NCBI GenBank assembly: GCA_050018355.1
Contig: JBEKAF010000004.1
Span: forward strand, 8,634-72,633
Length of the DNA: 64,000 bases
Reading direction: 5' to 3'
From: Terriglobales bacterium
Lineage (GTDB): Bacteria > Acidobacteriota > Terriglobia > Terriglobales > Acidobacteriaceae
Part shown: piece by piece, positions 1 to 64,000 of the stretch
How the letters are laid out: each line of letters begins with the position of its first letter
Position numbering within the stretch: the first letter of the stretch is position 1
Translations under genes and position numbers: made by a program
Notes under the pieces: model-generated
The model's database searches: none
What the model was told of the DNA's origin: nothing
Seen by the model: the letters and a program-made list of their open reading frames with translations, nothing else

Positions 1-539
1 GAGTCGTGCTCATGCATCATCATCGAAACTGGGTTTTGCACGCTGCCGAACGGCGGTGGCAGGACCGGCTCTTTCTGGATGACCGACTCCTCCATCCTTA
101 CTATGTAGGGGAACAGGACCCTCTCTTCTTTCATCATGTGCACGGTCAGTTCCTGCGCCAGACCCTGAAAACTGGCCCGAACCTGCGGCAGTTCAGGATG
201 ATTCTTGCCGTGCACCGAGCAGACCTTGTCGAACAGCGGGCCTAACCGGGCGATTTCCTCACGCGTGTACTTGTGGTGCGTGCTGTTGATGTGCGCGATC
301 ACGTCGGCCAAAGGTTCCACCTGCCAATTGCCCTCCTTCTGGCCCGCTTGGGACGCCGGTTCGGTCATTTCCAGCGAATCCAATATCTCCTCTGCCGACA
401 AATTGGCGGCGGCGCAGGCCTCTTCCAACGATCTGTTTCCGCCACAGCAGTAGTCGATGCCCAGCTTTTCAAACACTCGGGTCGCATTCGGGAACTCCAG
501 CGCAAGTTCCCGCACAGTTTTTGCAGCGGTTATGCTCAT
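1..539 (-). CDS. ric: iron-sulfur cluster repair di-iron protein (RIC/ScdA/YtfE family), C-terminal part lost at window edge
   Basis: Absent from the ORF track because no stop lies inside the window. Reverse-strand translation from ATG at 539 gives MSITAAKTVRELALEFPNATRVFEKLGIDYCCGGNRSLEEAC...HMMKEERVLFPYI...MMMHEHD. This is the ScdA_N DYCCGG motif followed by hemerythrin-type H/E ligands, collinear with E. coli YtfE. Confidence 0.85.
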   Translation of the reverse strand, partial: MSITAAKTVRELALEFPNATRVFEKLGIDYCCGGNRSLEEACAAANLSAEEILDSLEMTEPASQAGQKEGNWQVEPLADVIAHINSTHHKYTREEIARLGPLFDKVCSVHGKNHPELPQVRASFQGLAQELTVHMMKEERVLFPYIVRMEESVIQKEPVLPPPFGSVQNPVSMMMHEHD

Positions 540-619
540 TACATCCTCCTCGCGGCCCGGCTCCATGCCTCATGGCCACGCTTGATATTCCGAAGGTAGC
601 GGAGTAGCGGAGCCATTGC

Positions 620-635
620 GATGACTTTTGTCACG
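620..635. promoter_or_regulatory. candidate Crp/Fnr-family operator (GATGA-N6-TCACG) in the ric / histidine-kinase divergent promoter
   Basis: gatgaCTTTTGtcacg contains the TGA-N6-TCA core shared by CRP and FNR boxes. Its centre is about 88 nt upstream of the ric ATG. The match is imperfect. Confidence 0.3.
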
Positions 636-811
636 GAGGCCCAGAACCGTTCGCTGTGACAAAGGACTTGCATGGTCATTTGCCAAGACCTAGCCTGCCG
701 CGCATCTGCCCTCGAGCCTCCGCCAACGCGGGAAGACCCCACGTGGGAAGAGTATTTCCAGGCTAAATTCTCTCGTCCCAGCTAGGTTGGCAAAGGGACT
801 CTGGGGCCACG

Positions 812-2947
812 GTGACAAACATCACCGCTTCTGGTGACCAAAATCACGCCTCGCCCCTGGAAAGAGGTGAAACTCCTTGCGCTCCACGACTTTACAAGCA
901 GGCAGGTTTCGGCATAGATTTAGTCCGACGATTTGAATCGTGGAGTTGCATTTTGCGACCATCCTCCGATCATGTTGAGCGCTCCTCCTTGCTTTCAGCC
1001 AAAACCGTGGCTGAATTCCTCCTTTCCAGTGATCTCTTGGAGACCCTGCCAGATGCCATCGTCGCCGTCGACCGCGATGGAACCATTATTCAAGTCAATT
1101 CACAAGCAGAAGAGCTGTTTGGCTATGACCGCGACGAATTGATTGGTCAGAAAGTCGAAATGCTCGTGCCTGAGAGCTACCGCCGCCAGCACCACCATCA
1201 TCGCGAGAACTTCGCGCAAGCACCGAAGACGCGACGGATGAAAGCAGATTTGGATCTCTATGGAAGACGGCGCAATGGCTCGGAATTCCCGGTGGAAATT
1301 AGTCTCAGTCCTGTCTCCACGGAGAATGGAATGTTCGTCTTGAGTGCGATCCGCGACATCAGCGAGCGCAAGAGAATCGCAGAAGAACTGCGAAGAGCGA
1401 ATGAAGAACTGCATCGGAGAACGGCCGAGCAACTGGGGGAATACCGGTCGAGGCTGGCCTCGATCATTGATTCCTCCGAGGACGCCATCATTGGCAAGAA
1501 CTTGGACGGCACCATTGCCAGTTGGAACAAGGGCGCCGAGCGCATCTACGGTTACACGCCAGAAGAGGTCGTCGGAAAGCACATATCCCTTCTAGCTCCC
1601 ACTGATCGTCCCGACGAAATCCCGGAGATTCTACAGAAAACTGCGAGAGGTGAAAGCGTCGAGCATTATGAATCGGTGCGGGTAACCAAGGACGGACGAC
1701 ACTTGGACGTCTCCATTTCCGTGTCTCCCTTGCGCGATGCGAAAGGCGACATCGTGGGAGCATCCGCGATTGCACGCGACATCACGGCCCAGAAACGGGC
1801 TGAGGGCCAGCTTCAGCAATCCCAGAAGATGGAAGCGATCGGCCGGCTTGCGGGAGGCGTCGCCCACGACTTTAACAATATCCTGGGGATCATCAATGCC
1901 TGCACCGAATTCCTCCGCGACCGCATTGATCCCAATGCGGAATCGTCGGTCTACGTCGAGAACATAAAGAAGGCAACCGAACGCGGCTCGTCTTTGACTC
2001 ACCAACTGCTTACCTTCAGCCGGACTCCCGCAATCCAACCCTGTATCCTCGATCTGAACGAGCGGTTGAAGGACATCAGCAAGCTCCTGCGTCCGCTGAT
2101 GGGAGACGATGTCGAGGTTCTCGTTGTGTCCAAATCACCCTCAGCGGTGGTTGAGGCAGACCCTGGCCAGCTTGACCAGGTCTTGGTAAACCTCGCGGTG
2201 AACGCACGCGACGCTATGCCTCGTGGCGGCAAGTTTATTCTCGAAACTCGCGCAATGAAATTTGACGAGGCCTTCGCCGAGCAGCATCAAGCCATGGCGG
2301 CAGGAAGATACGTCCTGCTCGCGATCAGCGATACCGGCAACGGCATGGACGAAGCTACCGTGTCGCGCGTCTTCGAGCCCTTCTTCACCACCAAAGAGGT
2401 GGGCAAGGGAACTGGTTTGGGCCTAGCCACTGTCTATGGCATTGTCAAGCAGAGCGCAGGACACATCTTGGTCTACAGTGAACCGGGATACGGAACGACG
2501 TTTAAAATATATCTCCCCAGCGCGGATCACAAAATCGGGCTCGGATCCAAGACTGAAGTGGAGACGGTCGCTCCGAAACGGCAAGGGACTACGATCCTGC
2601 TCGTGGAAGACGACGAAATCATGCGCAGCCTGACTCGACAACTCCTCCAAGAACACGGCTATACCGTAGTCGAGGCGGATGACGGGAAGTCCGCGCTCGA
2701 ATGGGTGCAGTCTCATCCGGGTCCAATTGATCTATTGTTGACCGACGTAGTGATGCGCCGCATGAGCGGTCCTGAATTAGTTGAGCGCCTGAACGCCTCT
2801 CACCCGAACCTGAAAGTCGTATACATGTCAGGGTACACAGGTGAACTGATCGCGGAACGCGAAGTGTTGAGGCGCGGCATAACTCTCCTCGAAAAGCCTT
2901 TTACCCGCACCGCTCTGCTGAATACCATCCATACGACGTTGGGGTGA
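812..2947 (+). CDS. PAS-domain hybrid sensor histidine kinase / response regulator
   Basis: 711-aa ORF with a GTG start. It has two PAS-like segments (DAIVAVDRDGTIIQVN..., DAIIGKNLDGTIASWN...). It has an H-box GGVAHDFNNIL and an HATPase region (DTGNGMD, GTGLGLATVYGIV). It has a C-terminal receiver (ILLVEDDE...LLLTDVVM...KPF). Confidence 0.9.
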   Translation: MTNITASGDQNHASPLERGETPCAPRLYKQAGFGIDLVRRFESWSCILRPSSDHVERSSLLSAKTVAEFLLSSDLLETLPDAIVAVDRDGTIIQVNSQAEELFGYDRDELIGQKVEMLVPESYRRQHHHHRENFAQAPKTRRMKADLDLYGRRRNGSEFPVEISLSPVSTENGMFVLSAIRDISERKRIAEELRRANEELHRRTAEQLGEYRSRLASIIDSSEDAIIGKNLDGTIASWNKGAERIYGYTPEEVVGKHISLLAPTDRPDEIPEILQKTARGESVEHYESVRVTKDGRHLDVSISVSPLRDAKGDIVGASAIARDITAQKRAEGQLQQSQKMEAIGRLAGGVAHDFNNILGIINACTEFLRDRIDPNAESSVYVENIKKATERGSSLTHQLLTFSRTPAIQPCILDLNERLKDISKLLRPLMGDDVEVLVVSKSPSAVVEADPGQLDQVLVNLAVNARDAMPRGGKFILETRAMKFDEAFAEQHQAMAAGRYVLLAISDTGNGMDEATVSRVFEPFFTTKEVGKGTGLGLATVYGIVKQSAGHILVYSEPGYGTTFKIYLPSADHKIGLGSKTEVETVAPKRQGTTILLVEDDEIMRSLTRQLLQEHGYTVVEADDGKSALEWVQSHPGPIDLLLTDVVMRRMSGPELVERLNASHPNLKVVYMSGYTGELIAEREVLRRGITLLEKPFTRTALLNTIHTTLG

Positions 2948-3305
2948 AACCTGGTGCCGAAAAACTCACGATTCGGATCAGGGCTTGCCTTCAGGCGTTC
3001 AATCTCATGACATCCTTTACACTTCCGCCCGAATCTGCGCGAGCCGATCCGAAGCTACAGCCAGCCGAACGCGGATCGTGCTCCGTGGTCATGTAACCAA
3101 CCGACTGGTGATGGAGATCACACATCGGTGTGTGAAAGGACGCACTTCCAGGCACAACTCGGGTGGGCAGCGGGCATAGCTGCATCTCACAATATCAACT
3201 CAAGCCACTCGTTGTGTTACACTTATGCTGCTTTCAGTGAAGTCTTGCCCCGCCTGAGCAGAGTGGCGAAGGACGTGCCAAGGTACCTGTGAGCGGAGGC
3301 GCCAA

Positions 3306-4007
3306 ATGGCCACATACGCCGTAAACAATGCACAGAAACTTGCGCCAGCAGACAAAACCTTTTGCGATCTTCCTCCAGCCGTAGCCGATGCCTTGGAGCA
3401 AGAGGCGCTCACCACCACCTATCCCACGGGGGCGGTTTTGTTCGCGGAAGCGCAGGCGCCGCGGGGAGTGTTCATCGTGCGTCGAGGCCGGGTGAAGCTT
3501 TCCATTTGTGGCAGCGACGGCAGAACGCTGATCCTCCGTATTGTCGACTCCGGTTGCCCGTTGGGAGTCGCCGCGGTAGTTTCCGGACGCCAGTATGAAG
3601 CTACGGCCGAGACCCAGGAACCGTCCGAGATCAGCTTCCTACGACACAGCGACTTGCTGCGCCTCATGCGCCTTCACGGCGAGTTTGCCCTATGGGTGAC
3701 CCAGCACATCAGCCAGGATTACGCCTCTACTTGCCGCGAAATCCGTGACCTGATTCTTTCTGACTCGGCCAGCGAAAAGCTGGCCCGGCTGCTTGTCGGC
3801 TGGCTCGACCAAAACACCACATCCAAGAACCCCAGCCAAGTGAAGCTGGCTTTGACTCACGAAGAGATCGGACAGATGATCGGCTCTTCGCGTGAGACCG
3901 TCAGCCGACTTTTCGCGGGCTTCAAGAAGCAGCGTCTCATCCAGCAGAGCGGCTCTACTCTTGTGATCCCCAACCGCGTTGCCTTGGAATCCCTTATCAC
4001 AGCCTAG
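3306..4007 (+). CDS. Crp/Fnr family transcriptional regulator
   Basis: 233 aa. cNMP-binding-type beta-roll (VFIVRRGRVKLSICGSDGRTLIL) plus a C-terminal HTH (SRETVSRLFAGFKKQRLI). Confidence 0.9.
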   Translation: MATYAVNNAQKLAPADKTFCDLPPAVADALEQEALTTTYPTGAVLFAEAQAPRGVFIVRRGRVKLSICGSDGRTLILRIVDSGCPLGVAAVVSGRQYEATAETQEPSEISFLRHSDLLRLMRLHGEFALWVTQHISQDYASTCREIRDLILSDSASEKLARLLVGWLDQNTTSKNPSQVKLALTHEEIGQMIGSSRETVSRLFAGFKKQRLIQQSGSTLVIPNRVALESLITA

Positions 4008-4037
4008 AGTTGCTGCGATTCAAGGTAAGGCGCTCCT

Positions 4038-4075
4038 CCGGGCCGGTCATCCTCCTCCGGCCCGTTTCTTTTTTG
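4038..4075 (+). terminator. intrinsic terminator downstream of the Crp/Fnr gene
   Basis: ccgggccgg-tcatcctcct-ccggcccg stem-loop followed by tttcttttttg. Confidence 0.7.
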
Positions 4076-4190
4076 ATGGGCGGCAGAGAAAAACAACCCG
4101 GTAAAATGCGGGGCTTGCCCCTTCTCGGGAGACGCCGCGTCGCTACGGGAAATCTTCTGTAGCAAGGACTAAGTCATGTTGTGTGGACCG

Positions 4191-4270
4191 TTCCCTGCTC
4201 ATCCCCGTCATCGGCAGACTCAGTGGGCAGTTCCCTGCTCATCCTCGTAATCAGCAGGCTCAGTGGGCAG
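4191..4270. repeat. 40-nt tandem duplication (2 copies) spanning the stop codon of the 13-heme/cytochrome b gene
   Basis: ttccctgctcatccccgtcatcggcagactcagtgggcag (4191-4230) versus ttccctgctcatcctcgtaatcagcaggctcagtgggcag (4231-4270). The upstream-strand copy encodes LPTEPADYEDEQGTAH*. The second copy would encode LPTESADDGDEQGTVHTT* in another frame. Confidence 0.85.
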
Positions 4271-6310
4271 CTCGACCAGGTGAGCCCGTTCCAGGGCGCG
4301 GAGATACTCCGGGCGGGAATGACGGTAATGATCGGCCGGGACTTTGCCGTTGAGCCAAGCGGTATCCATCGGGTAGACCATGGGATCGAAGATCACCATG
4401 TAGAAGTGCCAGATGAGGATGGAGAAGGTGGCCAGGATCGCCTCATACCAATGCACTGCCGTGGCCGCGTCCGTCACCCATTTCGGATAATGGCGCAGCG
4501 CAAAATTGTTGAACCACAGCAGGAAACCGGAGACGCCCATGACGACGGTGCCCCACATAAAGGCCCAGTATTCCATTTTCTCCGCATAGTTGAATTTCGC
4601 AAACTTCGGCTCCTGTTTTGTGAGGCCAAGGTTGTAGCGGAAGACCTCCAGCATGTCCGTGGCGTCCTTGATTGTCGGGATCATGGCCCAAAGGAAAGAG
4701 CGATCGCGCTTCTTCCGCGCCAGATGCACGAAGTGGTAGAAGACGGCCAGGAGCATGACGATGGCCGCGGTGCGGTGCAGCCCGCCGCGCCAACCGGCGG
4801 CGGACTCCCAGAGCTGCAGCGGCTTGGACCACCAAAGCTCCGGATACTTCAACGCAAATCCCGTGAACACCAGCGTCGGGAAACTCACCATGATGCCCCA
4901 GTGCGCGACGCGGAACCACAAGTTCATCCGCAGCACCATCTCGCCGGATTCTCTCCGCGGGCGGCGCCGAATGAGTTTCGACAGAAAGTCCAGCAGGTTG
5001 TGCAGCAGCATGAAGCCCAGTGTCACCGGGATCAGCACCCAGTACGTCCAGCGAATCCACTCCACCACCGGGTTATTCGGGCCCGCGCCGGTCTGCACAT
5101 GTATGGGACCGATGGTGAATTTGGCTTCGACCACACCTTTGTGACATTGCCCGCACGTTTTCCGGAGGTTTGCGGCATTGACGGTCGAGCGCGGGTCGCT
5201 CGAAGGAAGAATGGCATGCACCCCATGGCATGAAGCACAATTCGCCGCAGTCACTTTCCCTTCTTTGAGGGCCAGCCCGTGATAGCTGCCGGCGTAGGAT
5301 GGCAGGCGATCCGCTGGCAAATCATAGCGCAGTGCCAGGCGGGCATCGCCATGGCAACGCCCGCAGGTCTGCGCGGAGATATTCTCGGCATTTAAGGGCG
5401 AGGCCGGGCTGCCCGGGTCCACGATCAGGTGCTCGCCGTGGCAGTCGATGCAAATGGGAGCATCCCGCACGCCGTTCTTGACCGCTTCCCCGTGGACACT
5501 CTCGTTGAACTCCCGGGCGATTTCCTTGTGGCATTGCGCGCAGGTCTCCACCACTTTCCAGTGATTGACCTTGGATCGCTCATCGGTGGCGGGATAGATG
5601 TCATGAGTGCCATGGCAACTGGAACACGTTGCCGCATCCTTGCCGAGCGCGACCGCGCGCCCGTGAACGCTCAGCTTATAGGAAGCCACCGGATGCGCCA
5701 CCGGAATTTGGTGCCGCGACAAGAACCCGGCATCGCTGTGGCATTTTGCGCAAGTATCCGCCATGTTCTTACGGGCAATGGTCGAGTCCGCCTCACTGGA
5801 GGCTTTCACAGCGTGGATGGAGCCGTGGCAGGACTCGCATTTGGGCGCGTCGGGATCGCCGTTTTTCGCGGCCTGCCCGTGAATGCTGGACGCGAGGTCC
5901 TTCGCTTCCTCGGCATGACACTCCGTGCACTTTCCGGGAATCAGCCTTTCCGCCAAGGTGAGTTCGTGCACGCTGCCGTGACACGAAGCGCACGCAGATT
6001 CGCCGAGGATGGAGTGGGCGCTGGCGGGGAAGGACTTGGCCTCGTCCGCATGGCAGGTGACGCAGTGCACTTTGGCGATTTTGGCGGGATGCGGGAACTC
6101 TTTGATCGCGGTGTGGCAGTCCTTGCAGCTGAGAACCCCGTGTGCGCTGGCGGCATGCTTGTCCGGGTCGATTGAAATGCTCTTCCCGGCGTCGGACTTC
6201 ATCCCCGCCTGGCCATGGCATGCCAGACATTCCTGGTCTCCAGCGGGCAAAGCCGAAGCCGAAGCCAGAGTCAAAGCCAGGTAAACCAAAGCAACTCGAG
6301 TCGCAAGCAT
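4220..6310 (-). CDS. multiheme c-type cytochrome (13 CXXCH) fused to a FdnI/HydC-type cytochrome b membrane domain (CbcL-like architecture)
   Basis: 696 aa. Signal peptide, 13 CXXCH motifs counted in the translation, then about 5 TM helices with conserved His (VAHWGIM, LHRTAAIV, YHFVHL, AVHWYEAIL, IWHFYM). Confidence 0.9.
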   Translation of the reverse strand: MLATRVALVYLALTLASASALPAGDQECLACHGQAGMKSDAGKSISIDPDKHAASAHGVLSCKDCHTAIKEFPHPAKIAKVHCVTCHADEAKSFPASAHSILGESACASCHGSVHELTLAERLIPGKCTECHAEEAKDLASSIHGQAAKNGDPDAPKCESCHGSIHAVKASSEADSTIARKNMADTCAKCHSDAGFLSRHQIPVAHPVASYKLSVHGRAVALGKDAATCSSCHGTHDIYPATDERSKVNHWKVVETCAQCHKEIAREFNESVHGEAVKNGVRDAPICIDCHGEHLIVDPGSPASPLNAENISAQTCGRCHGDARLALRYDLPADRLPSYAGSYHGLALKEGKVTAANCASCHGVHAILPSSDPRSTVNAANLRKTCGQCHKGVVEAKFTIGPIHVQTGAGPNNPVVEWIRWTYWVLIPVTLGFMLLHNLLDFLSKLIRRRPRRESGEMVLRMNLWFRVAHWGIMVSFPTLVFTGFALKYPELWWSKPLQLWESAAGWRGGLHRTAAIVMLLAVFYHFVHLARKKRDRSFLWAMIPTIKDATDMLEVFRYNLGLTKQEPKFAKFNYAEKMEYWAFMWGTVVMGVSGFLLWFNNFALRHYPKWVTDAATAVHWYEAILATFSILIWHFYMVIFDPMVYPMDTAWLNGKVPADHYRHSRPEYLRALERAHLVELPTEPADYEDEQGTAH

Positions 6311-6348
6311 TTCAACACCCTTCTCCGCAGTTCAACCGCAAATCGGCT

Positions 6349-7194
6349 CTAGCGGTACGCGAACAACATCGCATAGATGATCCACAGCACAATGCTGAAT
6401 CCCACCGCCAGCGCTGCCCAGGCGAAGGCTCGAATCGTACGGGTGACGATTGGTTGGTAAGCCTCGTCCATGTTTTCCTCCAGTTGCCCGCTGGCGACCA
6501 GCGCTTCATATTCTCTTGGCTTGTCCCTTTCCAATTCTTCCAGCGGCATGCGCCCGGTGAATACCGTGATGTCCATAGGAAACTTTTCGGGCCGCAAGTG
6601 GGTATTGAAGAAATGCACGGTAAAGATGAAGCCGGTGGCGAGCAGCGCTTCGTCGCTGTGAATGATGGTTGCGACGTTGAGGAACGACCCCGGTATAAAC
6701 CGCGTGAAGAACACCGGAAACCACAGCGTGAGGCCGGTGGAACCGATCACCGCGATTCCCCAAAACACCGCGAAATAATCGAATTTTTCCCAGTACGTCC
6801 AGCGGCCATAGGCAGGCCGCTCGCCGCGGCCCACAAACCACTTCAGCGTGCCCACCAGCTCAGTTAGGTCCCTTCGGTTAGGCATCATGCTGCCCGGTCC
6901 CAGCAGCAGCGCGCGCCACGAACCGTGCTCTCTCTTCTTCGACCGGTACAGGTCCACCAGATGGGTAATGAAAACTCCGAACATCACGACGGCGGCACTC
7001 CGGTGAATGTAGCCTGCGTTCTCGAATCCCCCGAGCAGATGAGAAAGGACCGCCGCCCATTTCGTGTAGGAGAACTTCAGGGTTAACCCCGTCAGCGCCA
7101 GGCACATGAAGCTCACGATCATGCAGATGTGCAGAATCCGCTGCAGCCGGCTGAACCGGACGAACTGGAGTTCTGCAATTTCGCCCTTAGGCAT
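6349..7194 (-). CDS. cytochrome b family membrane protein (FdnI/HydC-like), stand-alone paralog of the C-terminal domain of the 4220..6310 protein
   Basis: Start moved to ATG at 7194 ([29 protein letters not shown]), which overlaps the upstream stop as ATGCCTAA. It has TM helices with the same His pattern as the fused protein. The 7311 start of the track ORF would run inside the upstream gene. Confidence 0.8.
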
Positions 7195-9280
7195 CGGTGC
7201 TCTCCTTGCTCGGCGGAGTTTCAGGCTTTGCGGCCAGTTTCGCTTCGGCGTTGCGCAACTCCCGGCGCATCTGGAAAGCTCGGGGCAGCCAGAGCAGCGT
7301 GTGCATGCCACTGACCACGAATGTCACCAGGAGCAGCGTGGTCATGCCCCAGAAGGTATAGAACAGGAACGGATACTTTCGCGGGTCGTGGTGCGTGGCG
7401 TGCGTCAGGTATCCAGCGAAGCGCCGCGTCGCGCCGGCATGGCACTTCCCGCAGGTGGCCGCGACGTTTGCCCGGCTGAGGTGCGAGCGTGGATCGGTCA
7501 CCCTAAGCACGTCGTGAGCGCCATGGCAGTCATAGCACTTGGCCGCTTTCGTGTACCCAAGCTTGGAGACCTTCCCGTGATAGGTATCAAAATAGGTCTG
7601 GGCGATCTCCGCGTGGCAACGTCCGCACGTGGTCATCACGTCCAGCCGGAAATTGTCCTGATCGGTGCGGCGGATGGCGTGGGCGGTGTGGCAATCGCTG
7701 CAAATGGGAAGTTCTTTGGCCGACTTGCTCACCCCCTTGGAGTGGATGCTGTTTTCGAACTGCTCCTCGATGCCGTGGTGGCACCGGCCGCAGGTGGCCG
7801 GCACGTTGGCGGCGCTGATACTCGATTCCGGATCGGTTCGGGGAAGGACACGGTGAGCGGTGTGGCAACTGGTGCAGGTCGCCGTCACCGTCAGGCCGGT
7901 CTTCAGTAATTTTCCGTGAATGCTCTCCGTGTAGTTCGCGATGATTTCGTGCTGCCTTCCGGTGTAGCGCACCGCGGCCTTCTGGCCCTCCCGGTGACAG
8001 CGCCCGCAAAGCATGGGAACATTGGTCGCAAAAGTCAGCGACTGCGGGTCCTGTTTGTCCAGCACTCCATGCGTGCCATGGCATTCCTTGCAGCTCGGGG
8101 CATTCGGATTATTCTTGGTGGTAAGTTGTCCGTGAATGCTGCCCATGTACTGCTTGCCAATTTCATCGTGGCAAGAGGTGCAGTCCACTTCGTGGGAGAT
8201 GGTCTCGCAAGGCCGCACGCGGGAAGCGTTGACCTCCGAGTGGCATTGGCTGCAGGCAACGTTCCGAAGCCTGCCCGCTTCCTCGCTGTGACGCGAATGG
8301 TTCACCTCGCCCACGTTGACGTACATGGATTGCCCGTCGCGCGCGCGACGCAGTTTCTCGTCTGCGTGGCAACGCATGCAGTCCGCATCGGCCATACCCT
8401 GCGTATAGAAGACATTCCTGATCTTATGCGGCTGATGGCAGTCCACGCAGGCCGGCAGGACGTTGGCTTCCTTTTCCCACAGCGCTCCACGAATGATCTT
8501 GCGGTGGACCACTTCGATTTGCGTGTGGCATTTCGTGCAGGTGGCGGCAATGTTGCGGCGATTGATCGAGGAAGCGGGATCGGTATGCGGCAATATCAAG
8601 TGCGCGGTGTGGCAAGTGGCGCAGGTCGGGGCCACCGACAGTCCCTTCTTCAGCAATGCCTCCCCGTGGATGCTCTCGGAGTAGTTCTCCAAAATATTGT
8701 CCTGGGGAATGGGGCGATTGCGCGAAACCGGAGTTCCTTCCTGATGGCACTGGCCGCAAATGAAGGGCACTTTCAGCGGCAACACCGCTGATCGCGAGTC
8801 CTTCACCGGAACGATGTCGTGGTTCCCGTGACAATTCACACAGCTAGGTGCGAGCGCATCGCCGCGGGCACTCGCCTTCCCGTGGAGGGACCGGGCATAT
8901 TGCTCCTGCTCGGTCGCGTGGCACGTGCCGCACTTTACCCGCGCCGGCTTTTCGTGCGGCAACTCTTTTCCTTCCAGGTCGGCGTGGCAGCCCGTGCACC
9001 CGAAGCTGCCATGCACGGAAGTCGCAAATTTCTTCCCGTCCACGTATAGCGAAACCGTTTTGCCGGCTCGCGTTGTGCTCATGCTCTTCTCGCCGTGGCA
9101 TGCGAGACATTCCGCCCCGGGCTGGTCGGTTTCGCTAGCCGCCGCGTGTCCGGCGCTTTCCGAAGTCAGAAGGAAGAAAACTGTGGCAAGCAGCGGCGCG
9201 ACGATAACACCCAGACCAGCACATCTCTTCCTTCGCACAACTCTTGTTTCAGCCATGTCAAATTCTCGAGCTGGTTTCAT
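7187..9280 (-). CDS. multiheme c-type cytochrome (19 CXXCH) with a C-terminal TM anchor
   Basis: 697 aa. N-terminal signal/anchor, 19 CXXCH motifs counted, recurrent S-x-HG plus CXXCH pairs, C-terminal hydrophobic helix YPFLFYTFWGMTTLLLVTFVVSGMHTLLWL. An alternative start is ATG at 9256. Confidence 0.9.
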   Translation of the reverse strand: MKPAREFDMAETRVVRRKRCAGLGVIVAPLLATVFFLLTSESAGHAAASETDQPGAECLACHGEKSMSTTRAGKTVSLYVDGKKFATSVHGSFGCTGCHADLEGKELPHEKPARVKCGTCHATEQEQYARSLHGKASARGDALAPSCVNCHGNHDIVPVKDSRSAVLPLKVPFICGQCHQEGTPVSRNRPIPQDNILENYSESIHGEALLKKGLSVAPTCATCHTAHLILPHTDPASSINRRNIAATCTKCHTQIEVVHRKIIRGALWEKEANVLPACVDCHQPHKIRNVFYTQGMADADCMRCHADEKLRRARDGQSMYVNVGEVNHSRHSEEAGRLRNVACSQCHSEVNASRVRPCETISHEVDCTSCHDEIGKQYMGSIHGQLTTKNNPNAPSCKECHGTHGVLDKQDPQSLTFATNVPMLCGRCHREGQKAAVRYTGRQHEIIANYTESIHGKLLKTGLTVTATCTSCHTAHRVLPRTDPESSISAANVPATCGRCHHGIEEQFENSIHSKGVSKSAKELPICSDCHTAHAIRRTDQDNFRLDVMTTCGRCHAEIAQTYFDTYHGKVSKLGYTKAAKCYDCHGAHDVLRVTDPRSHLSRANVAATCGKCHAGATRRFAGYLTHATHHDPRKYPFLFYTFWGMTTLLLVTFVVSGMHTLLWLPRAFQMRRELRNAEAKLAAKPETPPSKESTDA

Positions 9281-9299
9281 AAATGCCTTGCAGCTCGGA

Positions 9300-9375
9300 A
9301 GGCACGTCCCTCAGGGGCTAAAGCCCGCATTCTTCTCGGCCTAGGCGGCACGGCTGAAGCCGTGCCCTACCCAAA
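9300..9375. repeat. dual-hairpin intergenic repeat, copy A (REP/MITE-like family)
   Basis: cctcaGGGGCTaaAGCCCgc ... GGCACGGCtgaaGCCGTGCC. The same two hairpins recur in inverted order at 13405-13475 and 59095-59170. Confidence 0.75.
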
Positions 9376-9406
9376 ACCGATTCATGAAACCAGCTTCCGA
9401 CAACGC

Positions 9407-10855
9407 TTACTTCATGCCAAGATCCGTAAGCACTTTCGGGTTTCCCTCCTGAACCGCCAGCAGGTTGTGGCACGCACTGCAATCGTTGGATATCGTCTGG
9501 CCATCGGCACTGGTATGACTACCGTCATGGCAGCGGAAGCAGCCCGGCGAATCATTGTGCCCAATATTATTCGGGTGAGTGCCCCAGGTCACACGCATGT
9601 CGGGGAAGATGTTGCGCAGGTAGATCGCTGCCACCTCCTTGCCAGATTGCTCCACCACCGTGCGCCGAGTCTGGTAGATCTGCGGGTAATTGGTTTGATA
9701 GAAATTGTTGATCTCGCCAGTGATGCGCTGCTGCGCCACATCGCGGGTGGGATAATTCACCTTGAGAAACTCGACCGCCTTCTTCCTGATGTAGGGAAGC
9801 TCTGGGCTAATGTGCCCGAGCGACATTTGCTTGTCCACTGCGTTTTCGGGCAAGTCGAAGGCATGCGTGGGCCGGTTGTGGCAATCCACGCAATCCATCA
9901 CTCGATGCTCTCCTTTGTCCAATTGTTGTTGGGTTGGCTTCGCATCACTGGAAATGAATTCGGTCGTCTTTCCCTGATCGTCGGTGTAATCCACGACTGG
10001 GATCGTCTGCCGCTCGGCATCGGTCGAAATGTAGCGGATGCGTGCGTTGTCGGCGAGGTGGTGCCCGTGGATGCCGACCGAACCCTGCCACGTTATTCCG
10101 CCCACTTTCAGCAGCAACACGTCCGTCTGGGCTGTGTTTTTTTCGTCGTCCTTGTAGCTGGTGTTCACCAGGAACTTCTCACCGGTAAAGCGCTGCGGCC
10201 AGTGACATTGCTCACAGGTTTCGCGCGCCGGGCGGAGATACTTTACCGGCGAAGGAATGGGGCGCGAATAGGTGTGGAAGGTTACCGCGAAGACCTGTCG
10301 CAGACCGGAAAGCTTCGATCGCACAAACCACCCCGCTCCGGGTCCGATGTGGCACTCGACACAGTCCACACGCGAGTGTGGAGAATTCTGATAGGCCGTA
10401 TACTCGGGGTCCATCACGCGGTGACAAGTCTGCCCGCAGAACTCCGTTGAATCCATGTACTGCACGCCGCGGTACGATGCGGTCCCAACAATGAGCAGAT
10501 TGAGCACGGTCGCCGCGGCCACGTACTCCAGGGTATGCCGCACCACGGGCAGCCCTAGGTCGATGGCGGGGAAAACCGCCGGCAGTTTCCCGCTCCGGGT
10601 CAGACTTCGTCGCCTGAGCCAGATGCCAAGTGGAATCAGTAGCAAGCCGAGTACAAAAATGCCCGGGAGGATCAAGAAGATCAGAAGGCCGATATAAGGA
10701 TGCGGTGGCCCCGGCAAGAAGATTTCATAGAACCAGAAGGCGATGGTAGTGAGCGCCGTGCTCGTCGTGATCACGGCGCCCGTAAGTGTGAGGAAATTCT
10801 GCCCCAGGAAATAGATTGGCTGCAACCGCTCTCGGATGCTTTCTCGCAGAGTCAT
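9407..10855 (-). CDS. membrane-anchored NapC/NirT-related multiheme cytochrome c (ImcH-like architecture)
   Basis: 482 aa. It has about 3 N-terminal TM helices. It has five CXXCH motifs (CVECH, CEQCH, CVDCH, CFRCH, CSACH) and one CX3CH (CGQTCH). Confidence 0.85.
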   Translation of the reverse strand: MTLRESIRERLQPIYFLGQNFLTLTGAVITTSTALTTIAFWFYEIFLPGPPHPYIGLLIFLILPGIFVLGLLLIPLGIWLRRRSLTRSGKLPAVFPAIDLGLPVVRHTLEYVAAATVLNLLIVGTASYRGVQYMDSTEFCGQTCHRVMDPEYTAYQNSPHSRVDCVECHIGPGAGWFVRSKLSGLRQVFAVTFHTYSRPIPSPVKYLRPARETCEQCHWPQRFTGEKFLVNTSYKDDEKNTAQTDVLLLKVGGITWQGSVGIHGHHLADNARIRYISTDAERQTIPVVDYTDDQGKTTEFISSDAKPTQQQLDKGEHRVMDCVDCHNRPTHAFDLPENAVDKQMSLGHISPELPYIRKKAVEFLKVNYPTRDVAQQRITGEINNFYQTNYPQIYQTRRTVVEQSGKEVAAIYLRNIFPDMRVTWGTHPNNIGHNDSPGCFRCHDGSHTSADGQTISNDCSACHNLLAVQEGNPKVLTDLGMK

Positions 10856-10975
10856 TTGAAACCGCTAGTCTCCTTATCTTCAATGCGCAGCCGCGTAGAC
10901 ACACTCCACCCTTGCCGCGGATCATCCGCCGCGCTGGACAATCTCCCTAATCTTGATGGCAAGAACCGGCCAGGA

Positions 10976-11302
10976 CTATTTTTTCAGAGTGCGGATGTAA
11001 GCTACCAGTCCCTTAACGTCTTCCGGCTTCAACTTATCAGCATACTTGGGCATCTTGTTCTTGCCGTTCGTGATGATTCCTGTGAGATCCGCGTCCGACA
11101 TTTTCTGCACTTCGGCAGTCGTGAAATCGTGGGCGCCCATTGTCTTCCCCATCTTCGAACCGGTTCCGTCAGCGCCATGGCAGCCGGCACATTTTGATTT
11201 GAACGTCTCGGCTGCGCCTTGCGCATGCGCCGATAGGGGAAGGCTGAAAACAACAGCCAATGCTGTTGCGAAAGCAAACACTTTGATGTCCATTCTCTTC
11301 AT
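10976..11302 (-). CDS. class I monoheme cytochrome c
   Basis: Start set at ATG 11302 (MKRMDIKVFAFATALAVVFSLPLSAHA signal peptide). Single CAGCH motif and a distal Met (NKMPKY). The longer track ORF (to 11536) has a non-protein-like N-terminus. Confidence 0.85.
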   Translation of the reverse strand: MKRMDIKVFAFATALAVVFSLPLSAHAQGAAETFKSKCAGCHGADGTGSKMGKTMGAHDFTTAEVQKMSDADLTGIITNGKNKMPKYADKLKPEDVKGLVAYIRTLKK

Positions 11303-11395
11303 CTTCAAGCTCCATTCGAGTTTTTCGTTAACCCAACATCGCAAGGAGAATACACCTGCAAACTGCAATATTGAAGCCTGTGACGCCGGAGGTTC

Positions 11396-11411
11396 TGTGA
11401 TCCCCGTCACA
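11396..11411. promoter_or_regulatory. perfect CRP-consensus palindrome TGTGA-N6-TCACA upstream of the cytochrome operon
   Basis: tgtgaTCCCCGtcaca. The centre is about 101 nt upstream of the cytochrome c ATG. A -10-like CAATAT (minus strand, 11373-11368) lies 23-28 nt downstream of the box, which is class II (-41.5) geometry. Confidence 0.5.
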
Positions 11412-11544
11412 CGTGCTTGTAATCGCAATGTTTTTCGGAAGACTAGAGAACAGAATAGATACGCGTCAATCAGCTTTTCAGGTTGGCCTTCATCGTGACG
11501 ATCAGTGGCTGGAGCCGCCTTCGGCGCCCAATCCATGCGATCCG

Positions 11545-13350
11545 TTAAGCGCCTGCTCCCTCAAAATGCGCTTCGATTTCTTCTAAAGTTTTTCCTTTCG
11601 TTTCCGGCAGAAACACCGCGGCAATGATGAAGTAAATTACGGTGCAGCCGGCAAAGCCAAAAAACATGGTCGCGTAACCATGCTTGCCGACGGTGGGCAG
11701 GAACATGGCGGCAATGGTCGTCGAAACTGCCTGGTTGATCAACAGGGCAATGCTCATGCCGTTGGAGCGAATCCGGGTCGGCATCAACTCCGAAAGCGCC
11801 AGCCACACGCATACTCCGGGACCGATCGCGAAAAACGCCATGAAAACGAAGAGGCTGATCGCCACCAGCCAACCATTGTGAGCGGTCGGCACTGGAGTAA
11901 CCAGCGCATTGTCAATTTTTAGCGAAGCCTTGCGCGATGCATCGAGATTGCTGAACGGATTCGAGAAAAACGCGACTACTTTATTGGCGGGCACGCAGCT
12001 TTCGCGCGTGATCTCGATGGGTTTAGCGGACTTGTCGTCAGAACGAGCGACCTTGGTCGCGGCGCGGAAATCTCCATACGAATAGATGACGACCAGAGAT
12101 GTGGGCCGGTGGGCGATCGCCTTGCCGGCGTCTCCGCTCGCAGCGAGGAGCGCATCCGCAGCCTTCTCGTTGTAAAGCAACGTGACCTTCTGGTCGGCGT
12201 CGACCATGGACTGAACCGCGTCCCGAGAATCCACGCGCAGCCTTTCCGTCCGACGGAACAGCACGCCAGTGCAGAGGAGCGACACAATGATGCCCGCGCT
12301 GCCCACCGACAGCAGAAACTTGCGTCCATTGCGGTCCACCAGCAGGACGCCGCCAATGGTCATCAGGAAATTCACGATCGTGAAAAGAACGTAGCCCCAG
12401 TGAGCCTGGACATCGGAAAGACCACTCTGCAAAAGAATGTTGGTGTTGTAACCAATGATGGAGTTGACTCCGGTGGCCTGGTTGCAAGCGAGAATGACAC
12501 AGGCCAGCACAAACGGGATCACGTATTTGCGGCGCAAAAGCGATCCTTGTGCGTTCACCCCTTGAACGTTCACCCCGGGGACATGCGCCCCGGTTGAGGT
12601 TTTGGCTTTTTCAGCGGCGGCAGCTTGTTCCATTTCCGCCAGCTCGACGTCCGCTTGCTGGTTGGTGCGCGAGCGGAGAAGCGCGGTGTAGGCGGCATCT
12701 CTTTTCCCGCGGCGAAACAGCCAGCGCGGGGACTCCGAAACCATAAGGCTGCCGATCACGAACAAAATGCCGGGTGGCAGCGAAACCCAGAAAATGCTGC
12801 GCCAAGCCGTGTCTTTGAAGGCGAAGAGTCTCGCGGGATCGCCCAGCTTCGCCACCTCTTCGACGCGAATACTGAAGAACATGCCAACAATGGCCGCCGT
12901 CACGATACCGAGTGTCAGCAGCCATTGGAAGATGCCCGTCCCCTTGCCACGGTTCGATGCCGCCAGACACTCCGCCAAATACAGCGGGACAACTACGCCG
13001 ATCAGGCCAGCGCTGATGCCCTGCAAGAGGCGGCCAAGAACCAACGACTCATAGCCATGCGAGAGCGCAATGATGGGAATGCTGAAGACAAACAACAATC
13101 CGCTGAGCATCATCAGCGGCTTGCGCCCGATCCAGTCGGCCAGCGCCCCAGCAAACAGGGTTGAGATCACGCTCCCGAGGAGCACGGCAGCGACAACGAT
13201 GGAAAGCTGGCCCGCATTCAACCCGGAGGTGGCCTCCAGATAAGGCAAAGCCCCCGCAATGATGCCGACATCCACGCCGTACAGCAATCCGCCAAGTCCT
13301 GCTACCAGCAGCAGGAAGCGGTTGTAGCCAGCTTTATCGTTTTGTGCCAC
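11545..13350 (-). CDS. MFS transporter, sugar porter family, with an inserted ~125-aa non-membrane domain
   Basis: Sugar-porter signatures GRKPLMMLSG, PESPRWL, GPGVCVWLALSELMPTRIRSNG, PETKGKTLEEIE. Start proposed at GTG 13350 (AAAGGA 9 nt upstream), because the ORF portion from 13351 to 13485 runs through an intergenic repeat copy. Confidence 0.8.
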   Translation of the reverse strand: MAQNDKAGYNRFLLLVAGLGGLLYGVDVGIIAGALPYLEATSGLNAGQLSIVVAAVLLGSVISTLFAGALADWIGRKPLMMLSGLLFVFSIPIIALSHGYESLVLGRLLQGISAGLIGVVVPLYLAECLAASNRGKGTGIFQWLLTLGIVTAAIVGMFFSIRVEEVAKLGDPARLFAFKDTAWRSIFWVSLPPGILFVIGSLMVSESPRWLFRRGKRDAAYTALLRSRTNQQADVELAEMEQAAAAEKAKTSTGAHVPGVNVQGVNAQGSLLRRKYVIPFVLACVILACNQATGVNSIIGYNTNILLQSGLSDVQAHWGYVLFTIVNFLMTIGGVLLVDRNGRKFLLSVGSAGIIVSLLCTGVLFRRTERLRVDSRDAVQSMVDADQKVTLLYNEKAADALLAASGDAGKAIAHRPTSLVVIYSYGDFRAATKVARSDDKSAKPIEITRESCVPANKVVAFFSNPFSNLDASRKASLKIDNALVTPVPTAHNGWLVAISLFVFMAFFAIGPGVCVWLALSELMPTRIRSNGMSIALLINQAVSTTIAAMFLPTVGKHGYATMFFGFAGCTVIYFIIAAVFLPETKGKTLEEIEAHFEGAGA

Positions 13351-13404
13351 AGTGGCAGTCCTTTCGCCTTTAAGGAACCTCTGATTAAGTTTGGCTCTCG
13401 GACA

Positions 13405-13475
13405 GCTTTGAAGGGGCATGGCTTCAGCCATGCCGTTAGAACCCGCCACGCAAGCGGCTTTAGCCGCCGAGGGCC
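13405..13475. repeat. dual-hairpin intergenic repeat, copy B
   Basis: GGCATGGCttcaGCCATGCC (13415-13434) followed by GCGGCTttAGCCGC (13454-13467). Confidence 0.7.
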
Positions 13476-13518
13476 GCATATTCATAGCATCGCGCGCCCT
13501 CTTGGCTCGGTGAGAGTT

Positions 13519-13821
13519 CTATGCGTGTGCTCGTTCGAGATGTTTCAGGGTCGGCAACCCCCTAATGGATTTCCCAGCCTTCTTCTGCGCGACGCGTAAC
13601 TCAAAGAGACTTTGCAGGTTCAGCCAGAATTCGGCCGTCGTACCGAAAAAGTGGGCGAGGCGCAGGGCTGTGTCGCCAGTGATGGCGCGCCTTCCATTTA
13701 GTATCTCGGTCACGCGGTTGGTCGGAACATTGAGCTGCCGCGCAAGCTCCGCGGCGCTTATGCCCAGTTCCTTCAATTCTTCGGCCAGATGTTCGCCAGG
13801 GTGAATAGCGGTAAGTGCCAT
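13519..13821 (-). CDS. higA: HigA-family antitoxin (XRE-type HTH)
   Basis: MALTAIHPGEHLAEELKELGISAAELARQLNVPTNRVTEILNGRRAITGDTALRLAHFFGTTAEFWLNLQ is the typical HigA/VapI sequence. Start set at ATG 13821. Confidence 0.85.
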   Translation of the reverse strand: MALTAIHPGEHLAEELKELGISAAELARQLNVPTNRVTEILNGRRAITGDTALRLAHFFGTTAEFWLNLQSLFELRVAQKKAGKSIRGLPTLKHLERAHA

Positions 13822-13831
13822 GATGTTTCTC

Positions 13832-14116
13832 CTAATGGTAATCAACAATCTCCACGTTCGATGGGCCGGGCGTTTCTTCGGGCCATGCAAAGCAAATCCG
13901 CCACTGGTCATTGATGCGGAGGCCGTATTGGCCCTTTCGATCCCCTCTCAGCGCTTCAAGACGGTTGCCGGGTAATACGCCGAGGTCTTTAAGCACGACG
14001 GCCGCCTCTAATCGGTCCAGCTTCAGACGGGCGGCACGTTCGATCCCAGAGAACGCCTTTACCCGTTTACCGGCGGCGAAGTCCCTGGTCCGCTTGTCGC
14101 GGCAGCTGACGATCAT
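13832..14116 (-). CDS. higB: HigB-family toxin (RelE/ParE superfamily, plasmid maintenance system killer)
   Basis: 94 aa. It contains FAAGKRVKAFSGIERAARLKLDRLEAA...LEALRGDRKGQYGLRINDQWRICF. The toxin-first gene order is typical of hig loci. Confidence 0.85.
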   Translation of the reverse strand: MIVSCRDKRTRDFAAGKRVKAFSGIERAARLKLDRLEAAVVLKDLGVLPGNRLEALRGDRKGQYGLRINDQWRICFAWPEETPGPSNVEIVDYH

Positions 14117-14225
14117 GATTCAGCGTAGCTATGGTTACGCGTTACGTCAAGCGTACTATTTCGGGAAGCTCGACAACTTAGATCGCAGCTTGAGTGGCAG
14201 AAGCGATCAGGGCAGAGCTGGGCCC

Positions 14226-14948
14226 CTATGCATCTGCTTCGGGCAATCGCCGCAGCGGCTCAATCTCAATGATGTGCAGGCCGCACTCAGTTTTGCTCGA
14301 GCCAGGCCAGCGCCCCGCTCTGGCATCTTGGCCCGGCCGGACGGCCCGCGTGCAATGCGTGCAACCGATGCTGGGATAGTTCTGATCATGGAGTGCGTTG
14401 TAAGGCACGCCGTGTTCGCGGAGGTAGCGCCAAACTTGTTTCGAAGTCCAGTCGGCGATCGGATTCACCTTCACTAACCCGAATTTAATGTCCCACTCGA
14501 CTTTGCCGGCGCCCTTACGGAATGAGGTCTGGTCGCGGCGAATGCTGGTAATCCACGCACCCAGTTCGCTCAGCTTGCGGCGGAGCGGCTCAACCTTCCG
14601 CAGGTTGCAGCATTGGTCGGGATCGCGGGCCCAAAGCGCGGCACCGTGAACCTGCTCCTGCTCCTCGGGCGAGAGCAGCGAAAAAACTCTCTCAATTTTG
14701 ATTTCATATTTTTGCTCGATCCGGTCGATCAGGCTGTAGGTCTCAGGAAACAGGAATTCCGTATCAATCGTGAAGACGCGAAAATCCTCGCGCACCCGCG
14801 AAGCCATGTCAATCAGCACCATGCCCTCGGCCCCAAACGCCGACGAGATAGCCACCTCATTGCCGAATGTCTCAAACGCCCAGGCCAGCACCTGCTGCGG
14901 ACTCCAACTCTCTGCGGTCAACTGCACTTCTGCGATCTTGTCTTTCAC
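14226..14948 (-). CDS. cysH: adenylyl-/phosphoadenylyl-sulfate reductase (thioredoxin-dependent); the CC...CXXC cluster motif suggests APS reductase
   Basis: 240 aa. PAPS_reduct fold, DQCCNLRKVEPL and GCTHCT Fe-S ligands, C-terminal ECGLH. Confidence 0.9.
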   Translation of the reverse strand: MKDKIAEVQLTAESWSPQQVLAWAFETFGNEVAISSAFGAEGMVLIDMASRVREDFRVFTIDTEFLFPETYSLIDRIEQKYEIKIERVFSLLSPEEQEQVHGAALWARDPDQCCNLRKVEPLRRKLSELGAWITSIRRDQTSFRKGAGKVEWDIKFGLVKVNPIADWTSKQVWRYLREHGVPYNALHDQNYPSIGCTHCTRAVRPGQDARAGRWPGSSKTECGLHIIEIEPLRRLPEADA

Positions 14949-15817
14949 GCAATTGGCTCCTCATCTGCTCCCAGGCGCGGCGCCTGCGAGTGGAATGTTT
15001 TGAAAAGTGCCACCGGAAGCAGACTGTCCTTCCCCGGCGACAGGTCCGGCATCACAAATCTCTCGGCGATAGCGGCGGGATCGGCCAAACCCACGACCTC
15101 ACCGACCACCAGCAGCGTTGGCGAGGCGAGTTGCGGCGCGCGATGCAGATCCAGCACCGTCGTGCGATGGGTTCGCTGATACTTGGTGGTGGCGCGCGAA
15201 ATGACAGCGCACGGTGTCTCGCCGGCCAACCCGGCCGCGGTCAGCCTCCTCGCGATTTCCGGGTAGTTTTGTCCCGGCATATAAATCACAAGCGTCGCTC
15301 CACTCGCGACAAACTTGCTCCAATCCGAAGAATCTTTTTCGGAAGCGCCTTTTCCGGAAGTGTGATGTTCGGAAGCTCGATGGGCGGTAATGAGCACCAG
15401 CGCCGCGGACGCTCGACGATGGGTCAGCGGAATCTGGGCGGCAGCGGCCGCACCCAGGGCCGAGGTCACGCCGGGAACGATCTCGAAAGGAGTGTTGCTT
15501 CTGCGCAGGGATTCGATCTCTTCCCCGGCGCGTCCGAAAATCAGCGGATCGCCACCCTTGAGCCGGACAACGCGCAGTCCCGAAGCCGCCAACGCGACCA
15601 TCAGACAATTGATCTCGCCTTGCAGGATTTTCTTTTTTCCGCAGCGCTTGCCCACGTTGTGAATCTGGGCGGTTGACGGAATCAGCTTCAGTATCTCGGG
15701 CGCAACCAGTTCGTCGTGCAAAACGGCTTCGGCGCTTCGCAGCAGGCGAAGAGCCTTCAATGTCAGCAACTCCGGGTCACCCGGCCCTGCGCCTACCAGA
15801 TAAACCTTCCCCTTCAT
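14945..15817 (-). CDS. cobA: uroporphyrinogen-III C-methyltransferase
   Basis: The N-terminus KGKVYLVGAGPGDPELLTLKALRLLRSAEAVLHDELV is the SUMT signature. The stop overlaps the cysH start (ATGA). Confidence 0.9.
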   Translation of the reverse strand: MKGKVYLVGAGPGDPELLTLKALRLLRSAEAVLHDELVAPEILKLIPSTAQIHNVGKRCGKKKILQGEINCLMVALAASGLRVVRLKGGDPLIFGRAGEEIESLRRSNTPFEIVPGVTSALGAAAAAQIPLTHRRASAALVLITAHRASEHHTSGKGASEKDSSDWSKFVASGATLVIYMPGQNYPEIARRLTAAGLAGETPCAVISRATTKYQRTHRTTVLDLHRAPQLASPTLLVVGEVVGLADPAAIAERFVMPDLSPGKDSLLPVALFKTFHSQAPRLGADEEPIA

Positions 15818-15836
15818 GCTCCCTCGCTTTTCGTGC

Positions 15837-16448
15837 TCAACTTTTCGTGTTCAATTCTGGGATTTTGGCCAGCTCCGCTTCGAACGCTTCCCTGCTCGCC
15901 AGTGAGTGCAGTAACTCCCACTTGTTCTCTTTATCGAGATCGCTGGCCAGAATGAGTCGTCTTGTCTCGCCGAGCTGCTCGACCCACGCCGAGTATCCGG
16001 GACCGAACTGCCGTTCCAGTTGCTGCCGAATTTTCTGCGCCAGCGATGGACTCTGCCCGGCGGTTGAAATCGCGATCTGCAGGTCGCCGCGCCGCACCAC
16101 CGCGGGGTAAAAGAAGTCGCAATACTCCGGAACATCCACCACGTTGCACAGCACTCCGCGCTGCTGCGCCTCGTAATAAATGAGTTTGTTCAGGCTCTCT
16201 GAAGCCGTGGCCACGACCGCCAGAAACTTGCCGTCGAGGTCACTCTCAGAGAAGGTGCGCAGTTCCAGTTCGATCTTCCCTGCGTCAGCCCATTCACGGA
16301 CCTGGCTGCTAGCCTCAATCGCAACCACGTGGATGCGCGCGCCCGTATCGATAAGCCCGCCGATCTTGGGCTCGCCGACTTTCCCCGCGCCGACGACCAG
16401 GCACTGCTTCCCTGTCAGCTTCATAAACATTGGGAACAGACTAGTCAC
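15837..16448 (-). CDS. precorrin-2 dehydrogenase / sirohydrochlorin ferrochelatase (siroheme synthase N-terminal-type)
   Basis: 203 aa. Rossmann motif CLVVGAGKVG. Sits between the sulfite reductase and SUMT genes. Confidence 0.8.
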   Translation of the reverse strand: MTSLFPMFMKLTGKQCLVVGAGKVGEPKIGGLIDTGARIHVVAIEASSQVREWADAGKIELELRTFSESDLDGKFLAVVATASESLNKLIYYEAQQRGVLCNVVDVPEYCDFFYPAVVRRGDLQIAISTAGQSPSLAQKIRQQLERQFGPGYSAWVEQLGETRRLILASDLDKENKWELLHSLASREAFEAELAKIPELNTKS

Positions 16449-18171
16449 CGTCTCCTCCCGCTAATTGCACTAACTCTCCAGTTCCTCTGGCAGTTACCGG
16501 CGGCAGGTCGCGGGTGACGGCATCCACCGGTTCGCCAGCTAGAAATTCCCGCAACTCCGTGTCGGTGTGCCGGGCAAAGAACTGACGCAAGTTTTCGCCT
16601 GCCTGACGCGTGGTGAGATACTGCCGGAGCAATCTCTCGATCGCATCTGGAACCTCAGTCGCGGGGCAGCGATATCCCACCGGCCGCGCGGTCGCCTGAT
16701 GCAGACCGAGCGCTCCGCCGAGGCAGAAGTAATAGGCATCGAGGAGACGGCCATCGACTTTCATTTTCTTGCCATCAATGCCAATGTCGGCAATCCAGTG
16801 CTGTCCGCAACTGTTCGGGCATCCCGTAACGTGCAGTTTCAGGTGCTGATCAAAGCCGGGCAGACGTTCTTCCAGTTCTTCCACCAGCCAGCGGGAAAAG
16901 CTCTTCGTCTCCGTGATCGCGAGCTTGCAGAATTCCGTGCCGCTGCACGCGACGGTGCCGCGCCAGAAAGGCGAGCCGCTAACCCGCAATCCAATCGCAT
17001 CCAATTCCTTGGCCAGACTTTCAGCGTTAACCCGGGGAACGTTCACGATGAGCAGGTTCTGCATGTTGGTCGTGCGTAATTCGCCGGCCGCGAAGCGATC
17101 GGCCAGATCGGCGGCGGCGTGCATTTGCTCGGCGGTAATTCGCCCGCGGAGCACCGCCGCTCCCACATAGCAATAGCCCGGTTGTTTTTGCGGGTGAATT
17201 CCCACGTGGTCGCGATAGACGTCCGCAGGCGGCGATTCCTCGACCACTGGATCGAATTGAAAGCCAATCCGCCGCTGCAGTTCCGCCAGAAAGCTCTCCG
17301 CCGTCCATCCATGCCGCAAGAAGAGAAATTTCAGCCGCGCCCGCTCGCGATGTTCCCGCAACACATCCGAGTCGCGAAACAATTCGGCAATTCCCTTAAT
17401 GGCGGGCAGCACCTGATGCCAACGGACAAACGCGTTCAATCGCGCCCCCAGGTAGGGTTCGGTTGAGAGCCCTCCCGCAACCCGCAGAGAGAAACCCACC
17501 TCAGGCGCCCCGCGCAGCACGCGAGTCGTCGCGGTCAACCCCACATCATTGATCTCCGGATAGGGGCACCACACGCGGCATCCCGTGATCGAGATCTTGA
17601 ATTTGCGTGGAAGGTTGTAGAAGTCGCCGTTCCCCGCCAGCATTCGCGACGCTGCGAGCGCTAAAGGCGAAGCATCGCAAATCTCGTCCGCGTCCACTCC
17701 CGCGACCGGGCAGCCGGTGACATTTCGCGTGACATCGCCGCAGGCACTGGTCGTGTTCAATCCCACTTGCGCGAGCGCTTCGAGCAGTTCTGGAAGCGCC
17801 TCGATCGTGACCCAGTGCAACTGAATGTTTTGGCGCACGGTGATGTCGGCAATTCCGTGAGCGTAGCGGCGGGTGAGGTCGGCGATGGTTCGCAGTTGTT
17901 CGGAGCGCAGCAGACCGTTGGGGATCCGGATTCTCACCATGAAGCATTGCAGCGCCCGGCCTTCCCCGCCCTGGCCGCCGGTTACGCCTGCCCCATCACC
18001 CTGGGTGTACACGCCCCACCAGCGAAAATAGGTTCCCAGCCACTCCGGCGGAATGGACTCGAACCCCTCGCGCGCAAAGCGTCGAATTTCTTCCAGACCT
18101 TCCCATGGATTCTTGGAGCGCTTGAGGCGCTCGACTCTCTGTGCCTTGGTTTCTGTCGCTGTGTTTGTCAT
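16441..18171 (-). CDS. sir: ferredoxin-type sulfite (nitrite/sulfite) reductase hemoprotein
   Basis: 576 aa. Two NIR_SIR ferredoxin-like halves, siroheme/4Fe-4S Cys cluster (TGCPNSCGQHWIADIG; VACSGTEFCKLA). Heads an operon with siroheme and cysH genes. Confidence 0.9.
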   Translation of the reverse strand: MTNTATETKAQRVERLKRSKNPWEGLEEIRRFAREGFESIPPEWLGTYFRWWGVYTQGDGAGVTGGQGGEGRALQCFMVRIRIPNGLLRSEQLRTIADLTRRYAHGIADITVRQNIQLHWVTIEALPELLEALAQVGLNTTSACGDVTRNVTGCPVAGVDADEICDASPLALAASRMLAGNGDFYNLPRKFKISITGCRVWCPYPEINDVGLTATTRVLRGAPEVGFSLRVAGGLSTEPYLGARLNAFVRWHQVLPAIKGIAELFRDSDVLREHRERARLKFLFLRHGWTAESFLAELQRRIGFQFDPVVEESPPADVYRDHVGIHPQKQPGYCYVGAAVLRGRITAEQMHAAADLADRFAAGELRTTNMQNLLIVNVPRVNAESLAKELDAIGLRVSGSPFWRGTVACSGTEFCKLAITETKSFSRWLVEELEERLPGFDQHLKLHVTGCPNSCGQHWIADIGIDGKKMKVDGRLLDAYYFCLGGALGLHQATARPVGYRCPATEVPDAIERLLRQYLTTRQAGENLRQFFARHTDTELREFLAGEPVDAVTRDLPPVTARGTGELVQLAGGDGD

Positions 18172-18203
18172 AGACTGTTTCGCCCCAGACTGTTTGTCCC
18201 AGA

Positions 18204-18243
18204 AAATAAAAAACCCACCACCAGATTCATCTGGCGGTGGGTT
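18204..18243 (-). terminator. intrinsic terminator-like hairpin inside the sir leader (candidate attenuator)
   Basis: The minus strand reads CCCACCGCCAGA-tgaa-TCTGGTGGTGGG followed by TTTTTTATTTT, ending about 33 nt before the sir ATG. Confidence 0.6.
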
Positions 18244-18370
18244 ATAAGTGCCGGTATTAGAACAAATCCTTTAGGTCGGCAGCCTCCCCGCGCCAGAGCA
18301 CACTAATGCACAACAACAACAAGTGCACATGCACATCGCGTGAAGAGTCTCGCCTAACATAGTGGGGTGT

Positions 18371-18400
18371 ATACTAGCTTGAAACAACTCCTACGGTCAA
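18371..18400 (-). promoter_or_regulatory. candidate sigma70-type promoter of the sir operon
   Basis: Minus strand TTGACC-N18-TAGTAT. It would give a leader of about 190 nt. Confidence 0.3.
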
Positions 18401-18986
18401 CAAACTTCTGTACCGCTGGGATCAATATTTTCTATCCTACGAATCATAATTTTCGCTCCATCTAGTTTCGTGGTTGTCGTGTACCGCACAATCTTGCAAC
18501 GTGCACCCCCAAGCCCCTGCACCTTACTACTCCTGCCCACGCTGTCGTCATGGGATGACGTGCAGCCGAGATCTTTCAGTCCCAGTTTTTCACGGCAACC
18601 TGGCAATGGGACCGCCGCTCTCGCGGTCCGATCCCGGAGCGCTGCGAGGTCGATCCGTGAACGTGTGGGTCTCGATCGTGTGTACCTCCAGGCGACGAGT
18701 GCTGATTTAGAACGGAAAACCCGATTCAGATTCCCGCACCGGGAATTACAAGAGAGATGTCTCCCAACGAACTCGTAACCCCAAGCAGCAGAAAGACAAG
18801 CGCAAATCCAGGAAGCGCAACCGCGGTGGCAGGGGAAGTGCAATGGAAGACGTAGGCAGTCACTCCAAAATATGAACGTTCTAACCAACCTCGCTAAGCG
18901 GGGCTAGCGAAGCTTCACGCGAATGGAAACGCAAATCATGCAGACGGGTTTGGCAGCAAGACAACAAGCAAGAGAACAAAAGATGG

Positions 18987-19580
18987 ATGGGTTGGCCGCG
19001 GCTCAGGACTTTTCTGCGAACTGGTTTGCGGCCTATACCAACTCACCACGAAAAACGCGTGGCCTCGCACTTTGCCGAGCGCCAGATCGAATCGTTCTTG
19101 CCCCTGTACTCAACGCGCCACCGTTGGAGGAACCGTTACGAAATGAACCTCGAGCTGCCACTTTTTCCAAATTACGTGTTTGTGCGCATCGATCCCCGGG
19201 AGCGCGTGCGCGTACTCGAAGTGCCGGGTGTGCTGTCGCTGGTTGGTTTTGGACGAACCCTCGCGCCGCTCCCCGATTTTGAAATCGAGGCACTCCGCTC
19301 CGGTCTGGGGCAGCGGAAAATTGAGCCCCACCCCTACCTCGTCATCGGTGAGCGGGTCCGCATCAAGGCCGGCCCCATGACGGGGATAGAAGGCGTGCTG
19401 GTCCGCAAGAAAAACAACTTCCGGGTGGTGCTCGCGCTGGACGCGATCATGCAATGCGTGGCGGTGGAGGTCGATGCGGACGATTTGGAACCGGCGGCGA
19501 AGTGCGCTGGGCGAGTAGTCCTGCCGCCCGACTTCGCCGGCCAGCCCCACCAGCAAACCCAGGCGTGCAGGCCACTTTAG
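18987..19580 (+). CDS. NusG-like (UpxY/RfaH-type) transcription antiterminator; the N-terminal NGN strand is encoded in a different frame (apparent frameshift)
   Basis: NGN core HEKRVASHFAERQIESFLPLY...PLFPNYVFVR and KOW motif GERVRIKAGPMTGIEGVL. The conserved W-[FY]-A-x-Y-T strand (NWFAAYTNS) lies in the -1-offset frame of ORF 18923..19282, directly abutting HEKRV. Confidence 0.75.
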   Translation: MGWPRLRTFLRTGLRPIPTHHEKRVASHFAERQIESFLPLYSTRHRWRNRYEMNLELPLFPNYVFVRIDPRERVRVLEVPGVLSLVGFGRTLAPLPDFEIEALRSGLGQRKIEPHPYLVIGERVRIKAGPMTGIEGVLVRKKNNFRVVLALDAIMQCVAVEVDADDLEPAAKCAGRVVLPPDFAGQPHQQTQACRPL

Positions 19581-19583
19581 AGC

Positions 19584-21380
19584 ATGCTTTTCCTCGACAA
19601 ATTCCGGTGGCATTTTCGCCCGCCTGTGGCCGTGGCTCTGCTTGTCGGTTGGGCGGTAAGCCCCGGCTGGGCATCCAATCCCGAAACTCAGAAACCCTGT
19701 ACCAGCCAAAATGCCAGCCCAAATATCGGACCGAGTACCGGCCAAAGTACCAGCGAAAAAGGAGACAGCCCTTCGGCGGAGCCGCCCGGAGCGGAACCGG
19801 CTGAAAGAAATCCAATGGCAAAGAAGGGTGTGGTGGCCGGTTTCTGCCCGGCGTACGTCGCGCAAAATCTGGTATCGGATCAGAAAACGATTTGGACCAG
19901 CCCGTTGCATCTGCGTGCGCAAGATAGAAACTGGCTCGTGCCCTTGGGCGTCGGCACCCTCGGCCTGGTGGCGGCCGACCGCGACATCATGCGGCATTTC
20001 GGAAGCACCCCAATTGCCCACAGCAGCAGTTTCAGCAACTACGGGCTCGCGGCCATGGTCGGTAGCGCTGCCAGTTTGTACCTGCGTGGGGCAACCACCA
20101 ACGACGACCACAGCCGCGAGACCGGCTTTCTCGCGGGTGAAGCGGCGGTCAACAGTGTAGTCGTGGCTGAGGCCATGAAGCTGGTTTTCCAGAGAGCGCG
20201 TCCTAACGCCCCGAACGCCGGCAGCTTCGGAGCGGGAGGCGCCTCGTTTCCCTCGGAACATGCCCTAGCCGCGTGGTCGGTCGCGAGCGTCATCGCCCAC
20301 GAATATCCCGGACCGTTGACCAAACTGCTGGCCTACGGCGCGGCCACGGGAATCAGTCTTTCGCGGGTCGCAGCCCGCGAACACTTCCCCTCCGACGTGG
20401 TCGTGGGCAGCGCCCTCGGCTATCTGATCGGCCGGTATGAGTACCGGGCGCATCACGACCCGGAGTTGCCGGGCGCGAGCGCGGGCAGTTTCGAGCAAGA
20501 TTTCGAGGAGAAAGGACCACCGCGCACCCGTACCCCGGCCGAACTCGGATCGCCATCCGTTCCCCTGGACTCCTGGGTTTATGCGGCCTTCGACCGCCTG
20601 GCCGCGCTAGGGTATGCGCCCAGCGCCTACGCCAATCTGCGGCCATGGACGCGCATGGAGTGTGCCCGGATCATCGCGGCCGCCGGCGACGACCTAGTCG
20701 TCGACAATCTGGGCGCTAAGGATAACCATCAGTCGGAGGCGTACCGGCTCCACTCGGCGCTCGCTGCCGAGTTCGCGAACGAACTCGGGCGCTTCGACGG
20801 TTCCGGGACTTCCGATGTCCGGGTAGAGAGCATTTATACGCGTTACCTCGGCATCGCCGGCTCGCCGCTCGACGACGGTTATCACTTTGGCCAGACCCTC
20901 ATCAATGACTACGGCCGTCTCTACGGCCAGGGTTCGAACCTGGTGAGCGGGGCTTCGGCGTCGGGATCGGCCGGGCCGGTGGCGTTCTATGTGCGCGGCG
21001 AGTATCAGCACGCGGCAGCGCTTCCCGCCTACAGTCAGGCGGTTCAGCAAATGATTGGCACGATCGACGTGACGCCGCCTCAGGATCCGATCCATACAAC
21101 CGTCATCGATCAATTTCGTCTTCTGGACGCTTACGCGGCGTTTAACTTCAAGACCATTCAGATCTCGGCCGGCCGGCAAAGTCTGTGGTGGGGACCGGGC
21201 GAGGGCGGGCCGCCGAACTTGAGCGACAACGCGCAACCTATGGACATGCTGCGTCTGACCAATCCATCTCCCTGGCGGCTTCCGAGTTTCTTCCATTGGC
21301 TGGGGCCCATGCGCTGGGACTCCTTCTTCGGATTGATGGCCGGGCACCACTACCCGCCACTTCCAGCGATTGATGGCTAG
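19584..21380 (+). CDS. PAP2 phosphatase domain fused to the N-terminal part of a Wzi-like capsule-assembly outer-membrane protein; ends at an in-frame TAG
   Basis: PAP2 motifs KLVFQRARP, PSEH, SRVAAREHFPSD. After the TAG at 21378-21380 the same frame stays open (KLSFKPTPNLEFGFSRIITF...). Confidence 0.8.
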   Translation: MLFLDKFRWHFRPPVAVALLVGWAVSPGWASNPETQKPCTSQNASPNIGPSTGQSTSEKGDSPSAEPPGAEPAERNPMAKKGVVAGFCPAYVAQNLVSDQKTIWTSPLHLRAQDRNWLVPLGVGTLGLVAADRDIMRHFGSTPIAHSSSFSNYGLAAMVGSAASLYLRGATTNDDHSRETGFLAGEAAVNSVVVAEAMKLVFQRARPNAPNAGSFGAGGASFPSEHALAAWSVASVIAHEYPGPLTKLLAYGAATGISLSRVAAREHFPSDVVVGSALGYLIGRYEYRAHHDPELPGASAGSFEQDFEEKGPPRTRTPAELGSPSVPLDSWVYAAFDRLAALGYAPSAYANLRPWTRMECARIIAAAGDDLVVDNLGAKDNHQSEAYRLHSALAAEFANELGRFDGSGTSDVRVESIYTRYLGIAGSPLDDGYHFGQTLINDYGRLYGQGSNLVSGASASGSAGPVAFYVRGEYQHAAALPAYSQAVQQMIGTIDVTPPQDPIHTTVIDQFRLLDAYAAFNFKTIQISAGRQSLWWGPGEGGPPNLSDNAQPMDMLRLTNPSPWRLPSFFHWLGPMRWDSFFGLMAGHHYPPLPAIDG

Positions 21381-22131
21381 AAGCTGAGTTTCAAGCCGAC
21401 GCCCAACCTGGAATTCGGGTTCTCGCGCATCATCACGTTCCGTCCGGTGACGCTCGGCAAGTTCTGGAGTGGCTTCATCAGTTTCGGGAACAACAAGAAT
21501 TCGATACCCGGCACCGCGGCCTACGTGGGCGACCGGCGTGGTGGCTTTGATTTCAGCTATCGCGTTCCCGGCCTGCGAAAATGGATGGTCCTATATAACG
21601 ATGGGATGACCGACGATGACCCTTCGCCTCTGAGTGCTCCGGGACGCTCGCTGATGAATCCGGGCGTTTACCTGCCGCAAATTCCCCGAATCCCGAAGCT
21701 TGATTTCCGCGCCGAGGTGGTGTGGTCGGACGCTCCGAAGGTGTCCAACTTTGGCGGCAAATTCTTCTACTACGACCCCGGCTACCGCGACTGCTACACC
21801 AACGACGGGCACCTGCTCGGTTCCTGGGTGGGCCCGGGAGGGCCACGGTCTTCAACTCTGGAGCACCTATTGGCTTTCGCCCCGTAACTCGGTCGAAGTG
21901 GGATACCGGAAAGCCCATGTCGACCGGGACTTTATTCCCGCGGGCGGCAACATTCAGGATTTCTCTGTGCGAGCGACTTTTCGACTGCGCCCGGAAATGG
22001 AGATTGCCACATTTCTCCAGTACGAACGCTGGAACTTCCCCGTTCTCTCCCCGCTCGCCGGACCGAACACGGTGGCCTCGATTGAGTTCACCTACCATCC
22101 GAAGTGGAGGAAGGCGCTGAACTTCCAATGA
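21381..22131 (+). pseudogene. C-terminal remainder of the PAP2-Wzi-like gene, separated by an in-frame TAG and a +1 frameshift
   Basis: Frame 0 continues to 21887. The protein-like sequence then switches to the frame of ORF 21700..22131 (REGHGLQLWSTYWLSPRNSVEVGYRKAHVDRDF...) at the gggcccggg run, 21829-21838. Confidence 0.6.
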
Positions 22132-22245
22132 TCTCAAAAACTATGATCCCGGAAAAAACGCTCTTCGAAGTAACAACCTCGGAAATGACGACCCCGGAAA
22201 TAACAATCATGACTTCCGAAAAACTGATCCTCGGAAGTTGTAAGC
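22128..22245. repeat. degenerate ~15-nt periodic repeat (6-7 units, core C-Y-CGGAAA) between the wzi-like and wza genes
   Basis: The units are atgatcccggaaaaaac, ctcttcgaagtaac, aacctcggaaatgac, gaccccggaaataac, atgacttccgaaaaac and tgatcctcggaagttg. Confidence 0.5.
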
Positions 22246-22304
22246 CCCGAGCCGAATCGTCCGCACTGGCTGGAAGCTGCTGCTTTGCCATTCCGGCCAG
22301 CCGG

Positions 22305-24812
22305 ATGCTGCGCTGGACGATAGCGGCGCTGGTCGGCCTGCTCGCGTTGCACGGTCTCGGATCAGCTCAAACCACGCTGAGTACGCCGGCCGCTGACGAT
22401 CCGCAATGTCTAGAGAACGACTGCCCGGCCACCCCCAGAACCTCCGAGGGCAACGACAATCCGGCGCCTGGCAGAGCGGGAAATCAAGCGGGCACGGCAC
22501 CGCGTCCCGGTGAGACCGTGTGGGGAAATAGCAATAACAACAATGCGGAACAAGACCAGAATGCAGAACCAGCCCGGCATCCGAAGCAAGGTTTTCCTTT
22601 GAAGACGGATGCGATTCCCGAACCGCCACCCAGCGAATTTCAGGAATTTGTCGCCAGTTCCGTCGGCCGCAGGTTGCCTATTTATGGATACAGCCTGTTC
22701 GATCACGTCCCCGCAACTTTCGCTCCGGTCGACCGGATTCCGGTGACCGACGATTACCTGATCGGACCGGGAGACGAGATCCTGATCCGGGCCTGGGGAC
22801 AGATCGATCTGAACGGCAAACTGGTGGTCGACCGGGGAGGCGAGGTCTTTCTGCCCAAGGTGGGCGCGCTTTCCGTGGTCGGTTTGAAATACCAGCAACT
22901 GCCCGGATACTTCCGGACCGCGATTGGGAGAGTGTTCCGTAATTTCGATTTGACGGTCAGCCTCGGACAGCTGCGATCCATTCAAGTGTTTGTCGTGGGG
23001 CAGGCGCGGCGTCCGGGAAGTTACACCGTCAGTTCACTCTGCACGCTGGTCAACGCGCTGTTCGCCTCGGGCGGCCCCTCGAACAGCGGCTCCATGCGGC
23101 GCATCCAATTGAAGCGAAATGACAGCGTAGTCACAGAATTCGATTTCTATGACCTGCTTTTAAGAGGGGACAAGTCGAAAGACGCGCGGTTGTTGCCCGG
23201 AGATGTTATCTATATTCCGCCCGCCGGGCCGTCGATTGCCATCGCGGGCAGCGTGAATGTACCCGCGATTTACGAACTGCGGGAGGGGACGACTCTCGGC
23301 AGCGCGGTCGAGATGGCGGGGGGTCTCGCTACCACCGCGGACGGACAAAAGGCGGTGGTCGAACGCATCGAAAACCACAACACCCGCCGGGTCGAAGAAT
23401 TTCCTCTGGATGGAAAAGGTTTGGAGCGGGCATTGAAAGATGGGGACTTGGTCCGCATCTTCTCGCTTTCTCCCCGTTTTCAAAACGCGGTGACGCTGCG
23501 GGGAAACGTCGCTCATCCCGGACGCACGGAATGGCATAGCGGCATGCGTCTGAAGGACGTGATCCCCAACCAGGACGCTCTGGCCACCCGCGACTACTGG
23601 CGCGCCACCAACTGGGCTGCGAACGCCGGCGAGCGAGGCAACCAACAGAACACCCGCGACTACTGGCGGGCCACCAACCCGCTCGCGAACACGGGCAAAA
23701 GAGGGGACCAACCGATCACCACCGACTACGGGCGTGATACCAACCCGGTTGCGAACGCGGGCGAGAGTGTTGACCAACAGCTCGAGCGGCAACCGGCCTC
23801 GGCAAGAGCAGCTACCGAGGCCACGACTGCGAAACTGCGAAACCAGATCACGCGCAATGCTCCGGAGATCAACTGGGACTACGCGGTGATTCAGCGGCTG
23901 AACCCGCAGGACCTGACGACGCGCCTGCTCCCTTTCAATTTGGGGAAACTCGTGCTGCAGGGAGATAAGCAGAACAACCTGGTCCTCGAGCCGGGCGATG
24001 TCATCACCATATTTTCGCAGAACGATCTCGCGGTCCCACTCGAAAAACAAAGCAAATTCGTGCGCCTGGAGGGAGAGTTTCGAACCGCCGGCGTTTACCA
24101 GGCCGAAGCGGGCGAGACCGTCCGCCATCTGGTCGAACGCGTCGGCGGATTTACTCCCAACGCCTATCTCTACGGGACCGAATTTACGCGGGAATCGGTG
24201 CGCGTCGACCAGCAGAAGGGGCTGGATCAGCTGATCGAGAAACTCGAGGAAGACATCTCCCGCAATGCGATGGCGCCCTCCGGCGTCAATCCCGACGAAG
24301 TTGCCGACAACCGCGCCAAGCTGGAAGCGCAGCGGCAATTGGTGGAGAAGCTCCGGGAAGTAAAGGCGACCGGACGCGTGGTCCTCGATCTGAAACCGGA
24401 CTCCACGGCGGTGGGCGACCTGCCGGAAATCGCACTCGAAGATGGCGACCGCTTCGTGGTCCCGTACCGCCCGTCGACGGTCGAGATGCTGGGCGCGGTT
24501 TACAACAAGAACTCGTTCCTCTACCGGCGTGAGGAGCGGGTGGACGACTATCTGAAGCGGGCGGGCGGGCCCACGCGCGACGCGGACACGAGCCGCATGT
24601 TTGTCATTCGGGCCGACGGCTCCGTCCTCAGCAAGCAGTCGGTCAAGGGATTATGGAACGGCGGCTTCGCCTCCCTTCGCCTCATGCCGGGCGATGCCAT
24701 CATAGTGCCGGAGCGCTTGTCCCACGGCTCTTTCCTCAGGGGCTTGAAAGATTGGAGTCAGGTCTTCTCGCAATTTGCTCTAGGCGCGGCGGCCGTGAGG
24801 GTCATTCAATGA
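22305..24812 (+). CDS. polysaccharide export protein (Wza-like; Poly_export + SLBB domains)
   Basis: Start set at ATG 22305 (MLRWTIAALVGLLALHGLGSAQ signal peptide). Poly_export motif IGPGDEILIRAWGQIDLNGKLVVDRGGEVFLPKVG. Repeated SLBB-like segments (PGDVIYIP, DGDLVRI, PGDVITIF, PGDAIIVP). Confidence 0.85.
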   Translation: MLRWTIAALVGLLALHGLGSAQTTLSTPAADDPQCLENDCPATPRTSEGNDNPAPGRAGNQAGTAPRPGETVWGNSNNNNAEQDQNAEPARHPKQGFPLKTDAIPEPPPSEFQEFVASSVGRRLPIYGYSLFDHVPATFAPVDRIPVTDDYLIGPGDEILIRAWGQIDLNGKLVVDRGGEVFLPKVGALSVVGLKYQQLPGYFRTAIGRVFRNFDLTVSLGQLRSIQVFVVGQARRPGSYTVSSLCTLVNALFASGGPSNSGSMRRIQLKRNDSVVTEFDFYDLLLRGDKSKDARLLPGDVIYIPPAGPSIAIAGSVNVPAIYELREGTTLGSAVEMAGGLATTADGQKAVVERIENHNTRRVEEFPLDGKGLERALKDGDLVRIFSLSPRFQNAVTLRGNVAHPGRTEWHSGMRLKDVIPNQDALATRDYWRATNWAANAGERGNQQNTRDYWRATNPLANTGKRGDQPITTDYGRDTNPVANAGESVDQQLERQPASARAATEATTAKLRNQITRNAPEINWDYAVIQRLNPQDLTTRLLPFNLGKLVLQGDKQNNLVLEPGDVITIFSQNDLAVPLEKQSKFVRLEGEFRTAGVYQAEAGETVRHLVERVGGFTPNAYLYGTEFTRESVRVDQQKGLDQLIEKLEEDISRNAMAPSGVNPDEVADNRAKLEAQRQLVEKLREVKATGRVVLDLKPDSTAVGDLPEIALEDGDRFVVPYRPSTVEMLGAVYNKNSFLYRREERVDDYLKRAGGPTRDADTSRMFVIRADGSVLSKQSVKGLWNGGFASLRLMPGDAIIVPERLSHGSFLRGLKDWSQVFSQFALGAAAVRVIQ
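23586..23780 (+). repeat. in-frame tandem repeat (3 units of 60-69 nt) inside wza
   Basis: The units encode TRDYWRATNWAANAGERGNQQN, TRDYWRATNPLANTGKRGDQPIT and TDYGRDTNPVANAGESVDQQ. Confidence 0.85.
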
Positions 24813-26182
24813 ACAGGATGAGCACGGCGGATGCGGGCCGCGAGAATTCCACGGACGTTCAGACCATGGACGTGCAGACCGGGAACACTGAGACCATGCA
24901 CGATGACACTCTTGAGCTTGAAGCCCGCGGTCTTGAAACCGCCGCTTTGCGGCCGGCAGCGCGTGCCGTCCGCGGCGAACCCTACGAGTGCCGCGTGCTC
25001 GATTTACTCATCATTCTATCCCGGCGCAAGCCGCTCATCCTGCGGGCCACTTTGGCCGCAGCCCTTCTGGCCGGTATGGTTTCGCTGTTGTTACCCAATC
25101 GCTACACCGCCACCGCCAACATCCTGCCGCCGCAGCAAAGCCAGTCGCTGGCCGCCTCGATGATCGGGCAACTGGGCCCGTTGGGGCCGATGGCGGCGAT
25201 GGCCCAGAAAGATCTGGGGCTGAAGAATCCGAACGACCTCTATGTCGGGATGCTGCGCAGCCGCACGGCGGAAGATGCGTTGATCCGCCGCTTCGATCTA
25301 CGCCGTGTCTATCGCGACAAAAAGATGTCGGACGCCCGCCATGACCTGGAAAATGCCAGCAGTATCGTACTCGGCAAGGAGGGCTTCGTCAGCATCTCGG
25401 TCGAGGACAAAGACCCGAGCCGCGCGTCCCAAATCGCCAACGCCTACGTGGACGAGTTGCGCCAGCTGACGCAAGACCTCGCCGTGACCGAAGCCGGACA
25501 GCGGCGGCTGTTTTTCGAGCGGCAGTTGGAGCTGGCCAAGAACAATCTGGCCGACGCGGAACAGGCGCTGAAAGAGACCGAGCAGAAGACCGGACTGATC
25601 CAATTGGATGGTCAGGCCAAGGCAATTATCGAGTCGGTGGTCAAACTGCGGGCGCTGATGGCCGCGAAAGAAGTCGAATTGCACGCCATGCGGCTGTTTT
25701 CGACGGAGCAGAATCCCGACGTCATGCTCGGCGAACAGCAACTCTCCGGCCTGCGCGCGCAACTGGCCCTAATGGAAAAGCAAAGCAGCGGCCCGGCCGA
25801 TATCCAAGTTTCGGCGAGCAGTGTCCCCAGCGGCAACGTCCCCGAGGCGGGCCTGCAGTATGTCCGCAAACTGCGCGAGGTGAAGTACGCCGAGGCCATG
25901 TTTGAACTTCTGGCAAAACAGTACGAAGCCGCCCGGCTCGATGAGGCAAAAACCGCGGCCGTGATCCAGGTCCTCGATCCCGCCATCGAACCCGACCGGA
26001 AATCCTCGCCGGAACGGACTTGGATGGTCGTGATCGCGACCCTGTTAGGGCTTTTCGGTTCGGTCGGGTACGTTTTGTCGTCCGAAGCCCTCGGCCGCAT
26101 GCGTTTGAACCCAGATGTCAATGAGCGTTTGACCATGCTGAAGACAGCCGTTCTTCAGCCCCATTTCCAGCCACGCACTTAG
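24809..26182 (+). CDS. polysaccharide chain-length determinant (PCP/Wzz-GumC-like); no kinase domain
   Basis: Start ATG 24809 overlaps the wza stop (ATGA). N-terminal TM (LILRATLAAALLAGMVSLLL), coiled-coil periplasmic region, GNVR-like VIQVLDPAIEPDRKSSP, C-terminal TM. Confidence 0.85.
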   Translation: MNRMSTADAGRENSTDVQTMDVQTGNTETMHDDTLELEARGLETAALRPAARAVRGEPYECRVLDLLIILSRRKPLILRATLAAALLAGMVSLLLPNRYTATANILPPQQSQSLAASMIGQLGPLGPMAAMAQKDLGLKNPNDLYVGMLRSRTAEDALIRRFDLRRVYRDKKMSDARHDLENASSIVLGKEGFVSISVEDKDPSRASQIANAYVDELRQLTQDLAVTEAGQRRLFFERQLELAKNNLADAEQALKETEQKTGLIQLDGQAKAIIESVVKLRALMAAKEVELHAMRLFSTEQNPDVMLGEQQLSGLRAQLALMEKQSSGPADIQVSASSVPSGNVPEAGLQYVRKLREVKYAEAMFELLAKQYEAARLDEAKTAAVIQVLDPAIEPDRKSSPERTWMVVIATLLGLFGSVGYVLSSEALGRMRLNPDVNERLTMLKTAVLQPHFQPRT

Positions 26183-26202
26183 CCCAGCCCCATGCCCATG
26201 CG

Positions 26203-27705
26203 ATGAACTCTTCCCCGAAAACATACCCAGCCGGCGCGGCTGCATCTCCCCAGTTCGGAGCCGCACTCGAGCTGCTCGGATCTTTGACCGCCGTCGCTGC
26301 CGCCACACTCTGCTTCCTCATGGGTTGGCTGAGCTGCGAGGGAGCCGAGGTTCTCACAGCGCTGATGCTGGTTTCGCTGATTGGCCTCGCGTGGAAACGG
26401 TTCGATGGCGGACGGCATCCTTGCTTCTTCTTCCTGTGCATGTTGACGCTGTTCCAAGCCGGCCGGCTGATTGCATACTGTGCCGGCGGGGCGACCGACA
26501 TATTCCAGGTCACGTTGATGACTGCGTATCCATTCGACGTATCCCGCGATGTGGCGGCCTTGGTGCTGCTGTCCATTGCACTGTCCGCCATCTGTATTTA
26601 TGCGCCTTGCCGATGGAACTACCACTCTTCTTATCCGCCGGGCAGCGGATCTTTCGGCCGCTTCCTCCCCTATCTCTACTTTCTGTTCTCGTTGAGCGTG
26701 CCGGTGCAACTGTACAAGAATTTGTGCTACTACCAGTACGCGAAGGACCATGGCGGATATCTCGTGGTTTTTATTGACCATGGAGGTATGGCTGCGAGCA
26801 TACCCATGGCGGTTCGGGCCATTTCGCTGATCAGCCTGCCCGCGTTCGTCGGCATCTTTGTTCTGGAGCGGCGGAAGCAATTCCTCCGCACCGCAACCGC
26901 CGTGTACTTCGCGATTGCGGCGCCGATTCTGCTGATGGGCTCGCGCGGCGGCATTTTCAGCCTGGTGCTTTCTCTCTGGTATGTCGCCAAAGTGAAGTCC
27001 GGGCAGCGCTCCCACCTGTATTCGGCGGGGCTTCTCGCAGCCGGACTCGTTCTGGCCGGTTCCGTGATCGGCTCGTTCCGCGCCGGGAATGTCGAGTCCA
27101 ACGCGCTCGCCGGCCCTTCCCAATTCATTGCCGGCCAGGGTTCGTCGATCAATATCACCGAGGTCGCAATCGCCTATCGGCGGCTTTTCGCCCCGCACAT
27201 CGTTTCCAATCTTGCCGACGAATTGCGGTCGGCGTTCTTCCCCACCGATCATATGGCGTACGTTGCCGGAAAGAATTTTGACGCCGATGTTTCGTTTTTC
27301 TTGAATCCAACCGCATATCAAATGGGGTCCGGCAGCGGCTCGTCGTATCTGGCGGAAGCTTATTTGGCGGGCGGCCTCTGGGGAGTCGTGATCGTCTCCG
27401 GATTACTGGGCGCTCTCCTCCACGGAATGCATGTGTATGCCAGGAATCCTCTCGGGCTCTTCCTGGTCGCGATGATCCTTCCTGACGTGCTTCTTATGCC
27501 TCGAGGCGGGCTGTTGGACTGGGTATCGGCGTCGCTGCGAGTTGGAATCTCGGTTCTCCTGCTGCTGGCCGGCTGGTATTTCTATCAGGCCATCGCCCGA
27601 ATCGGCGGCATTCTATGGGGAAGCAACTGCGCGCTCGACCACCGCGTGCAGAAACTTCCAAGGCAAGTACTCGCCATTGAGGAACTATCCGGAGGAAATC
27701 CATGA
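26203..27705 (+). CDS. O-antigen/EPS polymerase (Wzy-like polytopic membrane protein)
   Basis: 500 aa with more than 10 predicted TM helices. It sits between the PCP and glycosyltransferase genes. Confidence 0.7.
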   Translation: MNSSPKTYPAGAAASPQFGAALELLGSLTAVAAATLCFLMGWLSCEGAEVLTALMLVSLIGLAWKRFDGGRHPCFFFLCMLTLFQAGRLIAYCAGGATDIFQVTLMTAYPFDVSRDVAALVLLSIALSAICIYAPCRWNYHSSYPPGSGSFGRFLPYLYFLFSLSVPVQLYKNLCYYQYAKDHGGYLVVFIDHGGMAASIPMAVRAISLISLPAFVGIFVLERRKQFLRTATAVYFAIAAPILLMGSRGGIFSLVLSLWYVAKVKSGQRSHLYSAGLLAAGLVLAGSVIGSFRAGNVESNALAGPSQFIAGQGSSINITEVAIAYRRLFAPHIVSNLADELRSAFFPTDHMAYVAGKNFDADVSFFLNPTAYQMGSGSGSSYLAEAYLAGGLWGVVIVSGLLGALLHGMHVYARNPLGLFLVAMILPDVLLMPRGGLLDWVSASLRVGISVLLLLAGWYFYQAIARIGGILWGSNCALDHRVQKLPRQVLAIEELSGGNP

Positions 27706-28571
27706 TCTCACTCATTGTTGCTACTCTCAACCGCGTAACCGAGCTTGACCGCTTACTGCGGAGCCTCGAGGAGCAAAGCTACCGCGATTTTGAAGTCCTT
27801 GTGGTGGACCAGAATCCTGACGACCGGCTGGTCCCCGTGTTGGGCCTTCATGCCCGCCTCGTGATTCGACACTTGCGGTCGGAACGCGGGCTCTCCCGTG
27901 CCCGTAACGTCGGTCTTCGTGTCGCGCGGGGCGATATCATTGCTATTCCCGACGATGACTGTTGGTATCCCAAGGAACTGCTGGCAACCGTCGCGACATG
28001 GTTCGAGTCCCATTCTGAGTTCGGATTGCTGTTCACGGCCTTGCGGACTGCGGAGAACACGCCCTCCGGACCAAAAACGCCGGCCACGGCACGCCGCTGC
28101 ACAAAGAGCGACGTCTCGACATGCCTGGCGGCATCAGCGGCACTGTTCATGCGACGGTCGGTCTCGACCGCGGTCGGTGGTTTCAATGAGTACCTCGGCA
28201 TCGGCGCCGCCTCCAAATATCAGGCGGGCGAGGAAAGAGATTACGTCTTGCGAGCGCATCAGAAGGGCTTCCAATTTTGGTACGAACCCTCGTTCACGGT
28301 CCACCACCCACCGTTTGGTTCTATCGAGCGGCTCAAGAAAACCACTTACGCGTACGCCTTAAGCGAGGGTTGTGTGCAGAGAATGTACCGCTATCCGCTG
28401 CACAAAGTGGGCAGCGATCTTATCCGATCCTTTGGCGGAGCCGCAGTCAGGCTGTGCCAGGGTGACTTGTTCAAGGCATCGGTGTATGTGCTGCGCGGGG
28501 CGGGTCAACTGGTCGGCTATATTTCCGGTCCGCGCGATCTAAGCCGCCGCGCCACGCCCCTTGGCCAATAG
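27702..28571 (+). CDS. glycosyltransferase family 2
   Basis: ISLIVATLNR...FEVLVVDQNPDD...IIAIPDDDCWY (DxD). The start overlaps the wzy stop. Confidence 0.9.
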   Translation: MISLIVATLNRVTELDRLLRSLEEQSYRDFEVLVVDQNPDDRLVPVLGLHARLVIRHLRSERGLSRARNVGLRVARGDIIAIPDDDCWYPKELLATVATWFESHSEFGLLFTALRTAENTPSGPKTPATARRCTKSDVSTCLAASAALFMRRSVSTAVGGFNEYLGIGAASKYQAGEERDYVLRAHQKGFQFWYEPSFTVHHPPFGSIERLKKTTYAYALSEGCVQRMYRYPLHKVGSDLIRSFGGAAVRLCQGDLFKASVYVLRGAGQLVGYISGPRDLSRRATPLGQ

Positions 28572-28595
28572 TGGGCGCGCGATTCCATCCCCCAA

Positions 28596-29876
28596 TTGTC
28601 CATGAAGATTCCATTTCGCGGGCTGTTCAAGAATGTCCTTCGCCTCGGGTCGGGCGAACTCTTGAGCCGCCTATGCGGCATTGCGATCGCGGTGCTGCTC
28701 GGACACCGCTATGGGGTCGTGATCCTGGGCATCTATGCGCTGGCCCAGAGCTTGAACCAGTACCTGCAGCCGCTGATCGACTTCGGCCTACGACAGGTGG
28801 GAGCGCGGCTGTTGGCCTTGTATCCTCACGCTGCGAGCGACATTGTCGAGCGGGTGCAGCGCCGGCGCCTGGGGACGGCAGTCCTAGTCCTACCGCTGAT
28901 CGCGCTTTACGCCGCATGCGCGAAACTGCCTGCGGAAATGAAGATCTTCCTGTTCGCCTTTTCGGCAGTGGGCGCACTCTATGCCATTTCTCTGGACTGG
29001 GTGGCATGGGGTCAGGAGCGGCTGTATCTGTTGGGCCTTGCGAGATCCGTCGTTCCCCTCAGCATCCTGGTGTTTCTCGCGATCGGCAGGGCACCAGGAG
29101 AGCGGGTCCTGTGGTGGGCGGTAGCCGGCAATGCTTTTGGGTACCTGCTGCAGGGCGCGATCTTCTGGACGTGGTGGAGAAGGCAACCATCGCGGCCGGT
29201 ATACGGCGAGACCCTGGACGCCATCCGCGAGTCGCTGGCCTGGCGGCGCACCCGCATTATGGGCCTCGCATGGCTATGCAACCTGGCCTTCAACACCATC
29301 GATGTTCTGATGCTCGGTCTCATGTCGAACCCGGAACAGATCGGTCTCTATGGCGCCGCCTACCGCGTCTTGAATCAGGTGCTGGTCACATACTACCTGC
29401 TGACACAGGTCCTCTATCCGCGGTTTGCCCGGCATGGTATCGAAGACCGCGCCCGCATGCTGCGGGCGCGCATCCTGCTGCCCCTGCTCGGGACGGGGAT
29501 CCTGATCGCGGCCGTCGTTTCGGTTTCCCGCCGGATGGTGCTGACCATTATGTTTGGACATCAGTTCCTGGCGGCATGCCCCCTGCTGTTTCTGTTGGCC
29601 TGGTCCATACCACTCGATTTCATGACCTCCTATTTGAGCAACGCTTTTATCGCCTGGGGCATGGAGAAGAAGATCTTGCTTTGCACTGGAATCGGCGCGG
29701 CCAGCAACATCGTCTTGAATCTCGCCTTCATCCCAAGTTACGGGGCTCGGGGAGCGGCGATTAACACGCTCCTGTCTTACGCGATCTTCCTGGCCGCTCT
29801 GGGCTTTGTCGGAAGAACGGCGCAAGAACTCGCCACCCGAACCGAGCCCCAGATGGACGCCGTCGCCTGCCCGTAA
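28596..29876 (+). CDS. oligosaccharide flippase (Wzx / MOP superfamily)
   Basis: 426 aa, about 12 TM helices, typical polysaccharide-biosynthesis-protein N-terminus (LFKNVLRLGSGELLSRLCGIAIAVLL). Confidence 0.85.
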   Translation: MSMKIPFRGLFKNVLRLGSGELLSRLCGIAIAVLLGHRYGVVILGIYALAQSLNQYLQPLIDFGLRQVGARLLALYPHAASDIVERVQRRRLGTAVLVLPLIALYAACAKLPAEMKIFLFAFSAVGALYAISLDWVAWGQERLYLLGLARSVVPLSILVFLAIGRAPGERVLWWAVAGNAFGYLLQGAIFWTWWRRQPSRPVYGETLDAIRESLAWRRTRIMGLAWLCNLAFNTIDVLMLGLMSNPEQIGLYGAAYRVLNQVLVTYYLLTQVLYPRFARHGIEDRARMLRARILLPLLGTGILIAAVVSVSRRMVLTIMFGHQFLAACPLLFLLAWSIPLDFMTSYLSNAFIAWGMEKKILLCTGIGAASNIVLNLAFIPSYGARGAAINTLLSYAIFLAALGFVGRTAQELATRTEPQMDAVACP

Positions 29877-30017
29877 CCGCGTGCCGAGCTGACGCTGGAG
29901 AAGTGCACAGGAATATAACGGCGAGAGATCTACATATTGTCCCCCAGGGAGAAGTCAGTGAACACATCCGCATTCATTCCTTGTCATTTTGTGGGCCAGA
30001 GCCAATTAGGAGAACCT

Positions 30018-30854
30018 ATGAGTTGTGATGTAAGCGTTATTACGCCAACCTATAACTCGTCTTGCACACTCAGGAGGGCGCTGGACTCGATTTATGGCCA
30101 GTCATCGCTTCCTCGGGAGATCATTGTCGTGGATGATGGCAGTGACGATTGGGAACAGTCCAGGCTGATCGCAACTTCCTATCCCGATAGCATAGCGATT
30201 CGCTTTATTCATATGGATAAGAACCAGGGACCGTCCAGCGCCAGAAATATCGGCATCTCGGCCGCCCAGGGACGTTATCTGGCATTTCTTGACTCGGACG
30301 ACGTTTGGTATAAGGACAAGATCGCAATCCAATATGGGCTAATGACGAGCCGCAATCTTGACTTTTCGATGCACCGGTATTGTCACGATATGACCCGTTT
30401 ACGATGCGATAGCGAGGATAGAAATGACAGGTCGTCCCTATCTCTTTCTTCGCTTTCCTCCTGGACACCTCTGCTCCGGAACGACAGTACAAATTCAGTG
30501 ATGGTATTGAAGGAGAACATGGTTTTATATGATACGTCGTTGCGGAGAGGCGAAGACTTCACATTGTATATGGAGTTGCTCTCGAGGCCTGGGTGCAGAG
30601 CTGTCTATATTAGACGTGTCCTGGCAGGTGGATTCAAGAGCACCATCGGTGCGTCGGGCCTAAGCCAGGACGTAAAGGGAATGCATTTAGGAAGAATGCT
30701 CGCACTAAAGAAGCTGATCAATGAGGGCAAGATTAGCATGGTGCAGTATTGTTTTGGCATTTGGACGGAGACGGTGAAATATCCCGTTCGCGTTCTCCGG
30801 GTATCGCTACGCACCCGCGCTGCGATATGGCCACTGGTTGCGAAGGGCGTGTGA
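30018..30854 (+). CDS. glycosyltransferase family 2 (AT-richer than its neighbours)
   Basis: Start at ATG 30018 with an AGGAG Shine-Dalgarno. VSVITPTYNSSCTLRRALDSIYGQS...IIVVDDGSDD...LAFLDSDDVW. Confidence 0.85.
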   Translation: MSCDVSVITPTYNSSCTLRRALDSIYGQSSLPREIIVVDDGSDDWEQSRLIATSYPDSIAIRFIHMDKNQGPSSARNIGISAAQGRYLAFLDSDDVWYKDKIAIQYGLMTSRNLDFSMHRYCHDMTRLRCDSEDRNDRSSLSLSSLSSWTPLLRNDSTNSVMVLKENMVLYDTSLRRGEDFTLYMELLSRPGCRAVYIRRVLAGGFKSTIGASGLSQDVKGMHLGRMLALKKLINEGKISMVQYCFGIWTETVKYPVRVLRVSLRTRAAIWPLVAKGV

Positions 30855-30939
30855 TCTGAGAAGGCAATCCGCTGCTGGAGCGCGCAGTGGGGGGAGTAAG
30901 TGAAAAGTATAGCGGCTATTCCAAGCGGAGCAAACAACC

Positions 30940-31518
30940 ATGGAAAACATCAAGCAGCTTCTGTATAGCGATCTCGCACGCCAGGCTGAACTCGAGGGCA
31001 GGCCCGTGGCGCGACCCAGCTTGCGCGGGTTGCTCCGCCGCCTGCTGCATCACCGTTTTCTGCCCATCGTGCTGTGCCGCGTGAGCCGGGCGGCCCGGCT
31101 CCGGAAGATTCCGGTCCTGCCCGAACTGCTGACCTATCTCAATATTGTGCTCTTCGGCCTGGAGGTTACGCCGCGCTGCGAGATCGGGCCGGGGATTTTT
31201 TTTCCCCACCCGTCGGGGACCGTCATTGGAGCATGGCGCATCGGCAGCAACGCGACCATCCTCCAGGGCGTTACGCTGGGCGCCAAGAGAATGGACTTGG
31301 GTTTTGATTTCAGATTACGCCCCGAAATCGGGGACAACGTGGTGCTCGGCGCAGGCTCGAAGATTCTGGGCGGCATCCACATTGGCGACAACGTGACCGT
31401 CGGCGCGAACTCGGTGGTGTTGGATTCGGTCGAACCCGACAGCACCGTGGTTGGCATTCCCGCCCGCAAAATATCGAAACAACCACATCGAAATAACGAC
31501 ATCGAGATAGCGAAATAA
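30940..31518 (+). CDS. hexapeptide-repeat O-acetyltransferase (serine acetyltransferase-like)
   Basis: LbH repeats IGPGIFFPHPSGTVIGAWRIGSNATILQGVTLG...IGDNVVLGAGSKILGGIHIGDNVTVGANSVV. Confidence 0.85.
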   Translation: MENIKQLLYSDLARQAELEGRPVARPSLRGLLRRLLHHRFLPIVLCRVSRAARLRKIPVLPELLTYLNIVLFGLEVTPRCEIGPGIFFPHPSGTVIGAWRIGSNATILQGVTLGAKRMDLGFDFRLRPEIGDNVVLGAGSKILGGIHIGDNVTVGANSVVLDSVEPDSTVVGIPARKISKQPHRNNDIEIAK

Positions 31519-31534
31519 AGACCAGGAGAAATGG

Positions 31535-32464
31535 ATGGAACCCCTGTTGGATCTTACCGTCATCATCCCGAGCTACAACACCAGGCACTTGCTGCGCGAT
31601 TGTATTTCCTCAATTTACGAGCACACGCGCGGCATCACCTTTGAAGTTATCTGCATCGATGACAATTCGCAGGACGGCACCGCGGACATGGTGGCCGAAG
31701 CGTTCCCCGAGGTAATCCTGGTCCGGAACCAGGTTAACCAGTCCTATGTCACAAACACCAATCTCGGGATGCGAATGTCGCGGGCGCGCTATGCCTGCCA
31801 CTTGAACAGCGATACCCTGCTGATCAGCAATGCTTTTCGAGCGCTGGTCAAGTACATGGACGAGAATCCCCAGGTGGCCGCCTGCGGTCCAAAGCTGCTG
31901 AACCCCGACCGCTCGGTACAGCACTGCATCCGCCATTTTTCCGGGCCCGGCACCCTGGTGCTGCAAGCCCTCAACTGGCACAAACTGTTTCCCCGAAGCC
32001 GGCTGACGGATCGTTACTATGCTACCGACTTCGACTACTCCAAAGCACAGCCGGTGGACAGCATTGGTACGACCGCCTACATCGTCCGGCGCTCTACCTG
32101 GGAGAATGCGGGCATGCTGGATGAACGCTTCCGGCTTTTTGTCTCCGACCTGGCCTACAACTTCATGCTGAGGAAAAAGGGCTATCCGGTGCACTACACG
32201 CCTTGCGCGGAGGTCGTCCACTTCGGGAGTCAAAGCGTCAATCAGAACCCGCAAAGCTCGCTTCGCGAACTGCACGACGCGCTGATCGAATTCAACGAAG
32301 CCTACGACTACTTTGGCAAAAGTCGCGCCAGCAAGCTCCTGGTTCGTCTCGCGGTGAAGGCGCGCGATTACTTCAAGCGCGCGGAATACTACCTGAGCTC
32401 CGATAAGCGAGTGATCAAGGGACCCGGCGCGCCTCCGAAGGCACGGGCCTCGGCTTCTTCGTAG
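31535..32464 (+). CDS. glycosyltransferase family 2
   Basis: LTVIIPSYNTRHLLRDCISSIYEH...VICIDDNSQDGT...HLNSDTLL. Confidence 0.9.
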   Translation: MEPLLDLTVIIPSYNTRHLLRDCISSIYEHTRGITFEVICIDDNSQDGTADMVAEAFPEVILVRNQVNQSYVTNTNLGMRMSRARYACHLNSDTLLISNAFRALVKYMDENPQVAACGPKLLNPDRSVQHCIRHFSGPGTLVLQALNWHKLFPRSRLTDRYYATDFDYSKAQPVDSIGTTAYIVRRSTWENAGMLDERFRLFVSDLAYNFMLRKKGYPVHYTPCAEVVHFGSQSVNQNPQSSLRELHDALIEFNEAYDYFGKSRASKLLVRLAVKARDYFKRAEYYLSSDKRVIKGPGAPPKARASASS

Positions 32465-32554
32465 CCTCCCATTCTCGAAACGAAACTTCTCCGAAAACAT
32501 CGCCTTCCGTCGGATGGAGGGGCTCTTCTCATAGTCACGACAGCAGTTACGACC

Positions 32555-33160
32555 ATGGTCACGACAACTTTCAGTCTTTCGGCGTACCGACTGCCGGCAT
32601 GGAAGCGGGGCATGGATCTGGTTCTGGGGGGAATACTCCTGATCCTGTCCAGCCCTCTCTTCGTGCTTTGCTGGGCCGCCGTACGGTTGACGTCTCCCGG
32701 CCCCGCCCTGCATTGGTCCGAGCGCGTGGGAAAAGACAATCGTCTTTTTGGCATGCCCAAGTTCAGGACGATGCGCGTCGACACGCCGCAGGTAGCAACG
32801 CATTTGTTGCAGCAGCCGCAGCGCTATCTAACCCCGATCGGAGCCCTATTGCGTAAGACCAGCCTTGATGAATTGCCGCAACTGGTCAGCGTTTGGCGGG
32901 GCGATCTGAGCCTGGTGGGACCGCGTCCCGCGCTCTTCAATCAGGACGATCTGGTCGCGCTTCGCACCCGGCGCGGCGTGCATCGATTAGTTCCCGGAAT
33001 TACCGGTTGGGCGCAAGTCAATGGCCGCGATGAGTTGGAGATTCCACTCAAGGTTCATTACGACGCCGAATACATGGAAGCGCAGTCGCTTCCCCTGGAC
33101 TTGAAGATCATGACGCTCACCCTGTGGAGGGTGATCAATGCGGAAGGCGTGCAACATTAG
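32555..33160 (+). CDS. undecaprenyl-phosphate sugar phosphotransferase (small PglC/WbaP-C-type initiating enzyme)
   Basis: [20 protein letters not shown]...PKFRTM...[22 protein letters not shown]. Confidence 0.9.
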
Positions 33161-33350
33161 CCTCCATTCGTCCCCCATTTGATTTTCGGGGGTGAGGATA
33201 CGCTGACTTGAAATCCGGGCCGCCCAGCGCCGGGAATCGCCGCGCCGCTTTACCCTGCCAATCAAATCGTGCCGCGCCCTCAAGGAACTACCAACCAATG
33301 ACGATCAACAACATAGGTGTCCACAACTAAGGGAGTGACCTGTTCGTGCT

Positions 33351-35348
33351 ATGAGAAAAATCAACAAGAAGTCTCCCGCGCTGTTACGTTGCCGGTCTCT
33401 GTTCGTGCTGTTATTGCAAATGGGTCTTATCCTTTGCTCTCTGGTATGCGCCTGGCTCCTGCGCTTCGAGTTCCAGGTGCCAGACCCGAGCCTGCTGTGG
33501 GCCGCAGCTCCCATACTGATTATCGTTCGCCTCGCTGTCATGCCGTTTTTCAATCTTATGCATGGCTGGTGGCGCTATACCGGGATCGGCGATGCGGTGG
33601 ACGTCTTGAAAGCCATCCTCACCGGTTCGTTCGTCTTCCTGCTCATCGTGCGCTATGGGTTGGGACTGAAAGTCTTTCCGCTGTCGATTTATGCGTTGGA
33701 GGCATTGATCACTTTCACGCTCTTGACCGGCGTACGCGTACTCTCCCGCATGCTCGCGGAAACCGTGCGGGCAGACTCGACCTCGAAGCGTTTACTCCTG
33801 GTAGGTGCAGGACATGCCGCCCAGATGATCATTCGCGAAACTCAGGAAGTGGAGACCGGCTATCAGGTGATCGGTTGTGTCGATGACAATCCACTCAAGA
33901 AGGGGCTGCGAATTCTGGGCGTGCCGGTGCTTGGCCCGGTCGAGGCTCTGGCGAAAGCAGTCGGCCAGCACCGAATCGACGAAGTCCTGATTGCGATTCC
34001 ATCGGCGACCCAGACCCAGATGCGCCGCCTAGTGAAAATCTGTAAAGAGGCGAGCGCTGCCTTCCGGACCGTCCCCGAAATGGCGGAATTGATCGCGGGT
34101 CGAGTCACCCTGCAGCAGGTTCGAGAAGTTTCACTTACGGATCTGCTGGGGCGTATCCCTGTCGACCTCGATCTGGAATCGGTGCGCGAGCATATTCGGG
34201 ACCGCGTGGTCATGGTGACCGGCGCCGCGGGATCCATCGGCTCCGAACTATGCCGGCAAATCAGGACGTACAGACCGAAACTTCTTTTGTGCCTCGACCA
34301 GAATGAAACCGGGATCTTTCACTTGCAGCACCAGCTTGCCCAGGGCGACGGTGACGAGCGAAAGGTATTTTGTGTCGCCGATTTCTGCAACCCGGAGCGC
34401 ATGCGCAAAATATTCCTGACCTACGGGGTCGAGATCGTTTTCCACGCCGCCGCGTACAAGCACGTGCCGGTAATGGAATCCAATGTGGAAGAAGCGGTCG
34501 GCAACAACGTTTTCGGCCTGCTGTCGTTGCTGAATGTGGCGCAGAATGCGAATTGCTCAACCTTCGTGATGATTTCGTCCGACAAGGCGGTGAATCCAAG
34601 CAACGTCATGGGCTGTACCAAACGCGTCGGAGAATTGATTCTCGCCGCTTGGCCCGGAGAGCGGATGCGCTCGGTGTCGGTCCGGTTCGGCAATGTCCTC
34701 GGATCGAACGGCAGCGTGATTCCGCTCTTCCAGGAACAGATACGCCAAAACCAGCCCATCACCATCACTCACCCCGAAATGACTCGCTTTTTCATGACCG
34801 TTTCGGAAGCGGTTTGCCTGGTGTTGCAGGCCTTCGCGATCGGCCGGAACGGCGACATCCTTGTGCTCGACATGGGGGAACCGGTTCGGGTCGCGGAGCT
34901 GGCGAAAACCCTGGTTCGGCTCTCCGGCAAATCCCGCCAGGAATTCAAGTTCATTGGCCTCCGTCCGGGCGAAAAGCTCTTCGAGGAACTCTTCTATCCC
35001 GACGAGCGGGTTTTTCCGAGCGCCTGTGAAAAGATAGCCTGTACGGAAAGTGTAAAGCTCGACTGGCCGGCGTTGAAGCGTGGTCTCGACAAACTCTCTG
35101 TCGCCGTATCGCTCGGCAAGCGAGCCTCCATCCTGGCCCAACTCAAACAAATCGTACCGCAATTTACCTACGCGGGTTCGGATCAGGCCGGGAGCACGGA
35201 GAATGTGCCATTAAGCCCGAGCGCGAGCCCAAACGTGTGTGAGGCGCCGCAAGAATCCCAAGCGCTTGTGGATAGGCCGCGATCGCCTTATCGAACTTGG
35301 CAGGTGAACCCATTGGTGGGACCGGCGGGTAGCGGTCCTGGCGACTAA
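33351..35348 (+). CDS. polysaccharide biosynthesis protein CapD/PglF/WbpM-type (membrane-anchored NDP-sugar 4,6-dehydratase/epimerase)
   Basis: 665 aa. 4 N-terminal TM helices, Rossmann motifs LLVGAGHAA and VMVTGAAGSIGSEL, catalytic region AAYKHVP. Confidence 0.9.
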   Translation: MRKINKKSPALLRCRSLFVLLLQMGLILCSLVCAWLLRFEFQVPDPSLLWAAAPILIIVRLAVMPFFNLMHGWWRYTGIGDAVDVLKAILTGSFVFLLIVRYGLGLKVFPLSIYALEALITFTLLTGVRVLSRMLAETVRADSTSKRLLLVGAGHAAQMIIRETQEVETGYQVIGCVDDNPLKKGLRILGVPVLGPVEALAKAVGQHRIDEVLIAIPSATQTQMRRLVKICKEASAAFRTVPEMAELIAGRVTLQQVREVSLTDLLGRIPVDLDLESVREHIRDRVVMVTGAAGSIGSELCRQIRTYRPKLLLCLDQNETGIFHLQHQLAQGDGDERKVFCVADFCNPERMRKIFLTYGVEIVFHAAAYKHVPVMESNVEEAVGNNVFGLLSLLNVAQNANCSTFVMISSDKAVNPSNVMGCTKRVGELILAAWPGERMRSVSVRFGNVLGSNGSVIPLFQEQIRQNQPITITHPEMTRFFMTVSEAVCLVLQAFAIGRNGDILVLDMGEPVRVAELAKTLVRLSGKSRQEFKFIGLRPGEKLFEELFYPDERVFPSACEKIACTESVKLDWPALKRGLDKLSVAVSLGKRASILAQLKQIVPQFTYAGSDQAGSTENVPLSPSASPNVCEAPQESQALVDRPRSPYRTWQVNPLVGPAGSGPGD

Positions 35349-35421
35349 TTCCATTCTGTCAGCGCTGGCCACTGGACCGGTAATTTGCCTGGCTCTTCGT
35401 GTGCGCCCATTCCCTGCTCTG

Positions 35422-35477
35422 GGCCGACATCGTTAGGCCGACGTCGTCAGGCCGATCTAGTCAGGCCATGATCGTTA
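35422..35477. repeat. 14-nt tandem repeat x4 in the convergent capD/galT gap
   Basis: The four units are ggccgacatcgtta, ggccgacgtcgtca, ggccgatctagtca and ggccatgatcgtta. The last unit contains the galT stop codon. Confidence 0.8.
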
Positions 35478-36542
35478 AGCCATGGGCGGGGGCGGTTGGA
35501 GGTCCAGATAATGCTGGGCTGGCACATCACGCAACCGCAGCGCCGCGGTTTCAGCGGTGATGTCCCGCTGCGGCGTGCCCAACATTTCGTAACCAACCAT
35601 GAATTTTCTTATCGTCGCCGAGCGCAGCAGGGGCGGATAGAAATGCGCGTGCAAGTAAAATTCCGGATAGTCCCCGCCATCGGTGGGCCGCTGATGAAAA
35701 CCCATGGTGTAAGGAAACGACGTGCGAAATAGATTGTCGTAACGAATGGTGGCCTGCCGGAGTATCTCGGCCAGGGCGGTGCGCTCGTCGTCATTCAGTT
35801 CATCCAGAGCGGACACGCATCTCCGGCTGACGAGCAGGGTCTCAAAGGGCCAGACTGCCCAGAACGGCACGAGCATTACGAAATGGTCGTTGGCGCATAC
35901 CAACCGTTCCTGTTTTTCGAGCTCAAGCTGCAGGTAATCGTGCAGCAGAGTTGTGCCGTGCAATTGCCGGTAGTCCCGAAACGCGGCCACTTCCTTCGCC
36001 AATTCATTGGGTAGAGTTTGGTTGGCCCAGATCTGTCCGTGAGGATGGGGATTGCTGCATCCCATCATCGCGCCGCGGTTCTCGAAGATCTGCACGGACC
36101 GGGTGTGCGGATCACTCCCGAGTGCAGAGAACTCTCGCGCCCAGGTATCGACCACTTGCCGCAGTTCGGGCACGCTCATGCGGGCTATGGTGAGATCGTG
36201 TCGCGGTGAGAAGCAGACTACCCGGCACCGCCCCGCTTCGCTGCGGGCAACTAGCAGTCCCTTTTCCTGAATTTCCCCAGCGGGCGTATCTGGCTTCAGC
36301 GCCGCAAAATCATTGTCAAAAACAAACGTCTCGGTGTAGGCGGGATTTCTCACTCCTCCGGCTCGGGCATTGCCGGGGCAAAGGTAGCAGTTGGGATCGT
36401 AAGTTGCCGGCGCTTCCGGTGGAACGCTTTCAACCTGTCCCTGCCAGGGCCTCTCGGTGCGATGCGGCGACACCAGTACCCATTCCCGGGTCAGCGGATT
36501 GAAGCGGCGATGCGGATGCGATGCAAGCTCAGAGAAGTTCAT
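35475..36542 (-). CDS. galT: galactose-1-phosphate uridylyltransferase
   Basis: [39 protein letters not shown] (HPH active site). Confidence 0.95.
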
Positions 36543-37569
36543 GGGTTGAAGTCAATGACTCCAATGATTTTGGGTATCCATTAGGATGTGTGCGATGCCA
36601 CCGCCAGGCGCTTTCAACAATGGTTTCCAAATCAGGGAATCTCGGCTGCCAGCCCAGGTCGCGCCGAATTTTTTCCGAGCTGGCAATTAACACCGCTGGA
36701 TCACCCGCGCGGCGAGGCGATTCGATCACCGGAATCGGATGCCCGGTGACTCTCCGCGCCACTTCGACTACCTGGCGCACACTGAAGCCCTGTCCGTTGC
36801 CCAGGTTGTAGATCAGCGGACTGGAATTCTCCAGCGCCAGCGCTTCGAGGGCCAGCAGGTGCGCGCGAGCCAGATCGCTGACGTGTATGTAATCGCGGAT
36901 GCAGGTGCCGTCCGGCGTGGAGTAGTCCGTGCCGAAAATGTTCAGGTGTTGCGCACGGCCGAGGGCGACTTGCAGAATCCGGGGGATCAGATGCGTCTCC
37001 GGTTGGTGGGCTTCACCTTGGTCGGGACGGGACGCACCGGCGGCATTGAAATATCGCAGGCTGGCATAGCGAAGGCCGTGAATCTGATGGAACCATGTCA
37101 GCATGCGCTCCACCAGCAGCTTCGATTCGCCGTACGCATTGGTGGGATGGACGGGATCGTCCTCCTCAATCGGAGTGCGCTCAGGATTGCCGAACAGCGC
37201 CGCCGTCGACGAGAAAACGAAACGCTTGGCCCGAACGGCGAGCATCGCTTCGAGCAGGGTCAGCGCATTCGCGGTGTTGTTGCGGAAGAATTCTTCGGGG
37301 GCCTTCATCGACTCGCCCGCTTCGATCAGCGCCGCAAAATGCATGACGGCATCAATCGCGCGAGACCGGAGTAGCTGGTCAAGACAAGCGCGATCCGCCA
37401 AGTCGCCCACTACCAGCTCAGCGTTTTTCGGCACTGCCTGGCGATGGCCGCGACTCAGGTTATCGAAGACGACAACTTGGTGTCCGGCCTGCAAGAGCTC
37501 TTCGGCAACCACGCTGCCGATGTAGCCCGCTCCCCCTGTGACTAGAACCCTCATTGGACTCGTGCCCAT
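36529..37569 (-). CDS. galE: UDP-glucose 4-epimerase
   Basis: [19 protein letters not shown] catalytic motif, length 346 aa. Overlaps galT by 14 nt. Confidence 0.95.
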
Positions 37570-37596
37570 TTCTCAGTCTGCTTCTCAGGCGACCTC

Positions 37597-38820
37597 TCAG
37601 GCTACTTGGCCAACCCCATCGGCAGCGGAGCAGACGTAAATCTCCGGTTTGCAGCCGGTCGAGCGTTCATATCCTTCCTGCACCGTCCGCTGGAACGCTT
37701 CGACGCAACCGGTCTGGACAAGCGCGACGGTACAACCGCCAAAACCGCCTCCCGTCATTCGCGATCCGTAAACGCCTTCCGCTTGCTCAGCCAGTTCCAC
37801 CATCAAATCGAGTTCAGAGCAACTCACCTCAAAGTCGTCGCGCAGGCTGCGATGCGATTCGCGCATCAGGTTCCCGAATGCCTGCAAGTCCCCATGTTCA
37901 AGCGCCGCCGCTGCCTGGAGGACACGTGCGTTTTCGCCGATTACGTGACGGCAGCGCCGCATGACTGTATCCGGCAGTTCGCGCCCGTAGGCTTCCAGAT
38001 CCGCTGGCGTCACGTCCCTCAATGCCCGCACGTTTGGCAGATACTTCGACAGACCGCGCACACCCGCTTCGCATTCGGACCGGCGCTGGTTGTATTCGCC
38101 TTTGGCGTGGCTGTGCTTGACCATGGTGTTACAGATCGCCAGGGCCGCATCGTCAGGCAGCGGCAACTGCCGGTATTCCAGAGAGCGGCAATCGAGCAGC
38201 AGAGCGTGACCGCGTTTCCCGTGGCTGGCAACAAATTGATCCATGATTCCGCAGCGCGCGCCGACAAACTCGTTTTCCGCCTGCTGGCAGAGCAAGGCAA
38301 GAGTAGTTCGATCGATCTTGGTTTGATCGGCCTTGGTTCGATCGATCTCCGCTCGATCATTCGCCTGATCGGCCAGATCGAGCAGCGCGTAGCCGACGGC
38401 TACTTCAATCGAAGCGGAGGAGCTCAATCCCGCACCCCCTGGCACGTTCCCATCCACCAACAGGTTGGCCCCGCCCAGATTCTTGCCGGACCGCTCCAGC
38501 ATTTTCACAACGCCAATCGCGTAATCGCTCCAGTGACAGGCGCGCGCGGGTGGCAAACGATCGAGATCGAACTCGACCTGCTCGGAGTAATTTTCAGAAT
38601 GAATCACGAGCTTCCGGTCGCGGCGTGGCGCAATGGCGGCTCGGGTATAGAAGCCGATCGCTGCCGGCATGACGAATCCATCGTTGTAATCGGTGTGTTC
38701 ACCGATCAAATTGACTCGTCCTGGAGCCTGGTAAATGCGTGGAGACTCTCCAAATAGCTGGACAAACCTTTGCTCCAGAGCAGGGGCGCGATTTTCGACC
38801 GCTGAATTCGTGTTATGCAT
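37597..38820 (-). CDS. galK: galactokinase
   Basis: GRVNLIGEHTDYNDGFV signature and GHMP motif PGGAGLSSSAS. Confidence 0.95.
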   Translation of the reverse strand: MHNTNSAVENRAPALEQRFVQLFGESPRIYQAPGRVNLIGEHTDYNDGFVMPAAIGFYTRAAIAPRRDRKLVIHSENYSEQVEFDLDRLPPARACHWSDYAIGVVKMLERSGKNLGGANLLVDGNVPGGAGLSSSASIEVAVGYALLDLADQANDRAEIDRTKADQTKIDRTTLALLCQQAENEFVGARCGIMDQFVASHGKRGHALLLDCRSLEYRQLPLPDDAALAICNTMVKHSHAKGEYNQRRSECEAGVRGLSKYLPNVRALRDVTPADLEAYGRELPDTVMRRCRHVIGENARVLQAAAALEHGDLQAFGNLMRESHRSLRDDFEVSCSELDLMVELAEQAEGVYGSRMTGGGFGGCTVALVQTGCVEAFQRTVQEGYERSTGCKPEIYVCSAADGVGQVA

Positions 38821-38856
38821 GAAGACTCACGGCAAGCCCAGGTCCGGCTTGCAGTC

Positions 38857-39102
38857 CTATTTGATGATACCGCCCTTGAGCTTCTTGTCCGCCGAGCGCG
38901 CCGCGACTGCTCCACGGTGCGCCAGTAGCAGCATTCCGGCGCCGAACATCAGCATTGCAATTCCCCACCAGAAGTTGACATTGATACCCAGCGAATGACG
39001 CGTATACATCTCGCTGCCTCGCGTCGCCGCTCCATATCCACCCACCAGCACACCAAACACACTGAACATCATGCCGATGGGCAATCTGATATCGAATCCC
39101 AT
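38857..39102 (-). CDS. small two-TM membrane protein, function unknown
   Basis: 81 aa with two hydrophobic helices. Lies between the symporter and galK in the same orientation. Confidence 0.5.
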   Translation of the reverse strand: MGFDIRLPIGMMFSVFGVLVGGYGAATRGSEMYTRHSLGINVNFWWGIAMLMFGAGMLLLAHRGAVAARSADKKLKGGIIK

Positions 39103-39170
39103 GCTTATTCCTCAGAACTCTCCCGCCCGTGTTTGCGGCGAATACACGTTCCCTTGTTTCATCATCTCAG

Positions 39171-40988
39171 TTACCAGAAAATCCAATTGAGGACGACCAG
39201 GGCGGTTAGCACCACCACCGCCAGCAACGCTGGCTTCTGGTACCACGCCAGCCCTACATCTTTCGGCCTGTCCGTCAGCGCGTAAACCAATCCCTTGAGT
39301 TCTCCATCCGGACGCGGCTTCGTCAGCAGGGAGATGAGGATCGTCACCGTGAAGCAGGTCGTCCAGGCGAAGATCGCCGTCCAGAAATTCTGCGCCATCT
39401 CGCTCGGGTAGCGATGAGCCACCACGCCTAAGAACCCACCCTTGACGCCGGGTACCGAGCCCGCAGGAAGCGTTATGCCATGATGCACGGCGGCCGCAGC
39501 GGTGCCTCCGAGGAGTCCGCAAAACGCGCCGTTGCCCGTAGCGCGCTTCCAGAACATGCCGAGCAAAAATGTCGCAAACAGCGGGGCGTTCACGAACGCA
39601 AAGACCAGCTGCAGCACGTCCATGATGTTATTGAACTGGCGGGCAACGTATGCGGCGGCCACTGAAATCGCCAGACCGAAAACCGTAGCCGCCCTTCCCA
39701 TCCACAGGTAATGCTGGTCGGTCGCACTCTTATTGATGTAGCTCTGGTAAATATCGTAAGTCCAAACCGAATTGAAGGCGGTCGTATTGCCGGCCATCCC
39801 GGACATGAACGAAGCCATCAGGGCGCACAATCCCAACCCCAGCAATCCCGAAGGAAAATAACGGACCAGCATCATGGGAGTTGCCAAATCGTAATCCAGC
39901 ACGGTCTTGCCGTCTTTGATGAGAGGCTTTCCACTTTCGTCGACTTTCGGTGGAATGATTCCTTTTCCGCCTTCCAAGCTGATTCCGCCGCCGGCCGCTC
40001 GCTGCGAGACCACGGCCGATCCCGGCTTTGCCGGAACGTCTGCCGAAACATCGCCGCTCATGCTGCCGCTCATGCTCGCAGCGGAAACCACGCCGGCAAG
40101 CATTCCCGGCAGAATCACCAGGAACGGAAACAACATCTTCGGAAAGGCAGCAATCAGCGGAGTACGGCGGGCTGACGTCATCGAGTCGGCCGCCATGGCG
40201 CGCTGCACCACCAGAAAATCAGTGCACCAGTAGCCGAACGACAGCACGAAACCGAGTCCCATCAACATGCCGAACCATTCCACGCCCATGGGGTTCGTAC
40301 TCGGGCTGCCCAGATACTTCCAGGAATGCACCATGGCGTCGTTCCCGATCCGGGTCTTCAGGCCGCCCCATCCGCCGACATCCCTCAACCCCAGAAACGT
40401 CAGCGGGATAAAACCGATCACGATCAGAAAGAATTGCAACACCTCGTTATAAATCGCCGAAGTGAGTCCGCCGAGAAACGTGTAGGCCAGCACGACCAGC
40501 GCGGACACGATGATGGCAGCGTTGAAATTCCAGCCGAGCAACAGTTGCAGCAGCTTTCCCATCGCGTACATCGATACGCCCGAAGAAAAGACGGTCATCA
40601 CCGCAAACGAGATCGCGTTCACTCCCCGCGTCTTTTCGTCGAAACGCAACTTCAGATATTCGGGCACCGACCGCGCCCGGGAGCCGTAATAGAACGGCAT
40701 CATGAAGATGCCGACGAAAACCATTGCGGGAATCGCACCCACCCAGTAAAAATGCGAGGTCATAATCCCGTACTTGGCGCCGCTTGCGCCCATGCCGATT
40801 ACTTCCTGGGCGCCGAGGTTGGCGGAAAGAAAGGCTAATCCCGTGATCCAGGCAGGAATGGACCGCCCCGACAGAAAGAAGTCGGTGCTTGTTTTCATGT
40901 ACTTTTTCAGTACGAAACCGATGCCCAGAACAAATGTGAAGTAAATGCCGATTACCGCATAATCAATCCAATGTGGATGTGGGCGCAT
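39171..40988 (-). CDS. sodium:solute symporter (SSS/SGLT family), probable sugar uptake for the gal operon
   Basis: 605 aa, about 14 TM helices, typical SSS N-terminus (DYAVIGIYFTFVLGIGFVLKKYMKTSTDFFLSGRSIP). Confidence 0.9.
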   Translation of the reverse strand: MRPHPHWIDYAVIGIYFTFVLGIGFVLKKYMKTSTDFFLSGRSIPAWITGLAFLSANLGAQEVIGMGASGAKYGIMTSHFYWVGAIPAMVFVGIFMMPFYYGSRARSVPEYLKLRFDEKTRGVNAISFAVMTVFSSGVSMYAMGKLLQLLLGWNFNAAIIVSALVVLAYTFLGGLTSAIYNEVLQFFLIVIGFIPLTFLGLRDVGGWGGLKTRIGNDAMVHSWKYLGSPSTNPMGVEWFGMLMGLGFVLSFGYWCTDFLVVQRAMAADSMTSARRTPLIAAFPKMLFPFLVILPGMLAGVVSAASMSGSMSGDVSADVPAKPGSAVVSQRAAGGGISLEGGKGIIPPKVDESGKPLIKDGKTVLDYDLATPMMLVRYFPSGLLGLGLCALMASFMSGMAGNTTAFNSVWTYDIYQSYINKSATDQHYLWMGRAATVFGLAISVAAAYVARQFNNIMDVLQLVFAFVNAPLFATFLLGMFWKRATGNGAFCGLLGGTAAAAVHHGITLPAGSVPGVKGGFLGVVAHRYPSEMAQNFWTAIFAWTTCFTVTILISLLTKPRPDGELKGLVYALTDRPKDVGLAWYQKPALLAVVVLTALVVLNWIFW

Positions 40989-41523
40989 GTAGCTTACCGC
41001 CTCCCCTCAGCGCCGGACAAAGAGGCGTCTGGATATGGACCGGGCGTTGCCCCAGCCGCTGCAACGCATTTCATCAATACCCCTGTCGCGGCTCGGGGCT
41101 TGCGGGTTTCGCCGATCATCGCTCGGTCCAACTTCCCTTCGCGGGCTCAAGCCCCGGAGTGCCCTTGGAACAAGGGTTTCCGGCTAAGACCATTCACGCG
41201 CATATGCAACCGCTTAACCTTGAACGCACTCGTGTTTGTATAGTGCGCATAAAACGTTGTCAAGAAGGTACACTCGTCCAGAAGATTAGTTATTGGTAAC
41301 ACGTTTCATCCATTCGTTGGGATGAGTTCTGTAAACAGCGTATCAAAAGGGACCCGATGAAACGGAACCGCCTCAATGTCTCTGCTTATCGATGGCGCGG
41401 AGGTCGTCGTCTTCCCCAAGGTATTCCCAGCGTTGCAGCGCGATCGGACTCCGCATAAAGGAAAACGTCCCGGAGGAAACATCCGGGACGTTTTCTTTCT
41501 CTGCTTCGGATTAGCGCGCGACG

Positions 41524-42453
41524 TTAGTGCGAAACGGCGGCAAACAGCGGCGCGTGGATCAAGGACTGGAACTTCTGATCGTCGCTCTTGAAGTGGACTT
41601 GCAGGTTCGAGCTGTCGGAATCGACAGTGGTGGCGTCAATGGCAGTCTTTTCGATCGGGCTGGCACTCATCTTCTTGTAAAGCATGACGCCCTTGACGAC
41701 CGTGGAAAGCGTAGCCGCCGTCATCGAGTCGGCCGTGAGCACACTCAAATCGAAATTCACTCCGTTCTGAAAGTTCATGGTGTAGCGAGAAGCCAGAATG
41801 CGTTTCTTGAGGCTGTCGTAGTCGGCAATCTTCGCGGCATCGCCCATCACCGAGAACATCATGGCCTGGGTTCCCTGCTGGTCGAGGATGCTCCATAGCG
41901 GCGCACCATCGACGGCGGCCATCTGGTCGGTCATCACCGAATTGGAATCGAGCGAAGGGCGCTTGCCGTCGCGGGTATCGAGCGCGCTGTGCAACGAGGC
42001 CGGAGTACCGAAGGCCAGCGTGTTGTCGTCCAGGAAGGTCATCACTAGACCGTTATCCATCGGGTAAATGCTGGTCGTGCCGTACTTGGCGGCCGTGATC
42101 TTCTTGCGCTTCATCTTCTTGAGGACGGCTTTGGCGGAGAACGATCCCTGCGCCACGCCGATGGTTTGAATGCCCTTCTTTTCCGTGCGGAAAGAGGCAA
42201 AATTGAGCTGATCGAGATCGTGGTCGGCGTCAATGCCGATCCCTTTCAGCGCGGTCTCGAGTTCTTTCAGGTTGTCGGGCAGGACTTGTTGCTTGAGCGC
42301 CTGCGCGGTGGGCGAATCTTTAAGCGCCCGATAGTCGACGCCGATCAGTTGCTGAATCTCAGAAGGCATCATGGAACGCGCCGACGATGCGATCGGCATG
42401 GCGTAGCCAGCCGTTGCGCACAGAAGCAAAACCGCAAAACACAAATTCTTCAT
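41524..42453 (-). CDS. hypothetical secreted protein
   Basis: 309 aa with a signal peptide MKNLCFAVLLLCATAGYA. No motif recognised. Confidence 0.65.
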   Translation of the reverse strand: MKNLCFAVLLLCATAGYAMPIASSARSMMPSEIQQLIGVDYRALKDSPTAQALKQQVLPDNLKELETALKGIGIDADHDLDQLNFASFRTEKKGIQTIGVAQGSFSAKAVLKKMKRKKITAAKYGTTSIYPMDNGLVMTFLDDNTLAFGTPASLHSALDTRDGKRPSLDSNSVMTDQMAAVDGAPLWSILDQQGTQAMMFSVMGDAAKIADYDSLKKRILASRYTMNFQNGVNFDLSVLTADSMTAATLSTVVKGVMLYKKMSASPIEKTAIDATTVDSDSSNLQVHFKSDDQKFQSLIHAPLFAAVSH

Positions 42454-42673
42454 AGAAATCCTCTAAGGGAGTCTGCAACGTTTAGATGCAAACCGCGAAC
42501 CATGCGTTGGCAATCCTTGGCGGTCTTTCACCTGTTCTGACCTATTCTAGTCCCTAATTCGCCAGGCAGGACCGTAACTAAAGTGCGTCCGCCCCGCTTG
42601 GTCTTAGAACGTTGGAACCGGGGTAGTTTGCGTGGAAAACAGACAGCTCGGGCTCAGGGTTGTCGAGAGGTGG

Positions 42674-43162
42674 CTATCGGCTGGGTTGCCGAGGAGAGGG
42701 GCTGCTGTCCTTAGGGATTTCCTTATCAGCTTCCTTTGCTGCCTGAAACAAACGGAGCAATACATCTGCCGCCTTGATCTGATCTCCAATGGGTAGCGCG
42801 GCTTTGCTTGGTTTGCTTTTCAGATAGCCGTAGTCCTTGATCGACACCCCTGATGCCTGGGTAGTGTCGATACTCAGGTAGGGTCGGCCGAGTAGCCCGT
42901 CCGGCTCGATTCCTGCGACCGAGTCGTTCGGAATCCCGATTTCGTAGGTTGTGGCCAGAACCATTTCGACTTCTGCTGGGCAATTCTTATTCTGCGGGTT
43001 GGCTCGGACGCTACGAACCGAGGCACCCGCCTGGAGCCCTCCGGCATCATTGAAACAGGACTTCAGATCCTGATGGTGGTAACGCAGCCGGTTTACAAAC
43101 AGACTGCCGATGGCGACCACTCCAACGGCCACGATCAGCACGAGGATTAGCTTTCTAATCAT
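42674..43162 (-). CDS. MlaD/MCE-like domain protein (single N-terminal TM)
   Basis: N-terminal anchor ILVLIVAVGVVAIGSLF followed by a beta-rich segment GLQAGASVRS...VAGIEPDGLLGRPYLSID. The start overlaps the upstream gene stop. Confidence 0.55.
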   Translation of the reverse strand: MIRKLILVLIVAVGVVAIGSLFVNRLRYHHQDLKSCFNDAGGLQAGASVRSVRANPQNKNCPAEVEMVLATTYEIGIPNDSVAGIEPDGLLGRPYLSIDTTQASGVSIKDYGYLKSKPSKAALPIGDQIKAADVLLRLFQAAKEADKEIPKDSSPSPRQPSR

Positions 43163-44667
43163 GACGAGCCTTCCAGAGCTGCCACCCGCTTGCGTGTCCC
43201 GGCCGCAAACACCTCGTCCTTCGGAGAATCTTTTTCCAGCGAATCAAGGTTGATCTCGACGTTCGCGAGCGCGCCTTCGAGGGCAGCTCTTGCCAGAGCG
43301 ATCGCGGTCGTCAGGTCGGACTTCATGTTCGGGTTGGTGATCGGCTTCAGACTAGCGGCGATCTGTGCGACCTCGACTACTTCCTCGGCGACGCCTAGAG
43401 GGACGCTGGTCGCCTGTTTGAGCGCGGCGCTGAGCGCGGCGTCGCCATCGGAAGCCTTGCCATCTGACGACTTGGCCGACTTGTAGGCCTTCATGACGAC
43501 GTTGTAAGACTCGGCGTCGGCGTCAATCGCGGACTTCAGTTCTTCGCGAAGCTGGCTGAGCCTGGCGATCGCTTCGCTGAGCTGGCTTTCGTATTGCAGA
43601 TACGCTTTCTTGCCGCGCGACATGGACGCGACCATGCTTGCGAGTGCGGCGGCCATGGCGCCGCTGGCGGCGGCGGCGCTGCCTCCTCCGGGAGTCCCGG
43701 TGGGAGCGGCCAGTTGTTCGATGAAAGGCTCGACTCCAGCGCGCAGGCCGCCGACGGCCACCTTGCCGCTCATCACTGCTGTAAGGCGGTTTTCCAGGAT
43801 GAGCGAGGAATCGAAGTTTTCGATTTGCAGAAACCATTCCGCGGCCTGTTCCAAGGCCCGCTTCGGAATCAGGCCAACGATCTCGCTTGAAACCGGGATG
43901 ACGCCGTAACGCGCGGCTTCGCGTTTCACGAATTCGAAGACGCGGTGGATGGGAGTTTGCTCGAAGTCGGTCAGGTTCATCGAGACCTGGGCCAGGCCGC
44001 GCACCAGGAATCCGGCTCCCTTGACGAAGCGCAGGCCGCCTCCCGAAGAACGCACGGCTTTCGCGACTTTCTTGGCGATCTCGACGTCGGGCGTATTCAG
44101 GAAGACGTTATAGGCAATCAGAAACTTGCGCGCGCCTACGACGGTTGCGCCGGCCGTGGGATGCACGCGAGGCTCGCCGAAATCGGGCTTGCGCGCGGGA
44201 TTGGTCGCAATTTCGGCGCGGATGCCTTCGAACTGGCCGCGGCGAATATTCTCCAAGTTTTGGCGTTCGGGCGTGGCCGCGGCGGCTTCATAAAGATAGA
44301 CCGGGATCTGGAAGCGTTTCGAGATCTCGGCTCCGACGTGGCGCGCCATGGCGACGCAGTCTTCGATGGTGACGCCGTCAATCGGGATAAAGGGCACGAC
44401 ATCGGCTGCGCCCATGCGCGGGTGCGCCCCCTGATGCTTGGTGAGATCGATCAACTCGGCGGCCTTCCCGACCCCGCGAATGGCGGCCTCCTGGATGGCT
44501 TCACGCTCGCCGACCAGGGTGATGACGCAGCGGTTGTGGTCGGAATCCATTTCGCGGTCGAGGAGATAGACGCCGGGAATCTTCATGGCTGCGATAATGG
44601 CATCGACTTTGGCCGGGTCGCGGCCTTCCGAAAAATTAGGAACGCATTCGACAAGAGTGCTGGGCAT
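43159..44667 (-). CDS. glutamate formimidoyltransferase / formiminotetrahydrofolate cyclodeaminase (FTCD-like, bifunctional)
   Basis: Start set at ATG 44667 (MPSTLVECVPNFSEGRD, canonical FTCD N-terminus). The C-terminal Ala-rich helical domain is cyclodeaminase-like. Confidence 0.85.
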   Translation of the reverse strand: MPSTLVECVPNFSEGRDPAKVDAIIAAMKIPGVYLLDREMDSDHNRCVITLVGEREAIQEAAIRGVGKAAELIDLTKHQGAHPRMGAADVVPFIPIDGVTIEDCVAMARHVGAEISKRFQIPVYLYEAAAATPERQNLENIRRGQFEGIRAEIATNPARKPDFGEPRVHPTAGATVVGARKFLIAYNVFLNTPDVEIAKKVAKAVRSSGGGLRFVKGAGFLVRGLAQVSMNLTDFEQTPIHRVFEFVKREAARYGVIPVSSEIVGLIPKRALEQAAEWFLQIENFDSSLILENRLTAVMSGKVAVGGLRAGVEPFIEQLAAPTGTPGGGSAAAASGAMAAALASMVASMSRGKKAYLQYESQLSEAIARLSQLREELKSAIDADAESYNVVMKAYKSAKSSDGKASDGDAALSAALKQATSVPLGVAEEVVEVAQIAASLKPITNPNMKSDLTTAIALARAALEGALANVEINLDSLEKDSPKDEVFAAGTRKRVAALEGSS

Positions 44668-44858
44668 GGCGAGAAGGATAACGGGCGATGGTCGGGTCAG
44701 GCAACTCGGGCGGGATTTGACAGAGCGCGAGTGCAACAGGCAGACTGCGAAACTATATTCCAAACTTTGCGGTGCACGCCTCGAGCGGAACCTTCGAGCA
44801 GTGCTAGAATCCGGGTTCGCAGTTGCAGCAGCCAGAACTTCAACAGCAGGAGCGTACC

Positions 44859-45134
44859 ATGCCGAAATATGTAATCGAGCGCGAGATTCCCAACGCCGGC
44901 AAATTGACGCAGCAGGAACTCCAGGCCATCTCGCAGAAGTCCTGCAGCGTTCTCCAGAAGCTTGGTTCACAGGTCCAGTGGCTTGAAAGTTTCGTCACCG
45001 ACGGCAAGATCTATTGCGTCTATATCGCTCCGAATGAAGAGATGATCCGCGAACACGCCCGCCAGGGAGGTTTTCCGGCAAATCGAATCTCCGCAATCCG
45101 GTCGGTCATCGGTCCAACCACTGCGGAAGGTTGA
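44859..45134 (+). CDS. DUF4242-like small protein
   Basis: MPKYVIEREIPNAGKLTQQELQAISQKSCSVLQKLGSQVQWLESFVTDGKIYCVYIAPNEEMIREHARQGGFPANRIS. Confidence 0.7.
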   Translation: MPKYVIEREIPNAGKLTQQELQAISQKSCSVLQKLGSQVQWLESFVTDGKIYCVYIAPNEEMIREHARQGGFPANRISAIRSVIGPTTAEG

Positions 45135-45146
45135 AGTCTGTCCACT

Positions 45147-45971
45147 ATGCCCAATTCACGCAGGCCGACGATCGGAGTGTTTGATTCCGGCGTAGGCGGG
45201 CTGACCGTTCTCCGCGCGCTGGTCGAGCGAATTCCCGACGCCGACTACCTCTACTTCGGTGACACGGCCCGCCTTCCTTATGGATCGAAGTCAGCGGCCA
45301 CGGTTGCGCATTACGCGGTCGGGGCGGTGCGCTATCTGCAGGATCAGGGAGCGGAGTTGCTGGTGATTGCCTGCAACACGGCAACCGCGCTGGCGCTGAA
45401 CGAGATCAAAGCGGCGGCTAGCGTCGAGGTGATCGGCGTTGTCGAACCGGGAGCGGAAGCCGCGGCGGCGGCCACCCGCAAGCGAAAGGTGGTCGTCATC
45501 GGCACGGATGCGACCATCGGCAGCCATGCCTACCGGCGAGCGCTCGAATTCCGGAGAGTCGCAGTGCGCGAGAAGGCTTGTCCTCTGTTTGTGCCGCTGG
45601 TCGAAGAGGGTTGGGTGGAACATCCGGTGACCGAGCAGGTGGCAAAGATTTATTTGTCGGAAGCTTTTTCGGACGACGCGCGCGATGCTGACGTGCTGGT
45701 GCTCGGCTGCACACATTATCCGCTGATCAAGCCACTGTTGCGGCGAGTGGCGCCGGAGCACGTCGCGATCGTGGACTCCGCCGAGTCGACTGCGCAGGCA
45801 GTGGCGCGTCAACTGCAGATCGAACCGCTGCCCTCAGCGAAGAGCGAGCGGAGAGGCGTTCCCAAGCTCAAGTTCTTTGCGACGGATTCGGCGGAGAAAT
45901 TCAGGAAGATGGGAACGCGTTTCCTGGGGCTTCCGGTGGAAGATGTGGCGCATGTGGACTTGAAAGAATAG
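45147..45971 (+). CDS. murI: glutamate racemase
   Basis: IGVFDSGVGGLTV, ACNTAT and GCTHYP motifs. Confidence 0.95.
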   Translation: MPNSRRPTIGVFDSGVGGLTVLRALVERIPDADYLYFGDTARLPYGSKSAATVAHYAVGAVRYLQDQGAELLVIACNTATALALNEIKAAASVEVIGVVEPGAEAAAAATRKRKVVVIGTDATIGSHAYRRALEFRRVAVREKACPLFVPLVEEGWVEHPVTEQVAKIYLSEAFSDDARDADVLVLGCTHYPLIKPLLRRVAPEHVAIVDSAESTAQAVARQLQIEPLPSAKSERRGVPKLKFFATDSAEKFRKMGTRFLGLPVEDVAHVDLKE

Positions 45972-46011
45972 GCGAGGTCGTGCGGGCGAGATGCTCGCAC
46001 CTACACTCAAA

Positions 46012-46040
46012 CAAAAACGGCCGCTTGCGCGGCCGCCTTT
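46012..46040. terminator. bidirectional intrinsic terminator between murI and tonB
   Basis: aaaaac-GGCCGC-ttgc-GCGGCC-gcctttt. The A-run and T-run flank the stem on both strands. Confidence 0.7.
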
Positions 46041-46072
46041 TGGGCTCCCAAACTTTTTCGGTACAGCCGGGT

Positions 46073-47068
46073 TCAGTACAAATGGAAATTGACTTCGACG
46101 TTAATCTGCACGGCGACTGGCCTGCCATCTTTCATGGCCGGCTCGAAGCGCCAGGTTCTTACCGCTTCGATGGCTTTTTCATCCAGACCCAATCCTAAAG
46201 TTCGAAGCACTCGGATGTCGCGCGGCTTACCGTCCGGACCGACCACCAGCCACAATACGACTGTGCCCATGTGCTTAACCTTGCGGGCTTCCTCCGAGTA
46301 CTCAGGGTCCGGCGCATAAATCGCTTTCGGAGCGGAAACACCGCCGCCAACGCGGAACGCCCCGCCTCCAGTGCCGCCGCCGTGACCAGGGCCGTATCCG
46401 GGACCTTCGCCCGAACCGACGCCGCCACCGCTACCGGAGCCAATGCCGCCGCCATAGCCAGTTCCATTCGAAGGCACAGAGGGCAGATGCGAAAGCGGAT
46501 CGCCCAGTTCTGGCATGTTCGGCTGCTGCAGGTGAATGTCGGGGGGAACCACGATTGTCGGGGGGACTACCAGTTTCGGGTCCAGGTTGCGCACCACTGC
46601 CATCGGCGGAGTGATCTGCTGCATGGACTGTTTGGGCAGACGGCCTTCCGATGCCTGCAGCTTATCGCGATCACCACCACCGCCGCCGCCGCCGCTCGCG
46701 CTCTTCGAAACCGGCAGAACGGGAAGGTCATCGGGCGCGATTAACAAAACCGTTTCTTTCGGCTTGGCGACGTCGACGATCTTCCGTCCCAGATAGGTAC
46801 CTGCGATGATAAGTGCCAAGGCCAGCACGTGGATGACGGTTGAACCAGCGGCTCCGCGTCCCTTGTAGTTGTAGAAGCCCCAGATGTCGCGCACCGGGAT
46901 GGGCTTCGAGGTCAGGACCAGCGGAGGGAGCTTCTTGGGGAAGAAGAAGTCGTCAATGTTGCGGAACAGGGATTTCCACAGCGGCTCGTCCAGAGTCTGG
47001 TTGTTCAGGAGAAGATGCAGTTCGGGCTCTGGACCCAGTGGATTCTGCGGTATTTCGAATTCTGCCAT
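46073..47068 (-). CDS. tonB: energy transducer TonB family protein
   Basis: N-terminal anchor, Gly/Pro-rich spacer, C-terminal TonB_C (PEYSEEARKVKHMGTVVLWLVVGPDGKPRDIRVLRTLGLGLDEKAIEAVRTWRFEPA). Confidence 0.85.
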   Translation of the reverse strand: MAEFEIPQNPLGPEPELHLLLNNQTLDEPLWKSLFRNIDDFFFPKKLPPLVLTSKPIPVRDIWGFYNYKGRGAAGSTVIHVLALALIIAGTYLGRKIVDVAKPKETVLLIAPDDLPVLPVSKSASGGGGGGGDRDKLQASEGRLPKQSMQQITPPMAVVRNLDPKLVVPPTIVVPPDIHLQQPNMPELGDPLSHLPSVPSNGTGYGGGIGSGSGGGVGSGEGPGYGPGHGGGTGGGAFRVGGGVSAPKAIYAPDPEYSEEARKVKHMGTVVLWLVVGPDGKPRDIRVLRTLGLGLDEKAIEAVRTWRFEPAMKDGRPVAVQINVEVNFHLY

Positions 47069-47351
47069 ATTTTCCCGAGCAGTAACCCCAAGCTCACGGT
47101 ATGGGGAGCCGCTGATTTAGATGCCTAAGCGCTCCTCAAGGTCGCTTGCAAAACGGACGAACCTACCCGCCACAATATTTCCTAGTCAATTAGATGCGCG
47201 CAGACTTCGATCTACTGAAAATTGTACACGCTTTTCCCTGACGGGAAACAGTACTTTTTGAATTCGTTCCCAGTGAGGCAGCTCCGATAGACGTGTCCTT
47301 CCGCGCTCCCTATATAATGAAAAGATTCAACCAGTTGGGAGAACCTTACGA

Positions 47352-50186
47352 GTGCCGATGGATCTGAAATCCACCATCAATTTACCCAAAACCGGCTTCC
47401 CCATGAAGGCAGGTCTGCCCCAAAATGAGCCCAAAATACTGGCTCGATGGGAGGAGCAGCGGATCTATGACCGCATCCGGGAAGTGCGTAAGGGCGCGCC
47501 CACCTATGTGCTGCACGATGGACCTCCGTACGCCAACGGGCCCATACATTTGGGAACGGCGATGAATAAATGCCTGAAGGACTTCATCGTGAAGTCGAAA
47601 AACATGGCCGGCTTCGATTCGCCGTATGTTCCGGGATGGGACTGCCACGGACTGCCGATCGAGATCAAAGTGGACCAGATGCTGGGCGGCAAGAAACTGC
47701 AGATGGCTGCGGTCGATGTGCGCAGCGAGTGCCGGAAATACGCCGAAAAGTTTCTCGACCTGCAGCGCTCCCAGTTCAAGCGCATCGGCGTATTCGGCCG
47801 GTTTGACCAGCCCTACTCCACGATGACGCCGCAATACGAAGCGGCCGTGCTCGACATTCTTTATCGTTTCTTAGAGAACGACTTCGTCTACAAGGGATTG
47901 CGTTCGGTGTACTGGTGCGTGTTCGACGAGACGGCATTGGCGGAAGCCGAAGTCGAGTACGAGAACCACACCAGCCCGACAGTGTGGGTGAAGTATCCGT
48001 TCGCGGGCGATCCCACTTCGCTCGATGCGGCGCTGAAAGGCAAGAGAGTTTCCACCATCATCTGGACCACGACTCCCTGGACGCTGCCGGCGTCGATGGC
48101 GGTAGCGTTTCATCCGGACGAAGAATACGTGGCGCTCGAAACCAGCAACGACGTGTTCATTGTCGGAGCCCGGCTCGCGGCGGTGGTGCAAGAGAAAACT
48201 GGATTGCAATCGGCGCGCGAGATCGCCCGCTTCCCCGGCCGCAAGCTCGAGTATGCCGACTTCCAGCATCCGTTTCTGGATCGCAAAGTCGTCGGCGTGC
48301 TGGCCGATTACGTCACCATGGACCAGGGCACCGGCGTGGTGCATACCGCTCCCGCGCACGGCGCCGAAGACTTCATCACCGGTCAGAAATACAAGATCGA
48401 TCCGACCTGCAATGTGGATAAAGCGGGCATCATGCGCCACGGTCTCCCGGAGTACGAGGGCAAGCGCGTCTTCGATGCCAATGCTCCGATCGTCGAACTA
48501 TTGAAATCGCGCGGCGTGCTGATGCATTCCGAAAAAATGGAGCATTCGTATCCCCATTGCTGGCGGTGTCACAACCCGGTGATCTTCCGCGCGACCGAAC
48601 AGTGGTTCATCGGCATGGATACACCGATGAAGGGCGGCGCAAACGGCGAAACCATGCGCAACCGCACCTTGGCGGAGATCGCCAAGGTGAAGTGGGACCC
48701 AGCCTGGGGCGAAGACCGCATCGCCAACATGATCGCCACGCGCCCGGACTGGTGCATCTCGCGGCAACGGGTGTGGGGTGTGCCGATCGCGGTGTTTCTC
48801 TGTGACGACTGCGGCAAGCCGGTAAACGATCCGCACATCAACCGGAAGGTGGTGCAGTTCGTTTCGAAGCACGGCGCTGATGCGTGGTACACGCCCGAGG
48901 CCGATGCGATTCTTTCTTCCGGCCACAAGTGTGCCCACTGCGGCGGAACGAAGTTCAAGAAGGAAACCGACATTCTCGACGTGTGGTTCGAGTCGGGATC
49001 GAGCCACGCCGCCGTGCTCGGCCACGAGCCGAACCTGCCCTGGCCCGCCGATCTTTATCTCGAAGGCGGCGACCAGCACCGCGGATGGTTCCATTCTTCC
49101 CTGCTCTGCGCGATCGGCTACGAAGGCAGCGCTCCTTATCGCATGGTCGCAACCAGCGGATGGACGCTCGACGAGCAAGGCCGCGCCATGTCGAAGTCGC
49201 TCGGCAACACGGTCGATCCGGTTGAGATCGCCGATACGCTCGGCGGCGAAATCGTGCGCATGTGGGTGGCTTCGGTCGACTTCCGCGAAGATGTCGCCTG
49301 CTCACCAAAGATCATGCAGCGAGTCGCTGGAATCTATCGCGACATTCGCAACACTTTCCGGTTCATTCTTGGCAATCTCGATGGATTTGATCCCGCAAAA
49401 GATGCGGTCGCGTTCGATGAGTTGCAGCCGCTCGATCAATACATGCTGCGGCAGGCGGTGGAAGTGTCGGCGGAGGTGCAGCGCTCGTACGAAGAGTTCG
49501 CGTTTCACAAGATCTATCACCGGATCAACAATTTCTGCGGCGTGGAACTGAGCGCTTTCTATTTCGACGTGTTGAAAGACCGGCTCTACACTTCGGCGCG
49601 CAAATCGGTGTCGCGGCGGGCGGCGCAAACTGCCATCTGGCGCATCGGCGAAGCGCTGGTGCGGTTGCTGGCGCCGATCATGAGCTTTACCTGCGAAGAA
49701 GTCTGGCAGTATTTGCCACGAGTCGAGGGCAGGCTGGAGAGCGTGCATCTGACGACCTTCCCGGAAGCGGCAGACTTGCTGGGCACAAACGAAGCTGCAA
49801 TCGCAGCCGATCCGAAACAGACCGAAGACTGGAAGGCAGTGCTGGCCGTGCGCGAATCGGTGCTGAAAGCGCTGGAAGAGGCGCGCAACCAGAAACTGAT
49901 CGGAGGCAATCTGCAAGCGCACGTTACATTGACCGCGGCTGACCCGGTATTCTCCGCGCTTGAGCGCTTTCAGAACGATCTGCGCTACTTCTTCATCGTC
50001 TCGGCCGTCGAAGTAAAGGAGGGATCGGGAAATGGCAACGCGCCGGTTGTGGTGCAGGTGAGCAAAGCTCCAGGCCAAAAGTGCGAGCGCTGCTGGAACT
50101 ACTCGACCCACGTGGGCGAGGATAAGAACTATCCCACGGTGTGCGAGCGCTGCAGCGCCGTGCTCAAAGAAATTGACGGGGCGTGA
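47352..50186 (+). CDS. ileS: isoleucine--tRNA ligase
   Basis: HIGH-type PPYANGPIHLGTA, KMSKS-type AMSKSLGN, C-terminal Zn ribbon CERCW...CERC. 944 aa. ATG at 47358 is an alternative start. Confidence 0.97.
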   Translation: MPMDLKSTINLPKTGFPMKAGLPQNEPKILARWEEQRIYDRIREVRKGAPTYVLHDGPPYANGPIHLGTAMNKCLKDFIVKSKNMAGFDSPYVPGWDCHGLPIEIKVDQMLGGKKLQMAAVDVRSECRKYAEKFLDLQRSQFKRIGVFGRFDQPYSTMTPQYEAAVLDILYRFLENDFVYKGLRSVYWCVFDETALAEAEVEYENHTSPTVWVKYPFAGDPTSLDAALKGKRVSTIIWTTTPWTLPASMAVAFHPDEEYVALETSNDVFIVGARLAAVVQEKTGLQSAREIARFPGRKLEYADFQHPFLDRKVVGVLADYVTMDQGTGVVHTAPAHGAEDFITGQKYKIDPTCNVDKAGIMRHGLPEYEGKRVFDANAPIVELLKSRGVLMHSEKMEHSYPHCWRCHNPVIFRATEQWFIGMDTPMKGGANGETMRNRTLAEIAKVKWDPAWGEDRIANMIATRPDWCISRQRVWGVPIAVFLCDDCGKPVNDPHINRKVVQFVSKHGADAWYTPEADAILSSGHKCAHCGGTKFKKETDILDVWFESGSSHAAVLGHEPNLPWPADLYLEGGDQHRGWFHSSLLCAIGYEGSAPYRMVATSGWTLDEQGRAMSKSLGNTVDPVEIADTLGGEIVRMWVASVDFREDVACSPKIMQRVAGIYRDIRNTFRFILGNLDGFDPAKDAVAFDELQPLDQYMLRQAVEVSAEVQRSYEEFAFHKIYHRINNFCGVELSAFYFDVLKDRLYTSARKSVSRRAAQTAIWRIGEALVRLLAPIMSFTCEEVWQYLPRVEGRLESVHLTTFPEAADLLGTNEAAIAADPKQTEDWKAVLAVRESVLKALEEARNQKLIGGNLQAHVTLTAADPVFSALERFQNDLRYFFIVSAVEVKEGSGNGNAPVVVQVSKAPGQKCERCWNYSTHVGEDKNYPTVCERCSAVLKEIDGA

Positions 50187-50251
50187 CCGCGACTTCCGCA
50201 AACGCGATAAAGTATAGAGAAGAAGTTTTTTCGGTCATTTTTTTTCTGCCC

Positions 50252-50737
50252 ATGCGCAAATATCATTTCCTGATCGCGTTGTTCGTCATCGCTCTCGATC
50301 GCGTCACCAAGTGGACGATCTCGCACAGGCTTTCCTTGCACGACAGCATTCCGGTCATTCCCGGATTCTTTCGAATCATCCACGCTGAAAACCCGGGTGC
50401 TGCGTTCGGGATTTTTGCGGATTCTCCCTCGCAATGGAAAGTCGGCCTGCTGATTGCGTTCTCTGTGGTTGCGCTGCTGATCGTCTCCCTGCTGCTCTGG
50501 AAAAACAGCCACAGCCTGACTTCCACCGGAATCGGGCTGGCGCTGATTCTAGGCGGCGCGGTCGGCAATTTGTGGGACCGCCTGGTCAGCCGGCACGTGG
50601 TGGATTTTCTGCTCTTCTATGTAGGCCAACACCAATGGCCAGCCTTCAACGTCGCCGACAGCGCGATTGTGGTGGGAGCGGGGCTGCTGGTGTTTGAAAT
50701 CGTGTTTACGAAGTCGCCCAGCCAACGGTCGGCCTAG
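50252..50737 (+). CDS. lspA: lipoprotein signal peptidase (signal peptidase II)
   Basis: Start at ATG 50252 (MRKYHFLIALFVIALDRVTKW). It contains NPGAAFG and WPAFNVADSAIVVG motifs. Confidence 0.9.
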   Translation: MRKYHFLIALFVIALDRVTKWTISHRLSLHDSIPVIPGFFRIIHAENPGAAFGIFADSPSQWKVGLLIAFSVVALLIVSLLLWKNSHSLTSTGIGLALILGGAVGNLWDRLVSRHVVDFLLFYVGQHQWPAFNVADSAIVVGAGLLVFEIVFTKSPSQRSA

Positions 50738-50965
50738 AACGGGTTTCATCCAGCTTCAGGTGTTCGCCTATTCCTCCGTGTTCCTGCCTGTTTACTATTA
50801 AGGTAATAGTATAGTTAGAACAGAAAAAACTCTTCCCCCCGGTCTTTTGGAATCATAGGGTTACGCAAAAAATTCCGCAAAATCTTTGAGTTTAAAGGAG
50901 TTATACGTAAAATATTCCGGAATGGTAAGTATCCCCCCAGACCAAGTATAGTAAAATGGATGGGT

Positions 50966-51078
50966 CGGGATATGGCGAAATTGGCAGACGCGGCAGTTTG
51001 TTAGCTGTCCTCGAAAGTGGGCCGCTAGCCAAACTGCTGGGGCAACCCGTCCGGGTTCAATTCCCGGTATCCCGACCA
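50966..51078 (+). tRNA. tRNA-Leu-like (class II) gene with an abnormal 45-nt anticodon arm; functional status unknown
   Basis: The 7-bp acceptor is CGGGATA/TATCCCG, followed by discriminator A and an encoded CCA. The D-arm is TGGCGAAATTGGCAGACGC (Leu-type). The variable hairpin is GGGGCAACCC and the T-arm is CCGGG-TTCAATT-CCCGG. Between the D-arm and the variable arm lies GCAGTTTG...CAAACTGC, which forms a ~17-bp hairpin with an 8-nt loop instead of a 5-bp stem with a 7-nt loop. Confidence 0.6.
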
Positions 51079-51088
51079 CTTCCCCAAA

Positions 51089-51700
51089 TTATCCAGACTC
51101 ACCCAACGGTTTAATAAATTCCTTGAAGGCATGTTGTGGTGAAATTCTGGTTGGAAATTCCACCGGAATCAAATCCTTAAGTTTGTCGTAGTCCTTATCC
51201 CAATGCTGAAGCACCTCAACTTTCTTACGCTTGTGTAGGTCTATGGCTGAGGCCGCATGAATCGCATCGGCAGGTTTGAGTCCATAATTGCGAGAAATCT
51301 CAACTGCCGATGCAGCGATCCGATCATCAAGTTTAATCGTGTGTATTCGGTCAGGATGTAGAAGTTGGCTTATCCCATCCATCTCTTTTTTCGTGAGCAG
51401 ACGTGTCGGTCGCGTCCTTTGGATGTGGAAGTCCCATAAATTCCGAAGAGGGATTTCCACTTGTGGGAATTTCTCCAATACCGCATCGGTCCAGCTTGGA
51501 AGTGGCTTCGCGATGAACTTGTCTCGTGGGCGTATCACTTCTGCGATGGTGAAGGATGAGGTCCAAATTTCAGCAGTACCATTTGCGGAGTGCTGGAGTA
51601 TATCTTCACAGATATAGTGCCGCTCCCTCTCATGGTCACTATCATTGAGAAAACAAATAAAACATGTCGTATCCCAATATAGTTTGCGGAAATCACTCAT
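51089..51700 (-). CDS. PIN-domain nuclease-like protein (enlarged, 203 aa)
   Basis: Acidic residues lie in PIN-like positions (YWDTTCFICFL, TSSFTIAEV, PADAIHAASAI, HWDKDY). The start ATG overlaps the upstream stop (ATGAGTGA). Confidence 0.7.
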   Translation of the reverse strand: MSDFRKLYWDTTCFICFLNDSDHERERHYICEDILQHSANGTAEIWTSSFTIAEVIRPRDKFIAKPLPSWTDAVLEKFPQVEIPLRNLWDFHIQRTRPTRLLTKKEMDGISQLLHPDRIHTIKLDDRIAASAVEISRNYGLKPADAIHAASAIDLHKRKKVEVLQHWDKDYDKLKDLIPVEFPTRISPQHAFKEFIKPLGESG

Positions 51701-52496
51701 CGTCAGATTCCTCTAGGTATTTCTTCAAGGACACCCCGCCAGTGAAATCCTTGATAATTCCTGACAGACTCTGTATTGGTACCAGGTCGGCTCTTGGCGG
51801 AGCCTCTTCTAAATCGTCCACCTTTATTGAAAGTGGGTTGCCTGCACTGTTCATCAGCATTTCCCCAGTTACAACCACGACCTTGCGAAGAGAGTCCTTC
51901 ACCTTCCCCTCGAAATCAGGCTTAAAGACGCATCGAACTGGCTTTCCACTTTCCTTGTCCCAAATGCGAAATTCAGCTCCTCGGTGAACAGAGATCGCAT
52001 CCAAACTTCCAGTAACAGAGCCAAAGCCAGAATACTTGGGGCCAGTCAATTCCTCGACATTTCGGAGCGTGGCTTGAGAAATTTCACTCTCCTGTTTTGG
52101 CCGTCCGTTTTGCGGCGTCCAAATCGCCATCGGACCAATTTTCGGCGTTCGGTTCGCCAGCTTACCTACATGCGAAAGTGCACCATCAGAAAAGAATTTG
52201 TTTCTTTCACCTTTTGTAGACAATAGGCTGGTGTTCTCAATCACCTGCGATTTCACCGCAGAACTTCGATCAAATAATGGTTTACGAGGGATGGGTAAAA
52301 CGCCAACTACTGGGGCAGCAGGCTTCTCTAGCACTTCGACCATCCATTTCACGCTTCCATGGGATTTTTCAGAGAGGGTGGCGTCCACATCTTTGAGGAT
52401 GTATAGAAAATCTCGGACAGAATCCACGAACGTGGAGAGGTCGATTTGGCGCTCAGTTCCTACGCGGAAAAAAATTGGCTGCGGCATTTTGGCCAC
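51693..52496 (-). CDS. hypothetical protein (267 aa), translationally coupled upstream partner of the PIN protein
   Basis: Protein-like composition, no motif recognised, acidic C-terminus (LEESDDE). Start is GTG 52496 or ATG 52487. Confidence 0.65.
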   Translation of the reverse strand: MAKMPQPIFFRVGTERQIDLSTFVDSVRDFLYILKDVDATLSEKSHGSVKWMVEVLEKPAAPVVGVLPIPRKPLFDRSSAVKSQVIENTSLLSTKGERNKFFSDGALSHVGKLANRTPKIGPMAIWTPQNGRPKQESEISQATLRNVEELTGPKYSGFGSVTGSLDAISVHRGAEFRIWDKESGKPVRCVFKPDFEGKVKDSLRKVVVVTGEMLMNSAGNPLSIKVDDLEEAPPRADLVPIQSLSGIIKDFTGGVSLKKYLEESDDE

Positions 52497-52569
52497 CCGT
52501 GTTACCCTAGGATTAGCCTATGGTCATATGTATCCCGAGGTCGTGACAAATGGAGAATCACTCAAGACC

Positions 52570-53660
52570 TTCCGCCAAGAATGCTCAGAGTGAAACCCAT
52601 CAACAACCGTTAGTTCCATTGCCTGAAACGGCGGCTAAAATGGAACCGATTCGTCGCTCATCATTCGAGACATTACTGGATCGGGCCGCGAAACCAAGGG
52701 CTGTGCAGCCTTCGCCAAAACGTCATGGAAAATCAGGTTCCCGCAATCGCGGCGATTGTACCTGAAACTGTACTCATCAAGATAGGTCTGCAAATACTTC
52801 TGCGAAACCGAATGGTAAACTCCACCGATCCCACGCTTTACCAGACTCCAAAATCCTTCAATCGTGTTTGTGTGAATGTCGCCCATCACATAGACCTTCG
52901 CGCTGTGATTGATGCGCTTGTGCTCGTTCACACGTGCGCCAAGGCGATCATAGATCGGGTATTCATCGGTGAACACGGTGCTCTTGGGAAGCACGTACTC
53001 ACGCACCAAGCCTAATACCTGATTCGTCGTTACGTCCGGCGTTGCGAGAGCTTTTATCCGTCCGGCCTTGCTCTCGGTGCTGCGTTCTACCATCCCAATC
53101 ACTGGCGATTTCTTCTTGTCGCCACGCATCGGACGGCCAGACTGACCCTTGCGCTTTCCTCCGTAATACATCTCGTCCATCTCGATTGATGAACCCTCCA
53201 GTTTCACATCCTCCGAAAGGAGAATGCGAATCTGCTTGAACATCCGCCACGCGGTTTTGTAGGTGACACCAGTCTCGCGCTGAATCTGCTTTGCGCTGAT
53301 TCCGCAACGTGTCGAGGACATGAGGTACATCGCGTAAAACCACAGTCTCAGCTTGGTTGTGGTTTTCTCGAAGATCGTCCCTGCCAAAGGGAAGATGTGA
53401 TTCCCGCAACGATCACAGGCATAGGCGGTGCGTCCGCTCACACGATGGTGCTTGCGCTCTACGCCGCACTTCTCGCAATGCGTGACGCCACCGGGAAAGC
53501 GCCGTTCTTTGATCGTTTCTAGGCAAGCGTCCTCTGTGGGATACTGCTCATTGAACTGCTGGATTGTGTAGCGCAACTCTGGTGGGATTGTTTGTCTGCG
53601 GTTCATGGTAAGAAAACTGTACCATATCGTTAACTTGTTGTCAAGGGATAATTACCTCCG
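52570..53660 (-). mobile_element. IS1595-family insertion sequence (ends not defined)
   Basis: Single transposase ORF. No convincing terminal inverted repeats could be aligned by eye, so the boundaries are approximate. Confidence 0.4.
52635..53606 (-). CDS. IS1595-family transposase
   Basis: N-terminal zinc ribbon (CEKCGV...CDRCGNH), then LRLWFYAMYLMSSTRCGISAKQIQRETGVTYKTAWRMFKQIR (HTH), then an ISXO2-like DDE region (IEMDEMYYGG...VFTDEY...NTIEGFWSLVKRG). Confidence 0.9.
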   Translation of the reverse strand: MNRRQTIPPELRYTIQQFNEQYPTEDACLETIKERRFPGGVTHCEKCGVERKHHRVSGRTAYACDRCGNHIFPLAGTIFEKTTTKLRLWFYAMYLMSSTRCGISAKQIQRETGVTYKTAWRMFKQIRILLSEDVKLEGSSIEMDEMYYGGKRKGQSGRPMRGDKKKSPVIGMVERSTESKAGRIKALATPDVTTNQVLGLVREYVLPKSTVFTDEYPIYDRLGARVNEHKRINHSAKVYVMGDIHTNTIEGFWSLVKRGIGGVYHSVSQKYLQTYLDEYSFRYNRRDCGNLIFHDVLAKAAQPLVSRPDPVMSRMMSDESVPF

Positions 53661-54333
53661 GAATAAAGACTTACGTTGTCAAAGAGCGCTGAAAATGGCT
53701 TTGGGGCAGCTTCGAGGTCCGTCTTGGGAGACGGACACACTCATGCTGCCCCGATCAGATGGCTATTGTCGCACCGGACCGGTGGGCGTGTCTGTGACGG
53801 GGCTCACAGAAGGGATGTGATGAAAAATCAGGAGTCGGAAGTGAAACCCCGCCAAGCGGGGCTTGTACGGGTAAAGGAGCACAAAATGGGTCGGCGGGCC
53901 AAAGCCCCAACCGGCGCAATGACAGTCGCTGCCAGCGGTGGTCCATGTGATACAAGTGGCATATGAAACGCTCGAATTCACCCGGGCCCTTCAGAAAATA
54001 GTGAGAGAGCTCAGGATCAGGGACCTAACCGCGCTCCTACAGGGATGGCTGAAAGACCCCGGCAACCCCAACATCTCCCGATAAACTCGTAAGACTCGGC
54101 GTGACACTTCCACTAAGGGACGCTGCTGCGGTTGACCAGAGGCAACTACTCATTGAGAAGCGTGACGTGAGGCTTCTGGGGACTGGGTTGCAGAGCGAGA
54201 ACGAAGATGATGACGAGAACGCAGAAGTCCCATTTTTGAAGGCCTTTCAGGGTGTTCGTCGGTCAACGACTCGACTACAAGACTTCAGAATTTTCGATCG
54301 CCCGATGACCCGATCACCAGATCGCCCGATGCG

Positions 54334-56631
54334 CTACGGCGTCCCGTAGAGCTGGCGGTACACATTCGCATTCCGCAGGATGGCTTGGACGTATTCGCGG
54401 GTTTCGGTGAAGGGGATGGACTCGACGAACTCCTGCGGATCGCGGTAGTGACCCTGTCCCAGCCAGTCTCCGACCCGGTCGGTGCCGGCATTGTAGGCGG
54501 CCAGCGCATACTCGAACTGTCCGTTGTACTTGTCGACCATCTCTTTGAAATAGCGGGTGCCGAGTTCGAGGTTCACGGCCGGCGTGTAGAGTTGTGGCGC
54601 GCTGTATCCCTTGAGCTTGACTTGTTTGGCGACGGTCTTGCCGGTCTTCGGCAGAAGCTGCATCAGGCCCACGGCGTTGGCGCGGGAGAGAGCCAGCGCA
54701 TTGAATTCGGACTCCTGCCGGATGAGCGATGCGACCAGATAGGGATCGAGCCCGTTGAGCAGCGAATATTTGCGCAGATCGGTCCAATAGGCTTTGGGAA
54801 AAAGCGCTTCCCAGTACGGGCGCGGCAGGTCGGGAATGTCGACGGCGAAATAATTGGGCGTGGTGCGCTTCATGATCTCAATGCCGCGATCGTAGCGTCC
54901 GCCGTCCTGATAAACGCGCGCCATCTCGGGAGGCGCCCAGGTTCCGCCCTCTTGGCTCGCGGCAGCCTGCAACTCGCGCACCGCCGCATCGGCGAGCCCG
55001 CCGTTCGAGAGCAGACGCGCCCGTTCGAAGCGCAGGTTGTCGTCGGGAGGATCGGTTGCGGTAATTTTTCCCGCGGTTGAAAGCGAGGCGACGCGGTCGA
55101 GCAGCGCGTAGTGCGGCGGGGCTTCGGTTGGCCCGCCTCCGCGCGGCAAGCCTTTCAATCGCTGCCGGCCGAATTCCGCATAGTAGTAGTTGCGAAAGCG
55201 ATCGGTAAGTTTCTGATAGAACGCCTGCGCCATCGCCGGGTTGCCGTCTTCTTCGGCGAGACGCGCACGCCAGTAGAGCGCGGCGGGAATTTCCGCGGAG
55301 TCGGGATAGAGCGCGATTTGTTGTTCGAATTCTTGCCGGGCCTCATCGGTTCGGCCTTGCCGAAAGCTCAGCCACGCAGCCTTCCAGTGCGCATAGGATG
55401 CGCGCCCGCCGTTCGGAAAGCGCTCCTGCAATTCGCGGAAGTAGTCGATGGCGCGATCGTAGTCGCGCTTCAGCAGATACATGTTTCCGGCCGAAAACAG
55501 CGCTTGTTCCAGCCACGGGCTCGCCGGACCAAATTGCCGCAGCTCGTTCAGAGTGCGTTGCACAGCCTCTTCATCGCTGGTGGAACGTTCGGTCTCACTC
55601 AGCAGGTAAAGGCGCTCGGCTTCGGCGTCGCCGTTCTGCACTCCCATGGCAGTCAGAATCTGGCGGGCATCGTGACTGCGATCGCTTTTCTCGAGCGCTC
55701 CCGCCAGCGCCAGTTGCACCTCCGGCCGGTTCGCCGGACTGACTTCTTCTACGAGATCCTTGTAATCGTGGGCCGCGTCGCTGTAATGCCTGGCTTTGAA
55801 CAGCAGATCGGCGCGCGTGCGACGCTCGGCGATATCGCCGGAGATCCCGAGCTTGCGCAATTCCGTTCCCGCTACATCCGCCTCGAAACTCGTGGGAAGG
55901 TTGAAGTAAACGTTGCGGAAAGCGCTCGCGGCCTTCTGACTATCGCCCGCTGCTTCATAGGCGCGCCCAACGGCGAGTTCCACATCGCCGCGCACCGGAG
56001 CACGTTCCTTTTGCAGCAGAGCCGCTGCCTCCTGCGCACGGCCTTCCTCCAGCAGCGCGTTCGCATAGACCAGGTCGGCATCGCGGACCAGAAGTGAATC
56101 GGGAAAGTTTTTGCTGAAATCCGCGAGCGTGGAGAGTGCCTCGGCATTGTGCGCCGTTTTCAGGTAGGCGTCGCCGAGGTAGTAGGCAACGTAGTCTCCG
56201 AGTTCGCTGGCGCCGGCCTTGGCGCGGTTGAGCGGGTCAATCGCTTTGCCATAGTCGTGATCGAGGGTGCGGGCATAGCCGACGACGAGCCATGCAAGTG
56301 CGCCGGCATCTTCTTTGGCGTGACGGCGCGCATAGGCTTCGACTCCGGCATAGGCGGTGGGAGTGCGGTCCTGCAACAACTGCTGCGCCATGGGACGAAG
56401 ACTGGCGGAAGCGACAAAGGCCCGCCGCACCCGGCGCACGCGCGGAGAGATGGTTTTGCGCTTTTTCTTGGTGCTGGTGGAAGCGGCGGCTTTTCGTTTA
56501 GCTGGCGTGCGCTTAGCTGGCGTGCTCTCAACTGGCGTGGACGACTTGGACTGGGCGACCGCGGGCTGCAAAAAGCTGAGCCAGAGCAGGGAGAAAATTC
56601 CAGCGAAAACTACGACTGCAAAACGGCGCAC
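54334..56631 (-). CDS. slt: soluble lytic murein transglycosylase (Slt70-like)
   Basis: Signal peptide, long TPR/superhelical U-domain, C-terminal SLT domain (LVASLIRQESEFNALALSRANAVGLMQLLPKTG...AYNAG). Confidence 0.9.
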   Translation of the reverse strand: MRRFAVVVFAGIFSLLWLSFLQPAVAQSKSSTPVESTPAKRTPAKRKAAASTSTKKKRKTISPRVRRVRRAFVASASLRPMAQQLLQDRTPTAYAGVEAYARRHAKEDAGALAWLVVGYARTLDHDYGKAIDPLNRAKAGASELGDYVAYYLGDAYLKTAHNAEALSTLADFSKNFPDSLLVRDADLVYANALLEEGRAQEAAALLQKERAPVRGDVELAVGRAYEAAGDSQKAASAFRNVYFNLPTSFEADVAGTELRKLGISGDIAERRTRADLLFKARHYSDAAHDYKDLVEEVSPANRPEVQLALAGALEKSDRSHDARQILTAMGVQNGDAEAERLYLLSETERSTSDEEAVQRTLNELRQFGPASPWLEQALFSAGNMYLLKRDYDRAIDYFRELQERFPNGGRASYAHWKAAWLSFRQGRTDEARQEFEQQIALYPDSAEIPAALYWRARLAEEDGNPAMAQAFYQKLTDRFRNYYYAEFGRQRLKGLPRGGGPTEAPPHYALLDRVASLSTAGKITATDPPDDNLRFERARLLSNGGLADAAVRELQAAASQEGGTWAPPEMARVYQDGGRYDRGIEIMKRTTPNYFAVDIPDLPRPYWEALFPKAYWTDLRKYSLLNGLDPYLVASLIRQESEFNALALSRANAVGLMQLLPKTGKTVAKQVKLKGYSAPQLYTPAVNLELGTRYFKEMVDKYNGQFEYALAAYNAGTDRVGDWLGQGHYRDPQEFVESIPFTETREYVQAILRNANVYRQLYGTP

Positions 56632-56642
56632 TCAAACCCTAC

Positions 56643-57926
56643 CTACTGCCGAAAGTTGGCACCCATGATGGAAAGATCGTCTTCTGCGAGACTTCGTATT
56701 ATTTCATGTTGAAAGTAATTGGCGGAAGCTGCAACGGTGTTCCCGTAACGTTTCTGGTACGTCCCACGGCTTTTCTCGATCGCTTCTTTCAGACGGTCGT
56801 AGAGATCTTTGTTTTTCCGGCCTTCCGCGACCTTTGCCTGATTATAGAGTTTGATCTCGTCGACCAGCAGGTGGGCAAAACGCTGGGCTTTGCGGTGAAC
56901 GTCCTGATGCTCGGGCGAGATCGAGGAAACCGGTGACGTCTCGGGTGTTGCCTCGGTCTCCGCATGGCCGACCGGGAGCGGCTCGGCCAGCGCAGGATCC
57001 AATTCAACAACCGCAGACTGAACTTCGGTGATCGCGCTCTGGGCTTCAATTTCGGCCAGCGCCGGGGCCTCAACTGCGGCGCTGGCGACTGACGCCAAGG
57101 CTTCGCCCGCTGCCGCTGACGCCGCGGCGGCCATGACGTGGTCAGAAGCATGCGAGGCAAAGGGGTCGTTGTAAGCGGACACGGTGTGCGGCGCCTGGTA
57201 TGACGGCGCCTCGGCCGCCGGGGCGCCACTGTCCACGTTGTGACTGTCCACATGCGCCGCGGACGGTTCTTTGTGCGCTTGCTTACGGAGCGAGTTGACC
57301 TCGAGCCATGCGCTGGTCGAGAGCACCAGCAGTTCAAGCGAGCCGGCATCGAGCAAACCCGCCGCGCCGGTTCCGCTGTCGACATAGACCAGCGCGGCAA
57401 CTTTGTCTTTCAAAATCAAGGGAAGAATCCGGCCTTCTCCGCTCGCTGGCGTTCCAACTTCCTGCAGGAAACGCGAGTCGAGGTCGGCAAGCGGAGCGCT
57501 CGCCACCACGCGATCGCCGATCGCGCGGCCGATCGCACGAACGACGGCAGGGGCGTTTTCGTCGAGAGCGAAATCTTTCACCGCATCGCTATTGTCGAAG
57601 CCGCGTCCCTGCCACCCGGTGGCATGGCTGCCCTTCACGACAAAGAGCGCGACTCGAGCCGCATAGCGAGCGCTGGTATCGAGCAACGCGCGCAGAATTT
57701 CCCGTTGAGACGTGCCCAACTGGATTTCGGCAACGGCACGCGCCAGATCTGCCGAACCGGACGCAGATGCCGCATCGTGGGCGGTTGCTTCGGCGGTCGC
57801 AGCTCCGGCTGCGATCTCTTCCATCACGCGGCGGACAATCTCGGTGCGTAGTTGGGCCGCATGGCTGTCCAAAACCTCGCCAACCACCCGTTCCACAATT
57901 GGTTCAATCCAACCGCGCTCCTTCAT
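56643..57926 (-). CDS. hypothetical protein (GAF-like middle region, Ala-rich linker, conserved basic C-terminal helix)
   Basis: 427 aa. It contains SQREILRALLDTSARYAARVALFVVKG...WQGRGF. The C-terminus reads HRKAQRFAHLLVDEIKLYNQAKVAEGRKNKDLYDRLKEAIEKSR. Confidence 0.65.
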   Translation of the reverse strand: MKERGWIEPIVERVVGEVLDSHAAQLRTEIVRRVMEEIAAGAATAEATAHDAASASGSADLARAVAEIQLGTSQREILRALLDTSARYAARVALFVVKGSHATGWQGRGFDNSDAVKDFALDENAPAVVRAIGRAIGDRVVASAPLADLDSRFLQEVGTPASGEGRILPLILKDKVAALVYVDSGTGAAGLLDAGSLELLVLSTSAWLEVNSLRKQAHKEPSAAHVDSHNVDSGAPAAEAPSYQAPHTVSAYNDPFASHASDHVMAAAASAAAGEALASVASAAVEAPALAEIEAQSAITEVQSAVVELDPALAEPLPVGHAETEATPETSPVSSISPEHQDVHRKAQRFAHLLVDEIKLYNQAKVAEGRKNKDLYDRLKEAIEKSRGTYQKRYGNTVAASANYFQHEIIRSLAEDDLSIMGANFRQ

Positions 57927-58178
57927 TCGTACTCCGAAGTAAAGATCTTGGGGGGAGAAGGGCGTAACCCTTCTAACCTCTGATTATAGGGCCGCCTGCG
58001 GGCGCTCTCAGGACACCTTGGTACGTGCCCTACTGGTGTCTGAAGCAGCCGATCGCCAAGCGGGGGAAACTTTTCTGGCAAGTGCGCGTCAAAACAACGC
58101 ACCGAAAACCACGGCCAGCAAGTACAATAGCACTGCAGATTCAGTCGCGCCGTCGGAAAAATCTGCATCAAGTTACGA

Positions 58179-58808
58179 ATGAGTACCATCCAACCCAACA
58201 TAGAGCAACCGGTCAGCGAAGAAATGGCGCTGGTCCGGCGGGCCAAGCGCGGCGACGATCAAGCGTTTGAAGAATTGGTGCGACGCTATGATCGCAACGT
58301 TTTCCGCATTGCACAGCACATTACGCAGAATCGCGAGGACGCTGAAGATGTGGTCCAGGAAGCGTTTCTCAAGGCGTATGGGAACCTGGCGAAGTTCCAG
58401 GAACAGTCCAAGTTTTATACCTGGCTGGTGCGGATTGCGGTTAACGAAGCACTGATGAAGTTGCGCCGGAGAAGGCCGGAACGTACGGTCTCTCTGGACG
58501 AGGACGTAAGAACCGAGGATGACTCGCTTCCCCGTGAGGTTGCGGATTGGAGCCCCAATCCCGAGCAGATGTACAACCAAGCGGAGTTGCGGGACATTCT
58601 GACGCGCACCATTCAGGGGTTGCCGGCGGGATTCCGGACGGTGTTCGTACTCCGTGACGTGGAAGGCCTCTCGACTGAAGAGACGGCCCAAGCGCTGGAG
58701 CTGAGCACCCCGGCGGTGAAGTCGCGTTTGCTGCGCGCGCGCCTGCAATTGCGCGAGCGGCTCAACCGCTTCTTTCAGAGACGGGCCAGTGGAGATGGCG
58801 ACCAGTGA
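58179..58808 (+). CDS. ECF-type RNA polymerase sigma-70 factor
   Basis: Region 2 (FEELVRRYDRNVFRIAQHITQNREDAEDVVQEAFLKAY...FYTWLVRIAVN) and region 4 (VFVLRDVEGLSTEETAQALELSTPAVKSRLLRAR). Confidence 0.9.
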   Translation: MSTIQPNIEQPVSEEMALVRRAKRGDDQAFEELVRRYDRNVFRIAQHITQNREDAEDVVQEAFLKAYGNLAKFQEQSKFYTWLVRIAVNEALMKLRRRRPERTVSLDEDVRTEDDSLPREVADWSPNPEQMYNQAELRDILTRTIQGLPAGFRTVFVLRDVEGLSTEETAQALELSTPAVKSRLLRARLQLRERLNRFFQRRASGDGDQ

Positions 58809-59062
58809 AGTGTTCTGAGTTTCTAAACGAACTGACCAATTACCTCGATGGCGCGCTGGACGCCCGGACCAAGTCCGAACTCGACGATCACTTGGCGTGG
58901 TGCCACAACTGCTACGTCGTCTGCGATACCACTCGCAAAACCATCGAAATCTACCGCAACTCGGAGCTCTACGAGTTGCCCGACGATCTGCGCGTGCGGC
59001 TCCGGTCGGCCATCATGACCAAGTGTTCGGGACACAAGAAGTCCGACCCGCCGAGTGGCTAA
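58805..59062 (+). CDS. anti-sigma factor (zf-HC2 type)
   Basis: MKCSEFLNELTNYLDGALDARTKSELDDHLAWCHNCY matches the H-x3-C-x2-C motif. The start overlaps the sigma gene stop. Confidence 0.8.
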   Translation: MKCSEFLNELTNYLDGALDARTKSELDDHLAWCHNCYVVCDTTRKTIEIYRNSELYELPDDLRVRLRSAIMTKCSGHKKSDPPSG

Positions 59063-59094
59063 GCCGGTTTCACGGTTACCGTAGACTGCGGTCG

Positions 59095-59170
59095 GTTTCG
59101 GGAAGGGCACGACTTCAGTCGTGCCGCACATGAGCGCCGGAAATGCGGGCTTTAGCCCCTGAGGATCGCC
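59095..59170. repeat. dual-hairpin intergenic repeat, copy C
   Basis: GGCACGACttcaGTCGTGCC (59106-59125) followed by GCGGGCTttAGCCCC (59146-59160). Confidence 0.75.
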
Positions 59171-59440
59171 GATGGCGAGGTTTACACCAACTGTGAAACC
59201 GGTATAGGCGCCGAGTCTCGCTCTTAGTGCTCTTCCTGCTCTTCCCGTCGCCCCCGCTGTCGTTCCTCTGAACGCTCGCAAGTGCTTGATTTCGGAGCGC
59301 CTATGGTCGTGTACCTGCTGTGTTATCAGTGGTGCGAACCTTTTCCGCACTCCTCGAATCTAAGTAGATAGAGCTCGTCTTGATATTCAGGCGAAGGGGA
59401 TGAGCCAGTTTTGTCGCTTTTATTCTGTGGAGGTTACCCG

Positions 59441-59671
59441 ATGTTTTCGAAGTTGATGGACGCCATGTTTGGTTGCCGGCACGCTCGCTACAGCTTTCCG
59501 ATCACGGTGCGCGCCGGTTCGCGCCGCAACCCGACGGCTCAGCGCACGGGTACCTACGTCGCGTGCCTGGATTGCGGCAAAGAATTCCGCTACGACTGGC
59601 AAGAAATGAGGATCGTGGGATCGCAGGCAAGAGAGGCCGCGCACTCCTTGGTTACGAAAGAAGCCGCGTAA
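59441..59671 (+). CDS. small Cys-containing hypothetical protein (possible zinc-ribbon)
   Basis: ATG 59441 is preceded by GGAGG. The sequence reads MFSKLMDAMFGCRH...VACLDCGKEF. Confidence 0.4.
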   Translation: MFSKLMDAMFGCRHARYSFPITVRAGSRRNPTAQRTGTYVACLDCGKEFRYDWQEMRIVGSQAREAAHSLVTKEAA

Positions 59672-59969
59672 GGGTTACGAAAAGACCCGCGCTGTTCCCT
59701 CCCAGCGCATTCTTCGAGGCGTTTCGTGGCCAAAAGTGAACATTCTTCGCTAGCCCGTGCCAAATTTTGCTCTGCGTTTTCCCGTTTTTGGTCAGCCGCG
59801 AACCTGCTCCCAAATTTCCGGAATTATGCACTTGCTGGAAATTTCACTAACTCCCCAGCCTCTGATGAGCGCATAATTGAATCGGCGCCGACCCGCAGAG
59901 CATGCTTCGGCAGTCCTTCAGAAGCGTTAGCGCATGCGGTTCGGACGGGAGGTGTCTGTGCCTCTTTCC

Positions 59970-60443
59970 ATGCTTCGGGAATTCCTGGATCGTAACCGCA
60001 TTCAATACATGGTGATCTCGCACTCGGTGGCCTACACGGCCCAGGGGATTGCCGCCCTCACCCACACACCCGGGAAAGAACTAGCGAAAACCGTCATGGT
60101 CATGGTGGACGGACGTCTGGCCATGGCGGTAGTGCCGGCTTCGTTCCGGGTGGATTTATACCGGCTGAAAAAATATCTGGGGGCAGAGTCAGTAGAACTG
60201 GCCAGCGAGCTCGAATTTCGCGGTCGTTTTGCCGACTGCGAAACCGGGTCTATGCCACCCTTCGGCAATCTCTACGGCATGGATGTTTTCGCGGACCAGA
60301 CTCTGGCCGAGGACAAGGAAATCGCCTTCAACGCGGGTTCGCACCGGGAACTGGTGCGCATGAGATTTGCCGATTTTCGCGATTTAGTGAAACCGGTAAT
60401 CATCCCGCTGGCGGCGGGCAGAGCCCATATTCACGCGGCTTGA
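59970..60443 (+). CDS. YbaK/EbsC-type aminoacyl-tRNA deacylase domain protein
   Basis: LAKTVMVMVDGRLAMAVVPASFRVDLYRLKKYLG...GSMPPFGNLYG...IAFNAGSH. Confidence 0.75.
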   Translation: MLREFLDRNRIQYMVISHSVAYTAQGIAALTHTPGKELAKTVMVMVDGRLAMAVVPASFRVDLYRLKKYLGAESVELASELEFRGRFADCETGSMPPFGNLYGMDVFADQTLAEDKEIAFNAGSHRELVRMRFADFRDLVKPVIIPLAAGRAHIHAA

Positions 60444-60651
60444 GTGCTGCGGGAGCGGGCTCTTTCCCTGCGCGAAGCGGTCGCCGTCTCATGGCCATCG
60501 GCAGCAGCGCCCGTAGCCGCCAAGCGAGCGGTTGTGGGGCGAAGTGGGCTATCCCTGTTTTTTTCATACAATCTTCACAAATCGCTGTGTTAGATTTGCC
60601 CTTCTCAGATCAACTCAAAATTTCCTGGAGGAAACTGAATTGGGCAAGGAC

Positions 60652-61197
60652 ATGGTCCCCAAGAAAATCTTCTTCACCAAAGGTGTGGGGAAACATCGGG
60701 AGCGCCTCACCTCTTTCGAACTCGCCTTGCGCGACGCCGGCATCGCGGCGCAAAACCTGGTGCGTGTCTCTTCCATCTTCCCGCCCAACTGCAAGCTGGT
60801 CCCACGCTCGCAGGGACTCACGTATCTGCACCCCGGGGAAGTCGTATTTGCGGTGGTTGCCGAAAATTCCACGCACGAACCGCACCGCTTGCTAGCCTCT
60901 TCGATTGGCGTCGCCATCCCTGCCGATCGCACCACCTACGGATATCTGAGCGAGCACCATTCGTTCGGCGAGACCGAAGACGCTGCCGGAGACTACGCGG
61001 AAGAACTCGCCGCCGAAATGCTGGCCACAACTCTGAACGTGGAGTTCGATTCCGATCGATCGTGGGACGAGAAAAAAGAGATCTATCGCATCTCCAACAA
61101 GATCGTCCGCACCGCCAACGTGACGCAATCGGCGGTAGGCGATAAACGCGGGCTGTGGACGACGGTGATCGCGTCGGCGGTGCTGATCTTCGACTGA
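60652..61197 (+). CDS. pdaD: pyruvoyl-dependent arginine decarboxylase
   Basis: [45 protein letters not shown] is the family signature, with a Ser-Ser self-cleavage site. Confidence 0.9.
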
Positions 61198-61225
61198 TCG
61201 AGCTTGGACTGATTAAGCTTGTGGC

Positions 61226-61259
61226 GTAGAGACGCGGCTTGTCGCGTCTCTACTTTTTT
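61226..61259 (+). terminator. intrinsic terminator after the arginine decarboxylase gene
   Basis: GTAGAGACGCG-gcttgt-CGCGTCTCTAC followed by TTTTTT. It overlaps the stop codon of the convergent DHS-like gene. Confidence 0.75.
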
Positions 61260-62395
61260 ACCGCGATTCCGGCAACCATCTTCTTTGCAGCCGGTTTCTT
61301 CTTCAGCCGCTCCAGCACCGCCGCTACGATCAGCGGCAATCCTACTGTAGCGTCCACAAAAACTTCCCCAAACTTCCCACCTTCAGCCGGGGGCACGAAC
61401 TTGCCCCACGAAACGGCTTCGCTGTAGGGACTGCCCGAAAGGCCGCCCCAGTACACCGGTTCCGGGCAGATGCGCAGTCCGTAGTGATAGCGTTTCAGCG
61501 GCAGGTCTTCCCCGCCCCGGCGGTGGCGCAATTCGATGAACGGGCCGAATTGCTGCGACCAGTTGCGGGGAACGCCTCCGCCGATGGTGAAGATTCCCAG
61601 CCGCTTCTGCTGCAGCAGGGTTGCGGCGAAGTGCTCCAGGTCTTCGAAGGGATCGAAGCGGAATCGCGGCTTCCCTTTCTTATCGCGTTCACGGTTGGTT
61701 AACGCGTAATCCAGGCCTAACTCGGAATCGGAGAACGCGGGCACAAATACCGGAACATTTTTTTCGTAGGCCGACTTCAGAATGCCGCGCTGTCCTTTGG
61801 CATGCTTCGCCAGATGCGCTCCGATTGCGCGGTTCAACTTATACGAGCACATCACGTCGTCCGCGTCCCAGCCGCCGAACACCGCCGCCATCACGCGCTC
61901 CACGTCGTCGAGATTCTGCTCGGGTTCGAGCGTGTCATAGACGCGGTTGTATCCGGCCTCGTAGAGTTCCTCGTCGCTGAGCTCGGGATTATGCCGGAAA
62001 TGAGCGCGCCCGGTCGCTTCGACCAGCCCATGCGCCATCAGCGCGCCGGTAGAAACGATCGCATTCACGATGCCGCGATCGATCAGCTCGGCAATCACCA
62101 GGCCCTGCTTGGCCACGGTCATCGCGCCAGCAAGCGTCATAACGACGAAGCAGTCTTGGTCGCGCGCCATGGCCTCCAGCACGTCGGCAGCTTCGCCGAG
62201 CTGGCGGCCCGTAAACGCTGTCCTGGACATCGCCCGCACCAGGTCGTCAATGGATCGAATCTTGCCGAGATCCAGCGGCTCCAGTGGAATCAGACGGTCG
62301 GCTACCGGATCGTGCAGCTTGCGGTCGATTCCCACGCCTTCCTGACGCTTGCCGTCGTGATGATTGCCGTGCTTCGCGACACTTTTCTGCTTCAA
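61250..62395 (-). CDS. deoxyhypusine synthase-like protein (homospermidine synthase-type)
   Basis: DCFVVMTLAGAMTVAKQGLVIAELIDRGIVNAIVSTGALMAHG...GGGVPRNW. Start proposed at TTG 62395, with GGAGG 9 nt upstream. The first ATG of the track ORF (62491) adds a non-conserved basic extension. Confidence 0.8.
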   Translation of the reverse strand: MKQKSVAKHGNHHDGKRQEGVGIDRKLHDPVADRLIPLEPLDLGKIRSIDDLVRAMSRTAFTGRQLGEAADVLEAMARDQDCFVVMTLAGAMTVAKQGLVIAELIDRGIVNAIVSTGALMAHGLVEATGRAHFRHNPELSDEELYEAGYNRVYDTLEPEQNLDDVERVMAAVFGGWDADDVMCSYKLNRAIGAHLAKHAKGQRGILKSAYEKNVPVFVPAFSDSELGLDYALTNRERDKKGKPRFRFDPFEDLEHFAATLLQQKRLGIFTIGGGVPRNWSQQFGPFIELRHRRGGEDLPLKRYHYGLRICPEPVYWGGLSGSPYSEAVSWGKFVPPAEGGKFGEVFVDATVGLPLIVAAVLERLKKKPAAKKMVAGIAVKK

Positions 62396-62653
62396 GGGAC
62401 GAACCTCCAGAATAAAAACCGGTTTTGATCGAAGAAACAATTTACTAGAAGTGAGGGAACGCGGCGACTTGCTTTTACCGCGGTGTTGCAACGCTCACGC
62501 CTGCATCTCGCACTTTGATATTCTAGAGCGCGTGTTGAAAGTCAGGCTGGAGTGTTGCATGAACTACACCCTTCATGAATTGTCATCCCTCGCTTCGCTC
62601 GGGATGACAAAATCTAAGGGATAACAAAGTCTAGCGAATTCACGGAGAAACAA

Positions 62654-63559
62654 GTGCGAGACAAGTTCACCGTCGCCCTGGTGCAAATGTCGTGCGGCCC
62701 CGAGCCCGCCGACAATCTGGCCAAGGCGCTCGATCGCGTTTCGGAAGCAGCACGAAAGGGTGCCGACGTCGTCTGCCTGCCCGAACTCTTCCAGACTCAA
62801 TACTTCTGTCAACGCGAAGACGCCGCCCTGTTCGATCTCGCGGAGCCGATCCCCGGCGCGGGCACAGAGAAGCTCGCCGCCACCGCCCGGCAAAATAAAG
62901 TCGTGCTGATCGCATCGCTCTTCGAGAAGCGCGCCCCCGGCCTCTATCACAATACGGCCGCGATCTTCGATTCCGATGGCGTGCTGCGCGGCATCTACCG
63001 CAAAATGCACATTCCCGACGATCCGCTCTACTACGAAAAATTTTATTTCACGCCCGGCGATCTCGGCTTCAAGGCCTTCGACACCTCCGCCGGAAAACTC
63101 GGCACGCTCGTCTGCTGGGATCAGTGGTATCCCGAAGGAGCGCGCCTCACGGCACTGCAGGGAGCCAGCATTCTGTTTTACCCCACGGCCATCGGATGGC
63201 ATCCCGCGGAGAAGGCCGAATTCGGCGAGGCGCAACACGATGCCTGGCGCACCATTCAGCGGGCGCACGCGATCGCGAACGGCGTTTATGTCGGCGTGGT
63301 GAATCGCGTCGGCTTCGAGACCGGAAACATTCGCGGCAATTCGGTGCCCGGCAAAGGCCTCGAATTCTGGGGAGGCTCGTTCTTCTGCGACCCTTTCGGC
63401 CTTGTGCTCGCCGAAGCTTCCCACGACCAGGAAGAGATCCTGGTCGGCGAAGTAGACTTGCATCACCTGGAGGACATTCGCCGCAACTGGCCCTTCCTGC
63501 GCGACCGCCGTATCGACAGTTACGCTCCCATCACCAACCGCATGCTCGACGAGAAATGA
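62654..63559 (+). CDS. aguB: N-carbamoylputrescine amidase (carbon-nitrogen hydrolase family)
   Basis: The motifs are FTVALVQMSC, CLPELF, YRKMHIPDDP and LVCWDQWYPE. The last contains the catalytic Cys. Confidence 0.9.
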   Translation: MRDKFTVALVQMSCGPEPADNLAKALDRVSEAARKGADVVCLPELFQTQYFCQREDAALFDLAEPIPGAGTEKLAATARQNKVVLIASLFEKRAPGLYHNTAAIFDSDGVLRGIYRKMHIPDDPLYYEKFYFTPGDLGFKAFDTSAGKLGTLVCWDQWYPEGARLTALQGASILFYPTAIGWHPAEKAEFGEAQHDAWRTIQRAHAIANGVYVGVVNRVGFETGNIRGNSVPGKGLEFWGGSFFCDPFGLVLAEASHDQEEILVGEVDLHHLEDIRRNWPFLRDRRIDSYAPITNRMLDEK

Positions 63560-63618
63560 CGATTGCAACACGAAGGTATGGGTGAATTGCAATATGGCTG
63601 CGCTGTACAATCTCAATC

Positions 63619-64000
63619 ATGGAACCAATTTCAACGGTCACAACCGCTTGGACAATCGCAAAGACTGCGGGAGAAATCTCGAAGAAACTGTACGACTTTG
63701 GTAAGAATCTAAAAGACCGTGAGGCGAAGCAACAGGTTGACGACATCCTAGACAAGCTACGCGAACTTAAGCAATCGGCTTCAGAACTGGAAGATCAGAA
63801 CCGAGATCTTCGAGAAAAGTTGCGCTTCAAGAGTGATGACTACGTGTTTCGCAACCCGTTCCGGTACCACAAAGACCGCCCCGACCAGCGGCTTTGTGTG
63901 AAATGCTTCGCCAAGAATATCGAGGCTCCGATGGGCGAGCCAGGGAGGGACAGCATAAAAGAGTTCCGTGCATGTCTTGTCTGCGGGGGCCTTGTTACGG
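63619..64000 (+). CDS. hypothetical coiled-coil / CxxC protein, 3' end beyond the window
   Basis: Not in the ORF track (no stop in the window). MEPISTVTTAWTIAKTAGEISKKLYDFGKNLKDREAKQQVDDILDKLRELKQSASELEDQNRDLREKLRF...CVKCF...CLVCGG. AT-richer than the upstream genes. Confidence 0.5.
   Translation, partial: MEPISTVTTAWTIAKTAGEISKKLYDFGKNLKDREAKQQVDDILDKLRELKQSASELEDQNRDLREKLRFKSDDYVFRNPFRYHKDRPDQRLCVKCFAKNIEAPMGEPGRDSIKEFRACLVCGGLVT

Follow-up and report, generated by a model that had tools for sequence, protein, structure and literature searches.

Five co-directional genes on the minus strand (G1–G5) lie together in the window, i.e. the whole 64-kb stretch of DNA that was analysed, which comes from a Terriglobales bacterium living in a peat bog. 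They are G1 (positions 10976–11302), encoding a monohaem class I cytochrome c of 108 aa, predicted to be periplasmic; G2 (9407–10855), a putative ImcH-family six-haem inner-membrane quinol dehydrogenase of 482 aa; G3 (7187–9280), a 19-haem cytochrome c of 697 aa (689 aa if translation starts at the ATG at 9256); G4 (6349–7194), a FdnI/HydC-type dihaem cytochrome b of 281 aa; and G5 (4220–6310), a CbcL-type fusion of a 13-haem c domain and a b domain, of 696 aa. Counted on the minus-strand open reading frames (ORFs) of the window, c-haem motifs total 39 (1, 6, 19, 0, and 13 in G1 to G5, respectively), and elsewhere in the 64 kb no ORF exceeds a single CXXCH. An earlier note on this DNA had described five co-directional genes with about 39 haems and a G4 start codon overlapping the preceding stop, all of which we recover: G3 and G4 overlap by 8 nt, the ATG of G4 standing 4 nt upstream of the TAA of G3. 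Its phrase ‘tightly spaced’ fits this pair and G4/G5 (38 nt) but not G1–G2 (120 nt) or G2–G3 (126–150 nt), and the end that it gave for the cluster, 11411, is not the boundary of any gene. A longer G1 ORF reaching 11536 was rejected, being unsupported by homologues and by most gene calls.

The G2–G3 spacer contains a hairpin repeat of ~75 nt (9300–9375; REP/MITE-like), which is present in three copies in the window, with stems that co-vary between copies. A strong hairpin in so long a spacer would suit an arrangement in which G1–G2 and G3–G4–G5 are separate transcription units with unrelated roles, adjacent by chance, as would the many relatives that have G1–G2 without G3–G5, or G1–G2–G5 without G3–G4. 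However, the same spacer measures ~20 nt in the closest relatives (loci L007, L011, L016, and L023), and the hairpin is therefore a recent insertion; it lacks a T-run, and a terminator scan did not pick it. Moreover, of 80 acidobacterial species loci, 47 have imcH adjoining cbcL-like genes, despite rearranged gene order (e.g. L054 and L056). We therefore regard a chance juxtaposition of unrelated units as very improbable.

In G2, three N-terminal transmembrane (TM) helices precede an NrfH-like core, in which the first haem motif is CX3CH (residue 140) and five CXXCH motifs follow at residues 165, 214, 322, 439, and 459. The three-helix NapC/NirT-like protein of the earlier note, with five CXXCH and one CX3CH, is thereby confirmed, and G2 scores 38.1 bits against Pfam Cytochrom_NNT (cutoff 24.1). 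In the match to the structure of NrfH (2j7a; E 3.7e-4), the region aligned with G2 residues 110–219 spans the TM helix and the first haems and takes in the essential catalytic Lys. Yet G2 differs from NrfH/NapC/NirT proteins in having three TM helices and six haems (versus one helix and four or five haems), in using CX3CH instead of CXXCHxM at haem 1, in scoring far under the equivalog cutoffs for NrfH, NapC, and TorC, and in being accompanied by no gene for NrfA or another reductase partner.

The resemblance of G2 to Geobacter ImcH (GSU3259), which the earlier note had also proposed, runs motif for motif. Both have three N-terminal TM helices, a CX3CH directly after TM3, and an NrfH-like core, and the ImcH motif map (132/156/205/311/428/448) is colinear with that of G2 over six haems; homology to GSU3259, as to GSU0274 below, is taken from published motif maps and a family-wide alignment, not from a direct alignment or tree. 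The G2 family numbers 887 clusters at 50% identity (full-length matches, E<1e-30), and its alignment shows no variation at C140/C144/H145, K181, and five distal His, and has Q187 in at least 90% of sequences. K181, Q187, and Y196 correspond to K173 (Lys), Q179 (the Gln distal ligand), and Y188 (Tyr) of ImcH, the residues compared being those named for that protein (bioRxiv 10.1101/2023.05.03.539133). These correspondences identify G2 as a six-haem ImcH-family protein. It departs from ImcH in having six haems rather than seven, without the ~40-residue C-terminal extension that bears haem 7, and in having Asp instead of Glu at the position of E127. The gene context differs as well: imcH of Geobacter is monocistronic, whereas the G2 gene shares its operon with genes for a monohaem c and for CbcL-type proteins. 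The probable partner of G2 is a monohaem cytochrome of class I, not a trihaem one of PpcA type.

G5 comprises, in order, a signal peptide, the 13-haem c domain, a linker TM helix, and a 4-TM FdnI-type dihaem b domain. It scores 57.6 bits against PF01292 (Ni_hydr_CYTB; cutoff 30.1), and FdnI (1kqf_C) matches it at E 1e-9, with H470, H512, H620, and H635 falling on the four haem ligands. G5 shares with CbcL (GSU0274) the fusion of a multihaem c domain on the periplasmic side to a dihaem b membrane domain of HydC/FdnI type, and its first nine CXXCH motifs (28...257) coincide with those of GSU0274 (34...257), in agreement with the likeness suggested by the earlier note. G5 differs in having 13 haems, i.e. 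one extra tetrahaem module, against the nine motifs matched in CbcL, and five predicted TM helices against six. Structure prediction, which the earlier note had recommended, agrees on the helix positions of G5, where structural support stops, the AlphaFold model being otherwise poor (pLDDT 57.6). By its motifs and helices, G5 is classified as a CbcL-type enzyme, with a multihaem c domain predicted to be tethered by one helix to a four-helix b bundle.

G3 and G4 present the same plan in two genes. G3 has an N-terminal signal/anchor, its 19 CXXCH, and one C-terminal TM helix; G4 has five TM helices, matches TIGR01583 at 2.3e-11, and reaches 25.2 bits against PF01292, so that of the profile searches suggested in the earlier note those of G2 and G5 exceed the cutoff and that of G4 is sub-threshold. 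H22, H64, H179, and H194 of G4 align with H18, H57, H155, and H169 of FdnI, and the protein shares 30% identity with the b domain of G5. G3 is colinear with fused proteins of 941–959 aa in Holophagales (L046 and L047), while its 120 best homologues are all of 620–700 aa, which is the split form. A protein of Solibacteraceae bacterium SbA3, SBA3_800005 (WP_105502606.1), already catalogued as a CbcL homologue (PMC6295460), has 19 CXXCH with nearly the same spacing, each offset by 26–33 residues relative to G3, followed by six TM helices; it is a single polypeptide of 931 aa, whereas in G3/G4, as in the Terriglobales loci examined, the break between the two genes falls in the cytoplasmic linker that follows the first TM helix. 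SBA3_800005 is evidently an orthologue of G3 plus G4. From these alignments we identify G3 (the haem-c half) and G4 (the membrane half) as a split 19-haem CbcL-type protein, the product of a gene fission that appears conserved in Terriglobales, with the fused form in Holophagales and in the SbA3 protein. In contrast to CbcL itself, this protein has 19 haems and is divided over two genes, and two paralogues, ~30% identical, here stand side by side.

Tandem repetition is visible in both long haem chains: residues 141–270 and 271–400 of G5 are a tetrahaem duplication (46% identity, z=40), and tetrahaem modules m1 and m3 of G3 share 58 of 125 residues (z=52). As judged from these repeats, the 13- and 19-haem chains arose through tandem duplication of a tetrahaem module of ~129 residues. 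In the c domain of G5, 17 non-motif His are invariant, numerous enough for bis-His ligation of every c haem, and the c haems of G5 are probably all bis-His, as in CbcL. The earlier note had allowed that its reading might fail if the membrane domains lacked the bis-His haem b ligands or if the cluster proved orthologous to a characterised Nrf, Hao, Otr, or Mcc-type enzyme. The reading survives on both counts: the four FdnI-type His are kept in G4 and G5 (as in a fused orthologue and a 9-haem relative), and motif and Pfam/NCBIfam searches of the cluster found no such catalytic family or motif, nor CXXCK or any other catalytic motif in its proteins. The four-helix dihaem b bundle with its aligned His is shared with FdnI, the gamma subunit of E. 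coli formate dehydrogenase-N. Unlike FdnI, however, G4 and G5 have no FdnG or FdnH partner genes, are paired on the periplasmic side with a multihaem cytochrome c that is either covalently tethered or co-translated, score under the equivalog cutoffs, and presumably conduct electrons in the reverse direction.

Known relatives provide the functional frame. ImcH oxidises menaquinol electroneutrally and passes the electrons to cytochromes of the periplasm (bioRxiv 10.1101/2023.05.03.539133); the nine haems of CbcL, all bis-His, lie at about -194 mV, and PpcA is its electron acceptor (PMC9129911); and the two enzymes serve different potential windows (PMC4251993). We favour, at slightly better than even confidence, the reading of the cluster as three parallel inner-membrane menaquinol:cytochrome c oxidoreductase modules, plus a small soluble cytochrome, feeding extracellular electron transfer. 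The quinone-to-periplasm conduit proposed by the earlier note is thus the best reading of the architectures compared; its extracellular destination, which is an inference, is strengthened by relatives in which these genes have decahaem, candidate-porin, and MtrC-like genes as neighbours. Specifically, three loci (L017, L020, and L056) have a co-directional cluster of a decahaem cytochrome, a candidate porin of 800–900 aa, a monohaem c, a CbcL-like protein, and ImcH, and two (L035 and L078) have MtrC-like and decahaem genes beside CbcL-like and ImcH. The window itself, as the earlier note had said of porin-cytochrome partners, contains no outer-membrane cytochrome or porin gene in its 64 kb, an observation that weighs against the favoured reading.

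As its sequence shows, the three TM helices of G2 hold the NrfH-like haem 1 site at the outer face of the membrane, ahead of the six-haem chain. By analogy with Geobacter biochemistry and genetics, menaquinol would be oxidised there on the periplasmic side with protons released outward. In the CbcL-type modules, electrons would cross the membrane via two b haems to the c-haem chains, a route that would conserve less energy but make lower acceptor potentials usable. Together, the modules could release electrons from respiration into the periplasm across a span of potentials. Carriers such as G1 may then hand them to a conduit in the outer membrane whose genes would lie elsewhere in the genome, with Fe(III) or organic matter, humic or particulate, as possible final extracellular acceptors.

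G1 has a Sec signal peptide, a single CAGCH motif, and a Met at the usual ‘KMP’ distal-ligand position. It matches Cytochrome_CBB3 (1.4e-14) and Cytochrom_C (5e-10) in Pfam, the nearest solved structures are Kuenenia c-552, cytochromes c6, and the CcoP and bc1 cytochrome c domains, and of 80 acidobacterial loci, 49 have a homologue, often duplicated, immediately upstream of imcH. G1 resembles high-potential carriers that usually feed oxidases, an observation that counts against the favoured reading.

[quoted passage not shown] EPS and galactose genes are present too, and the context given in the earlier note (a Crp/Fnr regulator, a PAS kinase, and ric next door, in what looked like an EPS-producing heterotroph) is confirmed; nnrS, like ric a nitrosative-stress gene, is a further neighbour. 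The regulator has no FNR-type N-terminal Cys cluster in its sequence, and no FNR box was found in the window. Its orthologue adjoins the cluster in L008, L010, L013, L015, and L016, with the kinase conserved beside it in the first four; ORF clustering finds Crp-family genes near imcH in 20 loci, to which tblastn adds loci with orthologues of the Crp protein of the window. By association, the Crp-family gene is a candidate regulator of the cluster and the PAS kinase a candidate sensor.

These neighbours and the likeness of G1 to c6, c552, and CcoP-type carriers might indicate a quinol:cytochrome c route to soluble acceptors, under the Crp-family regulator, serving for example cytochrome c oxidases at low O2, cytochrome c peroxidase, or the reduction or detoxification of nitrogen oxides; Rieske/cytochrome b genes, moreover, adjoin imcH in 11–12 related loci. 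Such periplasmic chemistry is nevertheless improbable in our judgement: ric and nnrS stand beside the cluster in none of the 80 related loci, the window has no reductase gene, chains of 13 and 19 haems are excessive for a soluble monohaem carrier, Terriglobia already have bc1 and ACIII complexes to reduce cytochrome c (PMC8407424), and relatives tie the genes to the decahaem, candidate-porin, and MtrC-like genes instead.

The direction of flow could also be the opposite, with the CbcL-type modules taking periplasmic or extracellular electrons and reducing menaquinone at the cytoplasmic side. Donors might be Fe(II), reduced humics, or a periplasmic hydrogenase or formate dehydrogenase acting via cytochromes; a proton-motive half-loop as in Fdn-N could result, with MtoC/MtoD of Fe(II) oxidisers and Hmc/Nhc-type complexes as analogues, and ImcH and G1 might return electrons to periplasmic acceptors or oxidases. 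The b modules are of FdnI/HydC type with the same four His ligands, and such subunits natively reduce quinone, as in Fdn-N, which speaks against quinol oxidation. The CbcL/MtoC/MtrH family has members in Fe(II) oxidisers, and no sequence feature tells direction (PMC6295460); the cluster includes a class I monohaem cytochrome, like MtoD in mto clusters; and life in the host lineage is for the most part aerobic or microaerobic, supported by several terminal oxidases (PMC8407424). We nonetheless consider reverse flow rather unlikely, since ImcH homologues have so far been implicated in quinol oxidation only (PMC6295460), no periplasmic dehydrogenase gene is adjacent, and c haems that are apparently all bis-His, a ligation that in CbcL goes with a low potential of about -194 mV, suit electrons from menaquinol better than electrons from Fe(II) at acid pH.

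Where the earlier note saw an ‘unusual heme load’, it overstated the case. Acidobacterial ImcH and CbcL homologues, including the fused 19-haem form, were catalogued in 2014 and 2018 (PMC4251993; PMC6295460). Homologues in Terriglobales of peat and soil run into the thousands, the very same proteins have been deposited under generic names for a Terriglobales MAG, no CbcL type adjoins acidobacterial imcH more often than the 13-haem form, and the whole layout is widespread in Terriglobales. The cluster is a haem-expanded variant of a known and widespread kind, none of it rare. It shares habitat and host lineages with the EET1/EET2 porin-cytochrome clusters of peat Acidobacteriota, which are expressed at depth (bioRxiv 10.64898/2026.05.27.727921), and the genes that relatives have next to imcH (decahaem, candidate-porin, and MtrC-like) belong to the EET1/EET2 kind. 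That study covers outer-membrane and extracellular parts, and neither treats inner-membrane quinol oxidases nor identifies an inner-membrane entry point (bioRxiv 10.64898/2026.05.27.727921), whereas the window holds the inner-membrane and periplasmic part only. The newer points for this family are the co-operonic layout, the duplication of haem modules, and the conserved gene fission.

The five minus-strand cytochrome genes of the window, designated G1 to G5 in order of transcription (4220–11302), together encode 39 c-haem motifs. G1 (10976–11302, minus strand) encodes a secreted class I monohaem cytochrome c of 108 amino acids (aa), a length preferred to a 186-aa version that was discarded; G2 (9407–10855, minus strand) a 482-aa protein in which three hydrophobic helices precede one CX3CH and five CXXCH motifs; G3 (7187–9280, minus strand) a 697-aa protein with 19 CXXCH motifs that carries a signal/anchor at its N terminus and one helix at its C terminus; G4 (6349–7194, minus strand) a polytopic cytochrome b of 281 aa without c-haem motif; and G5 (4220–6310, minus strand) a 696-aa protein in which 13 CXXCH motifs are followed by a second cytochrome b domain. 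Pfam and NCBIfam searches agree with these domain types, and the motif content is not a matter of chance, since no other open reading frame (ORF) in the 64-kb window has more than one c-haem motif. The earlier note had described the genes as tightly spaced or overlapping, and was right about gene content but not about spacing: G3 and G4 overlap by 8 nt (the G4 ATG lies within the last G3 codons), but spacers of 120 nt and 126–150 nt separate G1 from G2 and G2 from G3, respectively.

In close relatives the G2–G3 spacer is only about 20 nt long. That of the window carries a hairpin repeat of about 75 nt (9300–9375), which has no T-run, was not called as a terminator in a terminator scan and is missing from this junction in the close relatives; we read G1 to G5 as a single ancestral operon that recently received the repeat. 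The repeat is a dispersed, REP/MITE-like element with further copies at about 13385–13460 and 59075–59150, and its stems co-vary by compensatory substitution among copies (GGCACGGCT/AGCCGTGCC, GGCATGGCT/AGCCATGCC and GGCACGACT/AGTCGTGCC). The 646-aa sugar-transporter ORF of the MFS type at 11545–13485 (minus strand) starts inside one copy, and its first 30 or so residues resemble translated repeat, so that the true start is probably further downstream. Scanning the region for promoters and terminators yielded no signal exceeding shuffled expectation, and a search of the whole window for FNR/Crp boxes (TTGA-N6-TCAA) gave no match.

By its motif map and conserved residues, G2 is an ImcH-family protein. 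Its three transmembrane (TM) helices (hydropathy peaks at about 21–46, 55–73 and 108–126) align as hydrophobic segments with the TM segments of family members; the loop between the second and third is basic (WLRRRSLTRSGK), and the periplasmic haem domain follows the third, to which the first, atypical CX3CH motif (CGQTCH at residue 140) is adjoined. Searching 1.84 billion representative proteins with G2 returned 887 clusters at E<1e-30, mostly with near full-length alignments. Across 48 diverse relatives (33–61% identity), C140/C144/H145, the five CXXCH motifs, five further His residues and K181 are invariant, Q187 is found in at least 90% of the aligned sequences, Y196 is the majority residue, and the position of E127 (Geobacter numbering; E is the family consensus) is occupied in G2 by D135. 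Geobacter sulfurreducens ImcH (GSU3259) was compared by way of published motif tables, which place its haem motifs at 132/156/205/311/428/448/486; the motifs of G2, at 140/165/214/322/439/459, are colinear with these. With the numbering offset of +8 that follows, G2 K181 and Q187 correspond to Geobacter ImcH K173, the Lys matching the essential Lys of NrfH, and Q179, a Gln proposed as distal ligand to haem 1 (bioRxiv 10.1101/2023.05.03.539133), and Y196 corresponds to Y188.

G2 has six haems, not seven, the C-terminal extension bearing the seventh being absent. Of 150 representative clusters of the family, 70 have the six-haem form, more than any other; six-motif proteins have been counted among ImcH homologues (PMC6295460) and are listed for Acidobacterium capsulatum, Solibacter usitatus and others (PMC6295460, PMC4251993). 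The ImcH locus of A. capsulatum is in the ACP_0476 region. Seven-haem relatives align with G2 over their full length at 37–44% identity, and none of the top 150 representatives has the motif map of GSU3259. PF03264 matches residues 114–197 (38.1 bits; cutoff 24.1), and the NrfH structure 2j7a_C aligns with residues 110–219 (E 3.7e-4) with the Lys in register. NrfH, NapC, NirT, CymA and TorC proper, however, have one TM helix and four (or five) haems, in contrast to the three helices and six haems of G2, and among the NCBIfam models NrfH scores 55.8 against a cutoff of 134.2 and TorC 26 against 455, with no match for NapC/NirT.

G5 and the G3/G4 pair are, on alignment and motif spacing, of the CbcL type. 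G5 consists of a signal peptide, the 13 CXXCH motifs and then five TM helices; its b domain matches PF01292 (57.6 bits; cutoff 30.1) and E. coli FdnI (E 1e-9). G4 is 30% identical to that domain, scores 25.2 bits with PF01292, under the same cutoff, and matches TIGR01583 at 2.3e-11. H470, H512, H620 and H635 of G5, invariant in 43 homologues, and H22, H64, H179 and H194 of G4 fall in the columns of the FdnI haem-b ligands H18, H57, H155 and H169. The earlier note had named a lack of conserved bis-His haem b ligands as a finding that would tell against its reading; all four are present in both proteins, so the reading is not overturned on this ground.

The CbcL of G. sulfurreducens (GSU0274) has nine c haems, as against 13 in G5 and 19 in G3, and the CbcL/MtoC/MtrH family as a whole ranges from 3 to 23 (PMC6295460). 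By published motif tables, the first nine CXXCH motifs of G5 (28, 62, 83, 107, 128, 158, 187, 229 and 257) coincide in position with those of GSU0274 (34, 57, 82, 105, 129, 158, 186, 229 and 257); the four extra motifs are motifs 158–257 shifted by 129 residues, and the two tetrahaem segments are 46% identical (z=40 against shuffles). G3 consists of the same tetrahaem module repeated about four times, with a motif spacing nearly that of SbA3_800005, a 931-aa protein of a Solibacteraceae bacterium already listed as a CbcL homologue. An AlphaFold2 model of G5 (43-sequence alignment) was poor, with a pLDDT of 57.6 and a pTM of 0.40, and is good for helix positions only. Among solved structures, only PDB 28pb_A, a 278-aa ‘Cytochrome c’ deposited recently without a stated origin, resembles the N-terminal haem regions of G3 and G5 in sequence (E 7e-7 and 2e-9). 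It matches about the first five haems (G5 residues 27–163, G3 residues 57–135); it was considered as a CbcL periplasmic domain and set aside, its motif spacing not fitting GSU0274.

The C-terminal helix of G3 together with G4 is colinear with single proteins of 941–959 aa from two Holophagales loci (L046 and L047), which have 19 motifs and the same C-terminal residues; the split falls in the cytoplasmic linker. It is retained in loci of six related species (L005, L007, L011, L016, L023 and L054), and the best 120 homologues of G3 are all of the short, split form (120/120), so that a frameshift artefact was rejected as its source. We regard G3/G4, from this comparative evidence, as a fixed gene fission with translational coupling and not as an assembly error.

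Orthology to a characterized catalytic multihaem enzyme, which the earlier note had also raised against itself, finds no support: none of the five proteins contains CXXCK or CX15CH, and the NrfA, Hao, Otr and MccA families are absent from their Pfam and NCBIfam matches. Invariant non-motif His residues suffice for all-bis-His ligation (17 in the c domain of G5), and equivalog matches (NrfH, NrfB, DmsE, HmcA, TorC and FdnI) are all far under their cutoffs, including TIGR01583 on the two b modules (57 and 44 bits; equivalog cutoff 115.85). The window holds no FdnG/H or hydrogenase genes. Delivery of electrons to soluble acceptors in the periplasm appears a distinctly slim prospect as the purpose of the cluster. 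The window, as the earlier note had said of an outer-membrane porin–cytochrome partner, contains neither a decahaem nor a candidate-porin gene.

The company that imcH keeps in related genomes was surveyed, with one genome per species, in 80 acidobacterial loci with an ImcH relative of 47–88% identity, neighbours being counted within 10 kb. A G1-like monohaem cytochrome, usually directly upstream, occurs in 49 of the 80 loci, a CbcL-like gene in 47 (most commonly of the 13-haem fused form), a decahaem cytochrome of about 330 aa in 39, a candidate porin (800–900 aa, with signal peptide, without Pfam match and ending in ...YAF) in 28, a Crp-family regulator in 20, Rieske and cytochrome b genes in 11–12, and an MtrC/MtrF-like decahaem in 7. 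The full five-gene layout is found in six loci (L005, L007, L009, L011, L016 and L023; G3 of L009 is present as two ORFs), and about 14 have a three-gene form without G3 and G4. That the two halves of the cluster are unrelated units strikes us as very improbable. L017, L020, L030 and L056 each have their decahaem, candidate-porin, monohaem c, CbcL-like and ImcH genes gathered in a single cluster, which is co-directional in L017, L020 and L056 and has a Rieske/cytochrome b block on the opposite strand in L030; in L035 and L078, MtrC-like and decahaem genes precede the CbcL-like gene and ImcH.

This linkage of imcH to decahaem, candidate-porin and MtrC-like genes makes outward, extracellular electron transfer the most likely purpose of the cluster, an assignment from gene content and order that we hold with moderate confidence. 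Inward flow of electrons seems unlikely; bearing on the direction are the occurrence of the CbcL/MtoC/MtrH family in Fe(II) oxidizers as well and the resemblance of G1 to high-potential carriers.

Several details of these loci deserve record. In many Acidobacteriaceae and ‘Acidoferrum’ genomes, a decahaem gene lies immediately upstream of monohaem c and imcH, accompanied by a candidate outer-membrane barrel gene (L050 6134–9468; L020 2182–5724; L056 1003–4615). In ‘Candidatus Acidoferrum’ (L020 6177–8974; L017 6167–8955), a three-gene block of Rieske, cytochrome b and nonahaem genes is wedged between the candidate-porin gene and imcH. Beside the decahaem–porin–imcH cluster of L050 stands a Crp-family regulator (4897–5682, minus strand) whose N-terminal cysteine cluster, CPACLNRCSGWFC, may make it an FNR-like Fe-S sensor; the Crp gene of the window has no such cluster.

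Beyond G5 the cluster is adjoined by that Crp-family gene, a PAS hybrid kinase and ric, neighbours that the earlier note had reported. The window start truncates ric (ScdA_N and hemerythrin; 3–539, minus strand), leaving its 5' part, and an NnrS-family gene comes next, just outside the window (L001 15772–17845). The 80 related loci all lack ric and nnrS within 10 kb of imcH, and a conserved nitrosative-stress link was therefore rejected. The rest of the window encodes capsule/exopolysaccharide (EPS) export and polymerization, Leloir galactose enzymes, sugar transporters and assimilatory sulfate reduction; given its EPS, galactose and sugar-transport genes, the characterization of the context as that of an EPS-producing heterotroph holds. 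The large capsule/EPS locus (19584–35348) includes a Wzi–PAP2 fusion, a 902-aa Wza-like exporter with SLBB domains, Wzz/GNVR, Wzy, several GT2 glycosyltransferases and Polysacc_synt_2, and a HigB-like toxin/HTH antitoxin pair (13519–14116, minus strand) separates the transporter from the cysH block. Peat-bog metagenome contigs from several JGI samples match the window, and the exact G2 sequence is present on 65 contigs. The exact cluster proteins have been deposited (‘MAG: Terriglobales bacterium’; NCBI MGD1213700–MGD1213704, locus tags near ABR861_01795) as ‘NapC/NirT family cytochrome c’, ‘hypothetical protein’ and ‘cytochrome c3 family protein’.

By analogy with Geobacter, ImcH would oxidize menaquinol at the outer side of the membrane, release protons there and reduce periplasmic cytochromes. 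The quinone site of E. coli FdnI lies on the cytoplasmic side (1kqf structure). By analogy with FdnI, the b-haem modules would pass electrons outward across the membrane, with less energy conserved, and the cluster would thus offer three parallel exits from the menaquinol pool. In Geobacter, ImcH serves high-potential and CbcL low-potential acceptors (PMC4251993), and the CbcL c domain is all bis-His, has a potential of about -194 mV and reduces PpcA (PMC9129911).

Tandem expansion to 13 and 19 haems may have produced membrane-anchored wires about 10–15 nm long, which could span most of the periplasm and make direct contact with the decahaem on the periplasmic side of an outer-membrane conduit. 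In peat Terriglobales, menaquinol would then be linked to the cell surface by a shuttle-free, hard-wired route, and three modules in one operon would provide graded energy conservation, with ImcH working on the outer side of the membrane and the two b-haem modules taking electrons across it, tuned to acceptor potential; alternatively, the b-haem modules and ImcH could be two arms of one periplasm-to-periplasm redox loop. Taken jointly, these proposals about long wires, the hard-wired path, graded conservation and the redox loop are rather doubtful.

ImcH homologues in Acidobacteria have been on record since 2014 (PMC4251993). A 2018 survey listed 71 ImcH and 138 CbcL/MtoC/MtrH homologues with 3–23 haems, SbA3_800005 among them; neighbouring imcH and cbcL locus tags are visible in its tables for a Syntrophobacterales MAG, and it reported no mtrAB or mtoAB next to imcH and no porin–cytochrome genes there (PMC6295460). 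A 2018 description of the peat ‘Sulfotelmatobacter’ MAGs stated that known metal-reduction genes were absent, and a 2026 preprint describes outer-membrane cytochrome–porin clusters in dominant peat Acidobacteriota without treating the inner-membrane step (bioRxiv 10.64898/2026.05.27.727921). The literature examined contains no description of an operon that joins a monohaem c to ImcH and to two diverged CbcL paralogues in Terriglobales, of haem numbers rising from 9 to 13 to 19 as tetrahaem modules are duplicated, of a conserved fission of the G3/G4 type, or of imcH repeatedly clustering with genes for a decahaem and a candidate porin in Acidobacteriaceae.

The cluster is useful for peat biogeochemistry, unsurprising to a specialist, and does not overturn current understanding. 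It illustrates the growth of haem wires through duplicated modules and the way in which a fused cytochrome can split yet stay paired; its slowly evolving genes can serve as markers, and it gives expression studies and heterologous tests a defined target. Much of the carbon in soils is stored in northern peat, whose anaerobic CO2 production is thought to be tied to electron transfer to organic matter; the cluster and its relatives, a family represented by thousands of sequences in metagenomes from peat and soil, are obvious candidates for the missing inner-membrane entry step of peat Acidobacteriota.

Follow-up and report, generated by a model that had tools for sequence, protein, structure and literature searches.

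A conserved tRNA-shaped RNA, predicted to be non-decoding, beside a VapC-like PIN nuclease gene on an IS1595-family element of Acidobacteria

The window, as we call the whole stretch of 64,000 nt analysed here, contains a 2,733-bp insertion sequence of the IS1595 family (50924-53656). It carries genes for a transposase (Tnp), an OB-fold protein and a PIN-domain nuclease and, convergent with the last of these, a small RNA gene with the frame of a Leu-type class II tRNA (henceforth the RNA; Table 1). An earlier sequence-only reading had described the RNA as a tRNA-Leu-like gene whose anticodon arm is replaced by a 45-nt hairpin, and every part that it listed (acceptor, A73, CCA, D-arm, variable hairpin, T-arm and the hairpin itself) is present as described. 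Between the PIN stop codon and the CCA of the RNA lie 10 nt, exactly the distance that had been reported. That reading had also placed the gene in an AT-richer islet; what it missed is the nature of the islet, an IS1595 element with target-site duplications (TSDs) and the RNA as its cargo.

Table 1. Features of the RNA gene and of the element that carries it, in window coordinates
Feature	Position	Strand	Remarks
Left TSD, 8 bp, TCCGGAAT	50916..50923	.	identical 8-mer abuts both inverted repeats
Terminal inverted repeat (IR), RNA-proximal end, GGTAAGTATCCCCCCAGACCAAGTATAGTA	50924..50953	+	20/30 match to the reverse complement of 53627-53656
-10-like boxes TATAGT / TAAAAT	50947..50957	+	9-19 nt 5' of the RNA start; putative own promoter, almost leaderless
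tRNA-like small RNA gene, 113 nt	50966..51078	+	Leu-type class II frame, A73, encoded CCA
Acceptor CGGGATA / TATCCCG, 7 bp	50966-50972 / 51068-51074	+	
D-arm, Leu-type	50975-50991	+	
Extended "anticodon" arm, 45-nt closed hairpin	50993..51037	+	replaces the 17-nt anticodon stem-loop
Variable hairpin GGGGCAACCC, short	51039-51048	+	
T-arm CCGGG-TTCAATT-CCCGG, 5-bp stem	51051-51067	+	
A73; CCA	51075; 51076-51078	+	
VapC-like PIN-domain nuclease, 203 aa	51089..51700	-	Pfam PIN E = 1.9e-10; convergent with the RNA
Partner protein, 264 aa from ATG (ORF from GTG to 52496)	51693..52487	-	overlaps the PIN start by 8 nt
IS1595-family DDE transposase, 323 aa	52635..53606	-	Pfam DDE_Tnp_IS1595 E = 1e-40
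Terminal IR, transposase end, inward GGTAATTATCCCTTGACAACAAGT...	53627..53656	-	holds a TTGACA -35-like hexamer
Right TSD, 8 bp, TCCGGAAT	53657..53664	.	

Standard annotation overlooks the RNA gene. ARAGORN at default settings called no tRNA and no tmRNA in the window and Rfam at gathering filters gave zero matches there, whereas the Rfam tRNA model (RF00005) run with permissive filters scored 43.5 bits over 50966-51075 (gathering score 29), in an alignment that places a 29-nt insert within the anticodon loop. The RNA has the 7-bp acceptor, the 5-bp T-stem, the GTTCRANNC T-loop and the GG of the D-loop by which a cloverleaf is recognised, and it folds more stably than its shuffled versions (z = -3.3; 0/200 shuffles equally stable). 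A covariance model built on the RNA family (R1) gives the window RNA 127.4 bits; outside the family, its top scores fall on ARAGORN-called tRNA-Leu genes (50-68 bits), with tRNA-Ser at 26-36 bits. We rejected tmRNA as an identity: ARAGORN reports none, Rfam has no tmRNA match at the locus, and the RNA is only 113 nt long. For annotation, the lesson is that a conserved tRNA-derived RNA family escapes standard tRNA finders and default-filter Rfam; the intron mode of ARAGORN would mislabel the RNA as an intron-bearing tRNA-Gly or tRNA-Asn.

Upstream of the RNA, a TAnnnT box stands 8-17 nt before position 1 in 10/10 versions of the family, whose flanks are otherwise unrelated, a similarity that is one of resemblance to the consensus only. 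A generic promoter scan of the RNA 5' region gave only a weaker site, farther upstream. At locus L006, the GGGATTATAATTTACC upstream of the RNA is the -10 box, and the true IR lies another 880 nt out.

The structure of the RNA was examined by covariation, run on seven and then on ten distinct versions from differing genomic contexts; a pattern scan of metagenomes supplied two further versions. The carriers are metagenome-assembled genomes of Acidobacteriaceae/Terriglobia and relatives. The search for relatives with the extended arm and compensatory changes that had been proposed earlier was thereby rewarded. Across the ten versions, 96.3% of pair cells are standard, compared with 35-45% in slid controls, and double-sided changes occur at 19/35 pairs, spread over all five helices, a pattern that 0/500 shuffles match. 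The extended arm alone has double-sided changes at 10/17 pairs (92.9% of its cells pair), and covariation is seen in the other four helices too (acceptor, D, variable and T). G·U pairs are frequent on the tRNA-sense strand and would be A·C mismatches on the opposite one, which fixes the RNA strand as +. A73 is invariant, the D-arm is nearly so (the copy in the representative genome, L132, has A13G in the D-loop), and the acceptor/T branch is 7/5 in 10/10 versions; the encoded CCA is missing in L142 and L145. From these comparisons we conclude that the small RNA is real and conserved, has the shape of a tRNA, and is under selection for its predicted structure.

The most unusual part of the RNA is the arm that stands in place of the anticodon stem-loop. 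Across the family it measures 44-50 nt, 27-33 nt more than a normal anticodon arm, and forms an irregular helix that is closed and varies at its tip. From the base, an 8-bp helix leads through a 1x2 internal loop (Y / RY) into a distal helix of about 9 bp, which is capped by a variable apical loop; the motif U33-G34-Y-U-A-R ... Y-U-A-RY-C-A is kept across versions. The sole indel between the window RNA and the 98% identical cargo of L132 sits in the apical loop. Inspected by eye for a K-turn or loop E, the conserved internal loop shows no tandem G·A pairs. The YU-GYU-A motif of the 5' strand resembles a true anticodon loop; an RNA acting purely as a decoy would need none.

The arm has no 5-bp stem with a 7-nt loop bearing a Leu anticodon (NAG / YAA). 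Since there is no anticodon loop as transcribed, the RNA cannot decode, and we conclude from its predicted fold that it is non-decoding in this form. Excision of the extra nucleotides would not make it a Leu decoder: a Leu anticodon is not obtained by any excision from any of the ten versions (0/10), and the outcome is not conserved either, since excision at 37/38 gives GUU six times, GCU three times and, in L145, a non-canonical loop with U37. The excision products listed for the window sequence in the earlier reading (GCC, GUC or GUU, never Leu, Ser or Tyr) are correct; in three relatives, unlike the window, canonical 37/38 excision would yield GCU (Ser). A bulge-helix-bulge motif (BHB; two 3-nt bulges and a 4-bp helix) is absent from the covariation-supported structure, where the sole interruption near the putative splice sites is the 1x2 internal loop and both sites lie inside helices. 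A group I intron does not fit, as its core of >200 nt would find far too little room in an insert of 27-33 nt, and Rfam has no intron match. The suggestion of an unreported small tRNA intron thus found no support in BHB, in a Leu anticodon or in an anticodon conserved across the family.

The neighbouring nuclease is VapC-like. VapC toxins are the best matches of its fold in Foldseek, and its sequence profile matches "Ribonuclease VapC" (7by2) in the PDB with E = 2.4e-5; a PDB phmmer search with the 203-aa protein returned nothing. Its catalytic residues D10, E54, D145 and D168 are invariant among 32 homologs, and it carries a helical insert of ~55 aa (AF2 model pLDDT 89). We also considered HARP, the PIN-type protein-only RNase P, as its identity and rejected it (8kda at Foldseek rank 46, probability 0.13, TM 0.26). 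The partner protein, encoded upstream of the PIN gene in 27/31 genome loci, combines an alpha/beta domain at its N terminus with a C-terminal OB fold and ends in an acidic tail (AF2 pLDDT 82). In Foldseek, the OB fold resembles those of SSB, of Stn1 and of the anticodon-binding domain of LysRS (E = 1e-3 to 1e-2). Searches of Pfam (including permissive searches with all 18 homologs), NCBIfam, PADLOC and PDB profiles gave no match for the partner, and PADLOC assigns neither protein to a defence or toxin-antitoxin (TA) family. The PIN neighbour noted from the sequence is thus real and VapC-like; its conserved OB-fold partner had been overlooked.

Both genes and the RNA belong to the mobile element. 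The transposase has, besides its DDE domain, an N-terminal zinc ribbon (Pfam Zn_ribbon_IS1595, E = 5e-10) and scores 197 bits against NCBIfam transpos_IS1595. The ends of the element were missed by a generic inverted-repeat finder; they were found by comparison of loci and verified by script. Independent 8-bp duplications surround the element at L006 (ATAGTATT) and L012 (ATATCTTT), and the gene order Tnp-OB-PIN-RNA recurs within unrelated flanks. The transposase-end IR is conserved in L005, L125, L006, L127 and L012. The RNA-proximal IR motif is found upstream of the RNA in L132, L145 and L124 as well, and adjoins the PIN stop directly in L012, which has no RNA. Promoter-like elements facing inward adjoin both IRs. 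Taken together, the sequence comparisons identify the RNA as optional cargo at the IR end of an IS1595-family element, and the locus documents an insertion sequence with a structured RNA gene in this position.

The association of the RNA with the nuclease, which the earlier reading had pointed out, is real and stronger than it supposed. A tRNA or tRNA-like gene lies <=500 nt downstream of the PIN gene, a position that we call the slot, in 13/34 independent loci, and 12/13 of these genes are convergent (binomial P = 7e-21, or 4e-8 when counted as six acquisitions). All 13 are irregular, with an abnormal anticodon region or an unnatural combination of anticodon and identity. The RNA accompanies PIN homologs of 100% down to 37% identity (47% in L142, 37% in L145), and over this whole range its 3' end lies 1-16 nt from the PIN stop; class I tRNAs in the slot stand 159-451 nt off. 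Nucleases that are 67-74% identical carry differing slot tRNAs, Arg-like with ACU in L126 and Ser-like with AUC in L131. No terminator lies between the RNA and the PIN gene in the window; a hairpin follows the PIN gene in L126, and terminator-like hairpins immediately follow the RNA in L123 and L124. On these last two, both short contigs, the RNA has no PIN gene within 1.5-1.8 kb, and that of L124 adjoins an IR-like motif with other cargo (HTH/M78). Conversely, the OB-PIN operon occurs with no tRNA-like gene at L012, L009 and 19 other loci. The linkage between the RNA and PIN/OB is non-obligate. An allo-tRNA(UAU)-like gene lies close to the same insertion sequence in L138; the 93-nt "tRNA-Cys (gca)" that ARAGORN calls in L138 and L139 was discarded as a false positive because it overlaps the 3' end of the transposase gene and is unsupported by Rfam or R1.

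How might a tRNA that cannot decode serve a nuclease gene at its side? PIN toxins of the VapC type recognise the body of a tRNA and cleave its anticodon loop. We tentatively propose that the RNA is a tRNA mimic, non-decoding but probably chargeable by LeuRS, and that the PIN/OB module has it as its RNA ligand, be it a decoy, a regulator or a substrate. The RNA would be transcribed from its putative own promoter and then matured as a tRNA. Charging by LeuRS is probable because the bacterial enzyme reads A73 and the D-arm/tertiary core and ignores the anticodon; the invariant A73 and nearly invariant D-arm of the family are in keeping with this. The charged RNA would then be a tRNA-mimicking ligand for PIN/OB: with an intact tRNA body and a sealed anticodon region, it could be bound by the nuclease and escape the usual inactivation, and such binding would buffer or regulate the nuclease in a decoy or antitoxin-like role. 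Alternatively, it may be a dedicated substrate whose cleavage site is the conserved internal loop. With transcription converging and no terminator in between, the RNA and the PIN operon could, in addition, interfere with each other by antisense. The intact PIN tetrad and a partner with a nucleic-acid-binding OB fold and an acidic tail speak for a ligand of this kind. Among the three explanations offered by the sequence-only reading, its chargeable, non-decoding RNA acting as decoy or regulator appears to fit best. Several observations lean the other way: the linkage is non-obligate, the 5'-strand motif looks like an anticodon loop, L142 and L145 encode no CCA, and PADLOC places neither protein in a defence or TA family. 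Closely related PINs also carry different irregular tRNAs (Arg-like ACU, Ser-like AUC), a diversity that is better explained by a slot for cargo in general than by a specific decoy co-evolved with the nuclease.

That diversity bears on the reading that the RNA is an independent hitch-hiker with a function unrelated to PIN/OB, the gap between gene and IR being a permissive cargo site and irregular tRNA-like genes a common accessory of acidobacterial mobile elements; it might serve as a charged, non-translating aminoacyl carrier or as a regulator of tRNA-sensing pathways. The different irregular tRNA types beside closely related PINs are in line with this, as are the occurrence of RNA and PIN/OB without each other, the L124 RNA beside its IR-like motif and HTH/M78 cargo, and the allo-tRNA(UAU)-like gene near the same insertion sequence in L138. 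Irregular tRNAs that are charged, unused in translation and located near varied TA systems and transposons have been described (Mukai et al., 2017; PMC5389517). We nevertheless regard this reading as rather unlikely, given the extreme enrichment, the uniform orientation (12/13 convergent) and a spacing of 1-16 nt that persists at 37% PIN identity; nor does the neighbourhood hold an aminoacyl-transferase or other obvious client gene. Very unlikely, in our view, is that the RNA acts as an antisense or transcriptional regulator, with read-through from the IR-proximal promoter into the PIN-OB-transposase operon and the tRNA-like fold as a stable, processable 5' module, in a control resembling type I TA systems or RNA-OUT. 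The convergent, terminator-free arrangement with a gap of 1-16 nt and the inward promoter-like elements at both IRs would allow it, but any stable hairpin would do for this role, which leaves unexplained why each of the tRNA helices is under selection, together with A73 and the T- and D-loops. Moreover, terminator-like hairpins follow the RNA in L124 and L123, which have no PIN gene, the class I tRNAs of the slot stand 159-451 nt off, and a hairpin follows the PIN gene in L126. That the RNA is a tRNA-Leu pseudogene broken by a palindromic insertion, the first option of the earlier reading, is hardly conceivable, even though tRNA finders miss it and it sits inside a mobile element. All its helices, including the "insert" arm, are kept by compensatory changes in ten versions, ten of them double-sided within the "insert", which refutes this option; the promoter-like boxes are conserved, and the hairpin is single-copy in the window with 3 mismatches allowed, so that it is no dispersed palindromic repeat or MITE there.

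The extended arm itself raises the question of whether the RNA is a caged, intron-containing pro-tRNA from which 27-33 nt are removed at 37/38, perhaps by the PIN nuclease and a host ligase. The product would be a tRNA of Leu identity with a 7-nt loop and the anticodon GUU or GCU, reading Asn or Ser codons as Leu by missense. We consider this quite unlikely: the BHB motif is absent and both putative splice sites lie within helices, the anticodon is not conserved and the loop of L145, with U37, is non-canonical, the variable position 35 is merely the bulged pyrimidine of the internal loop, and the helix distal to the splice sites covaries, which is needless in an intron bound for removal. Protein-dependent tRNA splicing is not known from Bacteria, and we count this against the pro-tRNA as well. 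In its favour, 9/10 versions have a 5-bp stem and then Y32-U33-G-Y-U-A37, and 37/38 excision in these gives a loop that is canonical, with U33 in place and position 37 a purine, and in which 32·38 may mismatch (C·C, U·U) as in genuine tRNAs. As read from the sequence, the putative cuts flank a 4-bp segment, which is the spacing that splicing endonucleases use. Other genes found in the slot form cloverleaves that are competent to decode and have anticodons of the missense type (ACU, UCC and AUC), and allo-tRNAs of this type have been documented in Acidobacteria (Mukai et al., 2017; PMC5389517). The more specific scheme in which the PIN nuclease, guided by its OB partner, would cut both arm strands beside the conserved 4-bp U33-G34/U36-A37 and a host ligase would join the ends into a Leu-charged GUU/GCU tRNA strikes us as highly improbable; if true, it would mean protein-dependent tRNA splicing in a bacterium and a missense tRNA controlled by a mobile element.

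In type III TA systems the antitoxin is a series of tandem RNA repeats that precede the toxin gene, are co-transcribed with it and are processed by the toxin. The proposed ligand of PIN/OB is alike in concept to these systems (ToxIN-type), where a structured RNA neutralises an endoribonuclease encoded alongside; by contrast, the RNA is single-copy, tRNA-shaped, downstream and convergent. With VapBC the locus shares an acidic-tetrad PIN, a partner gene that overlaps it from upstream and encodes an acidic C-terminal tail, and a place on a mobile element. It differs in that the partner is a 264-aa OB-fold protein without a recognisable DNA-binding antitoxin domain and that the PIN bears a ~55-aa helical insert. 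We know of no VapBC system described with a tRNA-like gene as a recurrent third component. IS1595-family elements with passenger genes are known (ISNwi1-like, ISfinder), and the element resembles them in its DDE_Tnp_IS1595 transposase, short imperfect IRs, 8-bp TSD and genes between the transposase and the far IR; to our knowledge, a tRNA-like RNA gene and an OB-PIN operon have not been described before as passengers of this family.

Ordinary bacterial tRNA-Leu, the nearest R1 relative outside the family, has the same acceptor, D-arm, variable hairpin, T-arm, A73 and CCA, and differs in having an anticodon stem-loop where the RNA has a closed helix of 44-50 nt. Another mimic of class II-like tRNA with a long helix in place of the anticodon stem, protein-binding in that case, is Y RNA/YrlA, and the Deinococcus Y RNA model (RF01053) scores 20.5 bits over the variable hairpin and T-arm only (gathering score 80). 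Y RNAs are circularly permuted, with their ends in a long stem and a loop-closed acceptor, and are linked to rsr/rtcB; the RNA is unpermuted, has open acceptor ends with CCA, and has no Ro-like gene among its neighbours. The nearest precedent appears to be the acidobacterial allo-tRNAs found near TA systems. These, too, are non-canonical tRNA genes of soil and peat Acidobacteria close to TA systems and transposable elements. Unlike the RNA, with its 7/5 branch, Leu-type D-arm, A73 and missing anticodon loop, they have an 8/4 or 9/3 acceptor/T branch (12 bp), Ser-type identity and a normal anticodon loop. A further difference is that the partner module of the RNA is defined and statistically linked (OB-fold and VapC-like PIN, on IS1595). 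For allo-tRNAs and other irregular tRNAs, a role as suppressors, as regulatory ncRNAs or as both has been suggested (Mukai et al., 2017, NAR 45:2776; PMC5389517).

In the searchable literature on tRNA-like RNAs with IS1595, on VapC decoys or antitoxins and on mobile mistranslating tRNAs, we found no description of the RNA. It suggests a previously undescribed RNA partner for nucleases of the tRNA-cutting type. Should the RNA indeed be a ligand of PIN/OB, VapC-like systems would have their first tRNA-shaped RNA component, and with it a natural means of studying how the recognition of tRNA bodies by PIN toxins differs from that of anticodon loops. For the soil Acidobacteria, the "irregular tRNAs near TA systems" would gain a concrete, recurring and clonable genetic partner, an OB-fold protein and a PIN nuclease carried on an IS1595 element.

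Re-reading the sequence at 50966-51078 on the + strand of the window showed all of the tRNA parts to be present exactly as the sequence-only reading had given them, and the convergent gene that it placed 10 nt away is indeed an ORF for a PIN-domain protein whose stop codon lies 10 nt from the encoded CCA. ARAGORN called no tRNA gene anywhere in the window, and Rfam at its gathering filters had no match for the locus; in a search restricted to the local region, the Rfam tRNA model scored 43.5 bits at 50966-51075 (gathering score 29), in an alignment that places a 29-nt insertion in the anticodon loop. The predicted fold is more stable than that of shuffled sequences (z = -3.3). The locus is a structurally constrained tRNA-Leu-like RNA gene (henceforth the long-armed RNA) that lacks an anticodon loop. 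An IS1595-family element carries it at its inverted-repeat end, and its association with a VapC-like PIN/OB-fold operon is statistically supported; in this structural and genomic description we have high confidence.

Coordinates of the long-armed RNA, of its insertion sequence and of the tRNA-like genes beside PIN homologs at comparison loci (L-numbers)
Feature	Locus	Position	Strand	Description	Basis
Acceptor	window	within 50966-51078	+	CGGGATA/TATCCCG, A73, encoded CCA	sequence inspection
D-arm	window	within 50966-51078	+	Leu-type, GCG-AAATTGGCAGAC-GC	sequence inspection
Long hairpin	window	50993-51037	+	45 nt	sequence inspection
Variable hairpin	window	within 50966-51078	+	short, GGGGCAACCC	sequence inspection
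T-arm	window	within 50966-51078	+	canonical, CCGGG-TTCAATT-CCCGG	sequence inspection
PIN protein	window	51089-51700	-		PIN-domain match
Partner	window	51693-52487	-	264 aa, family without a name	ORF in low-GC block
IS1595-family transposase	window	52635-53606	-		family searches
Terminal inverted repeats	window	50924-50953 and 53627-53656		imperfect, 20/30 positions matching	script check
Direct repeat	window	directly outside both inverted repeats		8 bp, perfect, TCCGGAAT	script check
tRNA	L126	4766-4839	-	class I, well formed, Arg(ACG)-like body, anticodon ACU	
tRNA	L137	4501-4573	-	class I, well formed, Arg(ACG)-like body, anticodon ACU	
tRNA	L147	4231-4305	-	body similar to Arg(ACG)-like, anticodon UCC, A73	
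tRNA-like	L141	4299-4394	-	class I acceptor/D/T arms and CCA; 4-5-bp stem with ~28-nt loop replacing anticodon loop	
tRNA	L131	1858-1973	+	Ser-like, G73, CCA, normal anticodon stem, loop CUAUCAC (anticodon AUC), 42-nt variable arm	

G+C falls from ~0.6 to ~0.48 in the interval bounded by ileS and lspA at one end and by an SLT/TPR gene at the other. The AT-richer islet noted from the sequence is therefore a real low-G+C block, the nature of which had escaped that reading: it is an insertion sequence with inverted repeats and an 8-bp duplication. Its ends, located by mapping the limits of similarity to loci with PIN homologs and then verified by script, delimit 2,733 bp, and relatives carry 8-bp duplications of their own (ATAGTATT in L006, ATATCTTT in L012). 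The tRNA-like gene sits inside the element, in a slot that has the PIN gene to one side and the inverted repeat to the other. The L012 copy has transposase, partner and PIN genes and no RNA, its inverted repeat abutting the PIN stop codon, and the long-armed RNA is thus optional cargo. In L132 (1445-4239, compared with window 50966-53606), from a close relative with a different sequence (Acidobacteriaceae MAG palsa_296, PKUV01000030.1), the OB/PIN/RNA cargo is 98-99% identical to that of the window, whereas the IS1595-type transposase upstream of it shares only 34% identity; on these identities, the cargo module has evidently been swapped among different IS backbones.

The target of the element in the window is an imperfect palindrome, ACGTAAAATATTCCGGAATAAAGACTTACGT (empty site rebuilt from 50884-50923 and 53665-53700). 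The sequence AAGTCYTTATTCCGGA is common to the window flank and to the flank of L005 (~1915-1937) and L125 outside the transposase-side inverted repeat, in otherwise unrelated context, a hint that the element favours a certain target sequence or that a small repeat recurs. The RNA-less L012 element lies between two ORFs (1638-2225 and 4767-5159) that each match REase-ARP (PF22558), suggesting that it interrupted a restriction-endonuclease-like gene.

The same extended arm recurs with compensatory changes. By combining loci with PIN homologs, one metagenome pattern scan and one scan of a viral collection, we found ten distinct versions of the RNA (window, L132 (= L163), L142, L127, L005, L125, L124, L006, L123 and L145); as an exact-pattern census this means at least ten, a single D-loop substitution having once sufficed for zero matches. 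The loci are mostly metagenomic contigs or MAGs, several of them short, and the evidence is computational throughout. Flanks of the ten are unrelated, and the accompanying PIN proteins range from 100% down to 37% identity. In a sequence-only MAFFT alignment, the acceptor, D, long-arm, variable-hairpin and T helices have standard pairs in 96.3% of cells, versus 35-45% with the 3' partner slid by 1-3 columns, and double-sided changes affect 19 of 35 pairs, of which 10 lie in the long arm, 4 in the acceptor, 3 in T and one each in D and the variable hairpin. None of 500 column shuffles reached these values, a control that overstates significance because the versions are kin by descent, so that the slid-partner control and the double-sided-change count are more robust; a seven-version test gave the same picture. 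G·U pairs are frequent on the tRNA-sense strand and would be A·C mismatches on the opposite one, which identifies the tRNA-like strand, rather than a 3' UTR of the PIN mRNA, as functional. Over 1.5 kb of ~98% identical cargo, the sole indel between the window and L132 is confined to the long arm's apical loop, the pattern of a tip that is free to vary on a helix that is kept. A covariance model built from seven versions gives the family 110-130 bits and L145 61 bits, against 50-68 bits for ordinary phage genes labelled tRNA-Leu by ARAGORN and 26-36 bits for tRNA-Ser, in support of a body of Leu type. Upstream of position 1, at a distance of 8-17 nt, each version has a -10-like box (TATAAT, TAAAAT, TAAAGT, TACACT or TAGAAT), suggesting a promoter of its own with next to no leader.

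Covariation is free in the proximal 5 bp of the long arm. Position 32·38 is U-A in most versions; two have C·C or U·U there, as real anticodon loops do. The conserved elements beyond it are, in order, U33-G34 paired with C-A, an internal 1x2 loop with Y facing RY, U-A-R paired with Y-U-A, a distal helix that covaries and whose 3' strand is rich in purines, and the variable loop at the tip. The 5' strand thereby keeps an anticodon-loop-like heptamer, YU-GYU-AR. A canonical-looking tRNA-Ser(GCU) lies directly outside the transposase-side inverted repeat in L006 (1787-1880, - strand), and its loop UUGCUAA is almost identical to the 5'-strand motif UUGCUAG of L005, L125 and L124. In its transcribed form the long-armed RNA lacks an anticodon loop, and its arm is ~14 bp longer than standard; judged by how tRNA is known to fit the ribosome, such a transcript should be unable to decode.

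The PIN protein keeps its catalytic acidic residues (D10, E54, D145 and D168) in 32 homologs. Its sequence profile matches a solved 'Ribonuclease VapC' (E = 2.4e-5), and VapC toxins are the best, albeit weak, fold matches of its AlphaFold model (pLDDT 89; E about 2e-3, target TM 0.6-0.73), with a helical insert of ~55 residues left unaccounted for. PIN-type RNase P (HARP), also considered, came only 46th in the fold ranking. The partner gene overlaps the PIN start codon by 8 nt, and its product, with no match in Pfam, NCBIfam, PADLOC or PDB sequences, has a conserved acidic tail at its C-terminus and a modelled C-terminal OB fold (pLDDT 82) whose best matches are the class IIb LysRS anticodon-binding domain, SSB and Stn1 (E = 1e-3 to 1e-2); we treat this predicted fold as a generic nucleic-acid-binding type. 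The pair occurs in 27 of 31 loci from named genomes, mostly Acidobacteriota with a few other phyla, about half of them with an IS1595-type transposase upstream.

The long-armed RNA is present at eight PIN loci, and five further loci have other tRNA-like genes within 500 nt downstream of PIN. Those of L126, L137 and L147, all three well-formed class I tRNAs (Rfam 64-68 bits; 159-451 nt downstream, convergent), bear anticodons unexpected on their Arg(ACG)-like bodies and are possible missense tRNAs. The L141 gene lies 198 nt after the PIN homolog and weakly matches the tmRNA model (37.4 bits, gathering score 47), and that of L131, 214 nt after, was overlooked by ARAGORN at default (Rfam tRNA 54 bits). 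A tRNA or tRNA-like gene thus occupies the slot at 13 of 34 independent PIN loci, convergent with PIN in 12 of the 13, against a background expectation of ~0.6% per locus (binomial P = 7e-21, or 4e-8 if the 13 represent six acquisitions). Even L145, the most distant, has the same order as the window: inverted repeat, TATAAT box, RNA, 16 nt, PIN stop codon. The linkage is not obligate; many PIN loci are without any tRNA-like gene, and L123 and L124 carry the RNA with no PIN gene within 1.5-1.8 kb, L124 retaining an IR-like motif upstream. Neighbours of the L124 copy, which also lacks PIN/OB, are PD-(D/E)XK endonuclease and HTH_3/Peptidase_M78 (ImmA/IrrE-like) genes (91-549, - strand; 1223-1972, + strand), and this may be the same RNA with a different cargo set.

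What might such an RNA do? Bacterial LeuRS reads A73 and the D-arm/tertiary core and ignores the anticodon, so the RNA would probably be charged with leucine yet kept out of decoding. VapC-type PIN nucleases, as in enteric bacteria and mycobacteria, bind tRNAs and cut anticodon loops, and an RNA whose tRNA body is intact while its anticodon region is sealed or altered has the looks expected of a decoy or buffer for a PIN nuclease, or of its dedicated substrate. We tentatively favour, at somewhat below even chances, a tRNA-mimic ligand of the PIN/OB module, because all five slot architectures have an abnormal anticodon region or an anticodon unnatural for the body. Against it stand the different tRNA types beside closely related PINs, which fit a permissive cargo slot and speak for irregular tRNAs hitch-hiking independently, a reading to which we give perhaps one chance in a few, and the likeness of the conserved heptamer to a usable anticodon loop.

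A caged or intron-bearing missense pro-tRNA is unlikely. Enumerating every removal that leaves a 7-nt loop confirmed that no Leu anticodon can be obtained from any of the ten versions; removal at the canonical 37/38 site yields GUU in six, GCU in three and a non-canonical loop in L145. With this varying outcome, no bulge-helix-bulge motif in the long arm and an insert an order of magnitude shorter than a group I intron, the small tRNA intron once proposed finds no support. An antisense regulator seems more doubtful still, and a pseudogene made by palindromic insertion is refuted by ten versions that keep the structure, with ten double-sided changes inside the long arm.

A Leu-type D-arm and T-loop set 48-78 nt apart, versus the normal 34-42 nt, also occur in 110 IMG/VR viral contigs (L013-L122), a heterogeneous set, many within phage tRNA arrays and uncalled by ARAGORN (for example L021 946-1073(-), L034 2151-2252(+) and L115 523-624(+)). 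L021 has a single long closed arm and a short variable hairpin, resembling the window RNA; in L115, L120, L093 and L057 the anticodon stem is normal and the variable arm measures ~30 nt, and several of these combine a Leu-type body with the anticodon UGG; and a large group has a common acceptor AGTCAGG/CCTGACT around a hypervariable centre of 50-80 nt.

Among known RNAs, Y RNAs (YrlA) similarly have a long helix where the anticodon stem would be; these are, however, permuted and linked to Ro, and the long-armed RNA scores far below the Rfam threshold. The closest precedent is the allo-tRNAs (PMC5389517), which combine an acceptor branch of 8/4 or 9/3 with Ser-type identity and an ordinary anticodon loop, whereas the long-armed RNA has a 7/5 branch, is Leu-type and lacks the loop. 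L138 has a 93-nt gene (335-427, + strand; ARAGORN tRNA-Ile(tat)) that resembles the allo-tRNA(UAU) described by Mukai et al., with a short T-stem and an acceptor of 9 bp (GGAGTGGCA/TGCCACTCC); it precedes an IS1595 transposase-OB-PIN unit by ~1.2 kb. In Acidobacteria, irregular tRNAs, the allo-tRNAs among them, lie in the vicinity of TA systems and transposons, some of them being charged yet unused in translation (Mukai et al., PMC5389517; review PMC7609411). In the searchable papers, no tRNA-like RNA was tied to IS1595, and none was described as a decoy or antitoxin of a VapC-like module. As an irregular tRNA-derived RNA on an acidobacterial mobile element, the long-armed RNA belongs to a known kind; its partner module is newly defined.
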